The translations under genes were made by a program, and so were the position numbers. A stretch of DNA of 64,000 nucleotides, taken from a virus (lineage: Duplodnaviria; Caudoviricetes). How positions within the stretch are numbered: position 1 is the first letter of the stretch; each line of letters begins with the position of its first letter. Below are positions 1-64,000 of this stretch, piece after piece. The notes beneath the pieces were generated by a model. That model was not told the origin of the DNA. It ran no database searches and was given only the letters and a program-made list of their open reading frames with translations. The DNA lies in IMG/VR virus record IMGVR_UViG_3300020460_000012. The stretch is one strand, 5' to 3'.

Positions 1-9
1 AAAAGACGT

Positions 10-981
10 ATGATTTATCTTAACATATGGAATGACATACACCCTATAGTGTCAAAACATGGTAATGATTACATGCTTAATAAATTAATTGATTTAAATA
101 AATCTGATGACATAGGAGTAATGTGTGCAGAAGAAGCAAGTATGCACGATATTCGCCCATTCCTACTTACTGATACTATGTCTAAGTTTAACAGATTATA
201 TATGGTTCAAGGAGGCTATGATAAAAATTATTATAGTTTTTTAGATAGTTTTAAAAATCTTAAATTTGAAATTTGGCCATATTACTTTTTATATGAAAGT
301 GTATACCATAATAATTCTGCGAACAACAAGCAACAAATAGACAGATTATTTTTGTGTATGAATTACAAGCCTAGAATACATAGGAAAAAATTATTAGATA
401 GATTGGCTAAATTTAATTTACTAGATTATAATTATTACACTTGGCATCAACCTAAAGAAAGTAAATTTTACAAACCAGATTTATTTGACGAAGATCAATA
501 CGAGTGGAAATATTGGAAACCTAAGCAAGTATACTTAGAAGGACAAACCTGGGATCAATATGCGCCACCAATACAAATGTCTAAGTGTGTAATTAATTTA
601 GTAACTGAATCTTTTTTACATTGCCCTTTTATAACTGAAAAAACATGGAATTCTATTATATCAAAAAAACCTTTTATAATTTTAGGAAATGTAGGTATAC
701 ACAGACATTTAGAAACACTAGGATTTAAATTACCAACTCAAATAAATTATTCATTTGATAGTGTTGCTGATAACGATTTGCGTATAACAATGATTGTAGA
801 TGAAATAAACAGACTATCAAAAAAGAATCTACAAGAATTAAGTGAAAGTATGCAAGATGTAGTAGAACACAACTACATGAAAGCAATAGATATCGTTAAA
901 ACAGAAAAACAGTCTAAGCACGTATATATACATTACAAAAAAATAATAGATAGAGCAAAGGATAAAGCTAATGGGATTTGA
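10..981 (+). CDS. Putative glycosyltransferase-like protein of phage modification islands
   Basis: C-terminal 'INLVTESF...FITEKTW...KKPFIILG' resembles GT-B-like C-terminal segments; lies next to sugar genes. Confidence 0.35.
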   Translation: MIYLNIWNDIHPIVSKHGNDYMLNKLIDLNKSDDIGVMCAEEASMHDIRPFLLTDTMSKFNRLYMVQGGYDKNYYSFLDSFKNLKFEIWPYYFLYESVYHNNSANNKQQIDRLFLCMNYKPRIHRKKLLDRLAKFNLLDYNYYTWHQPKESKFYKPDLFDEDQYEWKYWKPKQVYLEGQTWDQYAPPIQMSKCVINLVTESFLHCPFITEKTWNSIISKKPFIILGNVGIHRHLETLGFKLPTQINYSFDSVADNDLRITMIVDEINRLSKKNLQELSESMQDVVEHNYMKAIDIVKTEKQSKHVYIHYKKIIDRAKDKANGI

Positions 982-1570
982 AATAGTGCAAAGATTTGAG
1001 CAAGATATTGCACAATTTTATGGTGCTCCTTATGCAGTAGCAACAGATTCTTGCACACATGCTATTGAATTATGTTTACGCATTGAACCATTAGCGGCTA
1101 TGGTATGTCCTACCCATACTTACATTAGCGTACCTATGACTTTGCAAAAATTAAAATTGCCTTGGAGTTGGATAGATCAACCCTGGGAAGATTATTATTT
1201 TTTAGGTAATACAAGAATTATAGATGCCGCTGTGTATTGGCAAAAAGATAGTTATATATCTGATTCATTGATGTGTTTAAGTTTCCAATTTCAAAAACAC
1301 CTAAGTCTAGGGAGAGGCGGAGCAATACTATGTGATGATAAATTCACTTATGATGTTCTAAAACGTATGACTTATGATGGTCGTGATCCACATATTCCCT
1401 GGAAAGAACAAGATATTGAACACATAGGCTATCATTACTATATGACACCCGAAACTGCCCAACTAGGCTTAGATAGTCTTCCTGATGCAGAAATACGTAA
1501 GCCAAAAAAATGGACATCTGCAGATTATCCTGATCTCAGGAACATGACTGTTTTTCAAAATCTTAGATAA
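971..1570 (+). CDS. Short DegT/DnrJ/EryC1/StrS-family PLP sugar aminotransferase
   Basis: 'AVATDSCTHAIELCL' and 'SFQFQKHLSLGRGGAI' (PLP-lysine motif); only 199 aa. Confidence 0.75.
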   Translation: MGFEIVQRFEQDIAQFYGAPYAVATDSCTHAIELCLRIEPLAAMVCPTHTYISVPMTLQKLKLPWSWIDQPWEDYYFLGNTRIIDAAVYWQKDSYISDSLMCLSFQFQKHLSLGRGGAILCDDKFTYDVLKRMTYDGRDPHIPWKEQDIEHIGYHYYMTPETAQLGLDSLPDAEIRKPKKWTSADYPDLRNMTVFQNLR

Positions 1571-1589
1571 TTATATATGTACTTAATAA

Positions 1590-2417
1590 TTGAAGGAGAT
1601 ATGTGTGAAGTATGACAGGATATTTGCTTTCGGATGTAGTTATACAAGGTTTCCGTGGCCTACATGGGCAGATATAATTGCATATGATTTAGACATACCT
1701 TTCGAAAATTGGGCTAATGCAGGTCACGGCAATGTTTCTATTGCTCATCATATGTTAGAGTGTAACTTGCTAAAAAAGTTTACACCTAAAGATTTAATTC
1801 TTGTATGTTGGTCTACTTGGAATAGAGAAGATAGATTAATGCACGACGGTTGGCATGCAGGAGGGAATATTTTAAACAATAATTTTTATGGAAGTAAATG
1901 GCTTAAAAAATATTGGTCAGAGTATAATGACACAGCAAAAAATTGTTATGCAATTATTAGTGCAAACAAGATGCATAATATATCACATCAAAGTCATATA
2001 GCAGACTATGCAAATACTCCGTTAGATCAAGGCCCTGCATTGTCTTACAGTTTTAATACACCAAGATACATGGAATACGGATTAGATGTATTAGAAAAAG
2101 AGTTGCCTCAAAAAATTCTTTTTGATAATTTTAATAATAGTAAATTTGAAGGACAACTTACCGATCAGCATCCGGATATAAAAAGTCATTTAAATCATGC
2201 GTATTTGGTTTTAGATATGCTAGGAATAAACATGAAAGAAACAACTAAAAAAGGTTACACAAAATTACATAATGATGTTGTAAATAGTCTTAGAATGAAA
2301 TATGGAGGCACCCGTTTATCAGATTGGGCAAGGATAAAGGAATTTATGGTATCTTATAATTGGGGACATTTTATGAAAAGCAGAGATATTAATAGAAAGG
2401 TTGGTGAAGCACAATGA
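1590..2417 (+). CDS. SGNH/GDSL-like protein
   Basis: 'FAFGCSYT' block I-like and 'NWANAGHGN' block II-like motifs. Confidence 0.35.
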   Translation: MKEICVKYDRIFAFGCSYTRFPWPTWADIIAYDLDIPFENWANAGHGNVSIAHHMLECNLLKKFTPKDLILVCWSTWNREDRLMHDGWHAGGNILNNNFYGSKWLKKYWSEYNDTAKNCYAIISANKMHNISHQSHIADYANTPLDQGPALSYSFNTPRYMEYGLDVLEKELPQKILFDNFNNSKFEGQLTDQHPDIKSHLNHAYLVLDMLGINMKETTKKGYTKLHNDVVNSLRMKYGGTRLSDWARIKEFMVSYNWGHFMKSRDINRKVGEAQ

Positions 2418-3637
2418 AAATAGGTTTTATTGGTACAGGAAAATTAGGTATGCCTTGTGCAGAAGCTATAGCAGAAAAAGGACATGATGTTAGAGGCTAC
2501 GATGTAATTAATCATCAAAGCAAAACTGTTTTAATGTGCAGTGACATTTATACTTGTGTAAATGATAGAGATATTGTGTTTATTGCAGTGCCTACTCCTC
2601 ATGATCCTGCATACGATGGTCGTAAACCAACTGCACATCTTGAACCTAAAGATTTTAGCTATGATATTGTTATACAATGTTTAAAAGAAGCTAATAAGCA
2701 TATGAATAAAGAACAATTACTTGTGCTTATTAGCACAGTATTACCTGGCACCACACGTAGAGAATTTGCACACTTAGTCACTAATACTAGATTTGTGTAC
2801 AATCCTTATTTAATTGCAATGGGAAGCGTTGCCTGGGATATGGTTAACCCGGAAATGGTAATGATAGGTACCGAAGATGGAACCAAAACAGGTGATGCAC
2901 AAGAACTTGTAGAGTTTTATGAAACTGTTATGGAAAACAATCCACGCTACGAAGTTGGTACTTGGGACGAATGCGAGTGTATTAAGGTTTTTTATAACAC
3001 TTTTATAAGTGCTAAGATAGGACTTGTAAATATGATTCAAGATGTAGCTGAAAAACAAGGTAACATAAATGTTGATGTTGTTACTAATGCTCTTGCACAT
3101 AGCGATAAGCGTATAATGGGTCCACAGTATATGACAGCTGGTATGGGAGACGGCGGCGCATGTCATCCTAGAGATAATATCGCCTTACGCTATATGGCAC
3201 AAGAACTAGGATTAGGATATGATTTGTTTGACAGCATTATGCATGCAAGAGAAATACAAGCAGAAAATCTTGCCAAACGTTTAGTTGAAGAAGCTAAGGA
3301 AACAGACTTGCCTATTTTAATTCATGGAGCGGCGTACAAACCAGATGTACCTTATCAAGATGGTAGTTATAGTCTATTAGTTGGACATTATTGTGAGCAA
3401 ATGGGATATCATCCAATTTATGTTGATCCATATACACACCCTCAAAAAGGACCATTTAAAGCTGTAGCTTTGTTGGCACACAGTAGTGATGTTACATACA
3501 AGTATATGGGTAAAAAGCACAAACAAGAATTATATTGTTACTTAGAACCAGGTAGTATAATTGTTGATCCGTGGAGAACATTTGATAAAAGACAAAACGA
3601 ATTTAAGGTAGTATACTACGGGGATACAAGAAAGTAA
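2414..3637 (+). CDS. ugd: UDP-glucose/GDP-mannose dehydrogenase family
   Basis: Rossmann GTGKLG, 'FIAVPTP', 'YNPY', catalytic-Cys motif 'GDGGACHPRD'. Confidence 0.9.
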   Translation: MKIGFIGTGKLGMPCAEAIAEKGHDVRGYDVINHQSKTVLMCSDIYTCVNDRDIVFIAVPTPHDPAYDGRKPTAHLEPKDFSYDIVIQCLKEANKHMNKEQLLVLISTVLPGTTRREFAHLVTNTRFVYNPYLIAMGSVAWDMVNPEMVMIGTEDGTKTGDAQELVEFYETVMENNPRYEVGTWDECECIKVFYNTFISAKIGLVNMIQDVAEKQGNINVDVVTNALAHSDKRIMGPQYMTAGMGDGGACHPRDNIALRYMAQELGLGYDLFDSIMHAREIQAENLAKRLVEEAKETDLPILIHGAAYKPDVPYQDGSYSLLVGHYCEQMGYHPIYVDPYTHPQKGPFKAVALLAHSSDVTYKYMGKKHKQELYCYLEPGSIIVDPWRTFDKRQNEFKVVYYGDTRK

Positions 3638-4317
3638 TGTACGACATAGTTTTTATTTCATATCAAGAGCCTAATGCAGATGAAAATTATGGTAAACTAA
3701 AAGAACGTTTTCCATTAGCAAAACGTTTACATGGTGTAAAAGGAATTCATCAAGCCCATATTGCCGCGGCAAAAAAATGTTTTACAAAAATGTTTTGGAT
3801 TGTAGACGGCGATGCAATTATAGAAAATAATTTTAATTTTGATCACGAAGTTCCTTGGCACCAGTTAGATCATGTTCATGTTTGGCGTGCAAAAAATTCA
3901 GTAAATGGATTAATATATGGATATGGAGGAGTAAAATTATTTCCTAGACAAATGACTATTGACATGGATTTATCTAAGCCAGATATGACAACAAGTATAA
4001 GTGGAAAATTTAAAGCTATACAAGAGATAGCAAACACAACTGTATTTAATACTGATCCTTTTAATACATGGAAAAGTGCTTTTAGAGAATGTTGTAAATT
4101 AAGTAGTAAAGTTATTGATAAACAAAAAGATATAGAAACAGATAAAAGATTACACACTTGGTGTACAAGAGGAAAAACAAAACCATTTGGAGAATATGCA
4201 ATACAAGGTGCCTTAGCAGGTAAGGCATACGGTGAAGAGAACAGAACTATGCCAGAAAATTTACGTAAAATTAATGACTTTGATTGGTTATTGGAGAAAT
4301 TTAATGGAAACACATGA
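3637..4317 (+). CDS. Glycosyltransferase-like protein (GT-A, DxD)
   Basis: 'FWIVDGD' DxD motif; sugar-gene context. Confidence 0.45.
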   Translation: MYDIVFISYQEPNADENYGKLKERFPLAKRLHGVKGIHQAHIAAAKKCFTKMFWIVDGDAIIENNFNFDHEVPWHQLDHVHVWRAKNSVNGLIYGYGGVKLFPRQMTIDMDLSKPDMTTSISGKFKAIQEIANTTVFNTDPFNTWKSAFRECCKLSSKVIDKQKDIETDKRLHTWCTRGKTKPFGEYAIQGALAGKAYGEENRTMPENLRKINDFDWLLEKFNGNT

Positions 4318-5065
4318 GCTATTAGATAGATTAGCATTGCTGTACCCGGATAATGATCTTTTAAGAGATTTGCGTAGGGCTTTTGTTGATGACGATAGAA
4401 ATAGTTTACATAGAATTATTAGAAGTATTAATGATACAGAATTAACAAATAGTATCAGGTTACTTGATAACGACATGTCATTTGTTACAGACTCTTTGTC
4501 TCGTGGACAAATCAAAAGTAAAATGTGGATTATAAATGAGCTGAAAAAATTAAATTTAGATTTAGGCACAGTATTTCTTTGTGCAGGTTGGTACGGAATA
4601 CTTGCAACTTTAATTTTTGAAAACAATTTAAAAGTAAACAAAATAAGAAGTTTTGATATAGATAAATCTGTGTTAGACATTGCAGAACGCTTTAATAAAA
4701 AGTGGGTGCAAGATGATTGGAAATTTAAGCCAGCTACTTATGATATACATAAGATAGACTACACTGGATTTGCGTATGATGTAAGTAGATCAAACGGAGA
4801 GATAGTAGAGCTATATGACTCTCCAGATACAGTAATTAATACTTCATGTGAACATATATTTGACTTTGATGAATGGTACTTAAAAATACCTAAAGGAAAG
4901 TTATTAATACTTCAATCAAATGACTTTTTTGAAGGTACAGGTCATGTAAACTGTTGTGAAGTTTTGGAAGACTTTGAAGAACAAACTCCTTTTGAGGATA
5001 CCTTATATTCAGGAACACTTGATTTAAAAATGTATACAAGGTTTATGCGTATCGGATACAAGTAA
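4304..5065 (+). CDS. Class I SAM-dependent methyltransferase-like protein
   Basis: 'VFLCAGWYG', 'IRSFDID', 'VINTSCEH'; probable start ATG 4304. Confidence 0.45.
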   Translation: METHELLDRLALLYPDNDLLRDLRRAFVDDDRNSLHRIIRSINDTELTNSIRLLDNDMSFVTDSLSRGQIKSKMWIINELKKLNLDLGTVFLCAGWYGILATLIFENNLKVNKIRSFDIDKSVLDIAERFNKKWVQDDWKFKPATYDIHKIDYTGFAYDVSRSNGEIVELYDSPDTVINTSCEHIFDFDEWYLKIPKGKLLILQSNDFFEGTGHVNCCEVLEDFEEQTPFEDTLYSGTLDLKMYTRFMRIGYK

Positions 5066-6330
5066 TGGATAACGCTACTACTAAAAAAGTACTGGACAAA
5101 ATTAGTCCGAGCTTTTGTATAGCAAAATGGGCAAGAACAAATGTGAGGACCTATGAAGGTACTTCATATAGTTGTCATCATTGTAGGCCTATAATTACTC
5201 CTAAAGAAAATGTTGTTAATGATCACGAAACACTTACCAACAATGACAAAGTTAAAGATTATAGACAACAAATGTTAGATGGTGAACGGCCTGAAGAATG
5301 TAATTACTGTTGGACAAGGGAGGATCAGGGGTTTGTAAGTGATCGTATTTTGAAAAGTGCCAAGTTCATTACTGAACATAAAATGAATCCCTTTACAGTA
5401 GCAGAAAAATTAACACATGACCCTGTACATTTAGATATTGCATTTGACAGAACATGTAACTTTAAATGCTCCTACTGCGGCCCGCAAAATAGTAGCTTGT
5501 GGGCAGAAGAAATATCTCAATATGGAGACATAGAAGGATTACCTAGTTTTGTAAATAGAGAACAAATTTTAAACAAGGATGAAAATCCTTATAATGACGC
5601 ATTTTGGAAATGGTGGGACAGTGGGTTAAAAAACAGCCTAAGACATTTAACTATTACTGGAGGCGAACCTTTGCTTTCTAAACAATTTTGGAAAGTATTA
5701 GATAGAGTTGAGGAAGAAAAATTAGATATCACCGTTATGGTAAACACTAATTTATGTCCACCAGTCAAACTATTCAATAAATTTATGGATAGAGTAAAAA
5801 ATTTTAATCAAGATAAATTGATAGTCTCTACAAGCATTGAGTCTACAGGACAACGTGCAGAGTATAGTAGATATGGACTAAATTATGATATGTTTATGGA
5901 AAATTTTAAAACTATTTTAGATAATACTAAAATGAGAACAGCAGTAAATCTTACTAACAATGCTTTAAGTTTTACTTCTATGACAGATATAGTTGAAGAA
6001 ATTACAAAATTTAAAGCTAAATATGGTGCAAGGAGAATTATCTTACATAGTAATGATGTGACCTATCCTAAATATCTTAATTTAAGATTACTTCCTGAAA
6101 GTATTAAAAAACAAGAAGTAGCAAAGTTTAAAAAATTTATGAAATCAAATTTAGATCAATTTACAGAAATTGAAAAATTAAAATTTGCAAGAACACTTGA
6201 TGTTGCTTTAGTTGAAGAACCAGAAAAAGAAATGTATAGAGATCAATTTTTTAAATTTATTAAAGAATATGATAAAAGAAGAAACTTGAATTTTCAAGAT
6301 ACATTTCCAGAGTTGGCTAGGGTTATATAA
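5065..6330 (+). CDS. Radical SAM protein with N-terminal Cys-rich (twitch/SPASM-like) domain
   Basis: CNFKCSYC (CxxxCxxC), 'ITGGEPLL', N-terminal C..SCHHC..CNYC. Confidence 0.85.
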   Translation: MDNATTKKVLDKISPSFCIAKWARTNVRTYEGTSYSCHHCRPIITPKENVVNDHETLTNNDKVKDYRQQMLDGERPEECNYCWTREDQGFVSDRILKSAKFITEHKMNPFTVAEKLTHDPVHLDIAFDRTCNFKCSYCGPQNSSLWAEEISQYGDIEGLPSFVNREQILNKDENPYNDAFWKWWDSGLKNSLRHLTITGGEPLLSKQFWKVLDRVEEEKLDITVMVNTNLCPPVKLFNKFMDRVKNFNQDKLIVSTSIESTGQRAEYSRYGLNYDMFMENFKTILDNTKMRTAVNLTNNALSFTSMTDIVEEITKFKAKYGARRIILHSNDVTYPKYLNLRLLPESIKKQEVAKFKKFMKSNLDQFTEIEKLKFARTLDVALVEEPEKEMYRDQFFKFIKEYDKRRNLNFQDTFPELARVI

Positions 6331-7577
6331 TGTCTAAAACTAAAACACCATGGTGCATAGATCCATTTATACAAATGGCGCATACTGCTGATGGATTTTT
6401 TAGAGTATGCTGTATTGGCGAAGTAAAAAGAGAACGCAAAGATCTTAATACTAAGGCGATGACGCCTTTAGAATATTGGAATAGTGATGTAAGTAAACAA
6501 ATACGTAATGACATGTTTAAACCTATAGAGGAGTTTAGCGATACTACAAAATTTGCTTGCAGTCAATGTTTAAAAAATAATAGAGATGGTGTACGTAGTC
6601 GTAGACAAACAGAAAATACAAGGTACCGAGATAGTAAAAAAGCAAAAATAAATGTTATTAAGCATCTAAAAAATATTGATTACACTTATGAAGATTTACT
6701 TTATGTAAATTTTAAAGTTTTAGGAAACATATGTAACTTAAAATGTGTTATGTGTAGTGCTAATGCAAGTAGTAAAATTGCCGCTGAAGCAAAACAACAT
6801 TATGGATTTCCAAAAGGGTGGAGTGCAGGCGATAAAGCTGAGTTAGAACCTTTTACTCCTGATACACGTAATGACTATTTTACAGAATTACAAAAAATAA
6901 TCGACAGTATTCCTAAATTTAATCTTGTTGGCGGTGAAAACTTAATTCATCCAGACTTTCCTCGTTTATTCCAGATGTTTATAGACAGTCCAAATGTTGG
7001 CAATATAGATATGCTTATAATAACTAACGGTACAATAGTACCAGACATTGTTCAAGATAATGCACATTTGTTTAAAAGTATGACTATACTAATAAGTATG
7101 GACGGCGTATTTGAAAGAGGTTCTTATGTAAGATCTGGACTAAATTGGAAAAAGTTTGATACTAATGTAAGGAAGTTTGCAAATAATAAAGATGTGTTTT
7201 TACGATTAGTGCCAGCAATACAAATGCTAAATGTTGGATACGTAAAAGAGATGCATAATTGGATAGAGTCTGTAGGATTAGACCCTAAGATGGCTATAGA
7301 TTGGAATAATGTTGTTACATATCCTGAAACATTACGTGCAGTTAATTTACCACGCGAAATAAAACAACAGTATATGCGTAGAATGGTAGGACCTGACGTA
7401 ACTCATCCTTCAATAAGAGTTGTATTCAATATACTTAAACAGCCTCAATATAGTCATAAAGAGTTCATCGAAGGACTTAAATACTTAAGAAAGCTTGACA
7501 AAATTAGGAACACCAATTTATTAGATCATTTTCCTGAATTTGAGAAGTACATAGGAGAATTAGATGATAACAGATAA
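6330..7577 (+). CDS. Radical SAM protein with N-terminal Cys-rich domain
   Basis: CNLKCVMC, 'LVGGENLI', 'ITNGT', N-terminal 'WCIDPF..RVCC..CSQC'. Confidence 0.85.
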   Translation: MSKTKTPWCIDPFIQMAHTADGFFRVCCIGEVKRERKDLNTKAMTPLEYWNSDVSKQIRNDMFKPIEEFSDTTKFACSQCLKNNRDGVRSRRQTENTRYRDSKKAKINVIKHLKNIDYTYEDLLYVNFKVLGNICNLKCVMCSANASSKIAAEAKQHYGFPKGWSAGDKAELEPFTPDTRNDYFTELQKIIDSIPKFNLVGGENLIHPDFPRLFQMFIDSPNVGNIDMLIITNGTIVPDIVQDNAHLFKSMTILISMDGVFERGSYVRSGLNWKKFDTNVRKFANNKDVFLRLVPAIQMLNVGYVKEMHNWIESVGLDPKMAIDWNNVVTYPETLRAVNLPREIKQQYMRRMVGPDVTHPSIRVVFNILKQPQYSHKEFIEGLKYLRKLDKIRNTNLLDHFPEFEKYIGELDDNR

Positions 7578-8286
7578 GGAAAAGGCAGAATTAGCAAAGT
7601 TTAGCTATTACAAAAATTATAAAGAGGGACTTATTCCTTCACCAAAGATGATGGATTTAGTATGCGAAACTCAATTAGCGGCTTTGGGTGATTTTGTTCC
7701 ACTAAAAATAAAAATAAAATTAGGTAATTTTAAAAAAGAAATATCTAAGTATGATGGCAAGTGGGTTCCTTACCTTGCAAGAGAAGGTGAACAAAATGAT
7801 AGGCAAGGACTTAATTATGTAGGACTTGAGGGAGATACTCCATACGATAGTATTAGCTTGCCTGAAGTTAGAAAGCGTACAGGAAAACTATTACGTGAAA
7901 CTGATTTTACAGTTCCTACAGAATTATTTGAAACACTACCTAGTTTAAAGCCTATTACTAGTATTTGGCCAACACTTGGACGTTGTACTCTTGTAAAAGT
8001 AAACAAAGGAGGATGGTTTCCTTATCATAGAGATAGTGTATTAATTAATAGAAATACTTTTAGGATTATAGCCTTTCTTACTAACACAGGTCACGAAAGC
8101 TACCAATGGGAACATGATTATGCATTACGTAATATAGAAGAAGGCAGATGCTACTATGTAAATACACAAAAAGCACATAGGACGCATAGTTATGTTCATG
8201 ATAGTATACATTTAGTTATGAATGTACCAAAAACTTTTGATAATATCTTAAGGACAATGGATTTACTAAAACACGGCGAGACCTAA
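7564..8286 (+). CDS. 2OG-Fe(II) oxygenase (Asp/Asn beta-hydroxylase-like)
   Basis: 'PYHRDS' HxD plus distal 'AHRTHS', 'IHLVMN'. Confidence 0.6.
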   Translation: MITDKEKAELAKFSYYKNYKEGLIPSPKMMDLVCETQLAALGDFVPLKIKIKLGNFKKEISKYDGKWVPYLAREGEQNDRQGLNYVGLEGDTPYDSISLPEVRKRTGKLLRETDFTVPTELFETLPSLKPITSIWPTLGRCTLVKVNKGGWFPYHRDSVLINRNTFRIIAFLTNTGHESYQWEHDYALRNIEEGRCYYVNTQKAHRTHSYVHDSIHLVMNVPKTFDNILRTMDLLKHGET

Positions 8287-9002
8287 TGCGTGACCCTTCT
8301 ACAATAAAAAAGTTACAAGATAGAATGTCTCCTGCTTATTGCATAAGCAACTTTCTTACCGAACAAAATTTATCTGATTTATATAGTGTTTGGTTAAGCA
8401 CTCAAGATAGTGCAATAGAAAAAAACACCGGCCCTATAACTGTAAACTTAAAAGACATTCGACACGAAAAAATCATAAAAGATGTAATACAAAAAATTAA
8501 AAATGAAATAGGCGAGGATTGTGAATGTTGGGGCGGGCAATTTTTTTATACAAATGTTCCTTATGTAGTACACAACGACGATGACATTGATAGATTTCCA
8601 AATGCATATAAAGCCTTTAGTATGCCAATAAAAGTTTGGCCAGAAGAGAAAGAAAGTTCTCTAACTGAATTAATTTTGTTTGAACAATCATATTTTAACG
8701 GTCCTGCAAAGTTTTTTAAAGGAGGCCCTATACAACAAACTTATTATAATGTTGCAGTATATGATTACAAAGATGTCAAAAATATAAAAGATATACCTAT
8801 TCCAAAAGCAATTACCAATAAATTATTGCCTCATTTAAAAAGTGAATGGTTGCAAGGATTAAGTATTGATAATAAATTTTCTTGGCAAATAGGAGATGCA
8901 ATAGTTTTTGATTCTCTTAAGTTACATGCAAGCACAGACTTTAGGAAAAAAGGTATACAATCGAAATTAGGTCTAAGTTTATTTTTTGAGAAAGCATTAT
9001 GA
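8286..9002 (+). CDS. 2OG-Fe(II) oxygenase-like protein
   Basis: 'VHNDDD' HxD and 'GDAIVFDSLKLHAS'. Confidence 0.55.
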   Translation: MRDPSTIKKLQDRMSPAYCISNFLTEQNLSDLYSVWLSTQDSAIEKNTGPITVNLKDIRHEKIIKDVIQKIKNEIGEDCECWGGQFFYTNVPYVVHNDDDIDRFPNAYKAFSMPIKVWPEEKESSLTELILFEQSYFNGPAKFFKGGPIQQTYYNVAVYDYKDVKNIKDIPIPKAITNKLLPHLKSEWLQGLSIDNKFSWQIGDAIVFDSLKLHASTDFRKKGIQSKLGLSLFFEKAL

Positions 9003-9562
9003 GATTAGAAACATTCAATCATAAAACTATAAATGAGAGTCAGAGATACGCATTAGAAAGTCTATCTAAATACGCAAGTACATTAGATGATCCTGCCGCA
9101 AAAAATTATGCTGTAGAAGATTGGGAAGAAAGGGTAGACACTTTATTATATGCTTTTTACAAGAAAAAAAGATTTGAAATATTTAATATTTTATATCATC
9201 AAGATACACCTATAGCAATGGCAGGAGCATATGTTTTTAATCACCAACCAATCATTGGAGTAAGAACATTTACCCATCCAGATTTTAGAGGTGGAGGACA
9301 TTGGTGTCAAGCAAGATACATACTTCCTGCTCAAATAGATTATTACGATGAAAAAGGATATAAAAAAGTATGGCTCACTTTTAATGATTATAATAAGCGT
9401 TTAGTAAATTTTATTAAACGTATAAGTGAAGGTAAATCTTCACATTTAGGTGGAGGCCCAAAAAAAATATATCAAAATCTCACATGGCATGACCAGCCAA
9501 AGACTGTACAATACACAAAACAAATAATTGCCGAACTAGTTATTGCTGACTATAAATCCTGA
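8999..9562 (+). CDS. GNAT-like acyltransferase (tentative)
   Basis: 'RTFTHPDFRGGG' resembles the acetyl-CoA-binding motif A. Confidence 0.35.
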   Translation: MRLETFNHKTINESQRYALESLSKYASTLDDPAAKNYAVEDWEERVDTLLYAFYKKKRFEIFNILYHQDTPIAMAGAYVFNHQPIIGVRTFTHPDFRGGGHWCQARYILPAQIDYYDEKGYKKVWLTFNDYNKRLVNFIKRISEGKSSHLGGGPKKIYQNLTWHDQPKTVQYTKQIIAELVIADYKS

Positions 9563-9568
9563 TAAATA
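9561..9568 (+). promoter_or_regulatory. T4-like late promoter GATAAATA, 5 nt before the desaturase ATG
   Basis: GATAAATA-ttaac-ATG; no Shine-Dalgarno. Confidence 0.55.
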
Positions 9569-9573
9569 TTAAC

Positions 9574-10326
9574 ATGAAGGACATTTTTAGAGCAAATACA
9601 ACCTATTTTCCGTTTATACAAGCTGTCAGTACAGTAACATTTGTATACATGTTATTTCAGTCAGTGCCTATGCAATGGTGGTTGTTAAGCATGGCTATGT
9701 ATTTTTTAACTGGTTGTTTAGGTATAACTATAACTTTTCATAGGTATTTGACTCATAAAAGTTTTAAATTTAGATATAAATGGATGGAATATTTGTTTTC
9801 GTTTTTTGGTGCAATAGGTGGAACAGGCAGTTCAATAGGTTGGGTAGCTGTGCATAACGAACATCATAAAAATGCAGATCAACCAGGAGATCCTCATGCT
9901 CCACATAACGGTTTTTGGAATGTTATTATTCCTTCGTATGAATTTGATATGAACAAATGGGCTGTAAGAAGGCTTATAACAAACAAATTTCATTTAGCAT
10001 TACACAACTATTACTATTTGATATTATTAGTATGGTTTGCACTACTTTTCCTATTAGGTGGAAGTAATGTATTAATTTTTGCAGGTATTATTCCTGTTGC
10101 ATTTCAGATTTGGGCTAGCGTATTAAGTAATTACGGCAATCATAGTTGGGGGTACCGTAATTTTAAAACAAAAGAAGACAGTAGGAATACTTGGTGGTTA
10201 GCCGCAATTACATGGGGTGAAGGCTGGCATAATAATCATCATGCTAAGCCGGGTAAATGGAATTTTCAATATAAGTGGTGGGAACTTGACCCAAGTGCTT
10301 GGATAATTCGATTAGTTAAGATTTAA
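9574..10326 (+). CDS. Membrane fatty-acid (delta-9-type) desaturase
   Basis: His boxes HRYLTH, HNEHH, HNNHH; 'TWGEGWHNNHH'; hydrophobic helices. Confidence 0.9.
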   Translation: MKDIFRANTTYFPFIQAVSTVTFVYMLFQSVPMQWWLLSMAMYFLTGCLGITITFHRYLTHKSFKFRYKWMEYLFSFFGAIGGTGSSIGWVAVHNEHHKNADQPGDPHAPHNGFWNVIIPSYEFDMNKWAVRRLITNKFHLALHNYYYLILLVWFALLFLLGGSNVLIFAGIIPVAFQIWASVLSNYGNHSWGYRNFKTKEDSRNTWWLAAITWGEGWHNNHHAKPGKWNFQYKWWELDPSAWIIRLVKI

Positions 10327-11795
10327 TGTATCATGCAATTATTTTTACAGGTTTAGATGTAGGCTCCAAAAACTATTTTAGGCCACTGGGTGCTTATCGA
10401 ATAAGAACAGAGTTAGAGTCAAAAGGCTACAAAGTAAAAGTAATTGACTATTTCCATAATCTTGAAGATGAACATATTGAAACTGCGTTAGACAAATATG
10501 TTGGAAAAGAAACATTATGGGTCGGTTTTAGCACAACATTTTTTAACACTTCAGAATTATTAGCAAAAAGATCACCTTTTTTTGAAAGGCTACGCAAAAA
10601 ATATAGTGTGCCTTTTGTAATGGGAGGCGCAAAAAGTATTGTTGAATATTTAGATTGGGCAGATATTTTTATTACTGGTTATGCTGATGATGCAACAGTA
10701 GCAGTCACTAATTATCTTGCCGACAAAGGTCCTACTCCTGTATGGAGAGATTATAAAGGAAAAAAGGTAATAGATAGCAATCATCAATACGATAAAAAAG
10801 ATTTGTCAAACATAGGTGTTGTATGGAAACCAGAAGATGGCATAGATTCACGTCAAGCGTTACCTATGGAGATAGCAAGGGGCTGTATCTTTAATTGTGC
10901 ATTTTGTAATTTTCCATTGAACAATAAAACTAAATTTGATTATGTTAGAGTCAAAGATGATATGCAAAATGAATTTATAAGGAATTATGAAAATTTTGGT
11001 ACTACTAGCTATTGGTTAATGGATGATACTTATAATGATAGTATGCAAAAGTTAGAACTAATGCATGATATAATTACATCTCTTCCTTTTAAGATAAAAT
11101 TTGACACATATGTTAAACCCGAACTTTTAGTAAGATGGCCAGATCAAATAGATTTATTAGTAGAAACTGGTTTGCGTGGTGCAAGCTTTGGTGTTGAAAG
11201 TCTAAATACCCGTGCAAGACAAGCAATACAAAAAGGTGCTAATGCAGATAAGGTCCTCGATGCAATTACAAGTATGAAACAAAAAAGTAACGGACAAGTA
11301 AAGGTACAATGTAACTTTATAGTAGGACTACCTTATGAAGATGAGAAAAGCATTTGGAAAACACACGAGACTGTAATTAACCATGATGCAATAGATTGGT
11401 GGAATTGGTATCCCTTACTAATACATTCAAAAGATCATCATGAATATCATTCCCCAATAGATAGAGATCCAGCAAAATATGGATATGAAGTAGCAAGCAC
11501 TCCTGTGTTAATTAAAAACACAGGCGCAGGAAAAACAAATGCTTGGAATACAATGTGGCGTAATGATTATATGAATTCTATGACAGCTGGTAAATTAGCA
11601 GGAAAACTAAGAAATATGGATCAGCCATTATTAAAAATAGGCGGCTGGAGTTGTGGAAGCTACGAGAGTTTAGGTGTTGATGTAGACAAACATTATGAGA
11701 CATTTGACGGCATGGAAAAAGATTTACCTATCGACAGTATGTTACAAAATAAGAAAAAAATAATAGATGATTATATTCAAAAAGAAATAGTATAG
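10326..11795 (+). CDS. B12-binding-domain (class B-like) radical SAM protein
   Basis: 'RPLGAYRI..L...GYKVKVIDY', 'VMGGA', 'IARGCIFNCAFC', 'FGVES'. Confidence 0.8.
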   Translation: MYHAIIFTGLDVGSKNYFRPLGAYRIRTELESKGYKVKVIDYFHNLEDEHIETALDKYVGKETLWVGFSTTFFNTSELLAKRSPFFERLRKKYSVPFVMGGAKSIVEYLDWADIFITGYADDATVAVTNYLADKGPTPVWRDYKGKKVIDSNHQYDKKDLSNIGVVWKPEDGIDSRQALPMEIARGCIFNCAFCNFPLNNKTKFDYVRVKDDMQNEFIRNYENFGTTSYWLMDDTYNDSMQKLELMHDIITSLPFKIKFDTYVKPELLVRWPDQIDLLVETGLRGASFGVESLNTRARQAIQKGANADKVLDAITSMKQKSNGQVKVQCNFIVGLPYEDEKSIWKTHETVINHDAIDWWNWYPLLIHSKDHHEYHSPIDRDPAKYGYEVASTPVLIKNTGAGKTNAWNTMWRNDYMNSMTAGKLAGKLRNMDQPLLKIGGWSCGSYESLGVDVDKHYETFDGMEKDLPIDSMLQNKKKIIDDYIQKEIV

Positions 11796-12370
11796 TCTTT
11801 ATATTTTTCCAAACTTCTTTTTAATATTTCTTGATGTTTTTCTTTGTTTAATTTGCCTAATATAGTCATAATAATTTTTCTATCTGGTGATTTAGGCAAA
11901 TCTGCCGCATGTAGTGCATCATAATTGTTTATAGCAAACCATTTTGTCAAATGATTAGGATGATTTATATATATCTTATCTTCAACATCTCTTTTTTCTT
12001 GAAAGTACATTAATGGTTTATCGTATACCATAAAAGCTTTGTATGAACCAGGTTCATCTTCTTTGTCAGGCCTTGATCCTACGTCTTGATGTAACTGACA
12101 AGGTATTTTTTGTTCTAAAAAATTTACATATACAACATCATTATATGGTAAGTGGTTATACAATATATCTTGAAAGTTAGGGATCACTTTTAAAAATCTA
12201 TTACACCATCCGTAATCTTTATGAAAAGCAAAACTTACAAGCCAAGGAGCAATAAAGTCTTTTGTTGAATATGCAATATTGTCTTGATTACGTTTCCTTT
12301 TTGATTCGTGCCATTTGATAAACTCATCACGATCAACTTTCATCTCTGGTAGGTCTATAGGAGTATACAT
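11777..12370 (-). CDS. 2OG-Fe(II) oxygenase-like protein
   Basis: 'QLHQDV' and 'DALHAA'. Confidence 0.5.
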   Translation of the reverse strand: MYTPIDLPEMKVDRDEFIKWHESKRKRNQDNIAYSTKDFIAPWLVSFAFHKDYGWCNRFLKVIPNFQDILYNHLPYNDVVYVNFLEQKIPCQLHQDVGSRPDKEDEPGSYKAFMVYDKPLMYFQEKRDVEDKIYINHPNHLTKWFAINNYDALHAADLPKSPDRKIIMTILGKLNKEKHQEILKRSLEKYKDYTISF

Positions 12371-13077
12371 TAATACCATATTTGATACTCCTTGTGTTTT
12401 TTTGTACTAGCTTCTAATAACGAAAATAGTCTATCTTTATCGTAATCACCTATTATTGCACATGTAATTCTACTTCCTGTTGGTGTAGGATTTTCATCAA
12501 TACCGTGCCATGCCCTATAACTATTTAACATCCAAGCACAACGGTCTTTGGGAAATTTTGCGTATATTTTTTCATCTTTACAAAAATCTAAATGATTTCG
12601 TCTTTCTTTAAGTGGATTACCTTCAGGATCTTCCATAGTACGTATCCTATGGTTATGAGGCTCTTTCATTCTACTAAAGTAAAGTGCTTCTTTAGTTTTA
12701 TTTTTTAAATAAAATCTCATACCCCAAAAGTCATCTGGATCACTATGAGGTTCAACTTTAGATCCTCCGATTTGATTTAAAAAACTTATGCTTTTCATTT
12801 GTGTAAAAGGAAATAAATTTAAATAGTCGACAAGTTCAGGAAAGCGTTTATCAAAATTACAAATCCATGGTTCTTCTGATTCATATGTATTCCACCATTT
12901 CGCCCAACTAATATGCCAGCAATAGCCTCCGTATAAATTTGTGCTATTAACTTTGTTTTGATTATGTTTTAGCATGTATGATTTTTGATCACTATGCCAA
13001 GATATAAATTCGTCCATATCAATTTCTGGAGGATCAGGAAGATCTAAGGGCGAAAATATTAAATTTTTCCAATCCAT
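12370..13077 (-). CDS. 2OG-Fe(II) oxygenase-like protein (paralog of the neighbour)
   Basis: 'EPHSDP' and 'AWHGI'; N-terminus similar to the 11777 ORF. Confidence 0.5.
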   Translation of the reverse strand: MDWKNLIFSPLDLPDPPEIDMDEFISWHSDQKSYMLKHNQNKVNSTNLYGGYCWHISWAKWWNTYESEEPWICNFDKRFPELVDYLNLFPFTQMKSISFLNQIGGSKVEPHSDPDDFWGMRFYLKNKTKEALYFSRMKEPHNHRIRTMEDPEGNPLKERRNHLDFCKDEKIYAKFPKDRCAWMLNSYRAWHGIDENPTPTGSRITCAIIGDYDKDRLFSLLEASTKKHKEYQIWY

Positions 13078-13752
13078 TTATTTCTTTCTGCCAAATACTC
13101 TAATCTGCACTCTAGGCGAAAAAATTTCTGTGGTACAATGTGGCATACTATCATCAAAGTGCCAACATTTATATTTTGATTCATCAACTTCGTGCATCTC
13201 TTTTCCTACTCTGTATTGCAAATGACCGCCACCATCAGAAACATTTAGTGTTATAGCAACACCACCGTTCCTAAAATATAATAAATTATCTCTGTATCTA
13301 GCATCTGCATGCACTATACCTTTACTAGGTGGAGTTTGACCTACAAGTCTAACACAACTTACATATTTAAGATTAAACTTGTTTACAATTTCTATTAGAC
13401 TTTGTGGTGTATCTTCTTTCCATTTCCATGCAGTATCATACACATGCCAAATAGGACTTCTACCTCTAAATGTATCTAAATAACAAGTATTCTCTGTTTC
13501 AGGAATGCCGGGGATATGTGTAAAGTTATAGTTTACAAATGTTTTATATTTGTTTTCTACTAGATTACGGTTTTCATCGTAATGAGTGACATCATCGTAC
13601 TGTTCAAAGTAACCATCTTTATCATAATTACTACGTCCGTCAGTGTAAATAACAGTAGCGAGAAAGCTTTTATCAAACATATTTGTTGACATTAAGTCCG
13701 CATAAAGACTTTGCTGATCAAAGTCAACATCTATAGGTACAAAAGCATTCAT
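13078..13752 (-). CDS. 2OG-Fe(II) oxygenase-like protein
   Basis: 'IVHADA', 'FDDSMPHC', 'RVQIRVFG'. Confidence 0.5.
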   Translation of the reverse strand: MNAFVPIDVDFDQQSLYADLMSTNMFDKSFLATVIYTDGRSNYDKDGYFEQYDDVTHYDENRNLVENKYKTFVNYNFTHIPGIPETENTCYLDTFRGRSPIWHVYDTAWKWKEDTPQSLIEIVNKFNLKYVSCVRLVGQTPPSKGIVHADARYRDNLLYFRNGGVAITLNVSDGGGHLQYRVGKEMHEVDESKYKCWHFDDSMPHCTTEIFSPRVQIRVFGRKK

Positions 13753-13776
13753 ATAAGTATTTATTTAGGGGTATTG

Positions 13777-14658
13777 ATGGTACAAACATTTCCGATATCA
13801 GCTTTAACACATAATAATTATTTTACTACGTCTGGTCACGGTTCAAGATGGAAAGTAAAATTGAAATCAGGTGACAGGTTTCCAGATAATTATTACAAGG
13901 AAAGTATTAGAGCCGCTCGGCTACTAGACTCTTCAATTGACGCACCTTTGGTATTATTGTTCAGTGGTGGTTTAGATAGTGAATATATGGTGAATGTTTT
14001 TATTAAATCGGGTGTAGAATTTAAAGTAGCAATTATAAGTTACGGAGATTATAATAAACATGATAACAAGTATGCCTTTGAATTTTGCAAAAAGCGTAAC
14101 ATAGAGCCTATTGTTATTGATGTCGATATAGAGAAATTTATTACTAGTGGCAGAATAATTGAAATAGCAAATGAAGCCAAATGTTGTGCTTATCAGATTC
14201 CTAGTATTATGGAAGGTATACTTAAAGTAGATGGTGCTGTAATAATGGCAAACGGAGAACCTTATGTAAAAAACTTTGATGGTGATTGGCGATGGGAAGA
14301 AACTGAAAGAGTCAATAGTTATATGAATTGGTACAAACAAAAAAATATTCTTGGTACACCGGATTTTTTAAGATATACTCCTCAAATGACAGCAGGTTTT
14401 TTGTTAGAACCTAGGGTAATGAAATTAGTGAACAATGAATTACCTGGAAAATTAAGCACTAGAACTAGTAAACATATAATATACAGTCAAAACTTTGACC
14501 TTGCAAAAAGATCAAAATTTACAGGCTGGGAAAAATTAGAACAAACTGATTTTATGAATAACGAAGTATTCCGTGAATTTGATTTATTAAAGAAAAAGTA
14601 TGACGGGGTTTTCGAAATGCAATACCAAGCTTTACTTGATATACTTTTACCTACATAA
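13777..14658 (+). CDS. PP-loop (adenine nucleotide alpha-hydrolase / asparagine synthetase C-terminal-like) protein
   Basis: 'LLFSGGLDSE' PP-loop; probable start ATG 13777. Confidence 0.6.
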   Translation: MVQTFPISALTHNNYFTTSGHGSRWKVKLKSGDRFPDNYYKESIRAARLLDSSIDAPLVLLFSGGLDSEYMVNVFIKSGVEFKVAIISYGDYNKHDNKYAFEFCKKRNIEPIVIDVDIEKFITSGRIIEIANEAKCCAYQIPSIMEGILKVDGAVIMANGEPYVKNFDGDWRWEETERVNSYMNWYKQKNILGTPDFLRYTPQMTAGFLLEPRVMKLVNNELPGKLSTRTSKHIIYSQNFDLAKRSKFTGWEKLEQTDFMNNEVFREFDLLKKKYDGVFEMQYQALLDILLPT

Positions 14659-15067
14659 AACCGTCACCATCAGCGCCTCTTTGAGCTACGCCTTCTGGAT
14701 CTAATTCATCTTTCCTAGGGTGTTGTATACGAGTCTCTTGTCTTTCTGCCGCAAATTCTGCAAATTCATCAAAACTCATATCTTCTACTGTGGTTTCAAT
14801 AAAACCTGTACCTGATTCAAGGTATGCTCTATGAGGAGCCATCTTTGTTACAGCTTCGTCAGAATCTAAAATGAATACACAATGAATATTATCGCCATTA
14901 TGTTCATAGTTTCTAAACCATATATCACCTTCGTCGGTCATAGTTTTCAATCCATTAAACATAGTTTCAAATTTAGCTTTATCATTGTCTAGTTCATCAA
15001 TCATTTCAGTGACAAATTGGGTAATGCGTCTACCGTTGTGAGGAAATTTCAATGTAACTTTCTTCAT
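14651..15067 (-). CDS. Hypothetical acidic protein, late-expressed
   Basis: ORF with AGGAG SD and GATAAATA at 15087-15094. Confidence 0.6.
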   Translation of the reverse strand: MKKVTLKFPHNGRRITQFVTEMIDELDNDKAKFETMFNGLKTMTDEGDIWFRNYEHNGDNIHCVFILDSDEAVTKMAPHRAYLESGTGFIETTVEDMSFDEFAEFAAERQETRIQHPRKDELDPEGVAQRGADGDGFM

Positions 15068-15141
15068 GTTGACTCCTTATTACTAGTATTTATCATTTAT
15101 CACAATAGCTTTATGCTATACAGATACCGGTTAAATACCAT

Positions 15142-15702
15142 ATGCAGTATTTTATTCTTAACAATCTTATTTATGACACAAATTTACTAAAACAAAACAT
15201 TAAGAATATACAAAATTGGGAGTACTATGGGTCAGGCAGAACTAGATTAGGTGTTGTGCTTTCTGACAAAGATACAATAAAGCATATAGCTTCCAAATTC
15301 AATAAACCTAAAGATATAATTTATAAAATAGAATCAAACTGTATACATCCATACGAAAGAGTGTTACCTCATACTGATCACGATAGAAGAGTAACATGTA
15401 ATATTCCAGTAAGTGGTGATTTTGATAATAGCTTTGTTAAGTTTTATGCTAATAATACTACTGGATCTGCAATACCTGTTGCACCCAACACTACAAAACC
15501 TAACACTGCAAAGAGATATGATAATGCAGAAATGTTAGGAAAAGTTAGTTACACAAAACCTATTTGTTTTGATACGCAAAATATACATGGTGTAGATAAT
15601 CTAACAAAAGAAATACGTTATATTATTACTATATCATTTCGGCTAGATCTAAGCTATGAAAATATATTAAATATGTACAACAATGGAGATCTGCTTAAAT
15701 GA
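15142..15702 (+). CDS. 2OG-Fe(II) oxygenase-like protein
   Basis: 'LPHTDH', 'FDTQNIHGV', 'RYIITISF'. Confidence 0.55.
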   Translation: MQYFILNNLIYDTNLLKQNIKNIQNWEYYGSGRTRLGVVLSDKDTIKHIASKFNKPKDIIYKIESNCIHPYERVLPHTDHDRRVTCNIPVSGDFDNSFVKFYANNTTGSAIPVAPNTTKPNTAKRYDNAEMLGKVSYTKPICFDTQNIHGVDNLTKEIRYIITISFRLDLSYENILNMYNNGDLLK

Positions 15703-16391
15703 TTCAAGGATATGAAATAATCAAAAATTGCTTTGATCCTGTTGATCTTGCAAAGTGTAGTCAAGATCTTCTTGATAGGAAAGAAGATTCGTATATCTAT
15801 GAACATGATGGTAGTATAAGGAGTGTGTTTGCACCACATTGGTATAATAAAAATGTTGAAAAGTTTGTGTATAATAATCCTGCAATTCCTCGTATAAAAG
15901 AATTAATAGCAGATGAAATATATGTGCATCAAGTACATTTTAATTACAAATTAGCAGGTGTAGGCGGAGAATATGCATGGCATAGCGATTATACATTTTG
16001 GCATTACTATGATGGCATGCCCAATCCAAACGCTATAAGTGCCCTGTATCTTTTGGACGACATGACAGATGAAAATGGACCATTAGAAGTAAAGATTAAT
16101 AGTCATAAAGGACCAGTCCAAAAACCTCCAAAAGGGGAGTGGACTATAAAGCATGACAGTAAGGAACTACCTATAAAAACACCGTCTAAGACTGCATATA
16201 AGCGTCATACAGTGCTTGGCAAAGCTGGTGATGTAGTTTTGATGCATGCTAATTTACTACACGCTAGCAAGGCAAATAAGAGCCATAAAAACCGAAAAGT
16301 GCTATTTATATGCTATAATTCGCTAAAAAACGCCACGACAGAGGCGTTAAGACCTGGTTATATTACCCTAAAAAATTTTAAGACTGTTTAG
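15699..16391 (+). CDS. PhyH-family dioxygenase, ectoine/proline hydroxylase-like
   Basis: 'YAWHSDYTFWHYYDGMP' resembles the EctD signature; 'GDVVLMHANLLHAS..N'. Confidence 0.8.
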   Translation: MIQGYEIIKNCFDPVDLAKCSQDLLDRKEDSYIYEHDGSIRSVFAPHWYNKNVEKFVYNNPAIPRIKELIADEIYVHQVHFNYKLAGVGGEYAWHSDYTFWHYYDGMPNPNAISALYLLDDMTDENGPLEVKINSHKGPVQKPPKGEWTIKHDSKELPIKTPSKTAYKRHTVLGKAGDVVLMHANLLHASKANKSHKNRKVLFICYNSLKNATTEALRPGYITLKNFKTV

Positions 16392-17514
16392 TAATGTTGA
16401 TGTGTGTTAGTACGTTTTCGTACTTTATCTCGGCATTTAAGAGCCTTTTATCAGTGGTGATTGCATAGCCATTTAAGCCTACAAGTAAGTCCAAACGCCT
16501 TAAGTATTGTTGTTGATTTGGTAGTTTGAGCTCATCATATTCTACTCCAGGACGCATAGATACTTTATATTTTCCTTTTCCTAAGTTAAAATATCTAAAT
16601 ACCACTGCTTTATCAAGCTTAATTTTTTCTTTTGTCTTATGTACAATACTATCCATTAATATTCTATTATAATTACAATTGGCAGAATATTTTATTATAG
16701 TTTGTCCACTTGTACTTAATCTTGGACTAAAGTCTACAAGATATGGAACATTATCACGGACTACAAAATCAGCCATAAAAGGACCATTATTATAGTCTAA
16801 GCTTTCGCACATAATCTTGCAATAATTTCCTATATCACACTGTACAGACGTATCTACTTTGCTAGGCCAAGTAAACCCTGTTTCAGCTCTAAACGGAAGA
16901 TCACTAATTTCTATGTCATATATACAGTCTAAAATATATTCTCCATCTACTATTCTGCCTGATACACTTACAGTTGGCCCTTCAATAAACTCTTGGTATA
17001 TGTAATGGGAGTTTAGATCATTATAATGTATATCATCCAAAAAGTATCTATATTCACTCCAATTGTTTAACACTTTGATACCGATCCCGCCAGTGCCGTT
17101 AGCAGGTTTTGCTACCACAGGAAATTGTCTTCTTAGTTTTAAATGGGTTATTGGTACAGGTATACCAATATTATATGCATGGTTAGTATAATTTTCTTTA
17201 CTACTTAATATATCACATTGCTGTTTGTTAATACCTACTAGATCATGAATATATGGCAACATCATATCATTATACAAAGGAAAAATATAATCAATTTTGT
17301 GTGTAGATATAATTTCTCTAAGTTGATTTGCAAGTTCCTTTCTATCATCGGTGCTAATAATAAAATTAGGAATTTTATCTGGTACAGTAGGTAGTAGTTT
17401 GTCTAAAAAATCACTTACATGTGTCTGCCATGTATATAACTTATAATTGTTTAGTTCTTGTGTAGTGTATCTTAAATTATCACTTTGATAGTTTATAATT
17501 ACTTTAGGAGCCAT
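16378..17514 (-). CDS. ATP-grasp (L-amino-acid ligase-like) enzyme
   Basis: 'VVAKPANGTGGIGI', 'QEFIEG', 'VDFSPRL'. Confidence 0.8.
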   Translation of the reverse strand: MAPKVIINYQSDNLRYTTQELNNYKLYTWQTHVSDFLDKLLPTVPDKIPNFIISTDDRKELANQLREIISTHKIDYIFPLYNDMMLPYIHDLVGINKQQCDILSSKENYTNHAYNIGIPVPITHLKLRRQFPVVAKPANGTGGIGIKVLNNWSEYRYFLDDIHYNDLNSHYIYQEFIEGPTVSVSGRIVDGEYILDCIYDIEISDLPFRAETGFTWPSKVDTSVQCDIGNYCKIMCESLDYNNGPFMADFVVRDNVPYLVDFSPRLSTSGQTIIKYSANCNYNRILMDSIVHKTKEKIKLDKAVVFRYFNLGKGKYKVSMRPGVEYDELKLPNQQQYLRRLDLLVGLNGYAITTDKRLLNAEIKYENVLTHINITKQS

Positions 17515-18115
17515 ATGTAACCTTATCCCTCATAAATGTGTTCATATAGTGAAATTTCATACTAACAAATCTTATTGTTACATCATACGGTAAAGGCTTA
17601 CCTCCTAAGCAATGATCATACAATTTGTTTCCAGTCATATGTCCTGCTTTTACATATGCGGCATCTGTAATATTATATTTTTCATCGTACAATTTACCCA
17701 TCTTATCACCAAACTTTGATACATTTTGTCCTTGTAGTTGATTGCTTCCTTTTTTACTTACATTGTCTATGTCAAATTTTCTAATCCAAAAAGCACCCCA
17801 CTTTCCTCTTTCTTCACAATCGTCTATTTGGAACTTTACAAGTTTCGATATATTTTTTATATTAGTAAAATGACTTTGATCCCGTCTTGCTAGCAAAGTA
17901 TCAGTAGTAGTCCAAGGCATATTAGGCAAGTTGTTGTTTGCAATTACTGCTTGTATTTCATCGTCATGTATAGATGCATATACATTTCTATCATCTGCAA
18001 TGTATTTTACATTTTGCCATTGTGGATCTTTTTGCAGTGAGTGTAATTCAATTTGCGTATTAATAAATTTATAAAACATTTCTTTATGTTCGAAAGTTAG
18101 TTTAACACACTTCAT
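17504..18115 (-). CDS. Hypothetical protein in the panD operon (possibly GNAT-like)
   Basis: Overlaps both neighbours; no decisive motif. Confidence 0.5.
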   Translation of the reverse strand: MKCVKLTFEHKEMFYKFINTQIELHSLQKDPQWQNVKYIADDRNVYASIHDDEIQAVIANNNLPNMPWTTTDTLLARRDQSHFTNIKNISKLVKFQIDDCEERGKWGAFWIRKFDIDNVSKKGSNQLQGQNVSKFGDKMGKLYDEKYNITDAAYVKAGHMTGNKLYDHCLGGKPLPYDVTIRFVSMKFHYMNTFMRDKVTYGS

Positions 18116-19050
18116 TAGTATCCGCCTTCATTTCTTAATACATGTTCGAAGAAAGGAGCTACAGTCCAATTTTCAGTTAATCTACCCCTATTAGGATTAT
18201 CATGGTCAACAACACCGTCGTCATTTACAGACCAATCTACTAATCGAATTAAGATAGTACCTATTCTTGTTTTATATTCAAACATTCTACTAGTCATTCT
18301 ATCGCCATCTTGCGGACCTGCTTTAACTACTCCACTACTTGTTTCAAAAATATTTTCTTTTTTTACTCCTAGTTCTTTTACAGCTAAGTCCATTAGTTCT
18401 TCCATTGAATAACTACTATCTTGCATATGTCTACCAATAAGTCCTACACTTTTCATACGAAGCACAGGTGTTATTCTATTATAAGGAGCAGTAGTATTAA
18501 AATTTATTCCACTTTTTTCTGCAAGATCAGTGAAAACTTCTACTTGTCTACGCATTGTCCTTTCATTTACACCTTTTGCAATAATTGTTCCTGTATTCAC
18601 AGGTAATCTAGCATCGAAAATATTTTTTAAAGCTCTTACTTTTGCAGTCGCCCATTTACCTTCATCTAGTATTTTATAAACTTCGTCGTCGTCTGCACCA
18701 TTCATTGAATGTAATAATAAACGCAATCCAGCATCTTTTAATTTTTGAACATATTCTGGTCTTGCTAGTTTCAGTCCATTAGTTGTTACACTAGGTCTGT
18801 GACCGTATTTTTTAACTGCGGTAATTATTTCTGGTAGATCTTCACGCATAGTAGGTTCTGCTCCGATAATACGTATGTAAGATCTAAAAGGTAATCGCTG
18901 TAAAAAATCAAATAGTTTATGTTTGTCTAAATCAGGTATATTCCGATTAGGAATATAACAGTTAGCACATTCCATTTGACATTTATGTGTAATATCAACT
19001 ACAATATTAGAAAAGGTATTGTTTTCTGGTTGAAGTTCGAAATACTTCAT
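18115..19050 (-). CDS. Radical SAM protein (MoaA-like core)
   Basis: 'CQMECANC', 'IIGAEPT', 'VTTNG'; probable start ATG 19050. Confidence 0.8.
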   Translation of the reverse strand: MKYFELQPENNTFSNIVVDITHKCQMECANCYIPNRNIPDLDKHKLFDFLQRLPFRSYIRIIGAEPTMREDLPEIITAVKKYGHRPSVTTNGLKLARPEYVQKLKDAGLRLLLHSMNGADDDEVYKILDEGKWATAKVRALKNIFDARLPVNTGTIIAKGVNERTMRRQVEVFTDLAEKSGINFNTTAPYNRITPVLRMKSVGLIGRHMQDSSYSMEELMDLAVKELGVKKENIFETSSGVVKAGPQDGDRMTSRMFEYKTRIGTILIRLVDWSVNDDGVVDHDNPNRGRLTENWTVAPFFEHVLRNEGGY

Positions 19051-19051
19051 A

Positions 19052-19750
19052 CTAGATCCAGAACTGCACTCGCCACAGTGTTCTCGATCCAGTAAAAGCA
19101 TGGCGTCTATGCATTACTCTTATATTATCGTAAATAAGGATATCATTTGGTTCCCATTGATGTTCATATATATTCTTCTCACAATGTGTAATTAAATGAC
19201 TTACATCTATATCAGTTTGTAGTGAACCAGGACTAAAGTATAAAACTTTATCTCCAGTGATATGATGTGTATGTGCAAATTTTCTTGTTTGCTTGCGTTT
19301 TTCTAGTATTCTTTTTTGTTGTTCAGTAAAACAATAGTTGTATGCATCTGGAGGAAAATAAGTACCTTCTTGATCTTCTAATTCTTGTTTGTTAGGATAA
19401 GTTTGGTATGCATCTTTCATATCTACAAAATCTGTAGTGCTTTTTTCTCCGTTTAATTTATTGTAGAGCATTGTACCAAAATAATTTCCTCTACCATAAC
19501 TCCAATCATTATGCCATTCTACATCTCCGTCTATAAAAAGATCTGTCTCACTAACAATTTGTATGGTGTTATTTTTATTTAAAACATGATTTTTTGTATG
19601 AACTAGTTTACCTAAACGTGTTGACATTTGTTCATAGTCGGCAACACTTAGAGATCGATTGCCTTTGAACACAATTAATCCGTATTTTAATAACTCTTCT
19701 TGTAAATTTAGTTTATCGAAGGCGGTGATGTCATATACTTTTGGGGTCAA
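19052..19750 (-). CDS. TauD/TfdA-family 2OG dioxygenase
   Basis: 'EWHNDWSY', 'TTDFVDMKDAY', 'WEPNDILIYDNIRVMHRR'; probable TTG start at 19750. Confidence 0.85.
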   Translation of the reverse strand: MTPKVYDITAFDKLNLQEELLKYGLIVFKGNRSLSVADYEQMSTRLGKLVHTKNHVLNKNNTIQIVSETDLFIDGDVEWHNDWSYGRGNYFGTMLYNKLNGEKSTTDFVDMKDAYQTYPNKQELEDQEGTYFPPDAYNYCFTEQQKRILEKRKQTRKFAHTHHITGDKVLYFSPGSLQTDIDVSHLITHCEKNIYEHQWEPNDILIYDNIRVMHRRHAFTGSRTLWRVQFWI

Positions 19751-19760
19751 GCTTTTAATC

Positions 19761-20102
19761 CTAATAAGTCGTTTTTTTACTAATTTTATTATACTTATCA
19801 GTGTGTATAACTGTAGCACCTTCAAAGTGAGGTGTTGTAGTATATGAAAGAATGACGCAAGGGTCACCTATTTCGCCTAATCTAGCACCCCCGCCATTTA
19901 ATTCGAATACTCCTTGGTCCCCTTTAATTACATAGGTACTCCATCGGTTGCCTGTGTTAAGATTAACTACATCAACTTTTTGATATTGATCTATATTAGC
20001 TTCATCTAAAAGAACACTACAGATAGTAACACTACCATCATAGTGCAATGATTTATCAGTAACTATTATATTTTGGATTTTGGATTGGATATATTCTTTC
20101 AT
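19761..20102 (-). CDS. panD: Pyruvoyl-dependent aspartate 1-decarboxylase
   Basis: 'SKI..IIVT..SLHYDGSVTI' (Gly-Ser autocleavage site), 'NTGNRWSTYVI', 'LNGGGARL...GD'. Confidence 0.9.
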   Translation of the reverse strand: MKEYIQSKIQNIIVTDKSLHYDGSVTICSVLLDEANIDQYQKVDVVNLNTGNRWSTYVIKGDQGVFELNGGGARLGEIGDPCVILSYTTTPHFEGATVIHTDKYNKISKKTTY

Positions 20103-20108
20103 AGTACT

Positions 20109-20137
20109 ATTGTACTACAAAGTATACAATATGTCAA
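20109..20137 (-). promoter_or_regulatory. sigma70 promoter TTGACA-17-TACAAT, 6 nt before the panD ATG (likely leaderless)
   Basis: tgtcaa 20132-20137; attgta 20109-20114. Confidence 0.75.
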
Positions 20138-20141
20138 TCAA

Positions 20142-21680
20142 TTAGTGTAAAGCTACCCAAGCTGTTCCGTCATAACCTTGGAACTTAGCAGTACCTACGT
20201 GGAAAATTATCATACCTGCTTGAGGATTTGTTACAGCTGAATTTCTTGCCGCATCGTCTGCAAAGTTAGGAACTTTCACAGGACCTGTAAATGCCGCAGT
20301 TGAATCTATTGTACCAATGGATAGTACAACTTGTTGAGTACCGTCTGCCTTCGTATTATACATCTGTATTGAAGCAGGTATATGTGTTGCTTGTGGAGCC
20401 GCATCTACTACAGATCTAATACCAGAAGCACCTTTGTATGCTGATCCGTTGTAACCAGCCATTCCGTAACCACCTAACACATCACCTATTTGTACAGCAG
20501 TTGGAGCTGATTTTGTTCCTCTAGCTCTAAGTACTCCCATACTTGAACCAAAGCTACTATCATTTGCATGTAGAATTGAAACAGGTATTGTACCTTCTGT
20601 AGCAGTGTCGTTATAAATTCTTAGTGTTTTACTTCCTACTGATGCTTGACTACTTCCAACTATTGTATTTCTTGGAAATTGTATTGTACCGTTAGCCGCC
20701 TCTGTTGAAATAATAAAGTTAGTACCAGTGCTATTTGTAACCAAGTACATAGTGTTAGGGTCAGTAAGTGTACCTAAATGTACATTCCTACCTTGTACAC
20801 TTTCTGATTTTACTGGACCTGTTACATAACCTGATATACCATCAATCATAGTCGACGAATCATCTGCAAAAACTGAACCTTTAAAAGTACCATTATGGTC
20901 ACCATTCGAAGTTCCGTTGAATGTGCCATTAAATGTAGCAGTTTTGCTGTCAACAATTCTAGTTGAATCTGTAGCAAATATATCACCTTGCACATCACCA
21001 AAAAACTGACCAGTGTCAGCTTCGAATATTTTTACAGTACCAGCCGCAACAGATGTGTAAATATCACCTTGGAAATTACCAATAAAATCTCCATTAAATC
21101 TTGCTAGATTTGGATCATATGCTACAGTTCCGTTATCGTGTTTTAATTTGAGTCCGTTTGCTGTCTTTTCGCTTGTATCAATAAGTGTGGTAATGGAATT
21201 AACTTTTAAATCACCGCCTACTACATCACCTACAATTGAGCTAGTAATATGGTCTACCAGTAAACTACTATCTGAACCAACAATAGATAGCCTCATTTGG
21301 CTATCAACTAATGCACTAGCAACAAAATTTGTACCATCATGCAGTAAAATATCACCATTGTTTGGTTGCCCATCTGGATAAAGTATATCAGTGTGTTGGT
21401 TGGCGTTACCAAATGATACTGATTCAAGGTTTGTAGGTCTCCAGTCTGCTGTACCGCCGTTATATGCTAAAACCTGTCCATTTGAAACTGTACCAACTGT
21501 AACATCTGAAAGGCTATTAAGGTTGCCACCACCGGCACCACCTTGTACTATATTACCGCCAGCAGTAGTTCCATCACCTATGTAAAGTGCTTTTGTATCA
21601 GTGGTGTAGATAAGCTCACCCGCTTTAGGCGTGATAAGCTGACGTTCTGCGTTAGTACCTCGTCTTAGCCTTAATGCCAT
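20142..21680 (-). CDS. Tail fibre/virion protein with Mtd-like N-terminal domain
   Basis: 'MALRLRRGT..ER....PKAGELIYTTDTKALYIGDG' N-terminus; Gly/Asp repeats; late promoter upstream. Confidence 0.7.
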   Translation of the reverse strand: MALRLRRGTNAERQLITPKAGELIYTTDTKALYIGDGTTAGGNIVQGGAGGGNLNSLSDVTVGTVSNGQVLAYNGGTADWRPTNLESVSFGNANQHTDILYPDGQPNNGDILLHDGTNFVASALVDSQMRLSIVGSDSSLLVDHITSSIVGDVVGGDLKVNSITTLIDTSEKTANGLKLKHDNGTVAYDPNLARFNGDFIGNFQGDIYTSVAAGTVKIFEADTGQFFGDVQGDIFATDSTRIVDSKTATFNGTFNGTSNGDHNGTFKGSVFADDSSTMIDGISGYVTGPVKSESVQGRNVHLGTLTDPNTMYLVTNSTGTNFIISTEAANGTIQFPRNTIVGSSQASVGSKTLRIYNDTATEGTIPVSILHANDSSFGSSMGVLRARGTKSAPTAVQIGDVLGGYGMAGYNGSAYKGASGIRSVVDAAPQATHIPASIQMYNTKADGTQQVVLSIGTIDSTAAFTGPVKVPNFADDAARNSAVTNPQAGMIIFHVGTAKFQGYDGTAWVALH

Positions 21681-21713
21681 GTTAATAACTCCTGGATCTT
21701 CATTTCTTATTAG

Positions 21714-21721
21714 TATTTATA
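21714..21721 (-). promoter_or_regulatory. T4-type late promoter TATAAATA
   Basis: Exact T4 late consensus upstream of the fibre gene. Confidence 0.7.
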
Positions 21722-21747
21722 CCTTTTTAGAGATAAACTTCGTTTAA

Positions 21748-22062
21748 TTATTTACGCTTCATAAAAGTTTTTGTTTGGGTTTTGACATCATTTACTAGAC
21801 TAGGAGTATCTAGCTTAAATTCAACATATTGAATCATTTCGTTGTATTCTTTAAAAAAGGTATTTAGAGTCTCCTCTAACGACATCATGCCGGATTTGCC
21901 AGCAGTTTTATTTTTGTCGATGTCTATATCCCACTTTTTACCGTCAGTAAATGTTACTTGCACACTTACTATGTATTTGACAGGAATAGCTTTTAGTTCG
22001 ACATGTTCGAAAACTTCTGGCCAATAATCAACTACTTCTGCTGGTAGACGATTCTTAGACAC
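21748..22062 (-). CDS. Hypothetical phage protein
   Basis: Compact ORF overlapping its neighbour. Confidence 0.6.
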   Translation of the reverse strand: MSKNRLPAEVVDYWPEVFEHVELKAIPVKYIVSVQVTFTDGKKWDIDIDKNKTAGKSGMMSLEETLNTFFKEYNEMIQYVEFKLDTPSLVNDVKTQTKTFMKRK

Positions 22063-22657
22063 TCTCGAGAGACTTCTTAGAAGACTTCTTCTTGGTAGGA
22101 ACCAGCTCTTCTGCTTGCTCTCTTAGTCTCTTTGCTTCTTTAAACAAAGAATCAGCTTGTGAACGATATTGTGCGGCTAAATCATCATCGCTTAGTACAC
22201 CATCGTTGTCTGCTGGTTGGTTGACAGGCGTAGCTTCTTGTACAGGAGCCTCTTCAGATCCGCTTGTTTCTTCTGGGGCCTTAAGTGCTAAATCAGCTAC
22301 AGTTACACCTTTTTGTTCTGCAATTATCTTGTTTAGTTCTGCAAGATTTACAACATCATTAGTTGTAGGAGTCATTTCAACTGTATCACTAGGAACTTTC
22401 ATCATCTTTCCTTGTGTATGAAATCTTGCAAGCATATTTGAACCATCTGGTAGCATAGTTCTTGCCATTACAGTTGCAAATTCGTCAGCTTCTTGTCCAG
22501 CCGATCCCTCTACAGTTTTAATTAATGTGTCGTGTTCTTCAGCCGCCAAACTTTGTGTTTGTACAATGACACTTTGGTCAGCTTCACCAGGTACTACCCT
22601 GTAAGCTACTATCACCTTACTTTGATTGTTGGCCATTCGGCCTACATGTTTTAACAT
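22055..22657 (-). CDS. Hypothetical phage protein
   Basis: ORF with GGAG SD. Confidence 0.65.
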   Translation of the reverse strand: MLKHVGRMANNQSKVIVAYRVVPGEADQSVIVQTQSLAAEEHDTLIKTVEGSAGQEADEFATVMARTMLPDGSNMLARFHTQGKMMKVPSDTVEMTPTTNDVVNLAELNKIIAEQKGVTVADLALKAPEETSGSEEAPVQEATPVNQPADNDGVLSDDDLAAQYRSQADSLFKEAKRLREQAEELVPTKKKSSKKSLESV

Positions 22658-22667
22658 ATTTTTCTCC

Positions 22668-22952
22668 TTAAGATGCCGGTTGCTGAGGCTGTTGTTGTGC
22701 TACTGCTTGAAGGAAAGTTTCTAACTTTTGATAAGTTTGTCCAACAGTTACCATTTCGTTAGGTCTAAAAGCACCTCGCTGACTAGCAACATCAATAATA
22801 CTTTTAATAGACTGCAAATCCTGAACGGTTAAATCAGGTCCGGCTTGAGCCTCAGGTGCCGCTTCAGATGGTGTACCTACAGGCTCACCAGCAAGTGCAG
22901 TTGCCGCATCTGCCGCGTCTACTGAATCATTTTTTGCTTCATTATCGCTCAT
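22668..22952 (-). CDS. Hypothetical phage protein
   Basis: ORF with AGGAG SD. Confidence 0.65.
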   Translation of the reverse strand: MSDNEAKNDSVDAADAATALAGEPVGTPSEAAPEAQAGPDLTVQDLQSIKSIIDVASQRGAFRPNEMVTVGQTYQKLETFLQAVAQQQPQQPAS

Positions 22953-22989
22953 AATTTTTTCTCCTATATAATTAATTATGTTAAATTTA

Positions 22990-23271
22990 TTATGAGTACT
23001 TTAAATGTGGACAAGCTAACATAAAGTAACTCATATCTCTATTTTCTTCAAACCCAACAGTAATTATCTGAGAAAGTTTGTTGTCTTTGTCTAAAGTGAC
23101 TTTGCGTCCAACGTAATATCTGTTCTTAACATTAGATTGAATCCATTTACTTAGACTTGTTTCTAGGTTGTATTTTAATGGTAAGTCAACGTATTCAAAA
23201 TAAGGCACAGGTGATTTTACCTGCCTAATGTTGAAAACATTAAACGGATTAGGTTTTTTATCTTTTATCAT
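22990..23271 (-). CDS. Hypothetical phage protein
   Basis: ATGA overlap with the vWA gene. Confidence 0.6.
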   Translation of the reverse strand: MIKDKKPNPFNVFNIRQVKSPVPYFEYVDLPLKYNLETSLSKWIQSNVKNRYYVGRKVTLDKDNKLSQIITVGFEENRDMSYFMLACPHLKYS

Positions 23272-24713
23272 GCGGCTTCTTCATAGTGTGCAGTTATACC
23301 AAAAGGTGCCTGCAAGTTTTTATCTCTGTTACTATGGATTACAAATACAGTTTCACAGTAGTCTTCTTCTCCCCAAGAATCCCATGCATATCCATCTGTA
23401 AACATAAGAAGTTTTTTAGGAACAATATTGTGTTCTTTCATGTAGGTCCAATTTACCATAAAGTCGGTGCCACCACCGCCGTGTACTTCATAGTCCTCTA
23501 AGCTTTCTCCGCCATCTGCACTGAAGTCTGCTTCATTGTATACTTCAGTGTCAAAGCACCACAATTTAATATTGTAGTCTCTGTATTCATCCATAATACC
23601 TTTTACTTCACCTAAAAAATCTTTAGCCTGATCGTTGCCAATTGAACCTGACATATCAATACAGATGCACAAATCAATAGTTTCTTGAAAATTCATTCCA
23701 GGAAGTATAGCACCAGTATGCCATCCCTTCCTACCAGGACGACTAAAAGTGTAATCATCACGTATAGTAGATTGTATTTGTTGACGTAGTATTTCACGCC
23801 AGTTCATTTTAGGTTCTGTAAACTCTTTTATCATACGTTCAACACCTGCAGGAACATTACCAGCACCTGCACTCTGTGCCGCCGAGATCATGTTTTCTTT
23901 AATCTCGTCACGTATCTTTCTAAGCTCTTCTTTACTGTATGAAGGTCGACCTTTTCCTTTAGTAGGCTCACCGTCTCCACTATTAGCACTAGGTGCTTGT
24001 CCTTGTTGATCTTCGTTAGGATCTTTACTCCAGTCAACATGCTCATCAAGAAGTTCGCCTAGTTGTTTAAGTTCTTCTTCATCAAATTTTTGTTCAAGAT
24101 CATCATATACTTCTTCAGAAGTCCAATTTTCATATTTAAAATCTTGGTAACAATCAATTATCTTAGGCTTCTCTCCAATACCTTCACGTACCAAAAGATT
24201 ATTTACAATATAATCACATGCAATATTATAAAGCATTGCATCTCTATCTTCACGTCTTAAAAGGTGATCAAATACACAATGTAATATTTCGTGTGCAATA
24301 ACAAATTCAATCTCACGATTGTTTAGAGCATTAAAAAACTGTGTGTTAAAATATAAGTTCCTACCATCTACTGCGGCTGTAGGACACCAATCATCTGCAG
24401 GTACAATTCTAAGGCGTGTAGCCATATTGCCAAAGAAAGGATGCCTTAGTAGTAAACCTACACGGGCAACAATAATGCGATCTTGTACATCTTCTCGCAT
24501 TAATTTTAATTCTTCTTCAGTAAGATCTGGATTAGGCTTCCAATTCTTTTTGCCTATTTGCTCTCTGACACCATTTAACACTCTGCCCATATCAACGTTT
24601 TTACCTATTTTTGGAATAGGTGCATTTGAGTTTGGGTCTTCATTTAATGCATGATTAGTGATATGCTCAATCATTGCATTTTCTTCTTGAATTTGTTTTT
24701 GTGTCAGTGCCAT
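23268..24713 (-). CDS. Metallopeptidase-like + vWA domain protein (DUF2201-like), MoxR partner
   Basis: HEILH (HExxH), MIDAS 'CIDMSGS', 'GGGGTDF'. Confidence 0.85.
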   Translation of the reverse strand: MALTQKQIQEENAMIEHITNHALNEDPNSNAPIPKIGKNVDMGRVLNGVREQIGKKNWKPNPDLTEEELKLMREDVQDRIIVARVGLLLRHPFFGNMATRLRIVPADDWCPTAAVDGRNLYFNTQFFNALNNREIEFVIAHEILHCVFDHLLRREDRDAMLYNIACDYIVNNLLVREGIGEKPKIIDCYQDFKYENWTSEEVYDDLEQKFDEEELKQLGELLDEHVDWSKDPNEDQQGQAPSANSGDGEPTKGKGRPSYSKEELRKIRDEIKENMISAAQSAGAGNVPAGVERMIKEFTEPKMNWREILRQQIQSTIRDDYTFSRPGRKGWHTGAILPGMNFQETIDLCICIDMSGSIGNDQAKDFLGEVKGIMDEYRDYNIKLWCFDTEVYNEADFSADGGESLEDYEVHGGGGTDFMVNWTYMKEHNIVPKKLLMFTDGYAWDSWGEEDYCETVFVIHSNRDKNLQAPFGITAHYEEAA

Positions 24714-24748
24714 TGTGCCTATACCCTCTTTTCTAACTTTATATACAT

Positions 24749-24776
24749 ATTATAACATATTTAACAAGTTTGTCAA
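24749..24776 (-). promoter_or_regulatory. sigma70 promoter TTGACA-16-TATAAT (TGn extended -10)
   Basis: Read directly from sequence. Confidence 0.7.
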
Positions 24777-24780
24777 CCAG

Positions 24781-24815
24781 AAAAATGGAGAGCGGATACA
24801 TAATACCCGCCCTCC
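24781..24815 (-). terminator. Intrinsic terminator after the MoxR gene
   Basis: 12-bp stem GGAGGGCGGGTA/TATCCGCTCTCC (2 G-U pairs), 5-nt loop, T-tract. Confidence 0.75.
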
Positions 24816-24821
24816 TAGCTA

Positions 24822-25910
24822 TTAAGACGCCTGAGCGGCCTTAATATACTTGCCATATCGCTCGTGGAATTCGTCAAAGCATTCCACTGCGTCTGGGTCA
24901 ATGGGTAACGAATATTGAGTAAGTGCGAGCTTTATGCCCATTACAACTAACTCAGTATCAAAGTTATCCATTGAAAATCGCAGGAAGTTGTTGACTTTAT
25001 CGTCAAACTTTTTGTCACCTTTATCACATGCTTCTTTCAGCTCGTAACATAATGACACAGTGAGGGAATACATAGCACTGATTTCTTTACTGGTCATCTC
25101 AGTGACCTTCCCTGCGAGTATATCAGTTGGATTAGGCATTTGACTAGCAACCTTACGGTGTGCCATAAACTTCACTGCTAGTCCTTCACCAACTGCACCA
25201 CTAACCAAATCGGTTGTAGTGGATTCGTCTACATCGTCATCCAATAATTCTGAAATGAACGACCACGAACGAGGTGTTGCAAAAGAACGACTTGGACTTT
25301 TCGGATCAAAGTCATATAAGTCTTTCTTCGCAAAAGTTAAGTAACCAACAACGTCTTGGTGTTGGTCGTTAGTAACAGCCCACTGAAACCAGTCGTCCCA
25401 AACAACTGTAAGTTCAATATGGATAAATCTGTTAGCCAACGGAGCAGGCATTCTGTATGTAACACCTTTGTCGGCCTCTCTGTTACCAGCGGCAATAATT
25501 AAAACGTTATCTGGAAGCTTATACTGTCCAATACGTCTGTTAAGTATAAGTTGATAAGCCGCCGCTTGCACACTAGGTGCCGCGGAATTCATCTCATCTA
25601 AAAATAACACAACATAGTCAAATTGTGCCGCAAATTCTTCACTAGGTAATTCTGCAGGAGGTGCCCAAACCATTGTGCCTGCATTGCTATCAAAATACGG
25701 AATACCTTTAATATCTGTAGGTTCCCATAGTGATAGTCGAATATCAATTAAATGACTGTTACCTAAGTCATTTGTAATCTGTCCAACAATATCGGACTTA
25801 CCAATGCCTGGGGGTCCCCATAAGAAGATTGGACGTTTCTTCGTCATAGCATGTCTAATGCTCTTCTTAGCTTGGTTTGGTCCTACTGTTCTAAGTGCTG
25901 TCTGTTCCAT
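24822..25910 (-). CDS. MoxR-like AAA+ ATPase
   Basis: Walker A GPPGIGKS, Walker B LFLDE, 'AAGNR', 'PLANRF'. Confidence 0.9.
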   Translation of the reverse strand: MEQTALRTVGPNQAKKSIRHAMTKKRPIFLWGPPGIGKSDIVGQITNDLGNSHLIDIRLSLWEPTDIKGIPYFDSNAGTMVWAPPAELPSEEFAAQFDYVVLFLDEMNSAAPSVQAAAYQLILNRRIGQYKLPDNVLIIAAGNREADKGVTYRMPAPLANRFIHIELTVVWDDWFQWAVTNDQHQDVVGYLTFAKKDLYDFDPKSPSRSFATPRSWSFISELLDDDVDESTTTDLVSGAVGEGLAVKFMAHRKVASQMPNPTDILAGKVTEMTSKEISAMYSLTVSLCYELKEACDKGDKKFDDKVNNFLRFSMDNFDTELVVMGIKLALTQYSLPIDPDAVECFDEFHERYGKYIKAAQAS

Positions 25911-25976
25911 TGTATTTCCCTCTGTATCTAACATAAGTGTTAAAGTTATCAGTGCTAATTTCTAACTTATATATAC

Positions 25977-26004
25977 AGTATAGCACCTTTTACATAAATG
26001 TCAA
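25977..26004 (-). promoter_or_regulatory. sigma70 promoter TTGACA-16-TATACT (TGn)
   Basis: Read directly from sequence. Confidence 0.7.
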
Positions 26005-26023
26005 CCGGAAAATACGTTTTTTT

Positions 26024-26686
26024 TTAAAAAAGATTAGAAATTTCTTGTGCAGATTTTGTATTAAAATCAATGCCAACATTAATTCGTAAGCTATTAGGAT
26101 TATCTTTTTGGACACTATGCCATTCAAAATGGTTAAAAATTAACCATTTATCTTCTACTAATTCAGCTTGGTCTGCTACTTCTAGCTTCCTTACATCAGG
26201 AATTCTGTATTCGTCAATAACCTTAAAATCTTCTGTATTCTTCCACCAAGTAGTTTTTTCTTTGTCTCCTTTTAGTAATCTAAATATGCTAGCCTTTCTA
26301 TAATGTCCTTTATGCGGATAAAGCATGGTGCCGCCAGTGCTTACTTGTAAAATAGGTTCCATTTCGTCTCTACCTAGATCTTTAATACAATCTGGTAGGC
26401 TATCTATTAATTCGTCAGCTAAGTCATCTGGTAAACTGTATTGGCTAAATTCCAATCTTGTAGCACCCGGAAACTTACGAAGCATTAATAGTTTCCTTCT
26501 CATTAGTTCTTTAGCATCTCTAACACCGACTATTTGCTCCATTTCTTTTATGGTACTGCTATGACTTAATCGTCTCCATGCTGGATTTCTTAGAATAAAT
26601 TTATCTAAAGGTGTATTTTTGATCTTTTCACATATGTCGGTTGAAAATTCATTTTCAATATATTTGTAATACATACTATCGCTCAT
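26024..26686 (-). CDS. 2OG-Fe(II) oxygenase-like protein
   Basis: 'YPHKGH', 'IFNHFEWHSV', 'RINVGIDF'. Confidence 0.4.
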   Translation of the reverse strand: MSDSMYYKYIENEFSTDICEKIKNTPLDKFILRNPAWRRLSHSSTIKEMEQIVGVRDAKELMRRKLLMLRKFPGATRLEFSQYSLPDDLADELIDSLPDCIKDLGRDEMEPILQVSTGGTMLYPHKGHYRKASIFRLLKGDKEKTTWWKNTEDFKVIDEYRIPDVRKLEVADQAELVEDKWLIFNHFEWHSVQKDNPNSLRINVGIDFNTKSAQEISNLF

Positions 26687-27260
26687 ATTGTATATTGAAG
26701 CTAATACTAATTCTTTCGTGGTCTGTTGTATTTGTATATGTACCGTGTTCTAATACTCCAGGCCATAAACCTATCAAACCTTCTTTAGCTTGTATTTGTT
26801 GATCTCCATTTATACAACCATATATAAAATTTGGAGTTAGTAGTTGTAATGGAGTTTGGAAATAAATGTTGCCGTCACGTTCGTTGGTTTGTAAATAGTA
26901 TACACCAGCTATATCATTTGCACCATGATCATGCCTATGTGCATATTGTCCTTTACATGTTTTTGTAAACCAACTTTGTGTAATGTGATATTTTCTTTCA
27001 AACTGAAATCCAATTTGGTCTAAGTAATTGTTGAGGCTTTTATCTAAAAAATTTAAAAATAATTTACAATCCATATCTGTAAGGATATCTCTGGTAAATG
27101 GGTCTTCGCTTAGATAGTGCGTATCTTTACCCCAACCTTTCTTTCTAGAAAATTTTAATTTTTGGTATGTTAAAAATAATTCATTTTGAATGGCTTTAAA
27201 TTTCTCGCCATGCACTTGATCCCAATACATAGGAGTAGGAAAATGGCCCTGTGTTGGCAT
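26676..27260 (-). CDS. Putative 2OG-Fe(II) oxygenase (TIGR02466-like)
   Basis: 'QSWF', 'HRHDH..IAGVYYL', 'LWPGVLEHG', 'RISISFN'. Confidence 0.75.
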   Translation of the reverse strand: MPTQGHFPTPMYWDQVHGEKFKAIQNELFLTYQKLKFSRKKGWGKDTHYLSEDPFTRDILTDMDCKLFLNFLDKSLNNYLDQIGFQFERKYHITQSWFTKTCKGQYAHRHDHGANDIAGVYYLQTNERDGNIYFQTPLQLLTPNFIYGCINGDQQIQAKEGLIGLWPGVLEHGTYTNTTDHERISISFNIQYER

Positions 27261-27766
27261 TATATCTCCTCTAAGCTTGGTAGTTGTCCTGTTATTTGTA
27301 ATGTATAACGGTCCGTAAGACCTATATTAGCCGCACTATGCCGACAAAAAGCATCAAATAACACAAATTCTCCTCGCTTGTAATTTACTATTGCCCTATG
27401 TTCTATATCAAAATAATGCCCCGGCTCCCAGTCTTGTAATACAATTACTGCTCGCCAAACCTTAGATTTTTCAACATTAAATAATTTTTGGTATGTTAAA
27501 AAGTGGTCTACATGTCTTGGCATAATATCTCCTGTGGACATTTTATAAAATGTAAATCCACAATTTGATAGACCTATTTTTTGTGCAATAGTGTTAAGCC
27601 ATTCAAAGTTTTCTTTGACTACACACATTTCGCCAGTAAAACTATCATGTTTATAACCTTGGCGTTTCCATTCTGTTATATCATCTGCATACGCAGATTG
27701 TTTTTTATAATTTAATTTTTTATACTCATCATTTACGGGAAGATCTACTTGTCCTTGAAACCACAT
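27260..27766 (-). CDS. 2OG-Fe(II) oxygenase-like protein
   Basis: 'PRHVDH', 'RHSAAN', 'RYTLQITG'. Confidence 0.6.
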   Translation of the reverse strand: MWFQGQVDLPVNDEYKKLNYKKQSAYADDITEWKRQGYKHDSFTGEMCVVKENFEWLNTIAQKIGLSNCGFTFYKMSTGDIMPRHVDHFLTYQKLFNVEKSKVWRAVIVLQDWEPGHYFDIEHRAIVNYKRGEFVLFDAFCRHSAANIGLTDRYTLQITGQLPSLEEI

Positions 27767-27768
27767 TA

Positions 27769-28155
27769 TTAACCTTTCTCTGTTGTTCTTGACATTGCCT
27801 TTGTTAAACCATATTTTCTTAAGTCTCCTGAAAAAAGACTAAGTTCGACTGCTTTCTTTTCGTTTGTAACAACAATAGATCTTGGTCCAATATAGTAAGG
27901 ACAATCTATAAACTTATCTAAGAATATTATTACCTGTGTAGTCAAAGGCATATCTTTTGGGTAAGGTACATCATATGTTGCTAAATCGATTTCATTAATT
28001 ACGTCAAATCCAGCTTCTGTTAATCTAAGTCCTCCTTGGCCTTTATCCCTTGTGTTTTTCCACCACAAAGGCATAAATTCTTTAATTGATACTTCGTTTG
28101 CACTTTTACCTTGTTCTTTTAAAAAGATTTTGGTATATGCTTCTTTCCAGTTCAT
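27769..28155 (-). CDS. Hypothetical phage protein
   Basis: ORF in a tightly packed operon. Confidence 0.6.
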   Translation of the reverse strand: MNWKEAYTKIFLKEQGKSANEVSIKEFMPLWWKNTRDKGQGGLRLTEAGFDVINEIDLATYDVPYPKDMPLTTQVIIFLDKFIDCPYYIGPRSIVVTNEKKAVELSLFSGDLRKYGLTKAMSRTTEKG

Positions 28156-28442
28156 TCCTCTGTAACTACTTCGCCATCGGTAAGTTTGTACACTGCAAAT
28201 GCTTCGCTGTCGAACATATCATTTAGTTTTTTAGCTAGATTGTGTGCATGTCCTGGATTTGAAAAAGAAACTTTCTTATACTTTGGGCCAGGGTAATTTG
28301 TTAGCATATTTGCACTTTTTAAATTAAATGGCTTTTCTTGATAAAACACAGCCCAAATAGCTTCAGCTTCTAATACTTGATCTGCCTTATAATTGTCGTT
28401 ATTAATATGCTCTAGAATTACTGTTGGTTTCGGTCTGCTCAT
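28152..28442 (-). CDS. Hypothetical phage protein
   Basis: ORF; GATAAATA at 28471-28478. Confidence 0.6.
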   Translation of the reverse strand: MSRPKPTVILEHINNDNYKADQVLEAEAIWAVFYQEKPFNLKSANMLTNYPGPKYKKVSFSNPGHAHNLAKKLNDMFDSEAFAVYKLTDGEVVTEE

Positions 28443-28500
28443 ATACGTATCCTTCTATTAACTACGTATATATTTATCTCTTTTTACATTAACTGCATAC

Positions 28501-28743
28501 TTATTTCCAGCCTGCACCTCCATCTACATTAACTTCTATTACTTCATCTGACTTAGTGCTTTCTGCAACTAATTTTTCAAGATCTCCTTCAAGTCTTGAC
28601 ATAACTATACCCAATGTAAATGCTAAATTTTTAGCAGTAGCAATATCTATATTAACATTTCTAGCTTGACTTTGGTCAGCACTTTTTACTGTTTGAATAA
28701 ATTGCTGAATAGGTATAGTGTTTAGTGTATTATCTATTGGCAA
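28501..28743 (-). CDS. Hypothetical phage protein
   Basis: ORF overlapping the upstream gene. Confidence 0.6.
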   Translation of the reverse strand: MPIDNTLNTIPIQQFIQTVKSADQSQARNVNIDIATAKNLAFTLGIVMSRLEGDLEKLVAESTKSDEVIEVNVDGGAGWK

Positions 28744-29197
28744 TTGACAACTCCTGCCTCATCTCAACATCAGTTTTAAAAGGCCCTTTTGATTCATATC
28801 GTTCTATTGTTACTAGCTTAGGACAAAAACTTTTGACCCAACCCTTGTCGAAATGTATAATATAATATCCTGCACAATATAAACTATTAGATTTTGACGA
28901 TTTTGTAAAAAGAGGTAATTTACGTTTTACATCATACATAGTGTTGTATGGTGTTACACTTGTAGGAAAGCCATGCACGATTTTTTCAGAATTTTTAATT
29001 TTTTTCGGTACATCGTTATCCCAAGTAATAGTTCCTAATTTTTTGCTTATTTGTCTTTGATTGTCAAAAAAGCATGTTTCATCATTACAAGAATAAAGAT
29101 ACCTATCATCATTATAGCTTAGTGTGCCTACCTTTTGCCCATTATCCTCAACAATCCAAAATTTATTTTTTAAAACTGTACTAATTTTTATTGTCAT
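28730..29197 (-). CDS. Hypothetical phage protein
   Basis: Probable start ATG 29197, overlapping the RNase H stop. Confidence 0.6.
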   Translation of the reverse strand: MTIKISTVLKNKFWIVEDNGQKVGTLSYNDDRYLYSCNDETCFFDNQRQISKKLGTITWDNDVPKKIKNSEKIVHGFPTSVTPYNTMYDVKRKLPLFTKSSKSNSLYCAGYYIIHFDKGWVKSFCPKLVTIERYESKGPFKTDVEMRQELSIANR

Positions 29198-30180
29198 GCA
29201 GGGTACCTCGCTTGTAATGGTTGGGCATAATGAGAAGCCTGGTCTGCAATTTTCTGCATATCCCATTTTGCACAAAATTTCATAAGACGCATACCAACTT
29301 GTGAAATTTCTTTAGGAGTCATCGACTCTTCTATCACATCATTTATAATACTACGAATGTTACCAGGTTGTGCAGACAAATCACATAATATTACATTTCT
29401 ATTGTAATCATCTAATACACGATGTTCTACACCTTCATGATCTACCCAACGTTGTAGCATCATATTATTCCAGTTAAACCCTTTTGTATCTTTATCAGCA
29501 AATGCTTCTATAAGGCCGACTTTGTTCTTAGTGCCTTTTTTACGTACACCAGGATAAGCAGAAAAGACGTTATCGCTTGTGTCACCACGCATACATTTTT
29601 CAAATAACATAAATGCAGGATCTGGAGCAGGCTTTGCTTCTTTAGTTTTTTTATCAATTACAGGAGCACCTTTGTCTGTAAAATAACCTTCATGTGTAAT
29701 TGTTGTATTACTTACACCGTTATACTGTTTTACATTAGGTGCAATAAGTTGTGCAAAGTCACCATCAGTAGATATAATAACATGATTGTCACGCGGATGA
29801 GATTGTATCCAACCTGCAATAAGATCATCAGCTTCTAGCTGGGAATGTTGCATAACTGTGCAATTTGTTTTATCTGTAACAAAGTTTTTAAATTCGTCGA
29901 ATACTTCCCAAAAAAGGGTATCTTCTTCAGCCTCTTTAGCAGTAAGAGCATCACGTGCTACTTGCCTATTTCTTTTGTAAGGCTCATAAAAATCCTTACG
30001 CCAACTACGACCTTCTAGACAAAAAACAACATGATCTGCATCAAAGTCTTGCCATGCCTTTTTAATACTATTAAGAGTAATATGGAGAGCCATACCTACT
30101 TTAGTATCAAGATCACCACGGACTACGTGTCTAGCACGAAAGAATGTATTTGCAGTATCAACTAGTACATATGTACTCAT
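29194..30180 (-). CDS. rnh: T4 RNase H-like 5'-3' exonuclease (FEN family)
   Basis: 'VLVDTAN', 'LEADDLIA', 'STDGDFAQL', 'GDTSDNV'. Confidence 0.85.
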   Translation of the reverse strand: MSTYVLVDTANTFFRARHVVRGDLDTKVGMALHITLNSIKKAWQDFDADHVVFCLEGRSWRKDFYEPYKRNRQVARDALTAKEAEEDTLFWEVFDEFKNFVTDKTNCTVMQHSQLEADDLIAGWIQSHPRDNHVIISTDGDFAQLIAPNVKQYNGVSNTTITHEGYFTDKGAPVIDKKTKEAKPAPDPAFMLFEKCMRGDTSDNVFSAYPGVRKKGTKNKVGLIEAFADKDTKGFNWNNMMLQRWVDHEGVEHRVLDDYNRNVILCDLSAQPGNIRSIINDVIEESMTPKEISQVGMRLMKFCAKWDMQKIADQASHYAQPLQARYPA

Positions 30181-30209
30181 AAGTCAGTCCTTTACTAAAA
30201 TTATAGTTT

Positions 30210-30238
30210 ATTATAACATATGAATAAATCTTTGTCAA
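30210..30238 (-). promoter_or_regulatory. sigma70 promoter TTGACA-17-TATAAT
   Basis: Perfect consensus. Confidence 0.85.
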
Positions 30239-30239
30239 C

Positions 30240-30971
30240 TCAAAGTTTGAAATATTCTGTGTTATTATCAGAATCATGTTCTTTTTTTAAGTCTGGCTTT
30301 TTAAAGAACTTTTCTGGATCAATAAAGGTCCTATGCTCCAAATGTTCTAGACATCCGAAGTATGGAGGCATATACAAGTATATGTCCATTGCTAAACTTA
30401 CTCTTGGTTCTTCTCCCTCATATACTGGAACAAAATGTTCTACATATCCAGGAAAAAATGTTAAGCCTCCTTTTACATTTGGTAATGACACAGCCATTTC
30501 CATATGTTCATAAACTGTGCTACTATCTTTATAGTCGTCCAAATGCATATTTGCACTTAGATAAGTAGATTCTCCCGCACAATGTCGGTGTGTATCAATT
30601 TTATCACCTTTACGTAATATATTATACCAACAAGTAAAATGTAAATGATAGGGCTGGGTTTTATCTTGGAATATAAATTCTGCCCATTGAAATCTTATAA
30701 ATTCAAGCAAATCTTTCAATTCAGGACATTCATCTGCAAAGTCAAATACATGATATCTACCATATCTAGTAGTAACTTTATCTTCATCTAATCCTGTTCT
30801 TCCTTGTCCTTGCCACGGAAGTTTTAGGACTTCTTCTTCTTTTCCTATTAAGAAATTTCTTATTGTATCTATTTTATCTTTCTGATCCCACTGTGCAAAT
30901 CCTAGTGGTGCGTCCCATGAAGGAGCATAAGGGGTTACAGGCTGTTGGCTCTTTAACCTTGTAATGTGCAT
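30240..30971 (-). CDS. Putative 2OG-Fe(II) oxygenase (TIGR02466-like)
   Basis: 'CWYNI', 'THRH', 'LTFFPGYVEHFV', 'RVSLAMD'. Confidence 0.65.
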   Translation of the reverse strand: MHITRLKSQQPVTPYAPSWDAPLGFAQWDQKDKIDTIRNFLIGKEEEVLKLPWQGQGRTGLDEDKVTTRYGRYHVFDFADECPELKDLLEFIRFQWAEFIFQDKTQPYHLHFTCWYNILRKGDKIDTHRHCAGESTYLSANMHLDDYKDSSTVYEHMEMAVSLPNVKGGLTFFPGYVEHFVPVYEGEEPRVSLAMDIYLYMPPYFGCLEHLEHRTFIDPEKFFKKPDLKKEHDSDNNTEYFKL

Positions 30972-31417
30972 TAAGACACCTCAGACTTTCCCTTGTCAAT
31001 AGGTACAACATTTATGTATCCCATATCTCTGTCTGTAGATTGTCCTTCTTCTTCTAGCATTTGTATAACAATGCTTCTAAACCAAGCATCAACAATAGCT
31101 TCATTTGTTTCGCCACTGTATCCTGCGTCAAGTAGTTCTTCAATAAATTGATTGTTCCAATCAAGTTCGAAGAATCCGTTTTTAATATTTTCAGGATTTA
31201 CCTGCGTATCGAGTACTGCTACCCAAGCTTTGCCCGCTTTAGTTGCTTCTTGTTTTTCTTTTTCAAGAACTGCTCTTCTTTCATCTTCTGAAGAAACTGG
31301 CACAACTTCTGGTTCGGGTTTCTTTCCTAACGTTTTGTTTACAAAATCTGCAAACCAAGATTTTTCATTTTTTGTCATACAGTTATCTCCTCCTTCCTTA
31401 CTTTTGATGCCCACCAT
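30971..31417 (-). CDS. Hypothetical phage protein
   Basis: ORF; true start probably near 31378. Confidence 0.6.
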   Translation of the reverse strand: MVGIKSKEGGDNCMTKNEKSWFADFVNKTLGKKPEPEVVPVSSEDERRAVLEKEKQEATKAGKAWVAVLDTQVNPENIKNGFFELDWNNQFIEELLDAGYSGETNEAIVDAWFRSIVIQMLEEEGQSTDRDMGYINVVPIDKGKSEVS

Positions 31418-31620
31418 TTGTCAAGTATAAAATACCAAACTGAATTGGCAATCGGTTCAACAATAGCGTCTGTAGCCGCTACTGATAAAGGTACATCTGC
31501 AATTAACATCAAGCAAGTAATTGCAATTATAAAATGTCCTATGGTGTATATTACTGTTCTTGTTAAAGAACCTTTGCTTTCTCTAATTACATTCCATATT
31601 CCTACTGTTAGTTCTGTCAT
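31375..31620 (-). CDS. Small membrane protein (DUF2061-like)
   Basis: Two hydrophobic segments; 'YTIGHFII', 'EPIANSVWYFILDKWW'. Confidence 0.45.
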   Translation of the reverse strand: MTELTVGIWNVIRESKGSLTRTVIYTIGHFIIAITCLMLIADVPLSVAATDAIVEPIANSVWYFILDKWWASKVRKEEITV

Positions 31621-31713
31621 ACTAACCCCTTTCTTCTAAGCTTTTCGATATCAATAGGCGCCTTCATAGCCTTATCGAGTTGCTCTTTGCCTTTGTCTTT
31701 TTCTTTGACTTTA

Positions 31714-32613
31714 TCAAGTACCCCACGCATTTCCGAATAAGGATATGTGGAGTCTTGGCGTAAATCTCCATCCTCTTTCCATACACGCCTCCGCAACTTC
31801 TTGAACATTGAGATTATACTCTTCAGAGCGTCCCCCCAACGGCATAAGATATACCGGACAGTTGATCCCGGCGCTACGATACTCTTCGACAGCTCTAGTA
31901 ACTTCATCAAAGTCATCTTGAGTAGCAACCACAAACTTAAGATAAAGATCACTACCATCCACATTGTAATACTGACTAGCAATGTCAGGCTTAATAGCAG
32001 TATCCCAAGGTTCTCCGCTAACCGATAGTTTTGGGGAACAAGACCAAGTGATTTCAAATCTGTTTTGATTGCTGAGATAGTCGACAAAATCATCGTGTAA
32101 CTTTTGTGTAGTATTTGTTTCAAATGTAACATTTTTTAAATCTCGCATACGTGGATGATTAAATAGCTCAATGTAAAGCCGTTGCCACGCTAACAACGGT
32201 TCACCGCCAGTCATAATTAAGTGTATATCTTGTCCATTATCCTGTGTCCACTTACCTTGAGGAGTAAGTGATAGTAAATGTTCAACAACTTCATCAACTT
32301 CTGCTTGTTTGTTAAAATGTTTAAATTCAGGATATATACTTGCGTAAGTATCACAACCTGTATGTATAATAGGTAAATCGTTAAATTCTACAGTTGTTTT
32401 ATGTACTCCCCTTGCAATTAGATCAGCAACTTCAGCATTATGTTTTTTTCCTGCTTTATGTTGTTCCCATCTATCTCTTTTTTCATCTGTACCAAAGTTC
32501 ATACAACGAAAGTTACAACCAAATGTACGTAAAAAAACACTTGGCACTCCTACAAACTTGCCTTCACCTTGAACGCTATAAAAAGCTTCTGAGTATCTAA
32601 GCTTATTTCCCAC
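31714..32613 (-). CDS. queE: 7-carboxy-7-deazaguanine synthase (radical SAM)
   Basis: 'SEAFYSVQGEG..VGVPSVFLRTFGCNFRC', 'GCDT', 'TGGEPL', 'FETN', 'SCSPKL', 'PRLH'; GTG start with AGGAG SD. Confidence 0.9.
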   Translation of the reverse strand: MGNKLRYSEAFYSVQGEGKFVGVPSVFLRTFGCNFRCMNFGTDEKRDRWEQHKAGKKHNAEVADLIARGVHKTTVEFNDLPIIHTGCDTYASIYPEFKHFNKQAEVDEVVEHLLSLTPQGKWTQDNGQDIHLIMTGGEPLLAWQRLYIELFNHPRMRDLKNVTFETNTTQKLHDDFVDYLSNQNRFEITWSCSPKLSVSGEPWDTAIKPDIASQYYNVDGSDLYLKFVVATQDDFDEVTRAVEEYRSAGINCPVYLMPLGGRSEEYNLNVQEVAEACMERGWRFTPRLHISLFGNAWGT

Positions 32614-33292
32614 AAGCAAACTCCTGCTGAAGTTTTACATTGTCAATAAACTCTTTTTTAGTTGCAGGATCATTTTTAAATGCACCACGTAACACTGTAG
32701 TCTGTGTCAAACTACTGTGGGCTCTGATACCTCTGTTTTCGCAACAACCATGTGTAGCTTGAACATAAACTCCTACATGTTCGCTACCAGTTTCTTTTTG
32801 TATTGCATTTGCAATCATAACATTAAGTTCTTCTTGCAATGTTCCTCGCATAGCACACCATTGAGCAATACGTGTATATTTGCTTAGTCCTAATAATTTG
32901 GGTCCAGCAATGATACCAATATATGCTACACCTCTTACTGCTTGATGATGATGTGAACATAAACTTGTAAGTTCACTCCTAACAACCAACATACCTTCAT
33001 AACCATTTTCGATGTAGTTAGGAAAACTACTTGGATTAGGCATTGGATCATAACGACCAGACATAATCTCATTGATATACATCTTAGCCATACGCCTTGC
33101 AGTATCTTGGCTGTTAGGATCTGTTTTCGTATCAATTAACAGTTTTTGTAATACATTTTCAAAAGCAGGAACTGCTTCTTCAATTAGTTGTTGCTTATCG
33201 CCTTCTTCAAGTACATCACTAATATTGTCATTAGCCCAATACCTAATACCAGCTTCTTCTAGCTTTTCTTTAATTTCTTCTACTTTGCTCAT
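32603..33292 (-). CDS. folE: GTP cyclohydrolase I
   Basis: 'SLCSHH', 'GLSKYTR', 'LQEE', 'HGCCENRG'. Confidence 0.95.
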   Translation of the reverse strand: MSKVEEIKEKLEEAGIRYWANDNISDVLEEGDKQQLIEEAVPAFENVLQKLLIDTKTDPNSQDTARRMAKMYINEIMSGRYDPMPNPSSFPNYIENGYEGMLVVRSELTSLCSHHHQAVRGVAYIGIIAGPKLLGLSKYTRIAQWCAMRGTLQEELNVMIANAIQKETGSEHVGVYVQATHGCCENRGIRAHSSLTQTTVLRGAFKNDPATKKEFIDNVKLQQEFACGK

Positions 33293-33348
33293 TTTTTTCT
33301 CCGATGTTGAGGCAGTGGATTGCCAATACAATGCATAATTTTATTATT

Positions 33349-33377
33349 ATTATACATTGTATTTAGGTTTTTGTCAA
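33349..33377 (-). promoter_or_regulatory. sigma70 promoter TTGACA-17-TATAAT for folE-queE
   Basis: Perfect consensus. Confidence 0.85.
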
Positions 33378-33592
33378 GCGTTTTCGCTTTTATCTCCAAA
33401 GTATTTGTCTAATACTTCAAGTTGATCATGGTAAGTAGCTATTTCGTTTAGTTCTTTTTCCATAGCTTCGATAACATCAGGATGTTCACCAATTCCTGCA
33501 GGATTATTTAGGTATACTTCAACATTACCGATGTGTTTTTGTATGTGTCCGTGTGCGTGGCTACGTAGAGCCTTTAGTAATTTATCTCTCAT
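33374..33592 (-). CDS. Hypothetical protein
   Basis: ORF with GGAG SD; probable start 33592. Confidence 0.55.
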   Translation of the reverse strand: MRDKLLKALRSHAHGHIQKHIGNVEVYLNNPAGIGEHPDVIEAMEKELNEIATYHDQLEVLDKYFGDKSENA

Positions 33593-33983
33593 TTGCTTCC
33601 TCCGTAGATTTGTAATTACCTTTTGCTGGAATAACATGTCTGACTCCACCACGTGGATCTTCCATGTCTCCGTTTCTTCTAAATATTAAATGTACATGTG
33701 GGTACATGCATGTTTGTCCTGCACTCTCCCCTACATTTAATCCGACATTGTATCCAGTGATATTGTTATTTTTACTTTCAACATTGTCGTATCCCATAGT
33801 AACTGCATAATTAAAACACTTCAAAATATTTTCTTGTGTTGCTTCTCTAGGTACAATAAGAGTATGTCCTTCTGTAACTGGAAAAGCATCTTTATAGACT
33901 ATGAAATCTCTTGTCTCCAATTCAACGTCTGTCCATGGAGCTCTTTTTTGTTCTTGTGCTAGTGTAAGTGTGTCTGCCTTCAT
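33582..33983 (-). CDS. HIT-family nucleotide hydrolase
   Basis: 'FPVTEGHTLIVP', 'NVGESAGQT..YPHVHLI'. Confidence 0.9.
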   Translation of the reverse strand: MKADTLTLAQEQKRAPWTDVELETRDFIVYKDAFPVTEGHTLIVPREATQENILKCFNYAVTMGYDNVESKNNNITGYNVGLNVGESAGQTCMYPHVHLIFRRNGDMEDPRGGVRHVIPAKGNYKSTEEANER

Positions 33984-34537
33984 TCGTATTTACCTACATT
34001 TTCCCATGGATAAACTAACCAAACATCATCTTCAGCTTTGTTTATTTCATGAGCATAAAAATTTACATGATCAAAATTACTTGCAAGGTTTTCTGTTAAT
34101 ACTGCAAACTTTACAGTGTTACCCCATACTACGTCCCAAACGTCTTTTTCATTTGAAAAACATCCGGATTGCCAATCTTCTATTATCCAATTGAAGGTAG
34201 TGCCTGTATCATTAATATCATCTACGATTAAAATTTTCTTTCTTTTGTGAGGGTCAAATCGGCTTTTATATACCTCAAGCTCATTAAGTGGAACAACTCC
34301 AAAAGCATCTTCAGCCATCCAATTATTGCTTTCTAGTTTGCTATCATCACGTAGGCTTACTTTAATTGCTTCACAAGGTATACCCGTCATATTGCTTATA
34401 ATAGTTGCAGGTATATTGCCTCCTCTTGTAATGCCTACGATATAATCTGGAGTAAACTTACTTGTGTACATTGTAGTAACAATTTCTGTACACATTTTTT
34501 CAATATCTTGCCAACTATAGTAATGTTTTTTAATCAC
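33980..34537 (-). CDS. Type I purine phosphoribosyltransferase (Gpt-like)
   Basis: 'IVGITRGG', PRPP motif 'ILIVDDINDTGTT', 'WLVYPWE'. Confidence 0.85.
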   Translation of the reverse strand: MIKKHYYSWQDIEKMCTEIVTTMYTSKFTPDYIVGITRGGNIPATIISNMTGIPCEAIKVSLRDDSKLESNNWMAEDAFGVVPLNELEVYKSRFDPHKRKKILIVDDINDTGTTFNWIIEDWQSGCFSNEKDVWDVVWGNTVKFAVLTENLASNFDHVNFYAHEINKAEDDVWLVYPWENVGKYE

Positions 34538-34778
34538 AGAAGTTCCTCCAAAATTTACAGTTTGCTAACTTTGCACCTTCTGTAGGTACTGTGCATACAC
34601 GTTCATGTCTACTATTTTCCCAACAGTCTCCTGTCAGCCCACGCATTTTTGCAAATTTAGAAAAGCCATCATCAATACTTAAAATAATTATTCCTGGCAA
34701 AACAAGTCCAAACAATACAATGTTCAAAAACGCCCAACCAAAGCCTTCGTTATGATACGGTAAATTAGGATCTCCCAT
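34530..34778 (-). CDS. Small membrane protein
   Basis: One TM segment plus a Cys-containing tail. Confidence 0.5.
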   Translation of the reverse strand: MGDPNLPYHNEGFGWAFLNIVLFGLVLPGIIILSIDDGFSKFAKMRGLTGDCWENSRHERVCTVPTEGAKLANCKFWRNFCD

Positions 34779-35247
34779 TCAAATACTCCTCGCTATCAAT
34801 CCATTTATATCCAGTAGTTGCCATAGTGTTACCAATTACAAAAGGAAGAAACCCCCAGCTTTTTGCTTTTCGTCCCATATAGAATAAACTCCAACATGGA
34901 ATCTCTTTCCCGTTTTTATCTTTTTGTAATTCTAGCCAATGCAGATCGTCTGATCCTCTATATCTAAAATGTCCTGGCCCACGCCAAACTTTTGTACTGC
35001 CTACTACATGACCTTCCTGTGAATATACAGGAATATGTTCGTAATATCCGCCTTTTAGAATAAGTGTTGCATACGACCAAGGATGGTCATGTAATACCTC
35101 CTCATCACTTTTGAGAACTTTATGTAATGTTATATTAAAAGGAAACCAAGTTCTATCTTTTAAAAAAAGGTAGTATCGTACTAGATAAGGTATCTTTCCT
35201 TCTCTATCGTAAATTACTCTTTTTCTGTTTTTGAAGAAATTAATCAT
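34765..35247 (-). CDS. Cupin-like protein
   Basis: 'LHDHPWSYATLILKGGYYEH', 'HWLEL'. Confidence 0.55.
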   Translation of the reverse strand: MINFFKNRKRVIYDREGKIPYLVRYYLFLKDRTWFPFNITLHKVLKSDEEVLHDHPWSYATLILKGGYYEHIPVYSQEGHVVGSTKVWRGPGHFRYRGSDDLHWLELQKDKNGKEIPCWSLFYMGRKAKSWGFLPFVIGNTMATTGYKWIDSEEYLNGRS

Positions 35248-35606
35248 TTTTTCTTCCGCTTTCCAACCCAATCTTGATGTACCATTTTGTAAGCTATTTT
35301 AAAATTATCAAATGCTTTTTCTAATCCAGGATATTCTGCACACATATCTTGTATCTTTTCGAAGCTCGGTAAGCAATCTTCGAAATCTACAGGAGGATTT
35401 GTGTTTATATTAATTGTATCGTCTTTATATCCTGTAAGGTCAATAGTTGTATCACCAAAAGTTATATTGTTGCTAGATTCAGTTGAAATAGTATAGGTTA
35501 TATCTCCGCCTGATGAAAAGACTGGAGCATTTTCCCAGTTTCCTGTTACAGTAAAAGTATCATTTTTATCATCCACCCTTAACCTCCTCATATAAGTCTT
35601 TACCAC
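35244..35606 (-). CDS. Hypothetical protein
   Basis: ORF in operon. Confidence 0.5.
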   Translation of the reverse strand: MVKTYMRRLRVDDKNDTFTVTGNWENAPVFSSGGDITYTISTESSNNITFGDTTIDLTGYKDDTININTNPPVDFEDCLPSFEKIQDMCAEYPGLEKAFDNFKIAYKMVHQDWVGKRKKK

Positions 35607-36627
35607 TAAAAAAGTTTTTCTTTAATTTTATTGCTTGTTTTTGTAGACTAGGCAAATAGTCATCATAATTTTCTATATACTCAACAATTTGATCAATAAC
35701 TTGTTGTTTGTGTATAGTGTAAGAATTATAATCTTCTGTCCACTCACTTGGATATTTAAAAGTAGACATTGCCATTTCGCTATAACTTAGTCTGTCAGGA
35801 ACCATAGGAATAGCATCAACCAATGCACCTTCATACCAACTAATACCAAGTGTTTCTTGCAAGTTTGCACTAAACACAATCTTAGATTCGCCTAGTAGAT
35901 TATGATATTCATTTTTTGATAGTTCTCGTTCTTGACATACTACAAAGTCATATTGCGGTAGACTTTGTTTTAGATCATGAAAAATATCAATTTGTTTTTC
36001 AGGAGCAATACGATGCGGAAATAAAATTAAATCTCTTTTCTCCATATGTCTATATTGTTCTAATGAAGTACACAAATACTCCATTGGCCAACCAACTCTT
36101 ATACTTTTACGCTCAAAGTCTAAACCTTCGTCGATAAAAATGTTTTCAAACATTTCTATATGAAACTCAGTAGCAAAAAAGTTATGATCGTAACATTCAT
36201 ACATACTTGCTTCAGCTTTTCTAACCCAAGGTTTATCCCCAATAAGTCTACCTAAAAAGTCCTGCGGATCATAACTACCAGCATGCCACATACCACCAAT
36301 GTAAATGTCAACACCGAGTAGCTCTGCCATATAGCGTAATTGAATAACTGTAGGATTCCAAGCATCAGTATAAAGAAAATAATCTCCGTCTGATATTTTT
36401 CCATTACAAAACATTTCTCCGATCTGTTCTAATTGCTTAGACTTATAAACATTGGTGCCACCAAAGTTAAGGAAAGCACCAGGTGTTGTTGATTGCGGAG
36501 TATCTCCACCACTAATTACTACTACTTCTTCATTTGTAGCTCGACGCATCTGCTTCGGCAAATGTTCTTTCCACTGTTTTGTATAACGTGTGTCGACAGC
36601 TTCTATATCTACAATATGAATTGTCAT
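35569..36627 (-). CDS. GT-B glycosyltransferase (GT4-like)
   Basis: 'FPHRIAPEKQ' and E-x7-E 'ETLGISWYE', 'AIPMVPD'. Confidence 0.8.
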   Translation of the reverse strand: MTIHIVDIEAVDTRYTKQWKEHLPKQMRRATNEEVVVISGGDTPQSTTPGAFLNFGGTNVYKSKQLEQIGEMFCNGKISDGDYFLYTDAWNPTVIQLRYMAELLGVDIYIGGMWHAGSYDPQDFLGRLIGDKPWVRKAEASMYECYDHNFFATEFHIEMFENIFIDEGLDFERKSIRVGWPMEYLCTSLEQYRHMEKRDLILFPHRIAPEKQIDIFHDLKQSLPQYDFVVCQERELSKNEYHNLLGESKIVFSANLQETLGISWYEGALVDAIPMVPDRLSYSEMAMSTFKYPSEWTEDYNSYTIHKQQVIDQIVEYIENYDDYLPSLQKQAIKLKKNFFSGKDLYEEVKGG

Positions 36628-36630
36628 AAG

Positions 36631-36816
36631 TTACTTCCTCCTGCTAGCTTTCTTAGCTCTAAGCCAGCCCCTGTATTTTTCATAAGCTTGCCAATTAGGA
36701 TCTTTCTTGTTATAAAGAGCCTTTTCATCAAACTTCTTCCCTTCAAAACGGCAATAGTCACGATATACTTCAAGGTCGTTGAAGATCTTTGCCACAACCG
36801 GGTTTTTAATAGACAT
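36631..36816 (-). CDS. Hypothetical basic protein
   Basis: ORF between the T-fold gene and the GT. Confidence 0.55.
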   Translation of the reverse strand: MSIKNPVVAKIFNDLEVYRDYCRFEGKKFDEKALYNKKDPNWQAYEKYRGWLRAKKASRRK

Positions 36817-36838
36817 AGTATTAATCTTCCTTTTGTCA

Positions 36839-37333
36839 TTAACTCTTTGGGTAAAAAATTGAACAGCCGTTTTCGTTATCTTCGCTTACTTCAATTTCGA
36901 CAAAACGGCCAGGATGTCGAGTTGAAATTTGTTCGTACAATTCATCAGCAATCATTTCGCATGATTTATGATCTAGAACGAGCACCTCGCTTGTGCCCTC
37001 AGTCTGCTGATAAAGTCTTTCAAGCCATCGTTTGAATTGGATGAATTCGATGTCTCTATCGTCGTGAAACACCTCGATACGCACCCTGAAGTGGAATATA
37101 TGACGATGAGGATGACCAAGGAACGAAACATCGTCCCAATCACCTGTTGCAAGTTTTGGATCATTTAGTGCCGCCGGATAACAATGTACACCTTCCTTCG
37201 AGAATGTAACCCATATACTTCGTTCTGCATTATTTAGTTTCATATTTTTTTTGTCCTCTTGTCTTAATTTCCAAAGCATCCAGTCGTAATATCTTTCTGG
37301 TTCGGGATCATTGGTTGTTTCATCTAATGTCAT
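36839..37333 (-). CDS. QueD-like T-fold protein with LxxxHRHxF motif (DpdL-like)
   Basis: 'FLGHPHRHIFHF', 'SCEMIA', 'EVSEDNENG'; lacks the QueD CxxxHGH motif. Confidence 0.7.
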   Translation of the reverse strand: MTLDETTNDPEPERYYDWMLWKLRQEDKKNMKLNNAERSIWVTFSKEGVHCYPAALNDPKLATGDWDDVSFLGHPHRHIFHFRVRIEVFHDDRDIEFIQFKRWLERLYQQTEGTSEVLVLDHKSCEMIADELYEQISTRHPGRFVEIEVSEDNENGCSIFYPKS

Positions 37334-37337
37334 TTAC

Positions 37338-37366
37338 AGTATACTTTCATTTAACAGGTTTGTCAA
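37338..37366 (-). promoter_or_regulatory. sigma70 promoter TTGACA-17-TATACT upstream of the T-fold/GT genes
   Basis: Read directly from sequence. Confidence 0.75.
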
Positions 37367-37862
37367 GGCCATATTTGGCCCAATCCGTAAATTTATTTGA
37401 ATCCATTAAGTCATGCAGTCTGTGACTCCAAACGCCTGGATTAGTTTCAGCAAATCCTTTGTCGTCAATCTTAACCATAGTATTGTAATTCCATTGTTTT
37501 ACATATGGAATTGGTACACGGATTTGCGGAATAAAGTTGTTGTACTCTGTGAGACCGTATTCTAAAATTTCTTCAGCACAAGCAATTGGAATATCTAAAC
37601 TACACCAATAATCTTTCTTTAAAAAAGTTACAATCATCTCAGCCCATCCAGGTCCAACTCGATTAGGTTGTACACTATGGTTAGCACCAAAGAAAATATG
37701 TTCAATATTAGAATATGCAAGTAATTGTTTTTCAATATCTTTTACAGGTTGTACTCCTGCTACAAATAAAGTATACATACCATATGCTGGAGTATGCTCT
37801 ACTTCTGTACCAGTGAAGTAAGTGATGTTGTCAAATTCGCCTGCGTCATAGTTTCTTTTCAT
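37347..37862 (-). CDS. Uncharacterised protein directly downstream of dpdA
   Basis: 171-aa ORF starting 3 nt after the TGT stop. Confidence 0.7.
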   Translation of the reverse strand: MKRNYDAGEFDNITYFTGTEVEHTPAYGMYTLFVAGVQPVKDIEKQLLAYSNIEHIFFGANHSVQPNRVGPGWAEMIVTFLKKDYWCSLDIPIACAEEILEYGLTEYNNFIPQIRVPIPYVKQWNYNTMVKIDDKGFAETNPGVWSHRLHDLMDSNKFTDWAKYGLDKPVK

Positions 37863-37865
37863 AAT

Positions 37866-39335
37866 CTATCCAAATAGTTCGTTAAACTTTGTTGCCGCAT
37901 TTACAGTTTTTTTGCCTATTGCACCTCTAGTGCCGATGATAGACATCCAGAATCTTGAAAACTCTTCTATTACCAAGTTCGCTTCGTCTCTGTTGTCAGT
38001 TGCAAATATTGCTTCCACAACATCTTTAAAAAATAACCTGTCGAATTGCTCTTCAACAAGCATGTTCGGAATGACGCCATTGTCGTATTGTCTATTGGCT
38101 TCTTGTACTGCATTGATATGACTCCACACATTATGTCCCATTTGAATAGCATATGAAAAACTATCCCAACTAGTTTTACCTTCTTTACCTATTTTATTTA
38201 AATCTCCTGGACCATATACACATATATCTTTGGCTTGTAATTCTGCCGTCACAGGAGAATCTTTAAAACTTGTATGTTTACCTTCTCTTACAAATGCACT
38301 TGCAAACGGACTTGAATCGTTAGCTAAAGACTTATCGTCTATACTAGGCACCATTCGATACACCCATTTTGCTCTATCTTGTGTTTCTAGTTCACAATAA
38401 ATCTGTCCGTTTGCAGTTGCTAAGAACGGTGATGCACAATCAAATGTAACCATAAAGTTAGGATTATGATATTTTCTAACTGCTCTTTGTATGTCAGTTA
38501 ACAATGTAGCCCATTCTAATTTTGATGTGCCTAAAAAATGCATAACATCATGTACGCCTTTTTCTAATAATCCATCGAATCTCAAAGCAACCAAACGTTT
38601 CAAAACTAGATGAACATCACACATATTTTGTCCACCCATTGACCAGCCATTAAAGTGTCTATCTGGATATACTTTAGGATCGCAGTAATCTTTCATTTGA
38701 TCATACCAATCATCTGCGTCTGCGTGATTTTCTCCTTGTAAAACATTCAAAAATTTGCAATCACCTGTCCTGTGTTGCATAAAATAATCATTATTGATTC
38801 GTGTCGCTTTAACTGCTTCTGCATATGTACTAATGCCTGTTGCTTTTGCACCTTCAGGAGATCGTGAAACCCAAGCTGGAATATCAAGTATCATTCCATA
38901 GTCCATATAAGCATCCATCCAACGTAAAACACCATCACGTTTCTTTTGAGCTTTAGGACAATTAGGATCCTTCCAATCACCTTCCCAAACACCTTTACCA
39001 ATTTGGAAACCACCGGAATCGCCTAGTAACCAAGTGTTTGCCCTATCTCTATTACGAACCATATCTTCTTTAGGAACAAATTTATTAGTATCTAAATCAG
39101 CATGTCCTGCAGAGTATAGTGTCCATTTATACTGAAACATTCCTTCTTGGTTATTAAGATAATTAAGGCTTTCTACTCCGTTAGGAAAATTGCTAGGTAT
39201 TCTAGCTGGATCAACATAAGGCCCTTTAACAGGATCAGGATGACGCTGTTTACCAATATAAGTGGCAAAGAAACCACTCAATGCTGGTAAGAAAGTTGCG
39301 TAATCTTTCTGAGCTGTTGTTAAGTCTGTGATCAT
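37866..39335 (-). CDS. dpdA: Guanine transglycosylase (TGT/DpdA family)
   Basis: 'GDSGGFQ', 'MILDIP', 'VLQG', 'WSMGG', 'HFLG', 'TFDCASP'; start ATG 39335. Confidence 0.85.
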   Translation of the reverse strand: MITDLTTAQKDYATFLPALSGFFATYIGKQRHPDPVKGPYVDPARIPSNFPNGVESLNYLNNQEGMFQYKWTLYSAGHADLDTNKFVPKEDMVRNRDRANTWLLGDSGGFQIGKGVWEGDWKDPNCPKAQKKRDGVLRWMDAYMDYGMILDIPAWVSRSPEGAKATGISTYAEAVKATRINNDYFMQHRTGDCKFLNVLQGENHADADDWYDQMKDYCDPKVYPDRHFNGWSMGGQNMCDVHLVLKRLVALRFDGLLEKGVHDVMHFLGTSKLEWATLLTDIQRAVRKYHNPNFMVTFDCASPFLATANGQIYCELETQDRAKWVYRMVPSIDDKSLANDSSPFASAFVREGKHTSFKDSPVTAELQAKDICVYGPGDLNKIGKEGKTSWDSFSYAIQMGHNVWSHINAVQEANRQYDNGVIPNMLVEEQFDRLFFKDVVEAIFATDNRDEANLVIEEFSRFWMSIIGTRGAIGKKTVNAATKFNELFG

Positions 39336-39445
39336 GTTACCTGCACAGCAATATACACACAAAGGGCAAGTATTGCTAACTTGCCATAGTCAAGGTCAAA
39401 GTCTGTACCTTCACCATACTTTTTTCTAAATTCACTAAACTTCAT
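39332..39445 (-). CDS. 37-aa membrane peptide (not in ORF track)
   Basis: AGGAGG SD; MKFSEFRKKYGEGTDFDLDYGKLAILALCVYIAVQVT; ATGA overlap with dpdA. Confidence 0.65.
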   Translation of the reverse strand: MKFSEFRKKYGEGTDFDLDYGKLAILALCVYIAVQVT

Positions 39446-39453
39446 GTTACCTC

Positions 39454-40185
39454 CTATTTGCTTTGTGCTGGCAAAATGTAATCATATTTTGCTAGTCCAC
39501 TATCAACACTTATTTGCATTGCACCTTGATCGCTAATACTCATTGTAATATCGCCATCTAAGTTTAAAATAGCTTGTACTTGTGCTACTGGCCAACTCCA
39601 TGTATGTGCCAATGTACCTTCAACACCTGCTTCAAATACAAATGTACCTGCGTGTGTACTTTGATCTCCAAAGCTAAACACTAAGTCGCCATCTTTAGTT
39701 GAAACATTAAATGTTGGTTCTTCTGCATGTGCCGCACTTTGCAATTTCATTCTACCAATTGCCGCAACACTTGGTTGAAATGTTACATTCCAGGCCGCAC
39801 CTTTAAACTTTACACTTTTTAGTTTTTCATCGATAATTTGCTTATTCATAAATCGATAATCATTTTCAAAATCGCCACTTGCGTTTTCAAAGTGAATATG
39901 TGTAGGAATTGTTTCGCCGTTCCTATCAGCATTCACTACGTCAATCTTTGCATCTTTCTGATATTCTGGATTCTTCAAATGTAATGCAAGTTTGTCTAAG
40001 TTAGGCATACCAAATGTGCCATTAAATTCAGACACACTATTATGTGTTGTAGAATTTAAAATCACAGAACGATCTTCTGCCATACTTTCAATTGTTGTTG
40101 TATCAGCTTCACTATTAACTTTTACCAAAGTTAAAAATCCTAGTGCGTGTGTTTTAGCAACAACGTCTTGTAAAATGTCTTTCAT
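39454..40185 (-). CDS. Putative sliding clamp (T4 gp45-like)
   Basis: 243 aa, beta-rich two-domain pattern, in the replication operon with its own sigma70 promoter. Confidence 0.55.
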   Translation of the reverse strand: MKDILQDVVAKTHALGFLTLVKVNSEADTTTIESMAEDRSVILNSTTHNSVSEFNGTFGMPNLDKLALHLKNPEYQKDAKIDVVNADRNGETIPTHIHFENASGDFENDYRFMNKQIIDEKLKSVKFKGAAWNVTFQPSVAAIGRMKLQSAAHAEEPTFNVSTKDGDLVFSFGDQSTHAGTFVFEAGVEGTLAHTWSWPVAQVQAILNLDGDITMSISDQGAMQISVDSGLAKYDYILPAQSK

Positions 40186-40946
40186 GCGGGTTCTCCATTA
40201 GTTATATTAAGTATAATGCCTTTGTTGGGCTTTGTCAAGAAGTTTTCTATTGTATATTTAGGTTTAAAGCCTAAAACTTTCATCTTTTCTATATTAGCAC
40301 ATGTAAATTTCCTTTCATGTGGGGTATTTAGACGGATAGGAGCATTTGGTACTAAGTCTCGAACTCTAATCGGGTTACCAGTACCAATGTCCACTATACC
40401 AGTTACATGGGGTTTGTTAATTAGTATTTTAATTGCATCACACACGTCATCTAAATGTATAAAATCTCTATGATGAGTAGTTACATATTCTAATTCATTG
40501 TTTAACACTTTATCTAAGAACATTCCTTTTCTAGGAGTTTCACTAAACACAGTATGAAATCTCATTCCAAGTGTATTAGGATACCTAGCGGCAAGTTCCT
40601 CAATGATATATTTAGATGCCGCATAAGGATTTAAGTCAGGCTCATATGCACTCGAACTACTCGCATAAAGTATTCTTGTATCTGCATATCTTTCAAATAA
40701 TCTACGACTTGCTTCAACATTGTTTTGCCAATATGAAGCAGGGTCGTCTAAACTTTCTCTGACACCAGACTTACCAGCTAAATGGATTATTAAATCAAAT
40801 TCTTCATTCGGCAACTCACAAGTTAGTAAATCGTTACCATCTATTAAATCAAAACCTGTAACTTCATTATGTATTAATTTTTCATAAAGCCTACTGCCTA
40901 TAAAACCTCTATGTCCTGTAATTAATATCTTTTGTACAGCTATCAT
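40182..40946 (-). CDS. NAD-dependent nucleotide-sugar epimerase/dehydratase
   Basis: 'ILITGHRGFIG', 'IHLA', 'ASSSS', YxxxK 'YAASK', 'RDFIHLDD'. Confidence 0.9.
   Translation of the reverse strand: MIAVQKILITGHRGFIGSRLYEKLIHNEVTGFDLIDGNDLLTCELPNEEFDLIIHLAGKSGVRESLDDPASYWQNNVEASRRLFERYADTRILYASSSSAYEPDLNPYAASKYIIEELAARYPNTLGMRFHTVFSETPRKGMFLDKVLNNELEYVTTHHRDFIHLDDVCDAIKILINKPHVTGIVDIGTGNPIRVRDLVPNAPIRLNTPHERKFTCANIEKMKVLGFKPKYTIENFLTKPNKGIILNITNGEPA
40210..40238 (-). promoter_or_regulatory. sigma70 promoter TTGACA-17-TATACT (inside the epimerase gene) driving clamp-dpdA
   Basis: Read directly from sequence. Confidence 0.75.
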
Positions 40947-41665
40947 AATGCTATTCCTAATTCTTTAAAATATTCAAGATATTCTTTTGTTTGCGACCAG
41001 TTCATTACCGATCTACTTGCACTTACTACTTGTGCGAGAGGGTAGTCATTTCCATCTTCGTCCATTCTATCTCCGAAGAAATATGTCTTATCTTGCGGAC
41101 CAAAGTCTTTTATAATTTGTGCTTTATCAGTACCTACGGGTGATATATCTATTCCTGTTTCTCCACCTACAGTTGCTTTAATATTAGGAAATAAGAAGTT
41201 GAAATTTTTTGCAATTATGTTTCTTTCATTTGTAAGTGTATCATACTTGAAATAGTCTGCCCTTTGTTCATTATTAGCATTTCTGCCTACTACACTAAAA
41301 TTTACCATACCAGGTCGATGTTCGAAATGTAAACCTGTTCTAATTTTAAAATCGCTTTCAGTTAATTGAATACTTAACCATTCATGTGCATCTTCAGGTA
41401 AAACCCAATCATTGGTTCGTACATTTACATCTTTTTCCCAAACATCATTACCATTACAATTATAAACCCTTTGACATTTATTATAGATAGTTTCTCCAAT
41501 TTGTTCAATCGTCTTAGGCCTATCACTCCCAGTCACAAGATATACCTCATTAGAGTTACAAAAATCTCTAAACCAAACTGCAAATCTTTTATCTATAGGT
41601 TGTCGACTTGGAGTTAATGTTCCGTCAACATCAAAGATAAATTTATTTTTTAGTTTTTTTGTCAC
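40943..41665 (-). CDS. HAD-family (eukaryote-type) phosphomannomutase
   Basis: 'FDVDGTLT', 'EHRPGMVNFSVVGR', 'GGETGIDI', 'FFGD....GND'. Confidence 0.85.
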   Translation of the reverse strand: MTKKLKNKFIFDVDGTLTPSRQPIDKRFAVWFRDFCNSNEVYLVTGSDRPKTIEQIGETIYNKCQRVYNCNGNDVWEKDVNVRTNDWVLPEDAHEWLSIQLTESDFKIRTGLHFEHRPGMVNFSVVGRNANNEQRADYFKYDTLTNERNIIAKNFNFLFPNIKATVGGETGIDISPVGTDKAQIIKDFGPQDKTYFFGDRMDEDGNDYPLAQVVSASRSVMNWSQTKEYLEYFKELGIAL

Positions 41666-41825
41666 CTTTCTTCTTCCTTTTAGCATACATACCGCTTGTA
41701 TATTCTACCTCTTCAGAACGAGCACCATAAGGATAAACTGTAATTTTATTTCCTTTTGCTAACCATTCGTCTATTAATTTTTTATCTTCAGCTCTCTCTT
41801 TTTCTCTTTCATCGTTAATGCTCAT
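41643..41825 (-). CDS. Hypothetical small basic protein
   Basis: ORF in operon. Confidence 0.55.
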   Translation of the reverse strand: MSINDEREKERAEDKKLIDEWLAKGNKITVYPYGARSEEVEYTSGMYAKRKKKGDKKTKK

Positions 41826-42238
41826 CTGTCCTCCGTTTCAGCAACTCGTGAACGTAAATCACTTGTGCTGAATCGGTGATCTCGTTTATTAAAATGTAAG
41901 TCAATATCTCTACTACGACATATATCTTTACCTGTAAAATCTTTGTCTCGATATTCTTCTCCTAGTATTCTTACATTAATAGGATACATTTGTAAAATAT
42001 CTTCTAAATCTTTTTCTGTGCCATAAGGAATAATTTCGTCTACATATTCAACTGCATTAAGTTGTGTATACCTTTCTACAATACTTTGTATAGGAGCATT
42101 TTTTTCTTTTCTATCTACACTAGGATCAACTTGTAATCCTACTAACAAATAGTCGCATTGTTCTTTTGCTTCACGCAACATTATTACATGTCCAGCATGT
42201 AACAAATCAAAAGTTGAGCATGTAAATCCTACTTTCAT
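41822..42238 (-). CDS. Glycerol-3-phosphate cytidylyltransferase-like nucleotidyltransferase
   Basis: 'TFDLLHAGH' (HxGH), 'ERY', 'FSTSDLR'. Confidence 0.9.
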   Translation of the reverse strand: MKVGFTCSTFDLLHAGHVIMLREAKEQCDYLLVGLQVDPSVDRKEKNAPIQSIVERYTQLNAVEYVDEIIPYGTEKDLEDILQMYPINVRILGEEYRDKDFTGKDICRSRDIDLHFNKRDHRFSTSDLRSRVAETEDR

Positions 42239-42567
42239 TAGTGTTTCCTTTTTCCATCGAAGACACAAACAAAATACATGTCCGAATCACGTAAATTCAT
42301 TACCTTATGAAATACGCCATCTTGGATAGGTACTACATCGCCTGCTTCTACTTTAATAAATTCATTATCCAATTGCATTTGTCCTGCCCCTTCAATAAAG
42401 AAATAAACTTCTTCTTGACCATCATGACTATGCCCACTTGTTTGTTTATGCCCATGCAATCTCGTACTACTTAGAACAAGTGTATTACCAAAGGGATTGT
42501 CTTTAACAACATACCTATCATCCTGTTTAGCAATATAACCACCGATGTCGTCAATGTTTACTTTCAT
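42238..42567 (-). CDS. Cupin (mannose-6-phosphate isomerase-like)
   Basis: 'GHSHDGQEEVYFFIEG', 'FHKVMN'. Confidence 0.75.
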   Translation of the reverse strand: MKVNIDDIGGYIAKQDDRYVVKDNPFGNTLVLSSTRLHGHKQTSGHSHDGQEEVYFFIEGAGQMQLDNEFIKVEAGDVVPIQDGVFHKVMNLRDSDMYFVCVFDGKRKH

Positions 42568-42577
42568 TATTTCTCCT

Positions 42578-45250
42578 TTAAGTTCCAAAATCAAATAAGC
42601 TGTTAAATGTATTGTGTTGCTTTGTATCTTCAAGTGGGTAATCAAGCACACCAATTAAATTGTCAAGTTTGTTATCAATTATAGTTTCAGCCATTGCGGC
42701 ATCATCAAACGGAAGTTCTTTAAACCAATCAGGAATATGTAATTCATCTGTTGGATATGCTACACTTGTATAACCTAACGGGTTTTGTTTTAGCTTACAC
42801 ACAATTACTTTCATACCATCTACAATTTCTTGAGAATATTTGTCGCCGTTCATACGTTTAAGTGTATTCCAATTAATGCTCGCTCTTACATGGCCAGGCA
42901 TATTTGCCTTTCCCTGTTTCTCCTCCAGTCTCTGATAGTGACCAATTTTATTTGCACGTTTCGGCGAACCTTTTTCCCAGCCAGGACGTTCACTGAATTC
43001 TTTTCTGAATACAGTAATACGTTCTAGTACATCTTCTTGAGGTGCATTTGTAAGTACCATAAGTAGTAATTCACTGAGAAACTCTTGCATAAAAACAGGA
43101 GTATCTGATCTACGCAAGTCTAAGCCCATTGCTTTTACTTTTCCTGCTTTACCATCTACGTCTGTTCTAAAACCTTCGTTATCAATAACCAGTGCCGCAT
43201 AACGTTTTTTTGTAATATATAATCCGCTTTCAGCAACAATCTCTCTACCTGCCGCAATTACATCTGATCGTGTCTTTGGACAATGGAATGCTTGTAACAT
43301 GAACTTTTCAAATGTAGTATTTGCCGCTTCGCATACTTGATCATATAAAGTAATTACGTTGTCTTTCGACCAAGGAATCTTTTTGCTTTCAATATCATTT
43401 TTCAATGTAGGATATGCACTAAAGTAACAAGAGTCAGTATCACCATAAATCATAGCTTCGCCAACATGATCATACTTTCCAGTAATTACTTTGTTTACTT
43501 CTGCTGACATATGCTTTACAATAGTTCTACCTGTCAGTGTAGTAGACTGACCAATACGTTTATCGAAAAAACGACAGCCAGGGTTGAGAATAGCGCCGTA
43601 CAAGCTATTAAGATTAATTTTTTTAACAAGTTGTCTTTTGTCCCAGTACTCTGTTTCGATTGCATTTCCAGCATCCTTTGCTTTTTTAAGTTGTGCTTGT
43701 AGTTCTTTACGTTCGCTATACCAACGTTTTAGCAGTCCAGGAATAACACCTTCATGCTCTGTAGTAAAAATTGTACCATTCGAACTTAGCATCCAAGGTT
43801 TGTTACTATCAAAGATAATTTTGTAAAGTTCTGCACCACTTACTACTTCAGTATTACCATTTTCAAAGTCAACTGTTAGTGCAACATCTTTACGTTGATC
43901 CATAACTGCATCATATTCCTCTGTAGCAAATTTACCTTCCCAACTCCCTGCAAATGATTTCTTCTTTAAAGTTGTATCTTCGTGTACACGAGCTTCACTT
44001 ATTTCAGGACGTATTTGTCCTACGATAGTTGCTGGATCCATATTTAATGCACGAATAACACTCGGATATAGACTGTTTAAGTCCATACTACCTATCCATT
44101 TATGAAGTCCTTTTTTAGGAAATGCAACATACGCACCTGCCGCGGCTGTGTTTTCGCTATCATCTCTTTTAGGTCTATTTGGAACTTGCATGCCTCTATG
44201 ATGTGCTTCATTAACAATAGCTTGTTCTGTAACTGCTACTGCACCCATTGTGGTCTGTAGCAAAACAGTATTTGCATGTGCAAGTTCGTTACTTAGATCA
44301 ATGAATCTTAGTTTTTTGTCCAGCTTGTCCAGTAGTGCGGTATCTTGTATGTTGTATTCAATGAATTTTCTAAAGTCATTGTTGTACAATTGATCCAAAG
44401 TTCCTTCATAAGGCACTTTGTTCTCACCAACTTCGATTTCACCAATAGCATCAAGTCTATAACTGTGTCTTTCTTCATATGTGTATTTACGATATAATTC
44501 TAAACTATCTAAATGCACTCTGCCTATTAGGTCAAAGGTAACAGCTGATTTTCCATACTTTTCATACTCACGTTTTTTAGGCAGTTGTCCCCATAAGCAA
44601 AATCTTCTTGTATCGTCTTTACTTAATACTCTACTTGTTCTATTTACTGTGTAAGGAATATCATATCCTTCACTATTCCAACCACTTAGTATGTCAGCAT
44701 CTTCAATTAGTGTTAAAAAAGTATCGATCATTTCGCTTTCTTTTTCAAAAAGCATTACATTATCAATACCTTCAAGTTCTTTTTTAGCTTGATCCATTGT
44801 AAGGGTCTTTGGAGGGACTGCCAAGCAGACCATTGTTTCTAGCCACTGTAAATATACAGCAATAGAGGTAATAGGCATAAATGGATCAGCAGGATCAGCA
44901 AAACCTCTCTCTGGATCAAAGTCAGTCTCGATATCAAAGAATGCAATGTTTAGTTTTGGTGCATCTTGATTAAGATAATTTTCGCTTAAACATTGGAATA
45001 TAGGATTAATGTCGCTTTCGAAAAGTTGTTTGTCTCGATTAATTGCAACTTCTTTACGAAAGTCTTTTGTGTTTTTGCAAACAATTCGACTCAAAGGGTC
45101 ATCATATATACTTCTATATTTGCCTCTTTGGTCTTTATAATAGAATGTGTACTTTGCCTGATATTCAGTATAATGTCTTTTGCCTTCTTTACGCTCAACG
45201 ACTCTAATAATGTCAGAGTCCCTATCAAATAGTGCGTCTACGTAACTCAA
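42578..45250 (-). CDS. Family B DNA polymerase (gp43-like)
   Basis: Exo I FDIETD, 'DLNSLYPS', 'KINLNSLYG', 'YGDTDS', 'KKRY'; TTG start with GAGGAG SD. Confidence 0.97.
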   Translation of the reverse strand: MSYVDALFDRDSDIIRVVERKEGKRHYTEYQAKYTFYYKDQRGKYRSIYDDPLSRIVCKNTKDFRKEVAINRDKQLFESDINPIFQCLSENYLNQDAPKLNIAFFDIETDFDPERGFADPADPFMPITSIAVYLQWLETMVCLAVPPKTLTMDQAKKELEGIDNVMLFEKESEMIDTFLTLIEDADILSGWNSEGYDIPYTVNRTSRVLSKDDTRRFCLWGQLPKKREYEKYGKSAVTFDLIGRVHLDSLELYRKYTYEERHSYRLDAIGEIEVGENKVPYEGTLDQLYNNDFRKFIEYNIQDTALLDKLDKKLRFIDLSNELAHANTVLLQTTMGAVAVTEQAIVNEAHHRGMQVPNRPKRDDSENTAAAGAYVAFPKKGLHKWIGSMDLNSLYPSVIRALNMDPATIVGQIRPEISEARVHEDTTLKKKSFAGSWEGKFATEEYDAVMDQRKDVALTVDFENGNTEVVSGAELYKIIFDSNKPWMLSSNGTIFTTEHEGVIPGLLKRWYSERKELQAQLKKAKDAGNAIETEYWDKRQLVKKINLNSLYGAILNPGCRFFDKRIGQSTTLTGRTIVKHMSAEVNKVITGKYDHVGEAMIYGDTDSCYFSAYPTLKNDIESKKIPWSKDNVITLYDQVCEAANTTFEKFMLQAFHCPKTRSDVIAAGREIVAESGLYITKKRYAALVIDNEGFRTDVDGKAGKVKAMGLDLRRSDTPVFMQEFLSELLLMVLTNAPQEDVLERITVFRKEFSERPGWEKGSPKRANKIGHYQRLEEKQGKANMPGHVRASINWNTLKRMNGDKYSQEIVDGMKVIVCKLKQNPLGYTSVAYPTDELHIPDWFKELPFDDAAMAETIIDNKLDNLIGVLDYPLEDTKQHNTFNSLFDFGT

Positions 45251-45357
45251 TTTTTTCTCCTCGTTGCTTTTGGCCAACTTAACCGTCTACATGCCCTGTG
45301 GGCGATATTGTACTTATTCAAGTATTTTACCTTGTAAAGTATTTGTGGTTGTAATCA

Positions 45358-45636
45358 TTAATTTACCACAATTTGTATTAACGCAATAGTATTCATTACA
45401 ACAAACCAACTACATAAGAAAATTGTAAATGCGGCCTTTCTTATCACTGTGCTTATCAAGCCCAATATACTTCCTATTAAGTACATAGGAATAAAAATTT
45501 CAGTAGCAGGATCTAGCACTGTCCAAGTTAGCACCGCACTAGCACTTACTAAAAATAAAGTTTCAAAAAACTCACAGTAAAATGCAAACGGACTTAGCCG
45601 GTAGCTTTCCTTAAAATATCTAACGACTCCATTCAC
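45358..45636 (-). CDS. Small membrane protein
   Basis: Three hydrophobic segments. Confidence 0.55.
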   Translation of the reverse strand: MNGVVRYFKESYRLSPFAFYCEFFETLFLVSASAVLTWTVLDPATEIFIPMYLIGSILGLISTVIRKAAFTIFLCSWFVVMNTIALIQIVVN

Positions 45637-45893
45637 TTATCTTTACCCACTGTCACAACTAAAGTTTCAAGATCGTCAAAAGCGTCGGCATGTGCCGCCC
45701 AATCGCCTTTTTGTGCAATTTTGATTGCTTTGTTTATAAGAGTGGGTTTAATGTCTAATTCTTCAGCAACTGCTTTTACAGTTTCTTTTAGACCCGTGTT
45801 TAAATCTTCTATTTCTTGTAATACTGTAACACCTTCGTTCACAAGGCGTTCTAATTTGGCCTTCTCTTCAGGTCCATAAGTACGATCACTCAT
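45633..45893 (-). CDS. T4 DsbA/GapR-like dsDNA-binding protein (tentative)
   Basis: Helical 86 aa; 'EIEDL...KETVKAVAEELDIKPTLINKAIKI'. Confidence 0.5.
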   Translation of the reverse strand: MSDRTYGPEEKAKLERLVNEGVTVLQEIEDLNTGLKETVKAVAEELDIKPTLINKAIKIAQKGDWAAHADAFDDLETLVVTVGKDK

Positions 45894-45927
45894 AATTCCT
45901 CCATTAGGTATTTGTGTAATTGTATCT

Positions 45928-45956
45928 ATTATACTACAATTTTATGAGGTTGTCAA
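45928..45956 (-). promoter_or_regulatory. sigma70 promoter TTGACA-17-TATAAT heading the polB operon
   Basis: Perfect consensus. Confidence 0.85.
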
Positions 45957-45959
45957 CTA

Positions 45960-46856
45960 TTATTTTGCTTTAAGTGCCGCCCAGAGTTGGGACTTGATAG
46001 ATTCTGTAGCGTAATCTTTTTTATGTTTTGTAATACCTGCTTTGGCATCTTTTTTCTTATCTTTATGCTTACCAGCGGCTCCACTTTTACGTAAAGCTTC
46101 CATATCACGCCAATTTGGATCTCTAGCTTTCATAAGTTTTGGCTTCTTTTTGCCTTCTACAAATTCTTTTATTACATCTTCAAGATAAGCTATTCTTGCT
46201 TCTAATGCTTCAATAGTACCAGTGCCTGCTTTTGCGTCTACTAATGTAAACTTTTTACCATTTACCGACATTATTTGTTTACGGCTTATAGCGTAAGTAG
46301 CACCTTTCATATTAAGTTGGATTTGTGGTTTGCCTTCACCATCAACTTTGCCTTGGATTAGGTCAACTACAGGTACATCTTTTCTAAATTGTCCTTTTGC
46401 ATTCTTATATGAAACTAGATCACCTTTAGCTAAAGTATGACCTTCTTTACTTGTTGGCCAATCACCACCTTGTGGCTTTGGTGCAGGTTCTCCTGGTTTT
46501 GGCTTTGGTGCAGGTGTAGTACCTTTTACAGGAGCAGGCTTATCTTTTGGAGCATCTAATTTAACATTAAGTGCATCTACTTTGTTATAATTTTTAAAAC
46601 CATGTTTAATAGCATCTAACGGAGTAGCTTCATTCAATTGCACTCCGGCAAGTTTAGCAAAATCGCTAACACTATAATCTTTATCTACTGGAACCGATCC
46701 TGGTTCAACTTCTACAGTTTCTGTAATTGTTTTATTTAAAACTTCATGTCCAGAGGGTGCTTCTCCTTCAGCCATCTCTCTAATTTTTCGTATATCTTCC
46801 GCAGGATCTGCAGGATCAAGTTCAAATAACTTTTGTTGGAGTGCATGATAATCCAT
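45960..46856 (-). CDS. Putative internal head (poly)protein
   Basis: Acidic linkers ending in x-x-E separate basic Lys/Pro-rich modules. Confidence 0.45.
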   Translation of the reverse strand: MDYHALQQKLFELDPADPAEDIRKIREMAEGEAPSGHEVLNKTITETVEVEPGSVPVDKDYSVSDFAKLAGVQLNEATPLDAIKHGFKNYNKVDALNVKLDAPKDKPAPVKGTTPAPKPKPGEPAPKPQGGDWPTSKEGHTLAKGDLVSYKNAKGQFRKDVPVVDLIQGKVDGEGKPQIQLNMKGATYAISRKQIMSVNGKKFTLVDAKAGTGTIEALEARIAYLEDVIKEFVEGKKKPKLMKARDPNWRDMEALRKSGAAGKHKDKKKDAKAGITKHKKDYATESIKSQLWAALKAK

Positions 46857-47335
46857 TATTTTTTTCTTTTGCCAGAAGCTTTCCCAGCATGTACAGCTTT
46901 ACGATGTGCGGCTGATTTAAACTTACCTTCTAGTTTTGCATGTAGTTGCTCTTTGTAAGTTTTTTCTTCCGGTATACTATCATCGTTGCAATTACAGTGT
47001 TTGCAGTTTGGAGGACATTCGCAGTCTTCTCTTTTTACATCACTACCGCAACACTCATCTTTGCAATGTGTATCTTTTTGTGATTCTGACATTGGGCTAT
47101 TTTCATAATCTAAATGATGATAAACAGAACCTAGCATTTCACTAGCTTTTGTAATTTTAGATTGTATCCAACCTTCAAGGCCATCAGCTTCGCTTACATT
47201 TTTAAGCATCTCGTGAAGCTTTATTGAATACTTTGCGGATTTGTAAAGCTGAGCACGGGCCATTTGCACTTCGTGATCTCTTTCAGCAATGTCTGCTAGT
47301 TCGCCTAATCCTTCTTCTATTTCTGCTTTTCTCAT
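46856..47335 (-). CDS. Putative internal head protein with an 8-Cys cluster
   Basis: 'CKDECCGSDVKREDCECPPNCKHCNC'; late promoter at 47360-47367. Confidence 0.5.
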   Translation of the reverse strand: MRKAEIEEGLGELADIAERDHEVQMARAQLYKSAKYSIKLHEMLKNVSEADGLEGWIQSKITKASEMLGSVYHHLDYENSPMSESQKDTHCKDECCGSDVKREDCECPPNCKHCNCNDDSIPEEKTYKEQLHAKLEGKFKSAAHRKAVHAGKASGKRKK

Positions 47336-47362
47336 TTTAGGTTCCCGTTGTTCTATACGTAT

Positions 47363-47581
47363 TTATCGTTTTATAGCCTTGCCGCCCATTACGTTGGCCT
47401 TGAGATCTAGTGCATTTTTAGCTGTGCCGTCTGAATTTGTAGCTTGCGGTGCTTCAGGTGCTCCATACTTGCCTTTTTTCTTTACTTTGCGTTTTGCTCC
47501 AGGCACACTTGCAATGGTTGCAATACTACCCGCGACGGTTACACCAGATTCACTAGTTTCTAATATTTCTTTAATTTTCAT
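47363..47581 (-). CDS. Small putative internal head protein
   Basis: N-terminus MKIKEILETSE resembles the T4 capsid-targeting sequence; basic body. Confidence 0.5.
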   Translation of the reverse strand: MKIKEILETSESGVTVAGSIATIASVPGAKRKVKKKGKYGAPEAPQATNSDGTAKNALDLKANVMGGKAIKR

Positions 47582-47662
47582 TTAGCACCCGCAATCAGAA
47601 CCTGCACAAGTGCAGGGTGAGCAAGTACAATTTTCGCATTTGCAATTTGGATTTGCACACAT
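47582..47662 (-). CDS. 26-aa metallothionein-like peptide (not in ORF track)
   Basis: MCANPNCKCENCTCSPCTCAGSDCGC: 9 Cys, four CxC pairs; AAGGAG SD; stop abuts next ATG. Confidence 0.85.
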   Translation of the reverse strand: MCANPNCKCENCTCSPCTCAGSDCGC

Positions 47663-47681
47663 AATAAATCTCCTTATAATA

Positions 47682-47689
47682 TATTTATC
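47682..47689 (-). promoter_or_regulatory. Late promoter GATAAATA upstream of the metallothionein-like gene
   Basis: Matches the recurring DATAAATA motif. Confidence 0.6.
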
Positions 47690-47693
47690 CTAA

Positions 47694-47984
47694 TTATTTT
47701 CTTTTGCCACGAAATCTTCTTACGTGTCCTTCGTAAAAAATCATGGTATACCAAGGTGCATTTCTAGGCATTTTTCTTGTATATTCCCACGCCACATTGT
47801 TTTTATCAATCCATACTACATGATAACCTGCCCACCTACGAGAAGGATACCATTCTGTACTGCCGCCTTTTGTAATGAGTTGTTCGAGGGTCCAATGATA
47901 ACAATTATTTTTTTTAGTAAAAAACCTTACAGGCCAAAACCAAAAAAAGATAGCTATGATTAAGCCTGTATTAACCAATTTCAT
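47694..47984 (-). CDS. Hypothetical protein with N-terminal TM segment
   Basis: Aromatic-rich ORF. Confidence 0.5.
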   Translation of the reverse strand: MKLVNTGLIIAIFFWFWPVRFFTKKNNCYHWTLEQLITKGGSTEWYPSRRWAGYHVVWIDKNNVAWEYTRKMPRNAPWYTMIFYEGHVRRFRGKRK

Positions 47985-47995
47985 GTAAGTAATTA

Positions 47996-50281
47996 TTATT
48001 TTTTAGAGCGACCGCTTTTCATATTGGCGCACCAATGATACATAGCACGTTTTTCGCCTGAGGAATTTTTGGCTCTTTTACGTAAATCAGTGACAGAACC
48101 TTTACAACTTGCACCTGAACGTTTCACACGTCCTGGTCTGCTTTTGCCTTTTTTCTTACCATCTGCAAAATTTTCGGTTGCAGGTTCTTTGATTTTTTGT
48201 TTTATTTCTTTTGCTGTCCTTTGGAACTTGTAATCTTTGTATTTAAAACCTATACCACCAGCGTTTTCCCAGGACTCTATATTTTTGCCAAAGTCATCTA
48301 TTAGTATATTAGGTGTGCCGTCTTTTTGTGTTGCAAATTGTGCTTTGTTATGTGTTACAAAAACATTTTTTGGCGGAAAAAAACTTAAATTATTTTTAAT
48401 CCATTCACGTTTGTGTGGTTCGCTACGTGGATCATCTGCTAGTGGACTGGTACATATACTATAACTACCTTTTACTTGTTTTATTAATCCTAATAGCTCT
48501 TTTGCTTTAGGAAGTAATGGTAAATTTAACCAAAAGTCATCTATATCTTTGATATCACCTATTGCTTGTGCAGGATCTTTTATATCTTTCCAATTATCAA
48601 CGCCTTGTGACTTTGACCATTCACCGAAAAAGTCAGCAAGTACACCATCCATGTCTACATAAATTTCAGAGTTTTTTTTTATTTCGCCTAAAGCTTCCCT
48701 AAGACTTTCATCTACGTGACCGTCATCACCGTGCTTATCTGCGTCTTGTGTTTTATAACCTATACGATTTAAATGCTTTTTTAAATGTTTCTTTTCTTTT
48801 TCTCCACCAAAAGGAACAACCATTACATCTGGTTCATCTCTGTTTGCTCCTTTTTTTACACTCTTGATATTAGCAACATGCTTTCCTATACGAAGAAAGT
48901 CATAAGCAGTATCTGCTTTTGTAAGAAAAGTATTCTTTGGATTCTTAAAATGATCTGCTTCAAATATTTCTAGTATTTTTTCTAGTGTAAAAGGTAATCT
49001 AGCAACATCTGCTTCTTTAATTCCTAACATTTGTAGTGCAGTATATCTATGATGTCCGTTTACTATTCTATTTTTACTATCTATAATAATAGGATTATAG
49101 TCGCCTGCAACAATATTGTCAACTTGTTTTTTAAAATTTTCTAGTATACGTTCCTCTTGTACAGGAATAAGCTTTTTTATATCTATAGTTTCAAGACTAT
49201 GTTTGATATTTTCAAGTTGCTTGTTTTTAATTTGCGGTAGTTCGTTTCTAGTGTAATTTGATTTAAGTTTACGTTTTTTTTTAGGTTTCTTATCTAATGA
49301 AAGTTTTTTAACATTCATATATTCACCACCAACAGGAACATCCTTTGTAGCATTTTGTTTTGTTACAATGCCAACACCGTATTCTTTAACTTTGTTTTTT
49401 ACATTTTTAGCTTTACCGCGTCTATCTGGATTAGGATCTTTTTTCCTTTTGCGTTTAACAGCATTTGCTATAGCTTTTTTGCCACCACTTGATCTTAGAC
49501 TTGCGGCTTTTGACTTACTTAAACACTTTGGCTTGCCCTCACCAGGTTTAGAATCACCACACTTACCTATACGCTCACCTTTAGTGTTATATCTATCCCA
49601 GCCGCCACCACCTGCACCGCCTTTTTTACCTTTACCAAACCATGCACGTAGATCTTCCTTTACGAGATATCCAGTATCGTCTACATAATGTCCTGGAGGT
49701 ATGGGTTTACATTGCTTACTATCGTTACAGTAGTATTCACCGTCTTTACATTGTTCAGAGTTTTTTTTTATTTCGCCTGTTGTGCCTTCGAACATTTGGT
49801 CATTCATATCTAGCCATTGCATCAAAGGATAAAGTGTATTGACTACTAAATTAGCAAAAGCTGCCGCACCCATATGATCATTGCTATGCTGTAAATCGGG
49901 TTTGTAAATTCTTTCCATTTTTTTAGCTTCGCCCCGTAAAGCCATTACATCTTTTAAAATAGGTTTTAATTTGTCAGGAGCACCTGCAGGAAATCCGCCT
50001 AATTTGTTTTCCATCCAAGTATATACGTCATATACATCGTTTACATATTCATTTGGTAGATTGCCTTTGTATTCTTGTTGCCCTCTTTCAAGCTGTTTTC
50101 CTTTACCTCTAAGTTGGGCAAGTACTTCTATAGCATCTCTTGTGCTACTAATACTAGCTTCTTCAAGGTCTGCTTCATTTTTTACACAATTAGGCACACG
50201 TTTTCCGAACATAGTTTTCATGCCCTTCTTTTTGTAGCCCTTCCAGCAACGTGTTCCTTCTTTGAAATCACTGTATCTCAT
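47996..50281 (-). CDS. Modular polyprotein: basic Cys/Trp mini-domains + ParB-like domain + HAD 5'(3')-deoxyribonucleotidase domain
   Basis: 'PIIIDSKNRIVNGHHRYTA' (ParB/Srx-like); 'IYVDMDGVLADF', 'LIDDFGKN' (HAD); modules bounded by hydrophobic-x-E sites. Confidence 0.7.
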   Translation of the reverse strand: MRYSDFKEGTRCWKGYKKKGMKTMFGKRVPNCVKNEADLEEASISSTRDAIEVLAQLRGKGKQLERGQQEYKGNLPNEYVNDVYDVYTWMENKLGGFPAGAPDKLKPILKDVMALRGEAKKMERIYKPDLQHSNDHMGAAAFANLVVNTLYPLMQWLDMNDQMFEGTTGEIKKNSEQCKDGEYYCNDSKQCKPIPPGHYVDDTGYLVKEDLRAWFGKGKKGGAGGGGWDRYNTKGERIGKCGDSKPGEGKPKCLSKSKAASLRSSGGKKAIANAVKRKRKKDPNPDRRGKAKNVKNKVKEYGVGIVTKQNATKDVPVGGEYMNVKKLSLDKKPKKKRKLKSNYTRNELPQIKNKQLENIKHSLETIDIKKLIPVQEERILENFKKQVDNIVAGDYNPIIIDSKNRIVNGHHRYTALQMLGIKEADVARLPFTLEKILEIFEADHFKNPKNTFLTKADTAYDFLRIGKHVANIKSVKKGANRDEPDVMVVPFGGEKEKKHLKKHLNRIGYKTQDADKHGDDGHVDESLREALGEIKKNSEIYVDMDGVLADFFGEWSKSQGVDNWKDIKDPAQAIGDIKDIDDFWLNLPLLPKAKELLGLIKQVKGSYSICTSPLADDPRSEPHKREWIKNNLSFFPPKNVFVTHNKAQFATQKDGTPNILIDDFGKNIESWENAGGIGFKYKDYKFQRTAKEIKQKIKEPATENFADGKKKGKSRPGRVKRSGASCKGSVTDLRKRAKNSSGEKRAMYHWCANMKSGRSKK

Positions 50282-50472
50282 TTTTTTGACTTATTCCCCC
50301 AGTTTTTTGCGCCTACTTTACGACAACGTACTAATGCACCACTTGCATATGCACTTGGCCAAACTTTATAGCGACTTTTAACTTTGTGATAACAAGCATC
50401 TTTTTTGCCAGCGGCTTCATCAAATTCTGCTTCTGTTACAAGTTTTTGTTCTGTTACTTCATTTGTTTTCAT
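50278..50472 (-). CDS. Small basic internal-protein-like ORF
   Basis: Acidic leader then 'DACYHKVKSRYKVWPSAYASGALVRCRK'. Confidence 0.6.
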   Translation of the reverse strand: MKTNEVTEQKLVTEAEFDEAAGKKDACYHKVKSRYKVWPSAYASGALVRCRKVGAKNWGNKSKK

Positions 50473-50473
50473 T

Positions 50474-50719
50474 TTACCAAACCTTCTTAATATGATATTC
50501 TATCGGCTTCAAAAATTTCAATTCATTCCTATTATTATCTAGATCTTTAAAAATAATGTGCTTTGGTGTTACCTTTATTAATTTCTTTGCTTTGTATTTA
50601 ACCTGTTTTGTGGATTCAGTCCTAGTTCCGTCAGCATGAACCAATGTATCGTTTGGTACTGTTAATATAAGTTCATACTCTTCTTTAGTAACTCGTTGCC
50701 ACCAAGTTCTTAAGCTCAT
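50474..50719 (-). CDS. Hypothetical protein
   Basis: ORF in operon. Confidence 0.55.
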   Translation of the reverse strand: MSLRTWWQRVTKEEYELILTVPNDTLVHADGTRTESTKQVKYKAKKLIKVTPKHIIFKDLDNNRNELKFLKPIEYHIKKVW

Positions 50720-50925
50720 TACTTCCTTCCTCTAAATGTTGCCCCTGTCATATAAGGCTTGCTAAACCATAGTTCAAACCATTCCTTATCTCCAGGCTTA
50801 ATATTGTTTTCCTTTTCTTTCTTTTTTAGCTCATTTGCAGTTTTACTCATATTCTCCAAAGTATATTCTGTGTAACCTTTAAATTCATTTACACCTGCTA
50901 GTTCTTTTAAACGTTCAATATTCAT
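50719..50925 (-). CDS. Small internal-protein-like ORF
   Basis: 'RLKELAGVNE' leader and 'PGDKEWFELWF' module. Confidence 0.55.
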   Translation of the reverse strand: MNIERLKELAGVNEFKGYTEYTLENMSKTANELKKKEKENNIKPGDKEWFELWFSKPYMTGATFRGRK

Positions 50926-52232
50926 TTTTTCTTCTTTAAACGTCTTCTAAGTTTATCTATATCATCTGCCGCGTGATCTGGATTATCTTTATCCAATGAA
51001 TAGTATCCAGGTCCTTTTAAATTTTTTAATGCCTTCTTTATTCCTTCTAAAATATCTTCATCTGTAACAGTAAAGTATTTTTTATTTCTTGTTTTTACTT
51101 TTTGACCACTTAATTGTTTAAGTATAAAGCTTAGTTTTTCTACATCAGTTTCTTGACTTGCAAATTTTTCAATTTCTCTTTGTAAGTGTGCTATTAATGC
51201 TGATCTGTCTAAAACAAGATCACCTTCGTTTGCGTTTTCCTCTACTTGTACACGTATTCCTAAATTTTTAAATAAATTCTGAGCACCTTGAAAAGTCTTT
51301 AATGCTTTTTGCATAAGCTCTTGTTCATCTTCTGCTCTAGTATCATAAAAATTAATAAATTTTGTTGCTTCTTTAGGACCAATAAAAATTTTGCCTCCTG
51401 AACTTGCTGTCATATCACCTGTATCTTTATAACTTAGTGGCCAAGGATTCTGATCTTTTCTTGCACTTATATTTGTTAAAACATCTATCTTAGGTCTTTG
51501 TTGTGCTACTTTAAGTTCTGCAATATCTTCTTGGTTTTTTGCAAGTTTAGTTGCTGTTGCATACATTACAGCATCAGCATCTTTTCCGTAACGCTTTTTA
51601 AAACTACTTTTTGTTTTTTTCATACCCTTTACAATACGTTCTTTTTCTTTTTCTTCACCTTTTGTAAGTTCTCGTTCTGTAATTCCCATTCCTTTGCGTA
51701 CTGCATCATATAAAGCATTGGCTAATTTTTGATCTATTACACCTTGTTTGAAAGAATCAAAATCGTCTGACATTGCCGCGGCTCTCATTTTACTAGCACT
51801 CATTCCTTCTGCACCGTCAGCGTCAGGATCACGTTCTCCAGCACTTACAACTTGTATATTTTTAAAATTATACTCCTTGCCATTATATTTTGTAATTAAT
51901 TCTTTGAAATCATCTACTCTGTCACTGCCAGCTACATAAGTTATACTGGTATAACCTAAAGACTCCAATTTTTGTAATGCTTTTATAATAGTATTAACAC
52001 TACTATCACCTACTGTAACATTGGGAAAAAATTGCTTTGCAAATTTAAGCTTTGTTTGAAAATCTAAAGGGTCAGTTTTTGGTTTTTGTGTTTGGGTTAT
52101 AAACAGAAAAGGATCACCTTGCTGGGAAGCTACAACGTCAACTAACTTTTTGTGACCTATAGTGGGAGGATTCATTCTCCCAAATGCTAGTGTTGCCGCC
52201 TTTTCGGCTTCATATAATTCCCTGACCAGCAT
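50922..52232 (-). CDS. Cytidylyltransferase-like nucleotidyltransferase fused to additional modules
   Basis: 'FGRMNPPTIGH' (HxGH-type), 'VAGSDR', 'GMSASKMR'. Confidence 0.75.
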   Translation of the reverse strand: MLVRELYEAEKAATLAFGRMNPPTIGHKKLVDVVASQQGDPFLFITQTQKPKTDPLDFQTKLKFAKQFFPNVTVGDSSVNTIIKALQKLESLGYTSITYVAGSDRVDDFKELITKYNGKEYNFKNIQVVSAGERDPDADGAEGMSASKMRAAAMSDDFDSFKQGVIDQKLANALYDAVRKGMGITERELTKGEEKEKERIVKGMKKTKSSFKKRYGKDADAVMYATATKLAKNQEDIAELKVAQQRPKIDVLTNISARKDQNPWPLSYKDTGDMTASSGGKIFIGPKEATKFINFYDTRAEDEQELMQKALKTFQGAQNLFKNLGIRVQVEENANEGDLVLDRSALIAHLQREIEKFASQETDVEKLSFILKQLSGQKVKTRNKKYFTVTDEDILEGIKKALKNLKGPGYYSLDKDNPDHAADDIDKLRRRLKKKK

Positions 52233-52562
52233 TTAGTATGCTCCAGTTTCAATCTGTTTCATTTCTTCACCAAAAATTTTGTTTATGGCTTCGTCACGAT
52301 CTTGCAGTTTAAATATTTTATCTCTACTGCCTAATTTAAACTTTTCGCAGTATTTGTCCATAGCTTCATCTACAATAGGACCTAATACTTGCTGTGGTAC
52401 AATACTCTTTTGCCCATCATGCATATCTTTCATTTTCATAATACATGGATACATTCTTTTACGGTAAAACATAGGGTCGTTACGCATGAAAATAGATAGA
52501 TCATCTACAACGTCATAAGGTAAATTATCAGTATGTGGTGTTGCGAATTCATTTATTTTCAT
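52233..52562 (-). CDS. Hypothetical protein
   Basis: ORF with MKINEF N-terminus. Confidence 0.6.
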   Translation of the reverse strand: MKINEFATPHTDNLPYDVVDDLSIFMRNDPMFYRKRMYPCIMKMKDMHDGQKSIVPQQVLGPIVDEAMDKYCEKFKLGSRDKIFKLQDRDEAINKIFGEEMKQIETGAY

Positions 52563-52579
52563 TTTTTCTCTCTAACTTC

Positions 52580-52753
52580 CTAATATCGAGGTATACTTGC
52601 TTTAGCCTGTAAATCATTGCAACGATTTTCCATACCTTGTAGTTGCATTTTTAATTTACTAATTTCTTCTTTGAGCTTTGTAATTTCTATGTCTTTTGCT
52701 CTCACTTCTTCTAATCCTCTATAGCCGTACTCTGTATAACCACCATCTACCAT
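52580..52753 (-). CDS. 57-aa coiled-coil protein (not in ORF track)
   Basis: MVDGGYTEYGYRGLEEVRAKDIEITKLKEEISKLKMQLQ...; fills the gap between neighbours. Confidence 0.55.
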   Translation of the reverse strand: MVDGGYTEYGYRGLEEVRAKDIEITKLKEEISKLKMQLQGMENRCNDLQAKASIPRY

Positions 52754-53313
52754 TTACGGCAACTCCAATACCTCGCTTTTGTTCTTGGTCCTGGATTGTC
52801 GCAATTATGTCTAGCTCTAAAACTCCTACGTCTTGCAGGGTTAGATTTTTTAATTTTCATGTTTGGGTCACCAAAGTTTACTTTTTTGATATTTTTTGTT
52901 TTGGGGTCTCTTACATAAACTTTAAACTTTTTGACATCCCCACGGGTTGGCTTTCCCAATTTTACTTTACGCCCCCTGTACTCTGCTTCATCTAAATCGT
53001 CATCTTCGTTAAACCACATTACTCCATATTCTTCGTAAAAGTCATCACCGTCATATGTTTCTTCATCGAGGTCGTCTTCTAAATCAGTGCTTATTTCAAT
53101 ATCAAAATCTTCATGCCCTTGTTCAAACATATAGTTAGCTAAACGATTTGCATATTCTGTAGCTTCGTCTTCTGAAAGTAATCTAGCCAAAGGTATTTCA
53201 ATAACTGTTGCACCCTGTTCTGATTCGTATACTTCGCTACTAGGAAAAATTGATTCATCTAATTTAGTTAGTGATTCATGTTTTTCCATTACTACTCTTA
53301 CAAAATTTTCCAT
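52747..53313 (-). CDS. Acidic N-terminus plus basic C-terminal mini-domain (internal-protein-like)
   Basis: 'LDEAEYRGRKV...RRSFRARHNC...ARYWSCRKW'. Confidence 0.6.
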   Translation of the reverse strand: MENFVRVVMEKHESLTKLDESIFPSSEVYESEQGATVIEIPLARLLSEDEATEYANRLANYMFEQGHEDFDIEISTDLEDDLDEETYDGDDFYEEYGVMWFNEDDDLDEAEYRGRKVKLGKPTRGDVKKFKVYVRDPKTKNIKKVNFGDPNMKIKKSNPARRRSFRARHNCDNPGPRTKARYWSCRKW

Positions 53314-53323
53314 TTTTAATTCC

Positions 53324-53665
53324 TCAATGATTCATTACAATACTGTTTATAGTGCCATCCGTATAAGACACATGGGCTCTAAGCCAAATATAGTTTCCAG
53401 TAAAATTGTTTATAGTTGAGCCAGTATCATTAGATAATACAACACTATCTACATGAAACCAATCAGCGGTGCCGGGTGTTGTTGCAAGTGTTGCTTCTAC
53501 TTTTAAGGTTCCTGTAAACCCAGTATAGTTGTATTGTACAGTATGAAGGCCATCACTGCGGCCGTAGTACCCGTCACCTTTAAATTGTTCGCCTGTTATA
53601 AAGGTTTGTGTACTATCGCCTGGATGCGTATTTGCTGATAAAATTATTTCACTATTACTGCTCAT
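53324..53665 (-). CDS. Hypothetical beta-rich (virion?) protein
   Basis: GATAAATA (53671-53678) 5 nt before ATG 53665. Confidence 0.55.
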   Translation of the reverse strand: MSSNSEIILSANTHPGDSTQTFITGEQFKGDGYYGRSDGLHTVQYNYTGFTGTLKVEATLATTPGTADWFHVDSVVLSNDTGSTINNFTGNYIWLRAHVSYTDGTINSIVMNH

Positions 53666-53669
53666 ATAA

Positions 53670-54368
53670 CTATTTATCAATAGTTGGAGGCATGTACACT
53701 AAATTGTATGTGCCTCTTATAGCGTGTCCTACTAACATTTGCACAATAGATAATACTTTCTCGTCTCTTACATGAAAGTAAAAACCACCCAAATTTAAAT
53801 TATCATCTATTGATTGTAGAGCTTTATCACCTATCCTTGATTTATCTCTATTTGCACGTAGCCAATTAGCAAAATCAGGAGCAACTTTTTCGTCTTTAAA
53901 TATTACTCTGATAGGAAATTCCGTCTTAGTGTTTACAATAATATTATCTTCTTTGAGGATATGTCCTACTGCTGGAGCAGGTCGCCAAATTCCGTGTATA
54001 GAATTTTCTAATTTGTCTATTAATTTGTATAAAAGTGTGTCATTGTTTGTATAAACAGAAATACTAGCTCCAGTTTCTACTCTTATTTTATACTCTTTTT
54101 CATCTTTTAATAGCAAATATAAATTTTTTGCACCTAAATAATCATCCATAGGTACTTCACGTTCTGTTCTAAAAACTTTTTGTACTAATGGTTGTCCATT
54201 ACGGTAATTGCTTGCAAAAGAGTCTAACTGTTCTCTTGCAAAATCTAAAGATTTACTTTTCTGATTTTCTGATCTAAATATTATGTTGAGTTGATTTTTA
54301 AGCTCGACTTTAAATAAGTATTGTTTAAAAAATAACTTCTTTGTCTCATACTGTTTCAACGATTTCAT
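53670..54368 (-). CDS. Hypothetical protein
   Basis: ORF coupled to clpA. Confidence 0.6.
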   Translation of the reverse strand: MKSLKQYETKKLFFKQYLFKVELKNQLNIIFRSENQKSKSLDFAREQLDSFASNYRNGQPLVQKVFRTEREVPMDDYLGAKNLYLLLKDEKEYKIRVETGASISVYTNNDTLLYKLIDKLENSIHGIWRPAPAVGHILKEDNIIVNTKTEFPIRVIFKDEKVAPDFANWLRANRDKSRIGDKALQSIDDNLNLGGFYFHVRDEKVLSIVQMLVGHAIRGTYNLVYMPPTIDK

Positions 54369-56592
54369 CTTTTACACAATCCAATTTAATCTCTTTATCT
54401 CTATAATCAATAGTTAAAGAGCCACCATTTTTAAGATCACCAAATAACATCTCTCTTGCAAGTTTACGTTTTATATCTTGATCAATTACTCTTTGTAAAG
54501 GTCTTGCACCCATTTTAGGATCAAATCCTTTTTCGACCAAGTAATCTAATGTGTCGTCAGTGATAGTAATTGCAATATCTTTTTCAATAACCATTTGTTT
54601 AAGTTCCAGTAGAAACTTACCTACTATTTTCATCATTACTTCTTTGCTTAATTTAGCAAAAGTAATCACACCATCTAATCTATTTCTAAATTCAGGAGCA
54701 AAGTAACGTTTTAAGTCGGTATCTTCATACTCTTGTTCTAATGTTTTGGTAAACCCAATAGTGTTTTGTTCGGCTTTTTCTGATCCTAAATTTGTTGTTA
54801 GTATTAAAGTACAATTTCTAGCATCAGCTACTTTACCATTAGAGCCTGTAACTTTACCGTTGTCCATAAGTTGCAGTAAAATCGTACTTACATCAGGGTG
54901 AGCCTTTTCAATTTCATCTAGCAATAAAACACAATTAGGAAATTCCTGTAACTTAGTAATAAGCAATCCATTATTTTCTTCATATCCAACATATCCTGGA
55001 GGAGAACCAATTAGTTTTGCTACACTATGTCTTTCCTGATACTCACTCATGTCAAATCTAACAAGTTTGACTCCTAATCCTTTTGCAAGTTGTTTAGCAG
55101 TTTCAGTTTTACCTGTACCAGTAGGACCCATAAACACAAAAGAACCTATGGGCTTATCGTTTGCTTTAAGTCCTGCTTGACTTACTAGCACTTTGTCTAC
55201 AATACTTTCTATTGCTTCATCTTGACCATATACAGAACCTTTAATATTCTTTTCTAGATTTGCTAAACTTTCAGTTTCTTTTTCTGCAATTCTTTCTGTA
55301 GGCATATCAACTATTTTTGCAAGCTCAAACTCTATTTGCTCTGCGCCTACTACTTTTTCTTGTTCTGCAATATCGTTTACTTTGAATCTAGAGCATGCAA
55401 TATCAATTAAGTCTATTGCTTTATCAGGAAGTTTTTTATCTGACTGATATTTTATACTTAATTTAATAGCAGTATCTATTGCTTCTTCTGTAATTGTTGT
55501 CTCGTGAAACTTTTCATAATATTTTTTAATACCAACTAAAATATCTTTGGTAGTTTCTTTTGTAGGTTCTCCTATAGTTACTCTTTGAAACCTACGCATT
55601 AATGCACGATCTGACTCGAAGTACTTTCTATATTCTTCCCACGTGGTTGATGCAACCACTTTTAAATCACCTTTTGTCAAAGCAGGTTTTAACATATTTG
55701 CTAGATCATTAGAGTTATTACCGCCGCCTGTGCCTGCACCATTCATCATATGTGCTTCGTCGATAAACATTATAGTCTTGCCTTGCTTGATTAGTGCAGA
55801 TAAAACTAATTTAAACCTTTCTTCAAAGTCGCCTCTATACTTAGACCCTGCTAGCATTGCGCCTATATCTAAATTATACACCTTGTATTCTTTAAGAAAA
55901 GAAGGAACTTTGTCATTTTCTATATTATATGCCAAACCTTCTGCAATAGCTGTTTTACCAACACCTGGATCCCCTACCATTAGGACATTATTTTTTTGCC
56001 TGCGTCCTAATGCAAGTGCTAAACTTTCTAGTTCATTTCCACGTCCTATAATTGGATCTATTTTTTCTCTTTTAACCTGATCATTTAGATTTGTTGTAAA
56101 GGCTCTTAAAGCCCTTTTAGCTTCTCCACTTACTTCTTCTTCATCGTAAAGATCATGTGCAATTTCTGCATCAAGGAATTCTGCAAATCCTGGTTTTGTT
56201 ACTCCGCCTTTTTCTAAATAATATACTGAAACTGATTTCTTCTCATTCAGCATACTTAATACTACATCTGTAAGATCAATAGTATTTCTACCAGCAAATA
56301 ATACTTGTGTAAATGCCCTATTCAATACTCTTTCCACAGTATGGGTTTTTTTTGGTTTAAATTTTTCGTTATCAGTAATAATGTCCTGCATATTATTTTT
56401 TAAATGATGCTCTAAATTTCCTTTTATGTACTCAATATCTGCACCAAACATAGTAATAATATTACAGAACTTTTCTTCGCAAAAAATTGCATAAAGTAAA
56501 TGTTCTAATGTAACATATTCATGCTGAAGCTTTTTGGCATCATTAATTGCTTTATCAAAAACTAACTGTAACTCTTTAGACGGTTCTACCAT
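54346..56592 (-). CDS. clpA: ClpA-like AAA+ chaperone/unfoldase
   Basis: Clp N-domain, Walker A GDPGVGKT and GPTGTGKT, 'DMSEY', 'LLDEIEKAH', 'GARPL'. Confidence 0.93.
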   Translation of the reverse strand: MVEPSKELQLVFDKAINDAKKLQHEYVTLEHLLYAIFCEEKFCNIITMFGADIEYIKGNLEHHLKNNMQDIITDNEKFKPKKTHTVERVLNRAFTQVLFAGRNTIDLTDVVLSMLNEKKSVSVYYLEKGGVTKPGFAEFLDAEIAHDLYDEEEVSGEAKRALRAFTTNLNDQVKREKIDPIIGRGNELESLALALGRRQKNNVLMVGDPGVGKTAIAEGLAYNIENDKVPSFLKEYKVYNLDIGAMLAGSKYRGDFEERFKLVLSALIKQGKTIMFIDEAHMMNGAGTGGGNNSNDLANMLKPALTKGDLKVVASTTWEEYRKYFESDRALMRRFQRVTIGEPTKETTKDILVGIKKYYEKFHETTITEEAIDTAIKLSIKYQSDKKLPDKAIDLIDIACSRFKVNDIAEQEKVVGAEQIEFELAKIVDMPTERIAEKETESLANLEKNIKGSVYGQDEAIESIVDKVLVSQAGLKANDKPIGSFVFMGPTGTGKTETAKQLAKGLGVKLVRFDMSEYQERHSVAKLIGSPPGYVGYEENNGLLITKLQEFPNCVLLLDEIEKAHPDVSTILLQLMDNGKVTGSNGKVADARNCTLILTTNLGSEKAEQNTIGFTKTLEQEYEDTDLKRYFAPEFRNRLDGVITFAKLSKEVMMKIVGKFLLELKQMVIEKDIAITITDDTLDYLVEKGFDPKMGARPLQRVIDQDIKRKLAREMLFGDLKNGGSLTIDYRDKEIKLDCVKDEIVETV

Positions 56593-56593
56593 A

Positions 56594-57460
56594 CTATTTT
56601 ATCTCTTCTTTTAAATTTCTAATTTTATTTAACAAATTCTCATCTGCTATTTTAGGTGTTTCGACATCAATAATAACGTGTATGTTACCACGTTGTTTTG
56701 AATGTATGTCAGTTATTCCATAACCTGGAATACTAAATCTTTGGCCTGGATTTGTGCCTGGTGGTATTGTTAATTTTACTTGCCTATTGTCTAATGTGTT
56801 TACTATTATAGCACATCCTAGCAATAAGTCAAATAGATTTATTACTTTTCTTGTAATTAAATCGTTATTTTTTCGCTCCCAACCTTGAACTGGACTAACT
56901 TGAATAACAACATGCAGATTTCCCCTCCTTAATTCCTTATGTCTATCGTCACCGAGCCCTTGATATTGGATAGTATCTCCGTCTTTGGCTCCAGGCGGAA
57001 TATCTATATTTAATGTTTCCGTTCTACCTGAACCAAGTTGTATTTGAACAACTAAATTTTTACCATTTACAACATCATGTAAATCAATATTTGCAACAAT
57101 ACGCATGTCTTGATTTCTTGGAGGTTGTCTACGCATATTTGCAAAAGGATGTCCGCCTTGAAACATGCCGTCAAATGGAGTGCCTGCAAATGGATTCCCA
57201 TTACTTAAATCGTCTGCATTAAAATGGAAATTAAAACCTTGTGGACGTTGTTGCTGGGGATCAGTAGTACCGTATTGGTCGTACATTTGACGCTTGCTTG
57301 GATCTTTTAATGTTGCATAAGCTTCATTAACTTTTTTGAATTGCTCTTCGTCACCTCCCCTATCAGGGTGGTGTTGCATGCTTTGTTTTTTGTAAGCTTT
57401 TTTTAATTCCGCGTCAGAAGCTTGCTTACTTACACCAAGTATATCATAAAAGTCACTCAT
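56594..57460 (-). CDS. dnaJ: DnaJ-family co-chaperone without Zn finger (CbpA-like)
   Basis: J-domain with HPD, G/F region, C-terminal domain. Confidence 0.9.
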   Translation of the reverse strand: MSDFYDILGVSKQASDAELKKAYKKQSMQHHPDRGGDEEQFKKVNEAYATLKDPSKRQMYDQYGTTDPQQQRPQGFNFHFNADDLSNGNPFAGTPFDGMFQGGHPFANMRRQPPRNQDMRIVANIDLHDVVNGKNLVVQIQLGSGRTETLNIDIPPGAKDGDTIQYQGLGDDRHKELRRGNLHVVIQVSPVQGWERKNNDLITRKVINLFDLLLGCAIIVNTLDNRQVKLTIPPGTNPGQRFSIPGYGITDIHSKQRGNIHVIIDVETPKIADENLLNKIRNLKEEIK

Positions 57461-57497
57461 ACTACTACTTATTTGTAGTAGTATTAGTGTTTACTAG

Positions 57498-57872
57498 TCA
57501 CGATTCTTTATTATGATTTGTAGAAGTTGAATTTACATATAATCCAAACCAAGCCGCACCTGCACCTACAACAACACTTACAAGTCCTGCTTGTTGTGTG
57601 TTAGGATCAGGTAGTGCCATGAACCACATAGTAACTGCATAAAGTAGATAGATGTACATGCTTATGAACACTCTTGGAAATATTCTCCAACGACTAAAGT
57701 ATTCAGGTGCTATCCACAACCATCCATCTTTTGATACAGGTTTTGTTTTCCACCATCCGTCTGAATCGGCAGGAGCAGGAGCATCTGCTTCTAACTCTGC
57801 GATTCTATCACGCATTGCATCATAATCGGCCCTGCTTACATTTACTGTATCTTTACTAGTTCCTGTTGCCAT
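57498..57872 (-). CDS. Two-TM membrane protein, holin candidate
   Basis: Two TM helices; position in the lysis operon. Confidence 0.4.
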   Translation of the reverse strand: MATGTSKDTVNVSRADYDAMRDRIAELEADAPAPADSDGWWKTKPVSKDGWLWIAPEYFSRWRIFPRVFISMYIYLLYAVTMWFMALPDPNTQQAGLVSVVVGAGAAWFGLYVNSTSTNHNKES

Positions 57873-58291
57873 TACTTCTTCCCTCCGTTTTTAATTTTGT
57901 TAATTTCTTGTGCGTTTTCATGTATTTTATTTTCGTTATGCTCTGGTTTTGTATCAAATATAACCTTTTCTAGTTTAAGGAAAGGTATACGCTCATTAGG
58001 AACATACCTCCATACATAATCTCCATCAAATTCACCCGAAGTTTTCGTAACACCGAATACTGTTTGGGTAATACCAATCTTTACAATTAATGCACGTTCG
58101 CCGTCGAGTATAACTTTATCACCTTCTTGGAATTGTTTGTTCATACTAAAAGCTAAACCTTTAGCAATCTTCCCTGCAAAATCTTTAAACCACAAGGTAA
58201 TTACCACCATTATAAGTACACTTATAAACGGCATTATTAATAAAGTTATATCATTTGCTAGTGTTGCTACGTCCATTATTTCATTTTCCAT
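57872..58291 (-). CDS. TM + MscS beta-domain-like protein
   Basis: 'FQEGDKVILDGERALIVKIGITQTVF', 'VPNE'. Confidence 0.55.
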   Translation of the reverse strand: MENEIMDVATLANDITLLIMPFISVLIMVVITLWFKDFAGKIAKGLAFSMNKQFQEGDKVILDGERALIVKIGITQTVFGVTKTSGEFDGDYVWRYVPNERIPFLKLEKVIFDTKPEHNENKIHENAQEINKIKNGGKK

Positions 58292-58565
58292 CGCCCTTAC
58301 CTTTCTGTAACCTTCTGATTTCTAACTCAAGAAAATTAATTCTTTCTTCCAGTTCATCAGTTCGCTTCGCTACATTAGGATACTTTGTCCTCCATGCTAT
58401 ATCCTCCTTATTGAGAATATCAATGCCATACCGATCGGTTGCCCAAACAGCTATAGCTTCGTATTTTTTGTAACACCAAACGCCTGCTTTAGTATCTTTG
58501 AACCACCTGGTAGTCGCCGCTCCGAGCAGACTGCCTGCAATACTTGATACTATCCATAACCACAT
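58281..58565 (-). CDS. Membrane-anchored hypothetical protein
   Basis: Hydrophobic N-terminus, coiled-coil C-terminus; TATAAATA at 58589-58596. Confidence 0.55.
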   Translation of the reverse strand: MWLWIVSSIAGSLLGAATTRWFKDTKAGVWCYKKYEAIAVWATDRYGIDILNKEDIAWRTKYPNVAKRTDELEERINFLELEIRRLQKGKGDGK

Positions 58566-58610
58566 TCGGTACTCCTGTTAGTTATATGTATTTATAACTA
58601 TTTGGAGGTA

Positions 58611-59087
58611 TTATTTGAAGGGATTTAATTTATCTAGCACAGATTCGCTATTGTTATTCTTTTGTTGCTGTTCATTAATTTCATCTTGTGTAGATTCAAT
58701 TCTTTTATTAGCACTATCTAATGCTTCACTAGATTTTTCATAATATTGTTTGTATGCCGCAATTATTGTTTGCTGTTGTTGCACTAAAGCTCTAATAGCA
58801 CTAAAATTTGTACTTAGGTTTTCGTAGCCTTGGCCAGATAATCCAAATATTGCTAAAGGTTGCCCTGAAGCTTTTAGATCTGCAATGACTTCTTCTAGGT
58901 TATCTTCGGTTACAATTATCCATTTTACCTCTTTCATTGTAACAGTATCTACAGGTGGTACTATTAATGAGGGTTTTTCAATAGGTTTTGTGCTTACAGT
59001 AATGCTAGGTGGTACAGATGCACAGCTAGTCAGTAGTAGTAGGACCAGGCCAGAGCCAAGGACATTCATTATTGAACGCTTTTCCAC
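58611..59087 (-). CDS. o-spanin-like lipoprotein
   Basis: Lipobox LLLTSC; Pro-rich segment; overlaps the i-spanin gene. Confidence 0.7.
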   Translation of the reverse strand: MEKRSIMNVLGSGLVLLLLTSCASVPPSITVSTKPIEKPSLIVPPVDTVTMKEVKWIIVTEDNLEEVIADLKASGQPLAIFGLSGQGYENLSTNFSAIRALVQQQQTIIAAYKQYYEKSSEALDSANKRIESTQDEINEQQQKNNNSESVLDKLNPFK

Positions 59088-59490
59088 TTTTCGCCTCCTT
59101 TTCTTTATCGGTTAACGGTGCGCCACTTAATATTTCAAAACATCTTCCAGCATTGACTGTCCCTCTGTTAATCAATCTTGTGATACTTTTTGGTCTTTCT
59201 GCGGCTAATGAGTTTAAATCATGTTCAGCTAACTTTTGAGATAACACATTGTTTTGGGCTCTTGCGGCTCTAAATTCAGAATTTACTTCTTCTAAGTTTT
59301 TTTGCAAAGCTTCGTAGCTTTCTTTTTGTACTCTTAAAGCTTCTTCATTTTGTGCTACAGCAATTTGTAATTTTTCGGCATTTAGTCTGTGTATCTCGGC
59401 AGTTTTTTGTAAATTGGTTACATAGGTGTAGGCTCCTCCTGCTCCTGCGAGCAACATCAGGATAAGCACTACTTTAATCGATCCGAACAT
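59026..59490 (-). CDS. i-spanin (Rz-like)
   Basis: N-terminal TM, long coiled coil, C-terminal Cys; downstream of endolysin. Confidence 0.7.
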   Translation of the reverse strand: MFGSIKVVLILMLLAGAGGAYTYVTNLQKTAEIHRLNAEKLQIAVAQNEEALRVQKESYEALQKNLEEVNSEFRAARAQNNVLSQKLAEHDLNSLAAERPKSITRLINRGTVNAGRCFEILSGAPLTDKEKEAKSGKAFNNECPWLWPGPTTTD

Positions 59491-59508
59491 ATATTTAATT
59501 ATCCAAAG

Positions 59509-60021
59509 TTAAATCATACTAACTGCTAATTCGGTTGTTTCTGTATTCCTTCTAGTCCAACCTCTTCCAAAAGTTTCAAAAGTTTTTAATTTTTCATAAT
59601 AACTTTGTCTATTATCTTGGAAAGTTTTAATAGCACCTTCTAAACCTACTTCATCAACGTAATTTGCTACAGCTCTAAGTGTATTTGGCCCTATTCCGCC
59701 ATCAACAGTTGTACCAATCATACGTTGTAAGTATTTAGCCGATCTTCCAGTGCCTGCATTAACTCCAAAATCAAAAACACATAAATCTAAACCTCTTGGT
59801 AGATCATCGCACTTCATTCTATCCCAATAGTTTTTCCTATAAATTGGTGCTACATCTTCTACAGTTAGATCTTTCATGTTTTTATTACCGCCCCATTCTT
59901 CGTAAACTCTTTTAGTAACTCCTAAATTAGTTTCTCCTCCTGGATCTTTTGGGTGATTTACATATCCGCCTTCGTGATGTAAAATAGCTTTTAAACATTT
60001 GTCATAATTTTCACTTGCCAC
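59509..60021 (-). CDS. GH108 endolysin with peptidoglycan-binding domain
   Basis: 'HEGGYVNHPKDPGGETNLGVT', 'FDFGVNAG', 'FGRGWTRR'. Confidence 0.92.
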   Translation of the reverse strand: MASENYDKCLKAILHHEGGYVNHPKDPGGETNLGVTKRVYEEWGGNKNMKDLTVEDVAPIYRKNYWDRMKCDDLPRGLDLCVFDFGVNAGTGRSAKYLQRMIGTTVDGGIGPNTLRAVANYVDEVGLEGAIKTFQDNRQSYYEKLKTFETFGRGWTRRNTETTELAVSMI

Positions 60022-60070
60022 TTTTCTTCCTTTCAGTTAGCTTGATATAGGTCGCGGAAAACGCCTAAAG

Positions 60071-60796
60071 TTAGTTTTGTATTCTTTCAGTAACCAGAAC
60101 GTGTTTGTCATTTTCGAATGTAAGTTTGTTACCGTACTTAGTGATATTGTAATCGCCAATATACTTGCTTAAAAAAATAATTTCTGCAAAGTCATTAGCA
60201 TTAAAAGACTCTTTGATACTATCTAAAGTCTCTTGTGTAGGACCAAAATCTACAACTTTAAATTGTATAGGATCAGCCCATTTCTTTTTAAGTGTTAAAG
60301 TTGTTTTTCTTAGCTCAACAGATTCTAAATAACTTTTATTAAAAAAGTTTTTATAATTGTTAATACTATTTTCATTTACTGAAACACTAATTCCATAGTC
60401 GTCGGCACTAGTAGGTATATTTTCATCTAATGCTTCTTGTGTAAGATCTAAACTACGAAAATTTTTGTAATAACGGAATCTAAAATCATCACGTCCTGTT
60501 AGATTTTTCATGCCATCGGCTAATTCCATAATTTGCTCACCAGCTTTCTTGGATCTTTCTAATTCTACGAATACTTTATATGTGCCATCATTTTGCTCAC
60601 TATTTGTAGAGTCAGCATCTAATACAAAAGTATATCCTCTTTCTAAAAATTCTTCAAGATCTTTTGCTGATTCTTTTGTAATTGTGCTAATTGCTACAGT
60701 TACAATATCTTTGTCATCACCCATTTTTGATTTGTATGAATCTATTTCTAAAATGCTATCAACTAAATCTTTTAAATCGTTTTGTTGTAGTGTCAT
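60071..60796 (-). CDS. Hypothetical phage protein
   Basis: ORF coupled to the upstream gene. Confidence 0.6.
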   Translation of the reverse strand: MTLQQNDLKDLVDSILEIDSYKSKMGDDKDIVTVAISTITKESAKDLEEFLERGYTFVLDADSTNSEQNDGTYKVFVELERSKKAGEQIMELADGMKNLTGRDDFRFRYYKNFRSLDLTQEALDENIPTSADDYGISVSVNENSINNYKNFFNKSYLESVELRKTTLTLKKKWADPIQFKVVDFGPTQETLDSIKESFNANDFAEIIFLSKYIGDYNITKYGNKLTFENDKHVLVTERIQN

Positions 60797-61296
60797 TATA
60801 CTGCCGCCTCCTCAGGTGCTTCTGCAGTTTCGTCTGCTGTTTGTTGTGGTGCTGGAGGAGCTACATTAATCATATTTTGCTCTGTATATCCTGTGTAGAT
60901 ATCAGCAATAAGTTTTTTTGGCATTTGTATTTGTACAATCCAGATAGGTTTTCTGTCAAGTTTACCCTTTTTTGTGCCTGGTCTAATATCATCTGGGCTT
61001 TCTATTTTCCTTGGTACTACTAAGTGTGATTTTTGGTATGAAACTTTACAATCATAGTCAAGTAATCGCTTGCCACCCGTAGGATCAGGCATTTCAGTTC
61101 TTGGCCACATAAATGAACAAGTTACCCAATGTCTATCTATATTCGGACCAGAACATAATTCGCCATCTTTCCAATTAGAGTAAACATATAGATCTAATTC
61201 GTCTAATACTCTTTCATAGTCTTTCAGTACTTGGAAAGAAGTATTATTGTCGTATATCGACTCAATGTTTTTAATAATATCTACTACATCTTGCAT
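60796..61296 (-). CDS. Hypothetical phage protein
   Basis: ORF; GATAAATA at 61329-61336. Confidence 0.6.
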   Translation of the reverse strand: MQDVVDIIKNIESIYDNNTSFQVLKDYERVLDELDLYVYSNWKDGELCSGPNIDRHWVTCSFMWPRTEMPDPTGGKRLLDYDCKVSYQKSHLVVPRKIESPDDIRPGTKKGKLDRKPIWIVQIQMPKKLIADIYTGYTEQNMINVAPPAPQQTADETAEAPEEAAV

Positions 61297-61458
61297 TTTA
61301 AATATTCCAAGCTTTTCTGTTCTATACTTATTTATCGACTTTTTAGAGTTAACTTACCTTTTTTCGGTGATCCTTAACATACTAAATATTAGTGTAGGGA
61401 CGTTTAGCCTCTACGGTTGAACGACTTACTTCTTTAATATCCCAAAGGAGGACAATTT

Positions 61459-62184
61459 ATGGGTGCAAAACGAGCCTCTCGTAAGAGACATAACTCAAGC
61501 AATAACTACAGCAATGTAGTAGAACTCAACACATATCAAAAACAACGAAACGTTACAATAATTCCCCGAAATAAAAATCAAGAAACTTATGTTTTAAAAC
61601 TGTTAGATGACACCAAGGACATAGTCTTTGGAATCGGTCCGGCTGGTACAGGAAAAACACTACTAGCAGTTCAGGTCGCAGTAAAATTATTTAAGGCAGG
61701 CGTTATTGATAAAATTATTGTAACTAGACCAGCAGTCTCAGCTGATGAAGATCTAGGGTTTTTACCTGGTACATTAGAACAAAAAATGGCACCATGGACA
61801 AGACCTATATTCGATGTTTTAAGAGAATATTTTCAAGCAAGGGAAATAGAAGGTATGATTGATGAAGGCATCATTGAAATTGCGCCATTAGCATATATGC
61901 GTGGGCGTACTTTTAAACACAGCTTTATTTTAGCTGATGAGATGCAAAATGCTACCCCTAATCAAATGAAAATGTTACTAACTAGACTTGGCGAAGGAAG
62001 CCAAATGGCTGTAACAGGCGATTTAGCACAAGCTGATCGCTTGAATGAAAACGGCTTAATTGACTTTGCTCGCAAGCTAACAAATAGTAACCTTAGCCAT
62101 TTGGACATAGTCCACTTCGCTCAAGGAGATATTGAGCGACATCAAGCAGTTAAGGAGGTCCTGGAAATATACGGAGATGAATGA
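61459..62184 (+). CDS. phoH: PhoH-family ATPase
   Basis: GPAGTGKT, 'VTRP', 'LGFLPG', 'PLAYMRGRTF', 'ADEMQN', 'GDLAQAD'. Confidence 0.95.
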   Translation: MGAKRASRKRHNSSNNYSNVVELNTYQKQRNVTIIPRNKNQETYVLKLLDDTKDIVFGIGPAGTGKTLLAVQVAVKLFKAGVIDKIIVTRPAVSADEDLGFLPGTLEQKMAPWTRPIFDVLREYFQAREIEGMIDEGIIEIAPLAYMRGRTFKHSFILADEMQNATPNQMKMLLTRLGEGSQMAVTGDLAQADRLNENGLIDFARKLTNSNLSHLDIVHFAQGDIERHQAVKEVLEIYGDE

Positions 62185-62185
62185 A

Positions 62186-62213
62186 AATAGTGGGGGAGAA
62201 ATCCCCCACTATT
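62186..62213. terminator. Hairpin between convergent phoH and the pqqA operon (bidirectional terminator)
   Basis: Perfect 12-bp stem AATAGTGGGGGA/TCCCCCACTATT with GAAA loop. Confidence 0.75.
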
Positions 62214-62292
62214 AATCCGGAAATAGGTGTATCACTATCATAGCAAATACGATGTATGCTATACCTATAATTATAGGACTTAATTCACCCAT
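62212..62292 (-). CDS. 26-aa single-TM peptide (not in ORF track)
   Basis: MGELSPIIIGIAYIVFAMIVIHLFPD; begins just after the pqqA stop. Confidence 0.5.
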   Translation of the reverse strand: MGELSPIIIGIAYIVFAMIVIHLFPD

Positions 62293-62295
62293 CAC

Positions 62296-62367
62296 TTAGT
62301 TGCTCTTAGCATACATTGTGATTTCGAAGCCAAGTCTTATATTTTCATACGTTGGTTTTGTCCACAT
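62296..62367 (-). CDS. pqqA: PQQ precursor peptide PqqA (23 aa, not in ORF track)
   Basis: [23 protein letters not shown]: MWxKP...R(L/I)GFE-x3-Y signature; AGGAG SD 7 nt upstream. Confidence 0.9.
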
Positions 62368-62566
62368 AGTTTTTCTCCTGTGCAATTTTAAAGAGATCTT
62401 CGGCAGCACAATGTGGTGCAGACCTACAATCTCTTAGGTTTCTCTGGAATCTAAGAGGATCTATAAAGTTCATAGGTTGTGGATCATCGTAGTATTCCAA
62501 AAAATCTGTTGGGCCAGGTGTATGGCAACCGGCTAGTAAAAAACAAACTAATAAAAGTTTTTTCAT
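62345..62566 (-). CDS. Small lipoprotein
   Basis: Lipobox LLAGC. Confidence 0.65.
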
Positions 62567-62736
62567 CTAATCATCCTTTGTTGTATTTCTCTATAATTCA
62601 TGCTAACATTAGGCCTTAAACTCTGCATGAAGATATCTTGATTTCTCATAGTTTGCATAGACCAGTCTTGTGCCGACCTTTCTGGCAAATTACTACAGCC
62701 AGTTAATAAAATACATGTAAGTATTAGTCTTTTCAT
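62563..62736 (-). CDS. 57-aa lipoprotein (not in ORF track)
   Basis: MKRLILTCILLTGC lipobox; ATGA overlaps on both sides. Confidence 0.65.
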   Translation of the reverse strand: MKRLILTCILLTGCSNLPERSAQDWSMQTMRNQDIFMQSLRPNVSMNYREIQQRMIR

Positions 62737-64000
62737 TTTTCTGCTAACATCCTTTGAGCTTTTAGCTCATTGTATCCTTCCTCATCTAAGTGTGTAATTG
62801 CAAGCCAGGCATGAGTCATTTCATCTCCTGTCCTACTACCACCCATTACCCACATGTCAGGATCAGGATTGTTTGGGTTATTTGCGGTATTGTCATACCA
62901 CTGCTTCAATATAATAACTGCACCTGCAGGTATTAATGGGGCTACATGTGGTTCAAATAAATGACTGTGATGCCATGTTGCACTCCAATTAGATATTTGA
63001 CTCACAGGTTCTGTACGACCAGTTTCTGGATAAAATATTTCTAAACTAGCCGCATTCATTCTCAAATGTCCATGTGGTTGAAAGCTATCTAAACGCACAG
63101 GATGATCAAAACTGTGGAAACCTTGTGTCATATGATAGCCATGTGGAGGAATAACGATATCGTCTTGATTGCCTAGCCGATATAAACTTAAATCTTGTTT
63201 GTATTTCAGTTCTTGGCTTTCCTCTTCGCTGTATAACCAAAGTCCAATTTCCACCACGTTGTCTTTGATAACTGTACCTGGAGCCATTGTTCCTAAACCG
63301 CCAGGAAACATATGTATGTCCCAACGAACTTGTGAATTTGCAGGAAGTGTTCTGCAAACTCCTTCCGGGACAATCTCTCCCCACTTTCCCATAGCGTATT
63401 CCGTAAGCATACCTTCACGACCTCCATCAATAACTACATTAGAATTAGCATGATGAACTACAGACTTTGCATCGCCTCTAGGTTTTACTTGCACTGCTTT
63501 AATACATCTGTCTTCTGTGAGTCCTGTTGGTACTAGATGCTTGTGCCACAGATCGTTACCACTTGCTGGAATATCTATAGGAACGCTAGGAATTATTAGA
63601 TTCGGTGGACCAAAGTCTCCAGCAAAATTCCATTGGTCTGGATCAGCAAGATTAGGAGGTTGTACGACTATGTCGGTATCTCCGTATTGGGAGCCTGAGT
63701 CTACCCAAGCTACTATTGTATCTATTTCTTTTTGTGACAGTCGCCAATCACCTTGTAGGTCTTGTATGCCTATTCCGTGGTCGTAAGCATACGGAGGCAT
63801 TTCTCTACTAGCTACTTTCATTTTAATTAATGGTGCCCAAGGACGAACTTGTTCGTAGCCCTCAAAACTCATAGGGCCTATACCGCCTGGTCTATGACAT
63901 ATTAAGCAATTATTATTGATTATCTTTGCTACATCATCTGTGTAAGTTTGTGCATGCACTCCAGATGTAAAATACATCAAGCCCATAAGCACAAGTAGGT
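62733..64000 (-). CDS. Secreted cytochrome c + copper-dependent monooxygenase (PHM/DBH-like) fusion; 5' end cut by window edge
   Basis: Signal peptide (..VHA|Q), heme motif CLICH..MPP, Cu ligands HH (VVHHAN), H (DIHM), HxH (PHGH), M (DEMT). Confidence 0.8.
   Translation of the reverse strand, partial: LLVLMGLMYFTSGVHAQTYTDDVAKIINNNCLICHRPGGIGPMSFEGYEQVRPWAPLIKMKVASREMPPYAYDHGIGIQDLQGDWRLSQKEIDTIVAWVDSGSQYGDTDIVVQPPNLADPDQWNFAGDFGPPNLIIPSVPIDIPASGNDLWHKHLVPTGLTEDRCIKAVQVKPRGDAKSVVHHANSNVVIDGGREGMLTEYAMGKWGEIVPEGVCRTLPANSQVRWDIHMFPGGLGTMAPGTVIKDNVVEIGLWLYSEEESQELKYKQDLSLYRLGNQDDIVIPPHGYHMTQGFHSFDHPVRLDSFQPHGHLRMNAASLEIFYPETGRTEPVSQISNWSATWHHSHLFEPHVAPLIPAGAVIILKQWYDNTANNPNNPDPDMWVMGGSRTGDEMTHAWLAITHLDEEGYNELKAQRMLAEK

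Follow-up and report, generated by a model that had tools for sequence, protein, structure and literature searches.

A GT4-type glycosyltransferase linked to 7-deazaguanine genes in a putative DNA-hypermodification module of a marine jumbo phage

The locus described here is best explained as a DNA-hypermodification module of a marine jumbo phage, and on balance we think it somewhat probable that its product is a glycosylated 7-deazaguanine in DNA, a base for which we found no report in the literature. The candidate hypermodification enzyme is a GT-B glycosyltransferase of the GT4 type (hereafter GT; 352 aa, 35569..36627, minus strand), assigned from its predicted fold and motifs, whose linkage with the genes for DpdL, DpdA, FolE and QueE is conserved. 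Recurring in many unrelated phages, this pairing of GT with deazaguanine genes points to an undescribed, sugar-decorated 7-deazaguanine.

Organisation of the gene row

The row lies in the window, the whole stretch of 64,000 nucleotides that was analysed, and is part of a 335-kb phage contig (C57) binned into a marine MAG. A preliminary description of this DNA had listed genes from polB to queE on one strand and proposed that they make a glycosylated 7-deazaguanine. The genes it named are indeed all on the minus strand, as are the other features of the row given below, and they follow the order it stated; its interpretation is partly supported, standing on the synteny of GT and the logic of the pathway and needing qualification on QueD, on the sugar-donor genes and, above all, on the placement of the sugar on the deazaguanine, whether as free base or in DNA.

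The first gene of the row encodes a family B DNA polymerase (polB, 42578..45277; Pfam DNA_pol_B and an exonuclease domain) with 49% identity to the polB of PA5oct and Phosso. The product of 39454..40185 (phrog_12062) is probably a sliding clamp: the homologous gene of Phosso carries this annotation, and gp45/PCNA domains occur in the named Atlas clusters nearest to the protein, which is a lead rather than proof.

Three genes of the row have no known function. A conserved 171-aa protein (37347..37862) is encoded in 66/66 marine loci that have both DpdA and GT, and in ACP17 too; its AF2 model (pLDDT 77) gave no convincing match in fold comparison. A conserved 61-aa gene between DpdL and GT (36631..36816) was found by tblastn in the same place in 79 of 80 marine loci, and the AGGAGG preceding the start codon of GT lies within its 3' end. 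A 71-aa ORF in another frame at this site is probably spurious. The 120-aa protein encoded 3' of GT (35244..35606) is present in 48 of the 59 marine loci spanning GT to FolE and is poorly conserved among them. It is followed by a cupin-like protein (34765..35271; phrog_4786, 2.6e-30, annotated in PHROG as 'cysteine dioxygenase'), encoded in 41/59 marine loci and not found in the other GT lineages examined.

Internal sigma70 promoters had also been proposed. There is no overall enrichment of such sequences (59 found versus 58 expected), but four matches of 11-12/12 lie on the coding strand directly upstream of polB, the clamp gene, DpdL and FolE. Those of polB (45928..45956) and folE (33349..33377) are perfect (TTGACA-17-TATAAT, 12/12), and those of the clamp gene (40210..40238) and DpdL (37338..37366) are strong (TTGACA-17-TATACT, 11/12).

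A deazaguanine pathway that would end before preQ0

Two of the pathway enzymes have clear identities, namely FolE, GTP cyclohydrolase I (32603..33331; Pfam, 2e-37; NCBIfam FolE, 137 bits), and a QueE-like radical SAM 7-carboxy-7-deazaguanine synthase (31714..32619; phrog_2076, 5.9e-53), which several NCBIfam QueE models match, each under its cut-off. The preliminary description had reported no canonical queD, and the window indeed has no QueD; a QueD-like gene is nevertheless encoded 36 kb beyond it on the phage contig (C57:72027-72530). The search of the whole contig that this description had called for recovered a QueD-like gene and no clear QueC, the sole candidate on C57 being a 315-aa PP-loop protein (window 13711-14658, plus strand) that weakly matches the N-terminal region of QueC. 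There is no QueF on the phage contig, and clear matches to QueC and QueF occur only on the host contigs of the bin.

The T-fold protein of the row, previously considered a possible decarboxylase, is DpdL, a QueD-like protein and proposed 7-carboxy-7-deazaguanine (CDG) decarboxylase (36839..37333; phrog_17812). It is homologous to the DpdL of phage phiST, and its motif LGHPHRHIF fits the signature LxxxHRHxF (PMC10516641). CDG decarboxylation is itself a proposed role, and expression of DpdL in E. coli failed (Hutinet et al., PMC10516641).

FolE, QueE and the QueD-like enzyme from outside the window would convert GTP to CDG; because there is no QueC, the pathway should not continue to preQ0, and DpdL would convert CDG to 7-deazaguanine (DG), as proposed for phiST. 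The earlier reasoning that the product without QueC is CDG or DG holds, with DpdL as the candidate for the decarboxylase.

Insertion into DNA would fall to a DpdA-like guanine transglycosylase of the TGT superfamily (37866..39335), whose ORF extends to 39362 (498 aa), the start used by its relatives being the Met at 39335. Judged by motifs and profile searches, the 498-aa protein is a divergent transglycosylase of the TGT/DpdA type that keeps the DSGGFQ, LD, HxLG and FDC motifs. The invariant residues in our alignment (A2) are DSGG.Q, LD..P, QG, H.LG and D299 (FDC), and when the A2 profile was compared with the PDB only tRNA-guanine transglycosylases matched, with E about 0.01 and across the catalytic core. 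Neither this protein nor GT has a Pfam, NCBIfam, PHROG or PDB sequence match, and the identities first given to both are borne out by conserved motifs, profile searches and, for GT, the predicted fold.

Fold and predicted role of the glycosyltransferase

GT is modelled confidently as a GT-B fold (AF2 pLDDT 95.8, pTM 0.93), and its best fold matches in the PDB and Swiss-Prot are BshA, MshA, PimA and PglA. Every top structural match is a retaining GT4 enzyme, BshA and MshA being the nearest, and the EX7E motif (E258-x7-E266) and R206/K211 are kept across 59 diverse members of the family. The enzymes nearest in structure have small-molecule rather than DNA substrates, and GT is acidic (pI 4.9), its N-terminal domain having 16 K+R versus 27 D+E. 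The family is phage-specific when compared with 400 bacterial genomes of the phylum of the bin, among which no full-length member was found.

We propose that, once the DpdA-like transglycosylase has swapped guanine in phage DNA for the deazaguanine base, GT would glycosylate the deazaguanine, with a nucleotide sugar as donor. Alternatively, like HuiG in huimycin biosynthesis, GT could act on the base while it is still free, ahead of its exchange into DNA; in either case the glycosylated 7-deazaguanine would block restriction enzymes. As with the activity of DpdL, we infer the acceptor of the sugar and its attachment site. Plain 7-deazaguanine has no hydroxyl, which counts against this proposal, and the fold matches BshA, MshA and PimA glycosylate hydroxyl acceptors; the sugar might instead be attached at the N2 amine or at C7/C8.

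In a different outcome, GT would glycosylate free 7-deazaguanine, or a nucleotide made from it by the phosphoribosyltransferase (PRTase) of the row, to give a soluble huimycin-like metabolite kept out of DNA, with an inhibitory, storage or signalling role. HuiG, which is of the GT4 type, acts in this manner on the free base, other tailoring enzymes are known to turn CDG into tubercidin, BshA and MshA take small-molecule acceptors, the acceptor domain of GT is acidic and the PRTase recurs beside it. A DpdA-type DNA transglycosylase, however, is found with GT in nearly every lineage, and the DNA of PA5oct is itself modified at G, so we judge a soluble product quite unlikely.

Linkage to deazaguanine genes across phages

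Synteny between GT and dpdA had been put forward as a test of a modified base in DNA, and the outcome was clearly positive, with GT within 4 kb of DpdL in 13 of the 15 GT lineages with usable context. This arrangement was seen in 80 marine loci, PA5oct, Phosso, ACP17, X1, BUDD and BCSR5, as well as in L096-L103, L106, L110, L111 and L112/113. GT mostly adjoins DpdL directly, although gene order is rearranged and the phage backbones differ greatly, and homologues of the DpdA-like protein adjoin GT in PA5oct, ACP17 and X1. Among 50,697 phage records GT was matched in 22, 17 of which also have DpdL, itself found in 32 in total.

These results have to be weighed against the possibility that the cluster makes plain dDG, as in phiST, and that GT is a mere neighbour in an early or replication operon, with a target other than nucleic acid (the host envelope, a virion protein or a metabolite, for example). 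phiST has DpdL, lacks this GT family throughout its genome and replaces its deoxyguanosine completely by dDG with no such enzyme; deazaguanine genes are absent from the surroundings of GT in two lineages (L107-109 and the PhiXhv-12 group); and the acidity of GT, its closeness to small-molecule GT4 enzymes and the presence of more sugar genes elsewhere on the contig would all fit such a role. But the proximity of GT and DpdL in 13 of 15 lineages is hard to put down to chance neighbourhood, and we consider this explanation unlikely, if one to be taken seriously.

Sugar-nucleotide and nucleotide-metabolism genes

The preliminary description had also linked GT to co-located sugar-donor genes. They are present here, but as an insert specific to the marine clade between polB and the clamp gene, and none was found in the clusters of the other lineages with GT that we examined. 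The insert encodes a Cupin_2 protein that may be a sugar-phosphate isomerase (42238..42654; Pfam Cupin_2, 4.9e-11), a nucleotidyltransferase resembling RfaE domain II, a heptose-1-P adenylyltransferase (41822..42268; Pfam CTP_transf_like; NCBIfam rfaE_dom_II, 75 bits, under cut-off; phrog_7878, 1.9e-35), a phosphomannomutase-like HAD-IIB protein (40943..41686; Pfam PMM, 8.6e-21; HAD-SF-IIB) and a short NAD-dependent nucleotide-sugar epimerase, HldD/GalE-like (40182..40946; Pfam Epimerase; phrog_540; NCBIfam heptose_epim and galE, both under cut-off). In the 53 marine loci spanning polB to the clamp gene these occur 16, 50, 39 and 48 times, respectively, and all 53 have at least one of the nucleotidyltransferase, PMM and epimerase genes. 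The donor in this clade would probably be an NDP-hexose or NDP-heptose of the manno type, supplied by the nucleotidyltransferase, the PMM-like mutase and the epimerase, with the cupin taking part where it is present. Next to GT in other lineages stand different sugar-related genes: L111 has one for a polysaccharide deacetylase, and L106 an ADH-like one. Further sugar genes lie elsewhere on contig C57.

Downstream of GT are a type I PRTase (33980..34537; Pfam Pribosyltran), found in 59/59 marine loci, and a HIT-family protein (33582..33983; Pfam HIT, 7.5e-8), found in 52/59. The best NCBIfam match of the PRTase, under its cut-off, is xanthine PRTase, and the protein is closest to xanthine-guanine PRTase; homologues adjoin GT in PA5oct and L100-L102. 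Most likely this Gpt-like enzyme recycles the guanine released by DpdA into GMP. It could instead turn DG or CDG into a nucleotide that is reduced, phosphorylated and incorporated by the phage polymerase, with GT decorating the DNA later and the DpdA-like protein left a role in repair or editing. Such a route would suit the presence of the PRTase in all 59 marine loci and its place beside GT in PA5oct and L100-L102, the HIT and NT5C-type nucleotide enzymes nearby and the adjoining polB. Hutinet et al. 2023 (PMC10516641), however, conclude that all known 7-deazaguanine DNA modifications are inserted after replication by a DpdA; the DpdA-like protein here retains its catalytic motifs, and an enzyme closest to guanine/xanthine PRTases fits salvage of released guanine equally well; we therefore hold incorporation of a modified monomer to be very unlikely.

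A DNA base other than deazaguanine might be the acceptor of GT, for example a hydroxymethylpyrimidine like those of T-even phages and base J. To our knowledge all DNA glycosylation described so far acts on hydroxymethylpyrimidines, and a 2OG-Fe(II) oxygenase gene lies close by (30240-30971), but it does not accompany GT in other lineages. Moreover, no ThyA-family hydroxymethylase is encoded on C57, ACP17 or X1, which leaves no source of that kind for a 5-hydroxymethylpyrimidine as alternative acceptor, and the T4 alpha- and beta-glucosyltransferases (AGT and BGT) are absent from the top 50 fold matches of GT. We give this reading scarcely any weight, and retain glycosylated 7-deazaguanine as the preferred product.

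Comparison with known systems

The closest characterised pathway is that of Cellulophaga phage phiST, whose DNA is fully dDG and which uses FolE, QueD, QueE, DpdL and DpdA3 (Hutinet et al. 2023, PMC10516641). Both systems have FolE, QueD and QueE without QueC, a DpdL with LxxxHRHxF and a divergent DpdA-type transglycosylase, with the genes placed among replication genes. Unlike the marine row, the phiST cluster has no PRTase, HIT or sugar-nucleotide genes, and its genome lacks this GT family. The DpdA-like protein aligns weakly with the 259-aa phiST candidate (hhalign probability 38%), and we leave its DpdA subfamily unnamed.

HuiG, from the huimycin cluster of Kutzneria albida, is a PF13439 GT4-type enzyme that transfers GlcNAc from UDP-GlcNAc to the free 7-deazaguanine base, and its gene, likened to GT by family and gene context, adjoins homologues of FolE, QueD and QueE. 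That cluster, however, serves a secondary-metabolite pathway: it has QueC (preQ0 core), lacks DpdA and yields a free compound.

The T4 alpha- and beta-glucosyltransferases are phage GT-B enzymes of similar size to GT (about 350-400 aa) that move a sugar from an NDP-sugar to a non-canonical base, 5-hydroxymethylcytosine in DNA, as a second protective layer; their acceptor is a hydroxymethyl on a pyrimidine, whereas no hydroxymethylase was found here. Eukaryotic QTMAN/GTDC1 and QTGAL glycosylate queuosine, a 7-deazaguanine derivative already inside tRNA, and GTDC1 is a GT4-family protein, but the hydroxyl they act on belongs to the cyclopentenediol of queuosine, a group missing from CDG and DG.

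A further likeness in gene content is PA5oct, a Pseudomonas jumbo phage (Wroclawvirus) in which gp316-gp322 comprise polB, clamp-like, DpdA-like, GT, DpdL, PRTase-like and QueE genes in one row, with identities to the marine proteins of 35% for the DpdA-like protein, 44% for GT and 59% for DpdL. It differs in that polB and the clamp gene are not separated by sugar-nucleotide genes and in the order GT then DpdL, and with regard to the chemistry of the modification it offers a parallel and not a characterised standard. Its DNA resists several restriction enzymes with G-containing sites and is targeted by END nucleases, which are sensors of hypermodified DNA.

Genomic setting of the cluster

The window corresponds to bases 108663-172662, on the reverse strand, of C57, a 335-kb contig (36% GC) that belongs to an 82-contig, 2.36-Mb metagenome bin. 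Since ocean metagenomes contained thousands of close relatives of the cluster genes, on contigs of up to ~343 kb, with further relatives in 346 IMG/VR viral contigs, and since the glycosyltransferase family of the cluster was absent from five same-genus genomes, with no full-length copy among 400 genomes of the phylum of the bin, we conclude that C57 is a jumbo phage genome binned with a bacterium and not a chromosomal island. Marine runs belonging to 11 or more studies contain the stretch, and searching the phage collection by megablast with this region gave no match. C57 also carries a second pair of genes encoding a nucleotidyltransferase-domain protein and an epimerase (G000:C57:273149-275708), and a matching pair is present on C77, a 153-kb contig of the same bin (G000:C77:49032-51591). 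Because the profile scores of the two pairs are identical, C77 probably duplicates part of C57, either as a strain variant or as an assembly duplicate within the bin.

The ORF listing and the family searches bore out the minus-strand gene row of the preliminary description, in which polB is followed by genes for a Cupin_2 protein, a cytidylyltransferase-fold enzyme, a PMM-like HAD-IIB protein, a short nucleotide-sugar epimerase, a probable sliding clamp, a 498-aa TGT/DpdA-type protein (37866-39362), a 171-aa protein of unknown function, a 164-aa T-fold protein (36839-37333), a 352-aa predicted glycosyltransferase (35569-36627, hereafter GT), two small proteins, a type I PRTase, a HIT protein, FolE and QueE. 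Among the close marine relatives of the window (the marine clade) this row is well kept, with the T-fold and 171-aa genes present in all 66 loci, the PRTase in 59 of 59 and the HIT gene in 52 of 59. The 171-aa protein had no match of value in Atlas, PDB or AFDB. Two further minus-strand genes flank the cluster, one for a 2OG-Fe(II) oxygenase (30240-30971) and one for a 761-aa protein with a deoxynucleotidase (NT5C) domain (47996-50281); in another lineage, L112, an NT5C gene also comes after GT. As for the internal sigma70 promoters proposed earlier, four near-perfect sites immediately precede polB, the clamp gene, the T-fold gene and folE, but the frequency of weaker promoter-like matches did not exceed that of shuffled sequence.

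One gene had been overlooked in that row. It encodes a 61-aa basic protein (36631-36816, minus strand), occupies the space that separates the T-fold gene from GT, is kept in 79 of the 80 related marine loci and supplies, with its 3' end, the Shine-Dalgarno sequence of GT; the other GT-bearing lineages showed no homologue. We also considered the 211-bp stretch between these two genes as a riboswitch, and rejected this idea, as there was no Rfam match at the gathering threshold or at E<=10 and the stretch is the conserved 61-aa gene.

The 7-deazaguanine pathway genes

DpdL is told from QueD by the motif LxxxHRHxF, which stands in place of CxxxHGH, the catalytic Cys being lost (PMC10516641, Hutinet et al. 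2023). The T-fold protein of the window reads LGHPHRHIF at this position, and the motif occurs in 60 of 66 homologues, including the DpdL of phiST, a Cellulophaga phage whose DNA contains plain 7-deazaguanine deoxynucleoside (dDG). The window protein is homologous to phiST CGPG_00067/gp040 (tblastn, E = 1e-7), and the family profile matches the phiST ORF at 6.4e-34. The gene context is also that of DpdL, with FolE, a QueD-like protein, QueE and a DpdA present and no clear QueC. On these sequence grounds the T-fold protein is DpdL, the proposed decarboxylase that would convert 7-carboxy-7-deazaguanine (CDG) to 7-deazaguanine (DG).

The preliminary description had listed queC, queF and a canonical queD as missing from the window. 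Clear matches to QueC and QueF were found solely on the host contigs of the bin and none on the phage contig, but a QueD-like gene is located on the phage contig, 36 kb past the end of the window. Its product matches Pfam PTPS with 45 bits, above the cut-off, as well as phrog_2389 ('QueD-like'), and carries the motif CHLLHGY (CxxxHGY), in which Tyr replaces the last His of CxxxHGH. At this locus (L011, G000:C57:70587-73967, positions 831-3335) the gene is flanked by genes for a cupin-like 174-aa protein and for two other proteins of 195 aa and 287 aa; apart from one weak NCBIfam hit of the 174-aa protein, we found no significant family match for the three. The single weak QueC match of the phage contig is a 315-aa PP-loop ATPase encoded 23 kb away (13711-14658, plus strand), whose N-terminal part gives weak matches to models for QueC, TilS and argininosuccinate-synthase-like proteins. 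We rejected this protein as a hidden QueC because the QueC match is confined to the N-terminal PP-loop (positions 3-69 of 210); it may be an amidotransferase or an adenylating enzyme in a CDG-making phage. With a QueD-like gene on the contig and no clear QueC, the set of the window phage would equal the FolE, QueD, QueE, DpdL and DpdA set of phiST, where it leads to complete dDG replacement (PMC10516641).

The DpdA member of this set, the 498-aa protein, had no match as a single sequence in Pfam (TGT included), NCBIfam, PHROGs or PDB sequences. An alignment of 13 divergent sequences, which includes homologues of 16-36% identity found in PA5oct, Phosso, ACP17, X1 and uncultured phages, showed D106-S-G-G-x-Q, D151 (LD..P), H266-x-L-G and D299 (FDC-like motif) to be invariant, so that both the catalytic Asp (DSGGFQ) and the nucleophile Asp (FDC-type motif after a (L/M)G.G strand) have their counterparts, and these residues align with TGT residues 99-295. 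Searched against the PDB, the family profile gave 44 matches, weak (E ~0.01) but all to TGTs and across the catalytic core. On these motifs and profile matches we accept the 498-aa protein as a putative DpdA-type transglycosylase. It weakly matches a phiST candidate, and its relatives start at the Met at 39335 and not at the upstream TTG. The canonical host tgt is on a different contig of the bin, and the homologues of the 498-aa protein are located in DNA-modification clusters of phages, two indirect signs that it may act on DNA rather than on tRNA.

A GT4-like fold for the glycosyltransferase

The AlphaFold (AF2) model of GT, built from a 59-sequence alignment (pLDDT 95.8, pTM 0.93), has the two Rossmann domains of the GT-B fold. 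Foldseek gave 413 PDB matches at E<=0.001, headed by BshA, the Bacillus anthracis GT4 enzyme BA1558, PglA, MshA and PimA, and the Swiss-Prot fold matches agreed, being retaining GT4 enzymes. The EX7E motif is represented by E258, nearly invariant, and the invariant E266, eight residues apart; R206 and K211, each at least 90% conserved, form the basic pair for the donor diphosphate in the donor domain, and the acceptor domain has a conserved set of aromatic and acidic residues. Sequence searches with the window protein found no match in Pfam (Glycos_transf_1 or Glyco_transf_4), NCBIfam, PHROGs or PDB sequences; its relatives have 'faint' precomputed Glycos_transf_1 hits, and the family profile weakly matches one glycosyltransferase in the PDB (8xsg, 2.6e-5). 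The earlier call of a GT4 was thus right in fold and motifs, with no Pfam model at threshold, and we describe the protein as a predicted GT4-like enzyme whose formal assignment to the family is by modelled fold and motifs. It is acidic (pI 4.9). Its family is large, as clustering gave 1158 groups at 50% identity and, for ocean metagenomes, over 8000 at 90% identity, and it appears to be phage-specific.

Linkage of the glycosyltransferase to DpdL

Among the 50,697 records of the phage collection, 22 had a GT hit, 17 of them together with a DpdL hit, and DpdL hits were present in 32 records overall. Beyond the marine clade, the order is polB, clamp, DpdA, GT, DpdL, PRTase and QueE in PA5oct-like phages; polB, clamp, DpdL, GT, FolE and QueE in Phosso; QueD, FolE, the 171-aa homologue, DpdA, GT, DpdL and QueE in ACP17; and FolE, GT, DpdA, DpdL and QueE in X1. 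By coordinates, GT also adjoins DpdL in BUDD and BCSR5, and distant GT representatives led to the same adjacency in eight more uncultured lineages. Overall, the synteny of GT with the deazaguanine genes was confirmed in 13 of 15 informative lineages, with varying gene orders and different phage backbones. In both the GT tree and the DpdL tree, PA5oct and Phosso fall into one group with the marine clade, and the deep branches suffer from saturation and low support; this is a rough agreement that says nothing further on co-inheritance.

The two exceptions are a polA phage (L107-109) and the PhiXhv-12 group. Xanthomonas phage PhiXhv-12 (L094, 5669-8903) carries a distant GT paralogue beside GlmS and an LmbE/BshB-type deacetylase, with no deazaguanine genes near it, and this locus may be a different sugar-based modification system.

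Some clusters carry additional genes. One lineage (L096/L097) has two GT paralogues in its deazaguanine cluster (L097:2772-3953 and L097:8001-9092); by analogy with the alpha/beta pair of T4, they could provide two sugars or two linkages. Elsewhere (L111:8001-12475) GT and DpdA are followed by a Polysacc_deac_1 polysaccharide deacetylase, a SAM methyltransferase and a PTPS gene, which suggests transfer of an N-acetylhexosamine followed by its deacetylation.

No member of the GT family was found genome-wide in phiST or in Rhizobium phage RHph_I1_18, both of which have DpdL. Since DpdL occurs without GT, GT would be a non-obligatory addition to the DpdL-type pathway, a pattern expected of a further-modification enzyme. 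In RHph_I1_18 (L012, 6971-8232) a macro-domain (Appr-1-p processing) protein comes directly after DpdL and may represent another elaboration of this pathway.

Putative sugar-donor genes of the marine clade

The nucleotidyltransferase, PMM-like and epimerase genes, sometimes with a cupin gene, lie between polB and the clamp gene solely in the marine clade, where at least one sugar-nucleotide gene was present in 53 of 53 loci; polB is next to, or almost next to, the clamp gene in PA5oct and Phosso. The best model for the cytidylyltransferase-fold enzyme was RfaE domain II (heptose-1-P adenylyltransferase; 75 bits against a cut-off of 181), supported by phrog_7878, and that for the epimerase was an HldD-type ADP-heptose 6-epimerase (57 bits against a cut-off of 275). 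Neither a GmhA nor a kinase gene was seen. We read the sugar-nucleotide genes as probably supplying an NDP-sugar of the manno type. Their link to GT is drawn from their position and from plausibility, as modifying about 120,000 guanines per genome would impose a heavy donor demand, which plausibly ties the donor genes to GT.

Discussion

The gene-level facts are firm and lead us to a putative product. In the proposed pathway FolE, the QueD-like enzyme and QueE would convert GTP to CDG, DpdL would decarboxylate CDG to DG, DpdA would exchange the base into DNA, GT would add a sugar before or after base insertion, and the Gpt-like PRTase would return the freed guanine to GMP. We lean, by a small degree, towards glycosylated 7-deazaguanine being present in phage DNA. 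The broader proposal, that abundant marine jumbo phages, PA5oct (a therapeutic candidate) and Acidovorax, Xanthomonas, Sinorhizobium and Burkholderia phages replace guanine with glycosylated 7-deazaguanine made by a dedicated, phage-specific GT4-type enzyme acting downstream of DpdL, possibly by N- or C-glycosylation, we regard as evenly balanced. On the chemical side, its chief problem is the lack of a hydroxyl group on DG. A hydroxymethylpyrimidine as the sugar acceptor is unlikely because no ThyA-family gene was found on C57, ACP17 or X1. Independent evidence for an unusual G among relatives is provided by PA5oct, which has a G modification.

If true, a new hypermodified purine would bear on the specificity of restriction, CRISPR and type IV defence and on the sequencing and assembly biases of marine viromics, would be a source of enzymes for DNA labelling, and could explain why ACP17 DpdL and DpdA alone gave no dDG in E. 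coli. The GT family occurs in culturable phages, PA5oct included.

A full-text literature search found no report of glycosylated 7-deazaguanine in phage DNA, and none of the eight derivatives in the 2023 survey of phage 7-deazaguanines, which makes no mention of a glycosyltransferase, bears a sugar (PMC10516641). As far as we found, the conserved GT-DpdL module is undescribed.

Both 7-deazaguanine DNA modification and DNA glycosylation are phage counters to restriction, and we found no report in the literature of the two joined on one base. To our knowledge, the DNA sugars described are all on hydroxymethylpyrimidines and no sugar-bearing purine in DNA is known, so that glycosylated 7-deazaguanine would, if true, be the first. 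The T4 enzymes AGT and BGT were not among the top 50 Foldseek PDB matches of GT. The closest chemical precedent is HuiG, a GT4-type enzyme of huimycin biosynthesis that puts GlcNAc on the free 7-deazaguanine base. With this precedent, an acidic acceptor domain and a fold like that of BshA and MshA, it is no less likely that the sugar is added to the free base, ahead of insertion by DpdA, than that it is added on DNA.

Follow-up and report, generated by a model that had tools for sequence, protein, structure and literature searches.

Whether an open reading frame (ORF) of 26 codons, nine of them for cysteine, is a gene at all and, if so, what a phage would gain from its product is the question raised by this locus. 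The window, that is, the whole stretch of 64,000 nucleotides that was analysed (IMG/VR record IMGVR_UViG_3300020460_000012), has a G+C content of 34%. Because the off-frames of such AT-rich DNA also yield cysteine-rich stretches by chance, cysteine density alone is no proof of a gene, and this ORF was missed by gene callers. On re-reading the window, what the earlier note had said of the sequence itself was correct throughout: the peptide (P0001; MCANPNCKCENCTCSPCTCAGSDCGC) has 26 residues, nine of them cysteines, with four CxC pairs, no aromatic residue and no histidine, and it is preceded by an AAGGAG Shine-Dalgarno (SD) sequence (Table 1). The same note placed the gene among internal head proteins and proposed that the peptide is packaged in the virion. 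Both statements have to be regarded as guesses, because Pfam and PHROGs searches gave the neighbouring genes no structural annotation and the peptide has no leader.

Table 1. Features of the locus, in window coordinates
Feature	Position	Strand	Remarks
Nine-Cys peptide ORF (P0001), 26 codons + stop	47582..47662	minus	ATG to TAA; codons 47662..47585, TAA 47584..47582
Shine-Dalgarno AAGGAG	47670..47675	minus	7 nt 5' of peptide ATG
GATAAATA, T4-type late-promoter-like motif	47682..47689	minus	19 nt 5' of peptide ATG
72-aa gene	47363..47581	minus	ATG abuts peptide stop (TAA, ATG)
96-aa upstream gene	47694..47984	minus	stop 31 nt 5' of peptide ATG
Second GATAAATA motif	47360..47367	minus	24 nt 5' of 159-aa gene
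159-aa gene, same gene run	46856..47335	minus	own conserved nine-Cys motif
Cassette (SD + ORF + stop), 95 nt	47582..47676	minus	approximate extent; junctions ambiguous by a few bases

A cassette behind a shared promoter-like motif

Comparison with sister phages delimits the piece of DNA that carries the ORF. In the sister contigs L002-L005 and L007-L010, which have no peptide ORF, TAAGGATAAATATTATT separates the stop codon of the 96-aa gene from the ATG of the 72-aa gene; in the window and in L001, L006 and L016, a 95-nt piece lies between GGATAAATAT and that ATG. Most close relatives of this phage lack the peptide gene, which is thus dispensable. Since GATAAATA sits directly before the 72-aa gene in the sister phages, the motif predates the peptide gene and would serve the whole operon; the gene had been credited with a late promoter of its own, but this motif is common to phages that lack the gene.

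In phage T4, late promoters consist of a TATAAATA-like -10 element, without a -35 element, located shortly before late genes. The window contains 12 copies of the ATAAATA motif where 44.7±6.5 would be expected (an approximately fourfold depletion), with 11 of the 12 copies on the gene-rich minus strand and nine located 5-35 nt before an ORF start. The motif looks functional, and its distribution fits a T4-type late promoter that is avoided elsewhere. By analogy, GATAAATA points to putative late transcription of the operon. Contigs from marine metatranscriptome libraries span 47528-47691, which includes the whole ORF, and 47670-47833, at a depth of 2-3 with DNA carry-over possible, and run through the GATAAATA motif; they would agree with read-through transcription from the 96-aa gene, and the gaps in the RNA-library coverage within 46800-48100 are uninformative either way. 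The 72-aa gene has lost its own SD-like sequence here and, having no good SD, is probably translationally coupled to the peptide.

Other small cysteine-rich genes are found at the same site. A second family of Cys/His-rich ORFs (38-42 aa; CKSCGHxCHC...CxxCxNDVCxxCxC) is represented at L021:3615-3740, in L032/L033 near 3626-3766, at L047:2496-2609 and at L052:2676-2792, in L021 and L032/L033 in the same slot, directly before the homologue of the 72-aa gene, so that this slot seems to collect small Cys-rich genes. For the L021 and L047 members, no Pfam match was found. The 159-aa neighbour has a motif of its own, DTHCSDKCCG..EDCxCPPxCKHCNCN, with relatives in about 400 IMG/VR stretches; a relationship of this gene to the peptide family was rejected (hhalign probability 1.8%). 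The wider region also contains two perfect sigma-70 consensus promoters (TTGACA-17-TATAAT), both on the minus strand, at 49094-49122 and 45928-45956, one inside a 761-aa ORF and the other just before an 86-aa gene (45633-45893) that matches the phage transcriptional-regulator family PHROG 639.

The ORF is a gene under purifying selection

Syntenic IMG/VR contigs were reached via the 96-aa and 159-aa neighbour genes, with no use of the cysteine pattern. Two relatives found in this way, L006/L122 and L016/L107, carry the peptide ORF in altered sequence, with 7 and 9.5 synonymous and 3 and 5.5 non-synonymous differences from the window ORF, respectively, giving pN/pS values of 0.10 and 0.13. Every cysteine is retained in both, many of the differences being TGC/TGT switches. 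For five distinct 26-aa variants, pN/pS values range from 0.06 to 0.24, and the 34-nt promoter/SD spacer shows a one-base difference among the relatives compared. The ORF is a real gene under purifying selection, and conservation, on which the earlier note had made its reading depend, decides the point, being evident both here and in the family of 91 clusters described below.

The possibility that the ORF gives no stable product and is only passenger sequence would agree with its being overlooked by gene callers, with its absence from most close relatives and with the weak RNA support, but it is at odds with the selection at the protein level, the conserved SD and the more than 150 loci in at least eight neighbourhoods reported below. 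We consider it extremely improbable.

A second alternative concerns regulation. Ribosomes pausing on the cysteine codons might sense the cysteine supply and thereby control how much of the coupled 72-aa operon is translated, in the manner of the mycobacterial polycysteine leader ORFs (10.1101/834739). This would account for nine Cys codons before a stop that abuts the next ATG, itself without a good SD, and for a hairpin in the 3' half of the ORF, just before the ATG of the 72-aa gene. The Cys codons are, however, spaced rather than consecutive, and the residues between them are under purifying selection (pN/pS ~0.1); the downstream genes vary by locus and are unrelated to cysteine metabolism, and some family members precede an opposite-strand gene or a terminator-like hairpin. 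The arms of the hairpin are not conserved in L107 and L122, and the local RNA fold around the ORF is unremarkable, with a z-score of only -1.6. Given the spaced cysteines, the conserved residues between them and the unrelated downstream genes, the class of polycysteine leader attenuators (10.1101/834739) was rejected, and we hold a leader function to be very unlikely. A scan flagged a terminator-like hairpin inside the ORF, but this was discarded for lack of conservation in relatives.

A large unnamed family of nine-cysteine mini-proteins

The earlier note had proposed a search of viral metagenomes for relatives, and this search was productive: a degenerate scan of IMG/VR for CKCENCTC gave 51 loci, a scan for NCTCDPC gave at least 119 stretches, and the family totals more than 150 IMG/VR loci. 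A profile built from phage sequences only (A1) retrieved 91 cluster representatives, with clusters defined at 50% identity, at E≤1e-3 among 1.84 billion proteins. The 26-residue gene of the window belongs to a large unnamed family of nine-Cys mini-proteins in marine T4-like phages. Most members are 26-40 aa long, and nearly all have a GGAG/AGGA-type SD at the same distance as in the window.

The family consensus is MCxNExCKCENCTCDPCECTxxNxCGC, in which N4, C7, C12, C14, C17 and C19 are invariant and C2, P16, C25 and C27 nearly so. Members consist of 28.5% Cys, 15% Glu and 11% Asn, with 0.5% aromatic residues (F+Y+W) and 1.2% His. The number of cysteines is kept more strictly than their exact places. 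Exactly nine are present in 133 of the 161 distinct sequences, and 104 of these 133 have the canonical pattern; in 18 others the third Cys is lost and a CC doublet gained near the C-terminus, and in 10 the first Cys is lost and a CC doublet gained at the N-terminus. Such retention of the number fits what would be a cluster of fixed stoichiometry, and not a protein-protein interface or a mere run of cysteine codons.

Searches with Pfam, NCBIfam, PHROGs and PDB sequences gave no significant match, and neither the ten family representatives looked up (one of them labelled 'hypothetical protein') nor three bacterial relatives carry a functional name. Our literature search found no description of the nine-Cys family; in the literature searched, viral metallothioneins are mentioned only in passing, in surveys of soil and fumarole viromes. 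Against cultured phages, tblastn with P0001 and two longer members returned nothing or one chance match, in a search whose low-complexity filter probably masks the queries and which leaves absence unproven, and blastn with the gene and its flanks gave chance matches only. Cyanophage P-RSM6, which shares the giant structural gene found beside one branch of the family, was examined as a carrier, yet it has no family member.

A metagenomic protein of 213 aa, P0002, contains six tandem QCxCDPCTCDPCLC units followed by a hydrophobic C-terminal segment, and is a repeated, possibly membrane-anchored version of the family motif.

Comparison with known metallothioneins

By sequence, the family has all the features by which metallothioneins are operationally recognised: a size below 10 kDa, a high cysteine content in CxC, CxxC and CC arrangement (9 of 26 residues in P0001), and scarcity of aromatic residues and histidine. 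Metal binding is predicted for it. AlphaFold with the family alignment gave a model with pLDDT 77, no strand and only a four-residue C-terminal helix, and a fold search with this model (Foldseek, VIA-align) found nothing in the PDB and only unnamed clusters in the Atlas. The look-alikes that appeared below threshold in the PDB, Pfam and the Atlas were metallothioneins only, namely, PF12749 for a Gordonia relative (E 4.4), 1QJL as the sole PDB sequence match, for a bacterial relative (E 3.1), and a PF02067 cluster in the Atlas (feature score 0.79). Membership in the eukaryotic metallothionein families (PF00131, PF12749, PF02067 and others) was rejected, these sub-threshold echoes being all that was seen.

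The closest likeness in size and layout is to the nine-Cys beta-domain of animal metallothioneins (sea-urchin MTA beta, PDB 1QJL), which likewise has about 26-30 residues, nine cysteines in CxC and CxxC arrangement, no aromatic residues and no regular secondary structure. There is, however, no significant sequence or fold match between the two, and the phage protein differs in being a free-standing, acidic single domain in which one Asn is invariant and one Pro conserved; it probably arose independently of the animal domain.

The cyanobacterial-type metallothionein SmtA is a protein of about 55 aa with aromatic residues, a Zn4Cys9His2 cluster and a zinc-finger-like fold. The nine-Cys family is almost devoid of histidine and aromatic residues, and P0001 and nine relatives had no match to the SmtA/BmtA family PF02069 at E≤10; P0001 itself has neither kind of residue and its model contains no strand, so that the SmtA/BmtA type of fold was rejected and the distinction from this His-containing type, drawn in the earlier note, is borne out. 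One point of likeness is regulatory: SmtA/BmtA is a small Cys-rich metal store under the control of the ArsR/SmtB-family repressor SmtB, and bacterial members of the nine-Cys family share operons with ArsR/SmtB-family genes.

MymT of Mycobacterium tuberculosis is a Cu(I) metallothionein of the RicR regulon, controlled by a CsoR-family repressor; it is about twice as long as the phage peptide and contains His. Motif-level bacterial relatives of the phage family are located directly before CsoR-family genes whose best model is RicR. Sequence similarity to MymT was, in contrast, undetectable, the phage profile gives the CsoR-linked relatives no significant score, and the NCBIfam and Pfam searches returned no MymT-type match, with the reservation that either library may or may not contain a MymT model. 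The fungal Cu-thionein of Neurospora crassa has about 25 aa with seven Cys and no His, and folds around a single Cu(I)-thiolate cluster. Compared by description only, as in the earlier note, it falls in the same size class as the phage peptide and is likewise CxC-rich and free of histidine, but it differs in having seven rather than nine cysteines and another spacing, and no profile match connects the two.

A RiPP precursor of the SCIFF/ranthipeptide kind was also considered and rejected: the peptide begins with Met-Cys, has no leader, and the annotated recurrent phage neighbours include no radical-SAM enzyme.

Bacterial relatives adjoin genes for metal sensors

We scanned one genome per prokaryotic species for small Cys-rich ORFs with the same N-terminal motif and scored the candidates with the phage-only profile at the scale of 1.84 billion proteins. 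Clostridial-type members were significant: L187 (42 bits, 7e-6), L188 (1.7e-5), L155 (1.6e-4) and L148 (4e-3). In L187, L148 and L155, the mini-protein gene overlaps or directly follows an ArsR/SmtB-family gene (PF01022), the overlap being 7 nt in L187, and this partner has the thiolate metal-site motif ELCACD and a Cys-rich tail. These ArsR-linked members all come from one bacterial lineage. The C-terminal tail of the ArsR-type partner reads CxCGxDCSCxHC. In L187, L148 and L188, the mini-protein gene also lies near a radical-SAM gene, which in L188 sits beside a SCIFF precursor gene; this proximity probably reflects synteny, not function.

A second set of relatives was picked by an 8-residue pattern; with the phage profile they reach only 21-32 bits (21-25 bits for those linked to CsoR or ATPase genes), short of significance. 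Such a motif-level relative is located directly upstream of a CsoR-family repressor (best NCBIfam model RicR; Cys...His-x3-Cys ligand pattern) in one proteobacterial MAG and 11 loci of Gastranaerophilales, and in Mycobacterium sp. 48b, one is flanked by genes for a P1B heavy-metal/Cu ATPase and a CtaG-like protein. Convergence instead of homology is possible for these CsoR- and ATPase-linked look-alikes; the significant clostridial-type group counts for the family and the CsoR/ATPase group only for the look-alikes, for which homology may go either way.

Altogether, sensors of thiophilic metals recur beside family members or look-alikes in at least three bacterial lineages, and no metal sensor or transporter was found beside the phage copies. 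Because bacterial relatives occupy operons with metal-sensing repressors, metal binding as a miniature metallothionein is the most likely function. The link to soft-metal homeostasis that the earlier note had drawn from the peptide thus gains independent support from the ArsR/SmtB, CsoR/RicR and P1B-ATPase genes next to bacterial relatives. As to the metal, CsoR/RicR and P1B-ATPase genes beside the look-alikes would suggest Cu(I), and an ArsR-type sensor with an ELCACD site would suggest soft ligand chemistry of the Cd, Zn or As type.

The same neighbourhoods bear on a different reading of the peptide, as a zinc-stabilised mini-protein whose task is to bind a macromolecule, perhaps as an inhibitor or regulator of some protein of the host or the phage, and in which the metal would be structural only. 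Many small phage proteins are inhibitors, the non-Cys residues N4, K8, E10, N11, T13, D15 and P16 are strongly conserved, and the AlphaFold model, at pLDDT 77, is defined, if non-helical. With nine cysteines in 26 residues, however, such a protein would have hardly any surface beyond the cluster; it is the count of cysteines rather than their exact places that is conserved, which fits a cluster over an interface; the bacterial operon partners are metal sensors; and the sequence is kept across phages with very different neighbours. We give this reading a low probability.

Phage copies and Fe-S assembly genes

The phage copies reside in at least eight different neighbourhoods of marine T4-like myoviruses. 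Among the adjacent genes are Hsp20 and, after it, an M15 endolysin, as well as a cytidylyltransferase with an SNase-type nuclease behind it; others encode baseplate-wedge and neck proteins, ribonucleotide reductase, or a giant virion protein resembling one of Prochlorococcus phage P-RSM6. Given this diversity of settings, the nine-Cys gene acts like a small mobile cassette.

One kind of neighbour recurs. Of 150 phage loci, 42 have an IscU-like gene (PF01592, 177 bits) no more than 3.5 kb from the nine-Cys gene, 35 of them no more than 1.5 kb from it, and 25 have IscA-like genes (PF01521) within 3.5 kb. The gene orders include IscA-IscU-[nine-Cys gene] with a 50-nt gap, cytidylyltransferase-[nine-Cys gene]-nuclease-IscU, and an arrangement in which IscU follows about 1.4 kb downstream with three ORFs between. 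IscU and A-type carriers are known auxiliary genes of T4-like marine phages, according to the available part of PMC5332604 (Nishimura et al. 2017), and that part mentions no small Cys-rich partner gene. The IscU link holds in one direction only: when the 80 viral loci whose IscU is closest to that of this phage were examined, no family member turned up within 4 kb, by a pipeline that retrieved 85 of 99 positive controls. The window's own phage encodes IscU and IscA on the same contig as the nine-Cys gene, at distances of 84 kb and 46 kb, respectively. A connection to Fe-S biochemistry, which the earlier note had suggested for this phage, accordingly draws its support from phage relatives with adjacent IscU/IscA genes, not from the window's own phage.

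Some further observations concern this phage and its assembly. In its own assembly (G000), the phage contig C57 was binned with a genome of 2.36 Mb in 82 contigs that was scored as 89% complete. The sole IscU-type gene of the bin is on the phage contig (C57:40946-41317), which also carries an IscA-type gene (C57:78439-78741), a second IscA-type gene being on C59. The ORF at 62733-63992 of the window (minus strand) has a weak, sub-cut-off cytochrome c Pfam match (E 0.0012) and no copper-monooxygenase domain at E≤0.01.

The recurrence of IscU and IscA raises the alternative that the peptide binds Fe or Fe-S as an accessory of the phage ISC machinery, as a minimal Fe/S carrier, iron donor or electron carrier, rather than serving as a sink for toxic metals. 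In many phage loci the gene immediately follows IscA-IscU or precedes IscU by a few genes. Both proteins are encoded by the window's phage as well, and marine T4-like phages with IscU and A-type carriers carry many Fe-S enzymes (PMC5332604). The nine-Cys gene is found in the same kind of phage and in the same gene islands as these Fe-S assembly auxiliary genes, often as an immediate neighbour, but it is not a known type of ISC component. Moreover, the arrangement CxCxxCxCxxCxC is unlike any known ferredoxin, rubredoxin or Fe-S carrier motif; the bacterial members pair with thiophilic-metal sensors of the ArsR/SmtB and CsoR types, not with Fe-S genes; and most loci have no ISC gene nearby, in keeping with the reciprocal result of none in 80. 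We regard an Fe-S accessory as improbable.

A putative thionein of marine phages

The reading we favour, and consider fairly probable from the sequences and their genomic settings, is that of a cytoplasmic metal-thiolate mini-protein (thionein) that would buffer soft metals. Its nine Cys thiolates would fold around soft metal ions into one metal-thiolate cluster. If the nine-Cys beta-domain of animal metallothioneins is a guide, such a cluster would take up about three Zn(II)/Cd(II) ions, or between four and six of Cu(I). The putative thionein gene would be expressed as the first cistron behind the T4-type late-promoter-like motif, from a strong SD and probably coupled to the next gene, and the peptide would act in the infected cell as a buffer or sequestering agent for thiophilic metals (Cu, Zn, Cd). 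What the sequences establish is the gene, its selection, its family with the fixed number of nine Cys and its genomic links; we infer the metal binding with its stoichiometry, which metal is bound, when the gene is expressed and how the phage would profit.

Among the established targets of Cu and Zn toxicity are Fe-S dehydratases and the proteins of Fe-S assembly. The adjacency of IscU and IscA to phage copies suggests what such a metal sink may protect, that is, metal-sensitive steps such as Fe-S cluster assembly and Fe-S enzymes. Of the metallothionein interpretation in the earlier note, the part that stands has been strengthened by a real, selected gene with every sequence feature of the class, and has been widened from one ORF to a widespread family; the promoter of its own has fallen away, and the setting among head proteins and packaging in the virion have found no support. 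The best-supported description is that of a candidate new metallothionein-like family, which phages would use as a dispensable accessory gene.

A broader proposal can be advanced tentatively, as possible although doubtful: the phage genes might represent an unrecognised auxiliary class, a nine-Cys thionein that many marine T4-like phages carry as a guard or partner of their IscU/IscA and that holds Cu, Zn or Cd off Fe-S cluster assembly during infection, and the bacterial genes a new, widespread type of metallothionein under ArsR/SmtB control. To our knowledge, bacterial metallothioneins are barely known beyond SmtA/BmtA, MymT and the Pseudomonas MTs. If the guarding role were true, viral infection would be tied to the cycling of trace metals in the ocean.

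These findings bring out a compact family of 26-40 residues, easy to synthesise, that is common in ocean viral metagenomes and has been missed by gene callers and by all curated profiles, and they indicate that ORFs of fewer than 30 codons may rank among the better conserved genes of a phage. If the peptide binds metal, it would constitute a trace-metal auxiliary gene in marine phages, in waters whose Zn, Cd and Cu are limiting for plankton or toxic to it; its binding would offer a reason for travelling with phage Fe-S assembly genes, and its bacterial relatives would form a new metallothionein family with clear regulators.

Follow-up and report, generated by a model that had tools for sequence, protein, structure and literature searches.

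An orphan pqqA gene in a marine jumbo phage genome, conserved behind genes for cytochrome c-copper monooxygenase fusions

Results

The pqqA gene and its signals

The window analysed here is the whole 64,000-nt stretch of DNA from a virus of the Caudoviricetes (IMG/VR record IMGVR_UViG_3300020460_000012). On its minus strand, an open reading frame (ORF) of 23 codons and a TAA stop lies at 62296-62367. A Shine-Dalgarno sequence, AGGAG (62375-62379, minus strand), stands exactly 7 nt 5' of its ATG, within the 3' end of the preceding gene for a 73-aa lipoprotein. An earlier note on this DNA had read the ORF as a gene for PqqA, the precursor peptide of the cofactor PQQ, with AGGAG 7 nt upstream, and had named a PqqA HMM search as a check. 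Direct reading bore out the ORF and the spacing, on the minus strand, and both curated models matched at about twice their cut-offs. The Pfam model PF08042 scored 40.0 bits (gathering score 21.1; E 3.7e-10) over profile positions 1-19 of 19, and the NCBIfam equivalog TIGR02107 scored 44.4 bits (cut-off 20; E 9.7e-12) over positions 1-19 of 21. These matches, together with the codon comparison given below, show that 62296-62367 is a genuine pqqA gene.

We also scanned with a degenerate codon pattern for W-x-x-P-x5-R-x-G-F-E-[IV]-T-M-Y, validated on known copies, which gave one match in the window and none in 100 shuffles. When the PqqA HMM was run in six frames over the whole 2.36-Mb assembly, this ORF was the sole match (E 4e-14; runner-up E 0.28). 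The 23-residue peptide contains E15-I-T-M-Y19, that is, the E-x-x-x-Y motif of the PqqA family, which was invariant in 119 of 119 viral and 26 of 26 genomic copies collected with a search pattern that itself demanded the motif. We take Glu15 and Tyr19 to be the residues cross-linked in PQQ synthesis. The conserved leader was present as W2-T-K-P5 and R11-L-G-F14, the same as in host operon copies; in PqqA peptides this leader (W-x-K/T-P ... R-x-G-F) is the part recognised by PqqD.

A scan of the operon found no promoter above the background of sigma-70-like matches. A metatranscriptome contig of 155 nt matched 62302-62455 without a difference, and other RNA-library contigs covered parts of phoH and of the monooxygenase gene; these contigs are unstranded and may reflect DNA carry-over.

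The operon and its surroundings

The first gene of the operon encodes an exported protein of 432 aa, identified by alignment and an AlphaFold (AF2) model as a fusion of a cytochrome c (CxxCH) and a two-copper monooxygenase of the PHM/DBH type (62733-64000, minus strand). Its start lies 31 nt past the window end, at C57:108632 of the parent contig, and the full gene is found at L003:16633-17931. It is followed on the same strand by ORFs for two lipoproteins, one of 57 aa (62563-62736; lipobox LLTGC) with 4-nt overlaps to both neighbouring genes, and one of 73 aa (62345-62566; lipobox LLAGC) that overlaps the start of pqqA by 23 nt. Neither gave a family match in Pfam and NCBIfam profile searches. 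The 73-aa lipoprotein had just two close homologues among 5.8 billion proteins, and in the viral contigs L011 and L020 a 45%-identical homologue occupies the same overlapping place before pqqA. An ORF that begins with GTG right after the pqqA stop (62212-62295, minus strand) may encode a 27-aa transmembrane peptide; this assignment is uncertain, and the peptide was not found in the relatives.

The phoH gene (61459-62184, plus strand; PF02562, 244 bits) is convergent with the pqqA operon. Between the two lies a G+C-rich hairpin of 12 bp (62186-62213), detected by a terminator scan and by RNA folding (z -3.9 for a 241-nt stretch), which is a bidirectional intrinsic terminator. In PHROG and Pfam searches, the region upstream of the operon contained ThyX, a ferredoxin, a T4-type clamp loader, an exonuclease, MazG and DNA polymerase pieces. 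Downstream were phoH, two virion structural proteins, a GH108 endolysin, two Rz-like spanins and an ATP-dependent protease. pqqA therefore has viral genes on both sides, and its earlier placement within an operon of auxiliary genes is supported.

The cytochrome c-copper monooxygenase fusion

We aligned 11 phage and bacterial homologues of the fusion, and the results showed that C42, C45, H46, M78, H193, H194, H240, H320, H322 and M405 were invariant. The six copper ligands (H193, H194, H240, H320, H322 and M405) are thus all retained, and so are the CxxCH motif and the distal Met. The AF2 model (pLDDT 69) matched human dopamine beta-hydroxylase (E 6e-12), rat PHM and many further PHM structures, which confirmed the PHM/DBH fold at the level of the predicted structure. 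Atlas neighbours of the fusion carry Cu2_monoox_C, and the nearest Atlas cluster is 53% viral. There were 5,657 metagenomic homologues, with no Pfam domains or informative names among the 120 matches listed.

In related phages, a second fusion paralogue, 27% identical, lies between the first copy and pqqA (L154:5256-6494, L157:5410-6654 and L018:300-1544). The two small lipoprotein genes take its place in the window.

Conservation and selection in related phages

We collected relatives of the locus through the neighbouring fusion gene. In L154-L156, which come from three samples, this gene was 90% identical to that of the window and the flanks from ThyX to phoH were the same; in L157 and L018 it was 82% identical and the flanks were different. 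In all of these loci, pqqA was directly behind one or two monooxygenase genes, and the monooxygenase-pqqA module is conserved among related phages.

Codons 1-19 of pqqA were then compared with those of relatives. The counts of synonymous and non-synonymous changes were 6 and 0 relative to L154, 8 and 1 relative to L060, and 10 and 2 relative to L026. The four codons past Tyr19 varied freely among the relatives; the peptide of the window has the tail AKSN, and the host class and the sister phages have an F-x-x-R tail. The nearly synonymous-only change in codons 1-19, together with the variable tail, indicates that the peptide up to Tyr19 is under purifying selection.

A jumbo phage genome in a bacterial bin

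The window corresponds to C57:108663-172662, on the reverse strand, of a 335,231-bp contig that is the largest in a bin of 82 contigs (2.36 Mb). The contig is about 90% coding, with long co-directional blocks and no long internal repeats, and carries 10 tRNAs, a tmRNA with the tag ANDNYAPEMAMAA and ORFs of up to 5,265 aa. A protein encoded beside pqqA recurred on further contigs, the longest of 338,594 bp. We conclude that the contig is a nearly complete genome of a marine jumbo phage. A concatemer of a phage of about 140 kb was considered and rejected, as the contig has no long self-matches. Similarity of the endolysin gene at the DNA level shows a distant relationship to the Pelagibacter phages Mosig and HTVC008M and the Methylophilales phage Melnitz. 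Positions 61400-64000 occurred at 81-100% of sampled words in 14 marine DNA runs from several studies.

The distances from the pqqA locus to the two contig ends are 108 and 225 kb. The earlier note had feared a host chimera at a contig end, and this is not the case, for the contig continues for 108 kb as phage genes. That worry is moot, since the locus has an internal position on the contig and its module is found again in independent assemblies.

The phage gene is an orphan. Models of PqqB, PqqC and PqqD had no match in the 335-kb contig or the whole bin, and a model of PQQ alcohol dehydrogenases had none in the phage contig or the rest of the bin. The only match to the PqqE model, a radical SAM gene (18115-19101, minus strand), was considered as PqqE and rejected, with 40.6 bits against a cut-off of 381. 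This gene belongs to a panD-TauD-radical SAM-ATP-grasp cluster and not to PQQ synthesis. The earlier statement that the window has no pqqB-E is therefore correct, and it extends to the whole contig and the bin. The co-location with pqqB, C, D and E that accompanies PqqA family members was absent from the phage contig and the bin, which is the expected state for an orphan viral copy.

The bin was also considered as the host and rejected, since it lacks pqqB-E and any PQQ dehydrogenase and carries the monooxygenase gene on the phage contig only. Among 30 relatives of the bin, none had PqqC above the cut-off or a close homologue of the fusion. The genus-mates of the bin have 0.9-1.8 Mb, compared with 2.36 Mb for the bin itself. 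Most likely, the phage contig was mis-binned into a bacterial MAG and inflates it. If the bin were the true host, the phage pqqA would find no machinery to feed.

Viral copies of pqqA elsewhere

We searched 50,697 phage records with the peptide by tblastn. Matches were found in Melnitz (four records), Venkman, MEP301, MEP401/402 and P19250A, mostly unannotated there. Intact pqqA ORFs of 23-24 codons with their own Shine-Dalgarno sequences could be read in Melnitz, Venkman and MEP301, and the assignment in MEP401/402 and P19250A comes from tblastn. In Melnitz (MZ577097.1), an intact 24-codon pqqA lies on the plus strand at L005:3995-4069, and the annotated 'hypothetical protein' MelnitzEXVC044M_152 (L005:3961-4056) is an antisense frame over it. 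The word pqqA is absent from the isolate papers on Melnitz, Venkman, MEP301 and MEP401/402. Two records of Acinetobacter phage MD-2021a, CAKLQF020000010.1 (144 kb) and CAKLQH020000055.1 (13 kb), had unannotated PqqA-like tblastn matches at 50% identity, and these may be phage or bacterial DNA.

A pattern scan of IMG/VR found pqqA in at least 120 contigs. All 119 loci that were parsed had an intact pqqA ORF, nearly always preceded by an AGGAG-like or AAGGA-like motif, and none had a PqqB or PqqE homologue nearby. No frameshifted or stop-containing allele was seen among these 119 viral copies. Their peptides comprised 82 of the Methylophilaceae type (..ATEMRFGFEVTMYVMNK; class I), 27 with other R-F-G-F-E forms, and 10 with the class II form of the window (..Y-E-x-[IV]-R-L-G-F-E..). 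Several class I viral peptides were letter-identical to PqqA of Ca. Methylopumilus, Methylotenera and Methylophilus, and the Methylophilaceae PqqA peptides that we looked up were of class I. The 10 class II copies belong to unrelated small phages, which carry terminase, portal or capsid genes of their own. Unrelated phages have captured pqqA repeatedly and independently.

Peptide class and predicted host

We scanned one genome per prokaryote species for class II peptides. The scan gave 26 matches, nearly all in MAGs assigned to Pseudohongiella, Pseudohongiellaceae, Pseudomonadales or Gammaproteobacteria, and in those MAGs pqqA was succeeded by ORFs of about 310, 95 and 380 aa, an arrangement like that of a pqq operon. 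Class II together with a pqq operon was found in gammaproteobacterial MAGs only, apart from three short contigs of other bins. Residues 1-19 of the window peptide were identical to the operon PqqA of the gammaproteobacterial MAG G001 (locus L128) and matched at 18 of 19 positions those of L144, L147, L152 and L134, Pseudohongiella and Pseudohongiellaceae MAGs among them. The earlier proposal to compare the peptide with candidate hosts thus yielded a core identity of 19/19, and the class match supports the PQQ-producing proteobacterial host that had been suggested.

The three contigs of other bins are L133 and L145 (both 'Methanobacteriota archaeon' MAGs) and L139 (a 'Verrucomicrobiales' MAG), with class II pqqA on contigs of 4.6-7.4 kb. 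None of them has an ORF of PqqB size directly downstream, and L145 has an ORF of 425 aa there. They are probably further mis-binned viral contigs.

Five candidate host genomes, chosen by PqqA class, were then examined. Each had PqqE above the cut-off and a single pqqA 1.4 kb upstream of pqqE. The PQQ alcohol-dehydrogenase model matched 25-52 times in each, and several of these matches exceeded the cut-off. The two genomes behind L144 and L152 (G002 and G003, about 2.0-2.1 Mb) had 46-52 such matches, which is unusually dense for their size. The phage fusion had 9-21 matches in each of the five genomes, with an identity of 64-77% in four of them (best matches 77, 72, 68 and 68%) and of 56% in G001. 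The G+C content of the phage, about 36%, is well below the 43-54% of the loci of the candidate hosts. The likely host, as predicted from the PqqA class and the fusion gene, is a Pseudohongiella-like marine gammaproteobacterium; the agreement of the fusion gene is only partly independent, because the genomes had been picked by PqqA class.

Discussion

A proposed role for phage-borne pqqA

In PQQ synthesis, PqqA is delivered by PqqD to PqqE, a radical SAM enzyme that joins the gamma-carbon of the Glu to the ring of the Tyr. The cofactor is completed by peptidases, PqqB and PqqC, at the cost of one PqqA peptide per PQQ. We consider it probable, at roughly three in four, that the gene described here is a functional phage-borne orphan pqqA that feeds the PqqBCDE machinery of the host. 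The analysis shows what the gene is, that it lies in a phage as an orphan under purifying selection, that its peptide matches the class of the candidate hosts and that the pathway in these hosts is complete; its translation, the processing by the host and the benefit to the phage are what we infer. During infection, the phage would transcribe the five-gene operon of the fusion, the two lipoproteins, pqqA and the possible membrane peptide. PqqA would be translated in the host cytoplasm, where host PqqD would bind it and PqqE would cross-link Glu15 and Tyr19. Host peptidases, PqqB and PqqC would finish PQQ, whose export would load periplasmic quinoprotein dehydrogenases.

Because one peptide is destroyed per PQQ while the enzymes are catalytic, the precursor would be the sole stoichiometric input, and only PqqA would need resupply once host transcription fades. 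The dose of pqqA would climb with phage replication, compared with a single host copy, and a gene of 72 nt would be enough for this purpose. The earlier note had likewise proposed that the phage supplies the substrate to the host machinery and had named a decoy as the alternative. Supply is favoured over the decoy by the host-identical core, the purifying selection and the repeated capture of the gene, and as a role it keeps the rank of a proposal. Points that tell against it are the AKSN tail, which differs from that of the host class, the low G+C content of the phage compared with the candidate host loci, and the absence of a PQQ pathway from the bin.

Alternative explanations

A narrower version of substrate supply, not opposed to it, is that PQQ from phage PqqA would mainly feed electrons to the phage fusion, from a PQQ dehydrogenase through c-type haem to copper, so that the phage would keep up a cycle in the periplasm that first hydroxylates and then dehydrogenates dissolved organic matter. 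In such a module, dehydrogenases would oxidise the alcohols produced by copper monooxygenases and the electrons would be returned through c-type haem, a soluble counterpart to the coupling that has been proposed for methane monooxygenase and methanol dehydrogenase. We hold this coupling to be rather unlikely, both as the main role of pqqA and as a module. It is consistent with the position of pqqA directly behind the fusion gene or genes in the window, in L154-L156 and in the differently flanked L157 and L018, with the PHM/DBH fold of the fusion and its complete set of haem and copper ligands, and with the 9-21 fusion and 25-52 PQQ-dehydrogenase matches in the same candidate hosts. However, such a neighbour is lacking in most viral pqqA copies, among them 9 of the 10 class II copies in IMG/VR, and in the hosts the two families are adjacent at a rate not clearly above chance (in G005, 2 of 19 lay less than 2 kb apart, where an estimate from gene density gives about 0.6). 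We therefore dropped this adjacency as evidence, and the support for the coupled module is the co-location in the phages.

That the peptide acts as a decoy, which would bind PqqD or PqqE without being matured and so shut down PQQ synthesis or tie up the radical SAM enzyme, appears improbable. The tail AKSN is atypical of the class and the phage carries no processing enzymes, which would fit a decoy, but all residues up to the cross-linked Tyr are the same as in a host operon PqqA, the sister phages have kept host-like tails, and many viral copies cannot be decoys, since they do not differ from host peptides in a single letter. Residues past the Tyr vary widely among functional PqqAs, which also counts against a decoy. 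It is still less probable that pqqA is a functionless passenger held by drift, either a fragment of host DNA acquired recently or an ORF that arose by chance. Its very short length and the lack of a promoter above the sigma-70-like background fit such an origin; the synonymous-only divergence of codons 1-19, the conserved Shine-Dalgarno sequence, its persistence in phages with a neighbouring gene of 82-90% identity, and the at least 120 intact viral copies do not. An artefact, in which assembly or binning joined a bacterial pqqA stretch to phage DNA, is hardly credible. The contig was indeed placed in a bacterial bin, but both contig ends are far from the locus (108 kb and 225 kb), the stretch recurs in 14 DNA runs, the gene order repeats in contigs of three other samples, and outside the phage contig the bin has no PQQ genes to act as a donor.

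Substrate supply thus remains the preferred reading, and it has several implications. Phage-borne pqqA reaches beyond phages of methanol-oxidising Methylophilaceae to a jumbo phage with a different predicted host group, and precursor supply looks like a general strategy wherever hosts need quinoprotein dehydrogenases. The peptide class serves as a compact host marker, in that 19 residues tell Methylophilaceae phages from those of the Pseudohongiella type, and here it exposed a mis-binned 335-kb genome. The gene is also one more real gene lost under ORF-length cut-offs. Its conserved link with the fusion is a testable lead on the role of the many PQQ enzymes of these bacteria. If the coupled module were true, the phage would steer a major, uncharacterised oxidation of organic matter in the ocean, both families being greatly expanded in the predicted host.

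Comparison with known systems

The earlier note knew of no description of pqqA as a phage auxiliary gene, and this claim fails. Coutinho et al. (2020; Microbiome 8:163, PMC7678222) reported a virus-encoded PqqA from Lake Baikal in the population VP_266, with a predicted infection of Methylophilaceae, and interpreted it as an auxiliary gene in support of methanol dehydrogenase. A reservoir-sediment study of 2026 (PMC13188868) again listed virus-encoded pqqA, together with pqqD and pqqE. Phage-borne pqqA as such is therefore already known, and what is new here is the peptide class, the predicted host group, the jumbo-phage carrier and the partnership with a monooxygenase.

Like the PqqA of VP_266 (PMC7678222), the gene of the window is an orphan precursor gene in a tailed phage that is read as an auxiliary metabolic gene for the supply of PQQ-dependent dehydrogenases. 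VP_266 is a freshwater phage of methylotrophs and also encodes a methanol dehydrogenase, whereas the present gene lies in a marine jumbo phage of 335 kb, belongs to another PqqA class, is accompanied by no dehydrogenase gene and is paired with the fusion. The Methylophilales phages Melnitz, Venkman and MEP301 likewise have an orphan pqqA of 23-24 codons with its own Shine-Dalgarno sequence that was missed in annotation. Their peptides are of the Methylophilaceae class, in contrast to that of the window, which is of the class of Pseudohongiella-like Gammaproteobacteria.

The phage peptide has the same length and the same Glu-x3-Tyr as the operon PqqA of Pseudohongiellaceae, with residues 1-19 identical or matching at 18 of 19 positions. 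The bacterial gene is single-copy and heads a pqq operon, with an ORF of PqqB size (about 310 aa) next to it and an HMM-verified pqqE 1.4 kb downstream, whereas the phage gene is an orphan that sits behind lipoprotein genes and has a divergent tail of four residues. Cyanophages with psbA, the gene for D1, carry the fast-turnover part of a host energy system and leave the stable machinery to the host. By analogy, phage pqqA may be compared with cyanophage psbA, with the difference that D1 is a subunit that is damaged and replaced, whereas PqqA is a substrate that would be turned into the cofactor.
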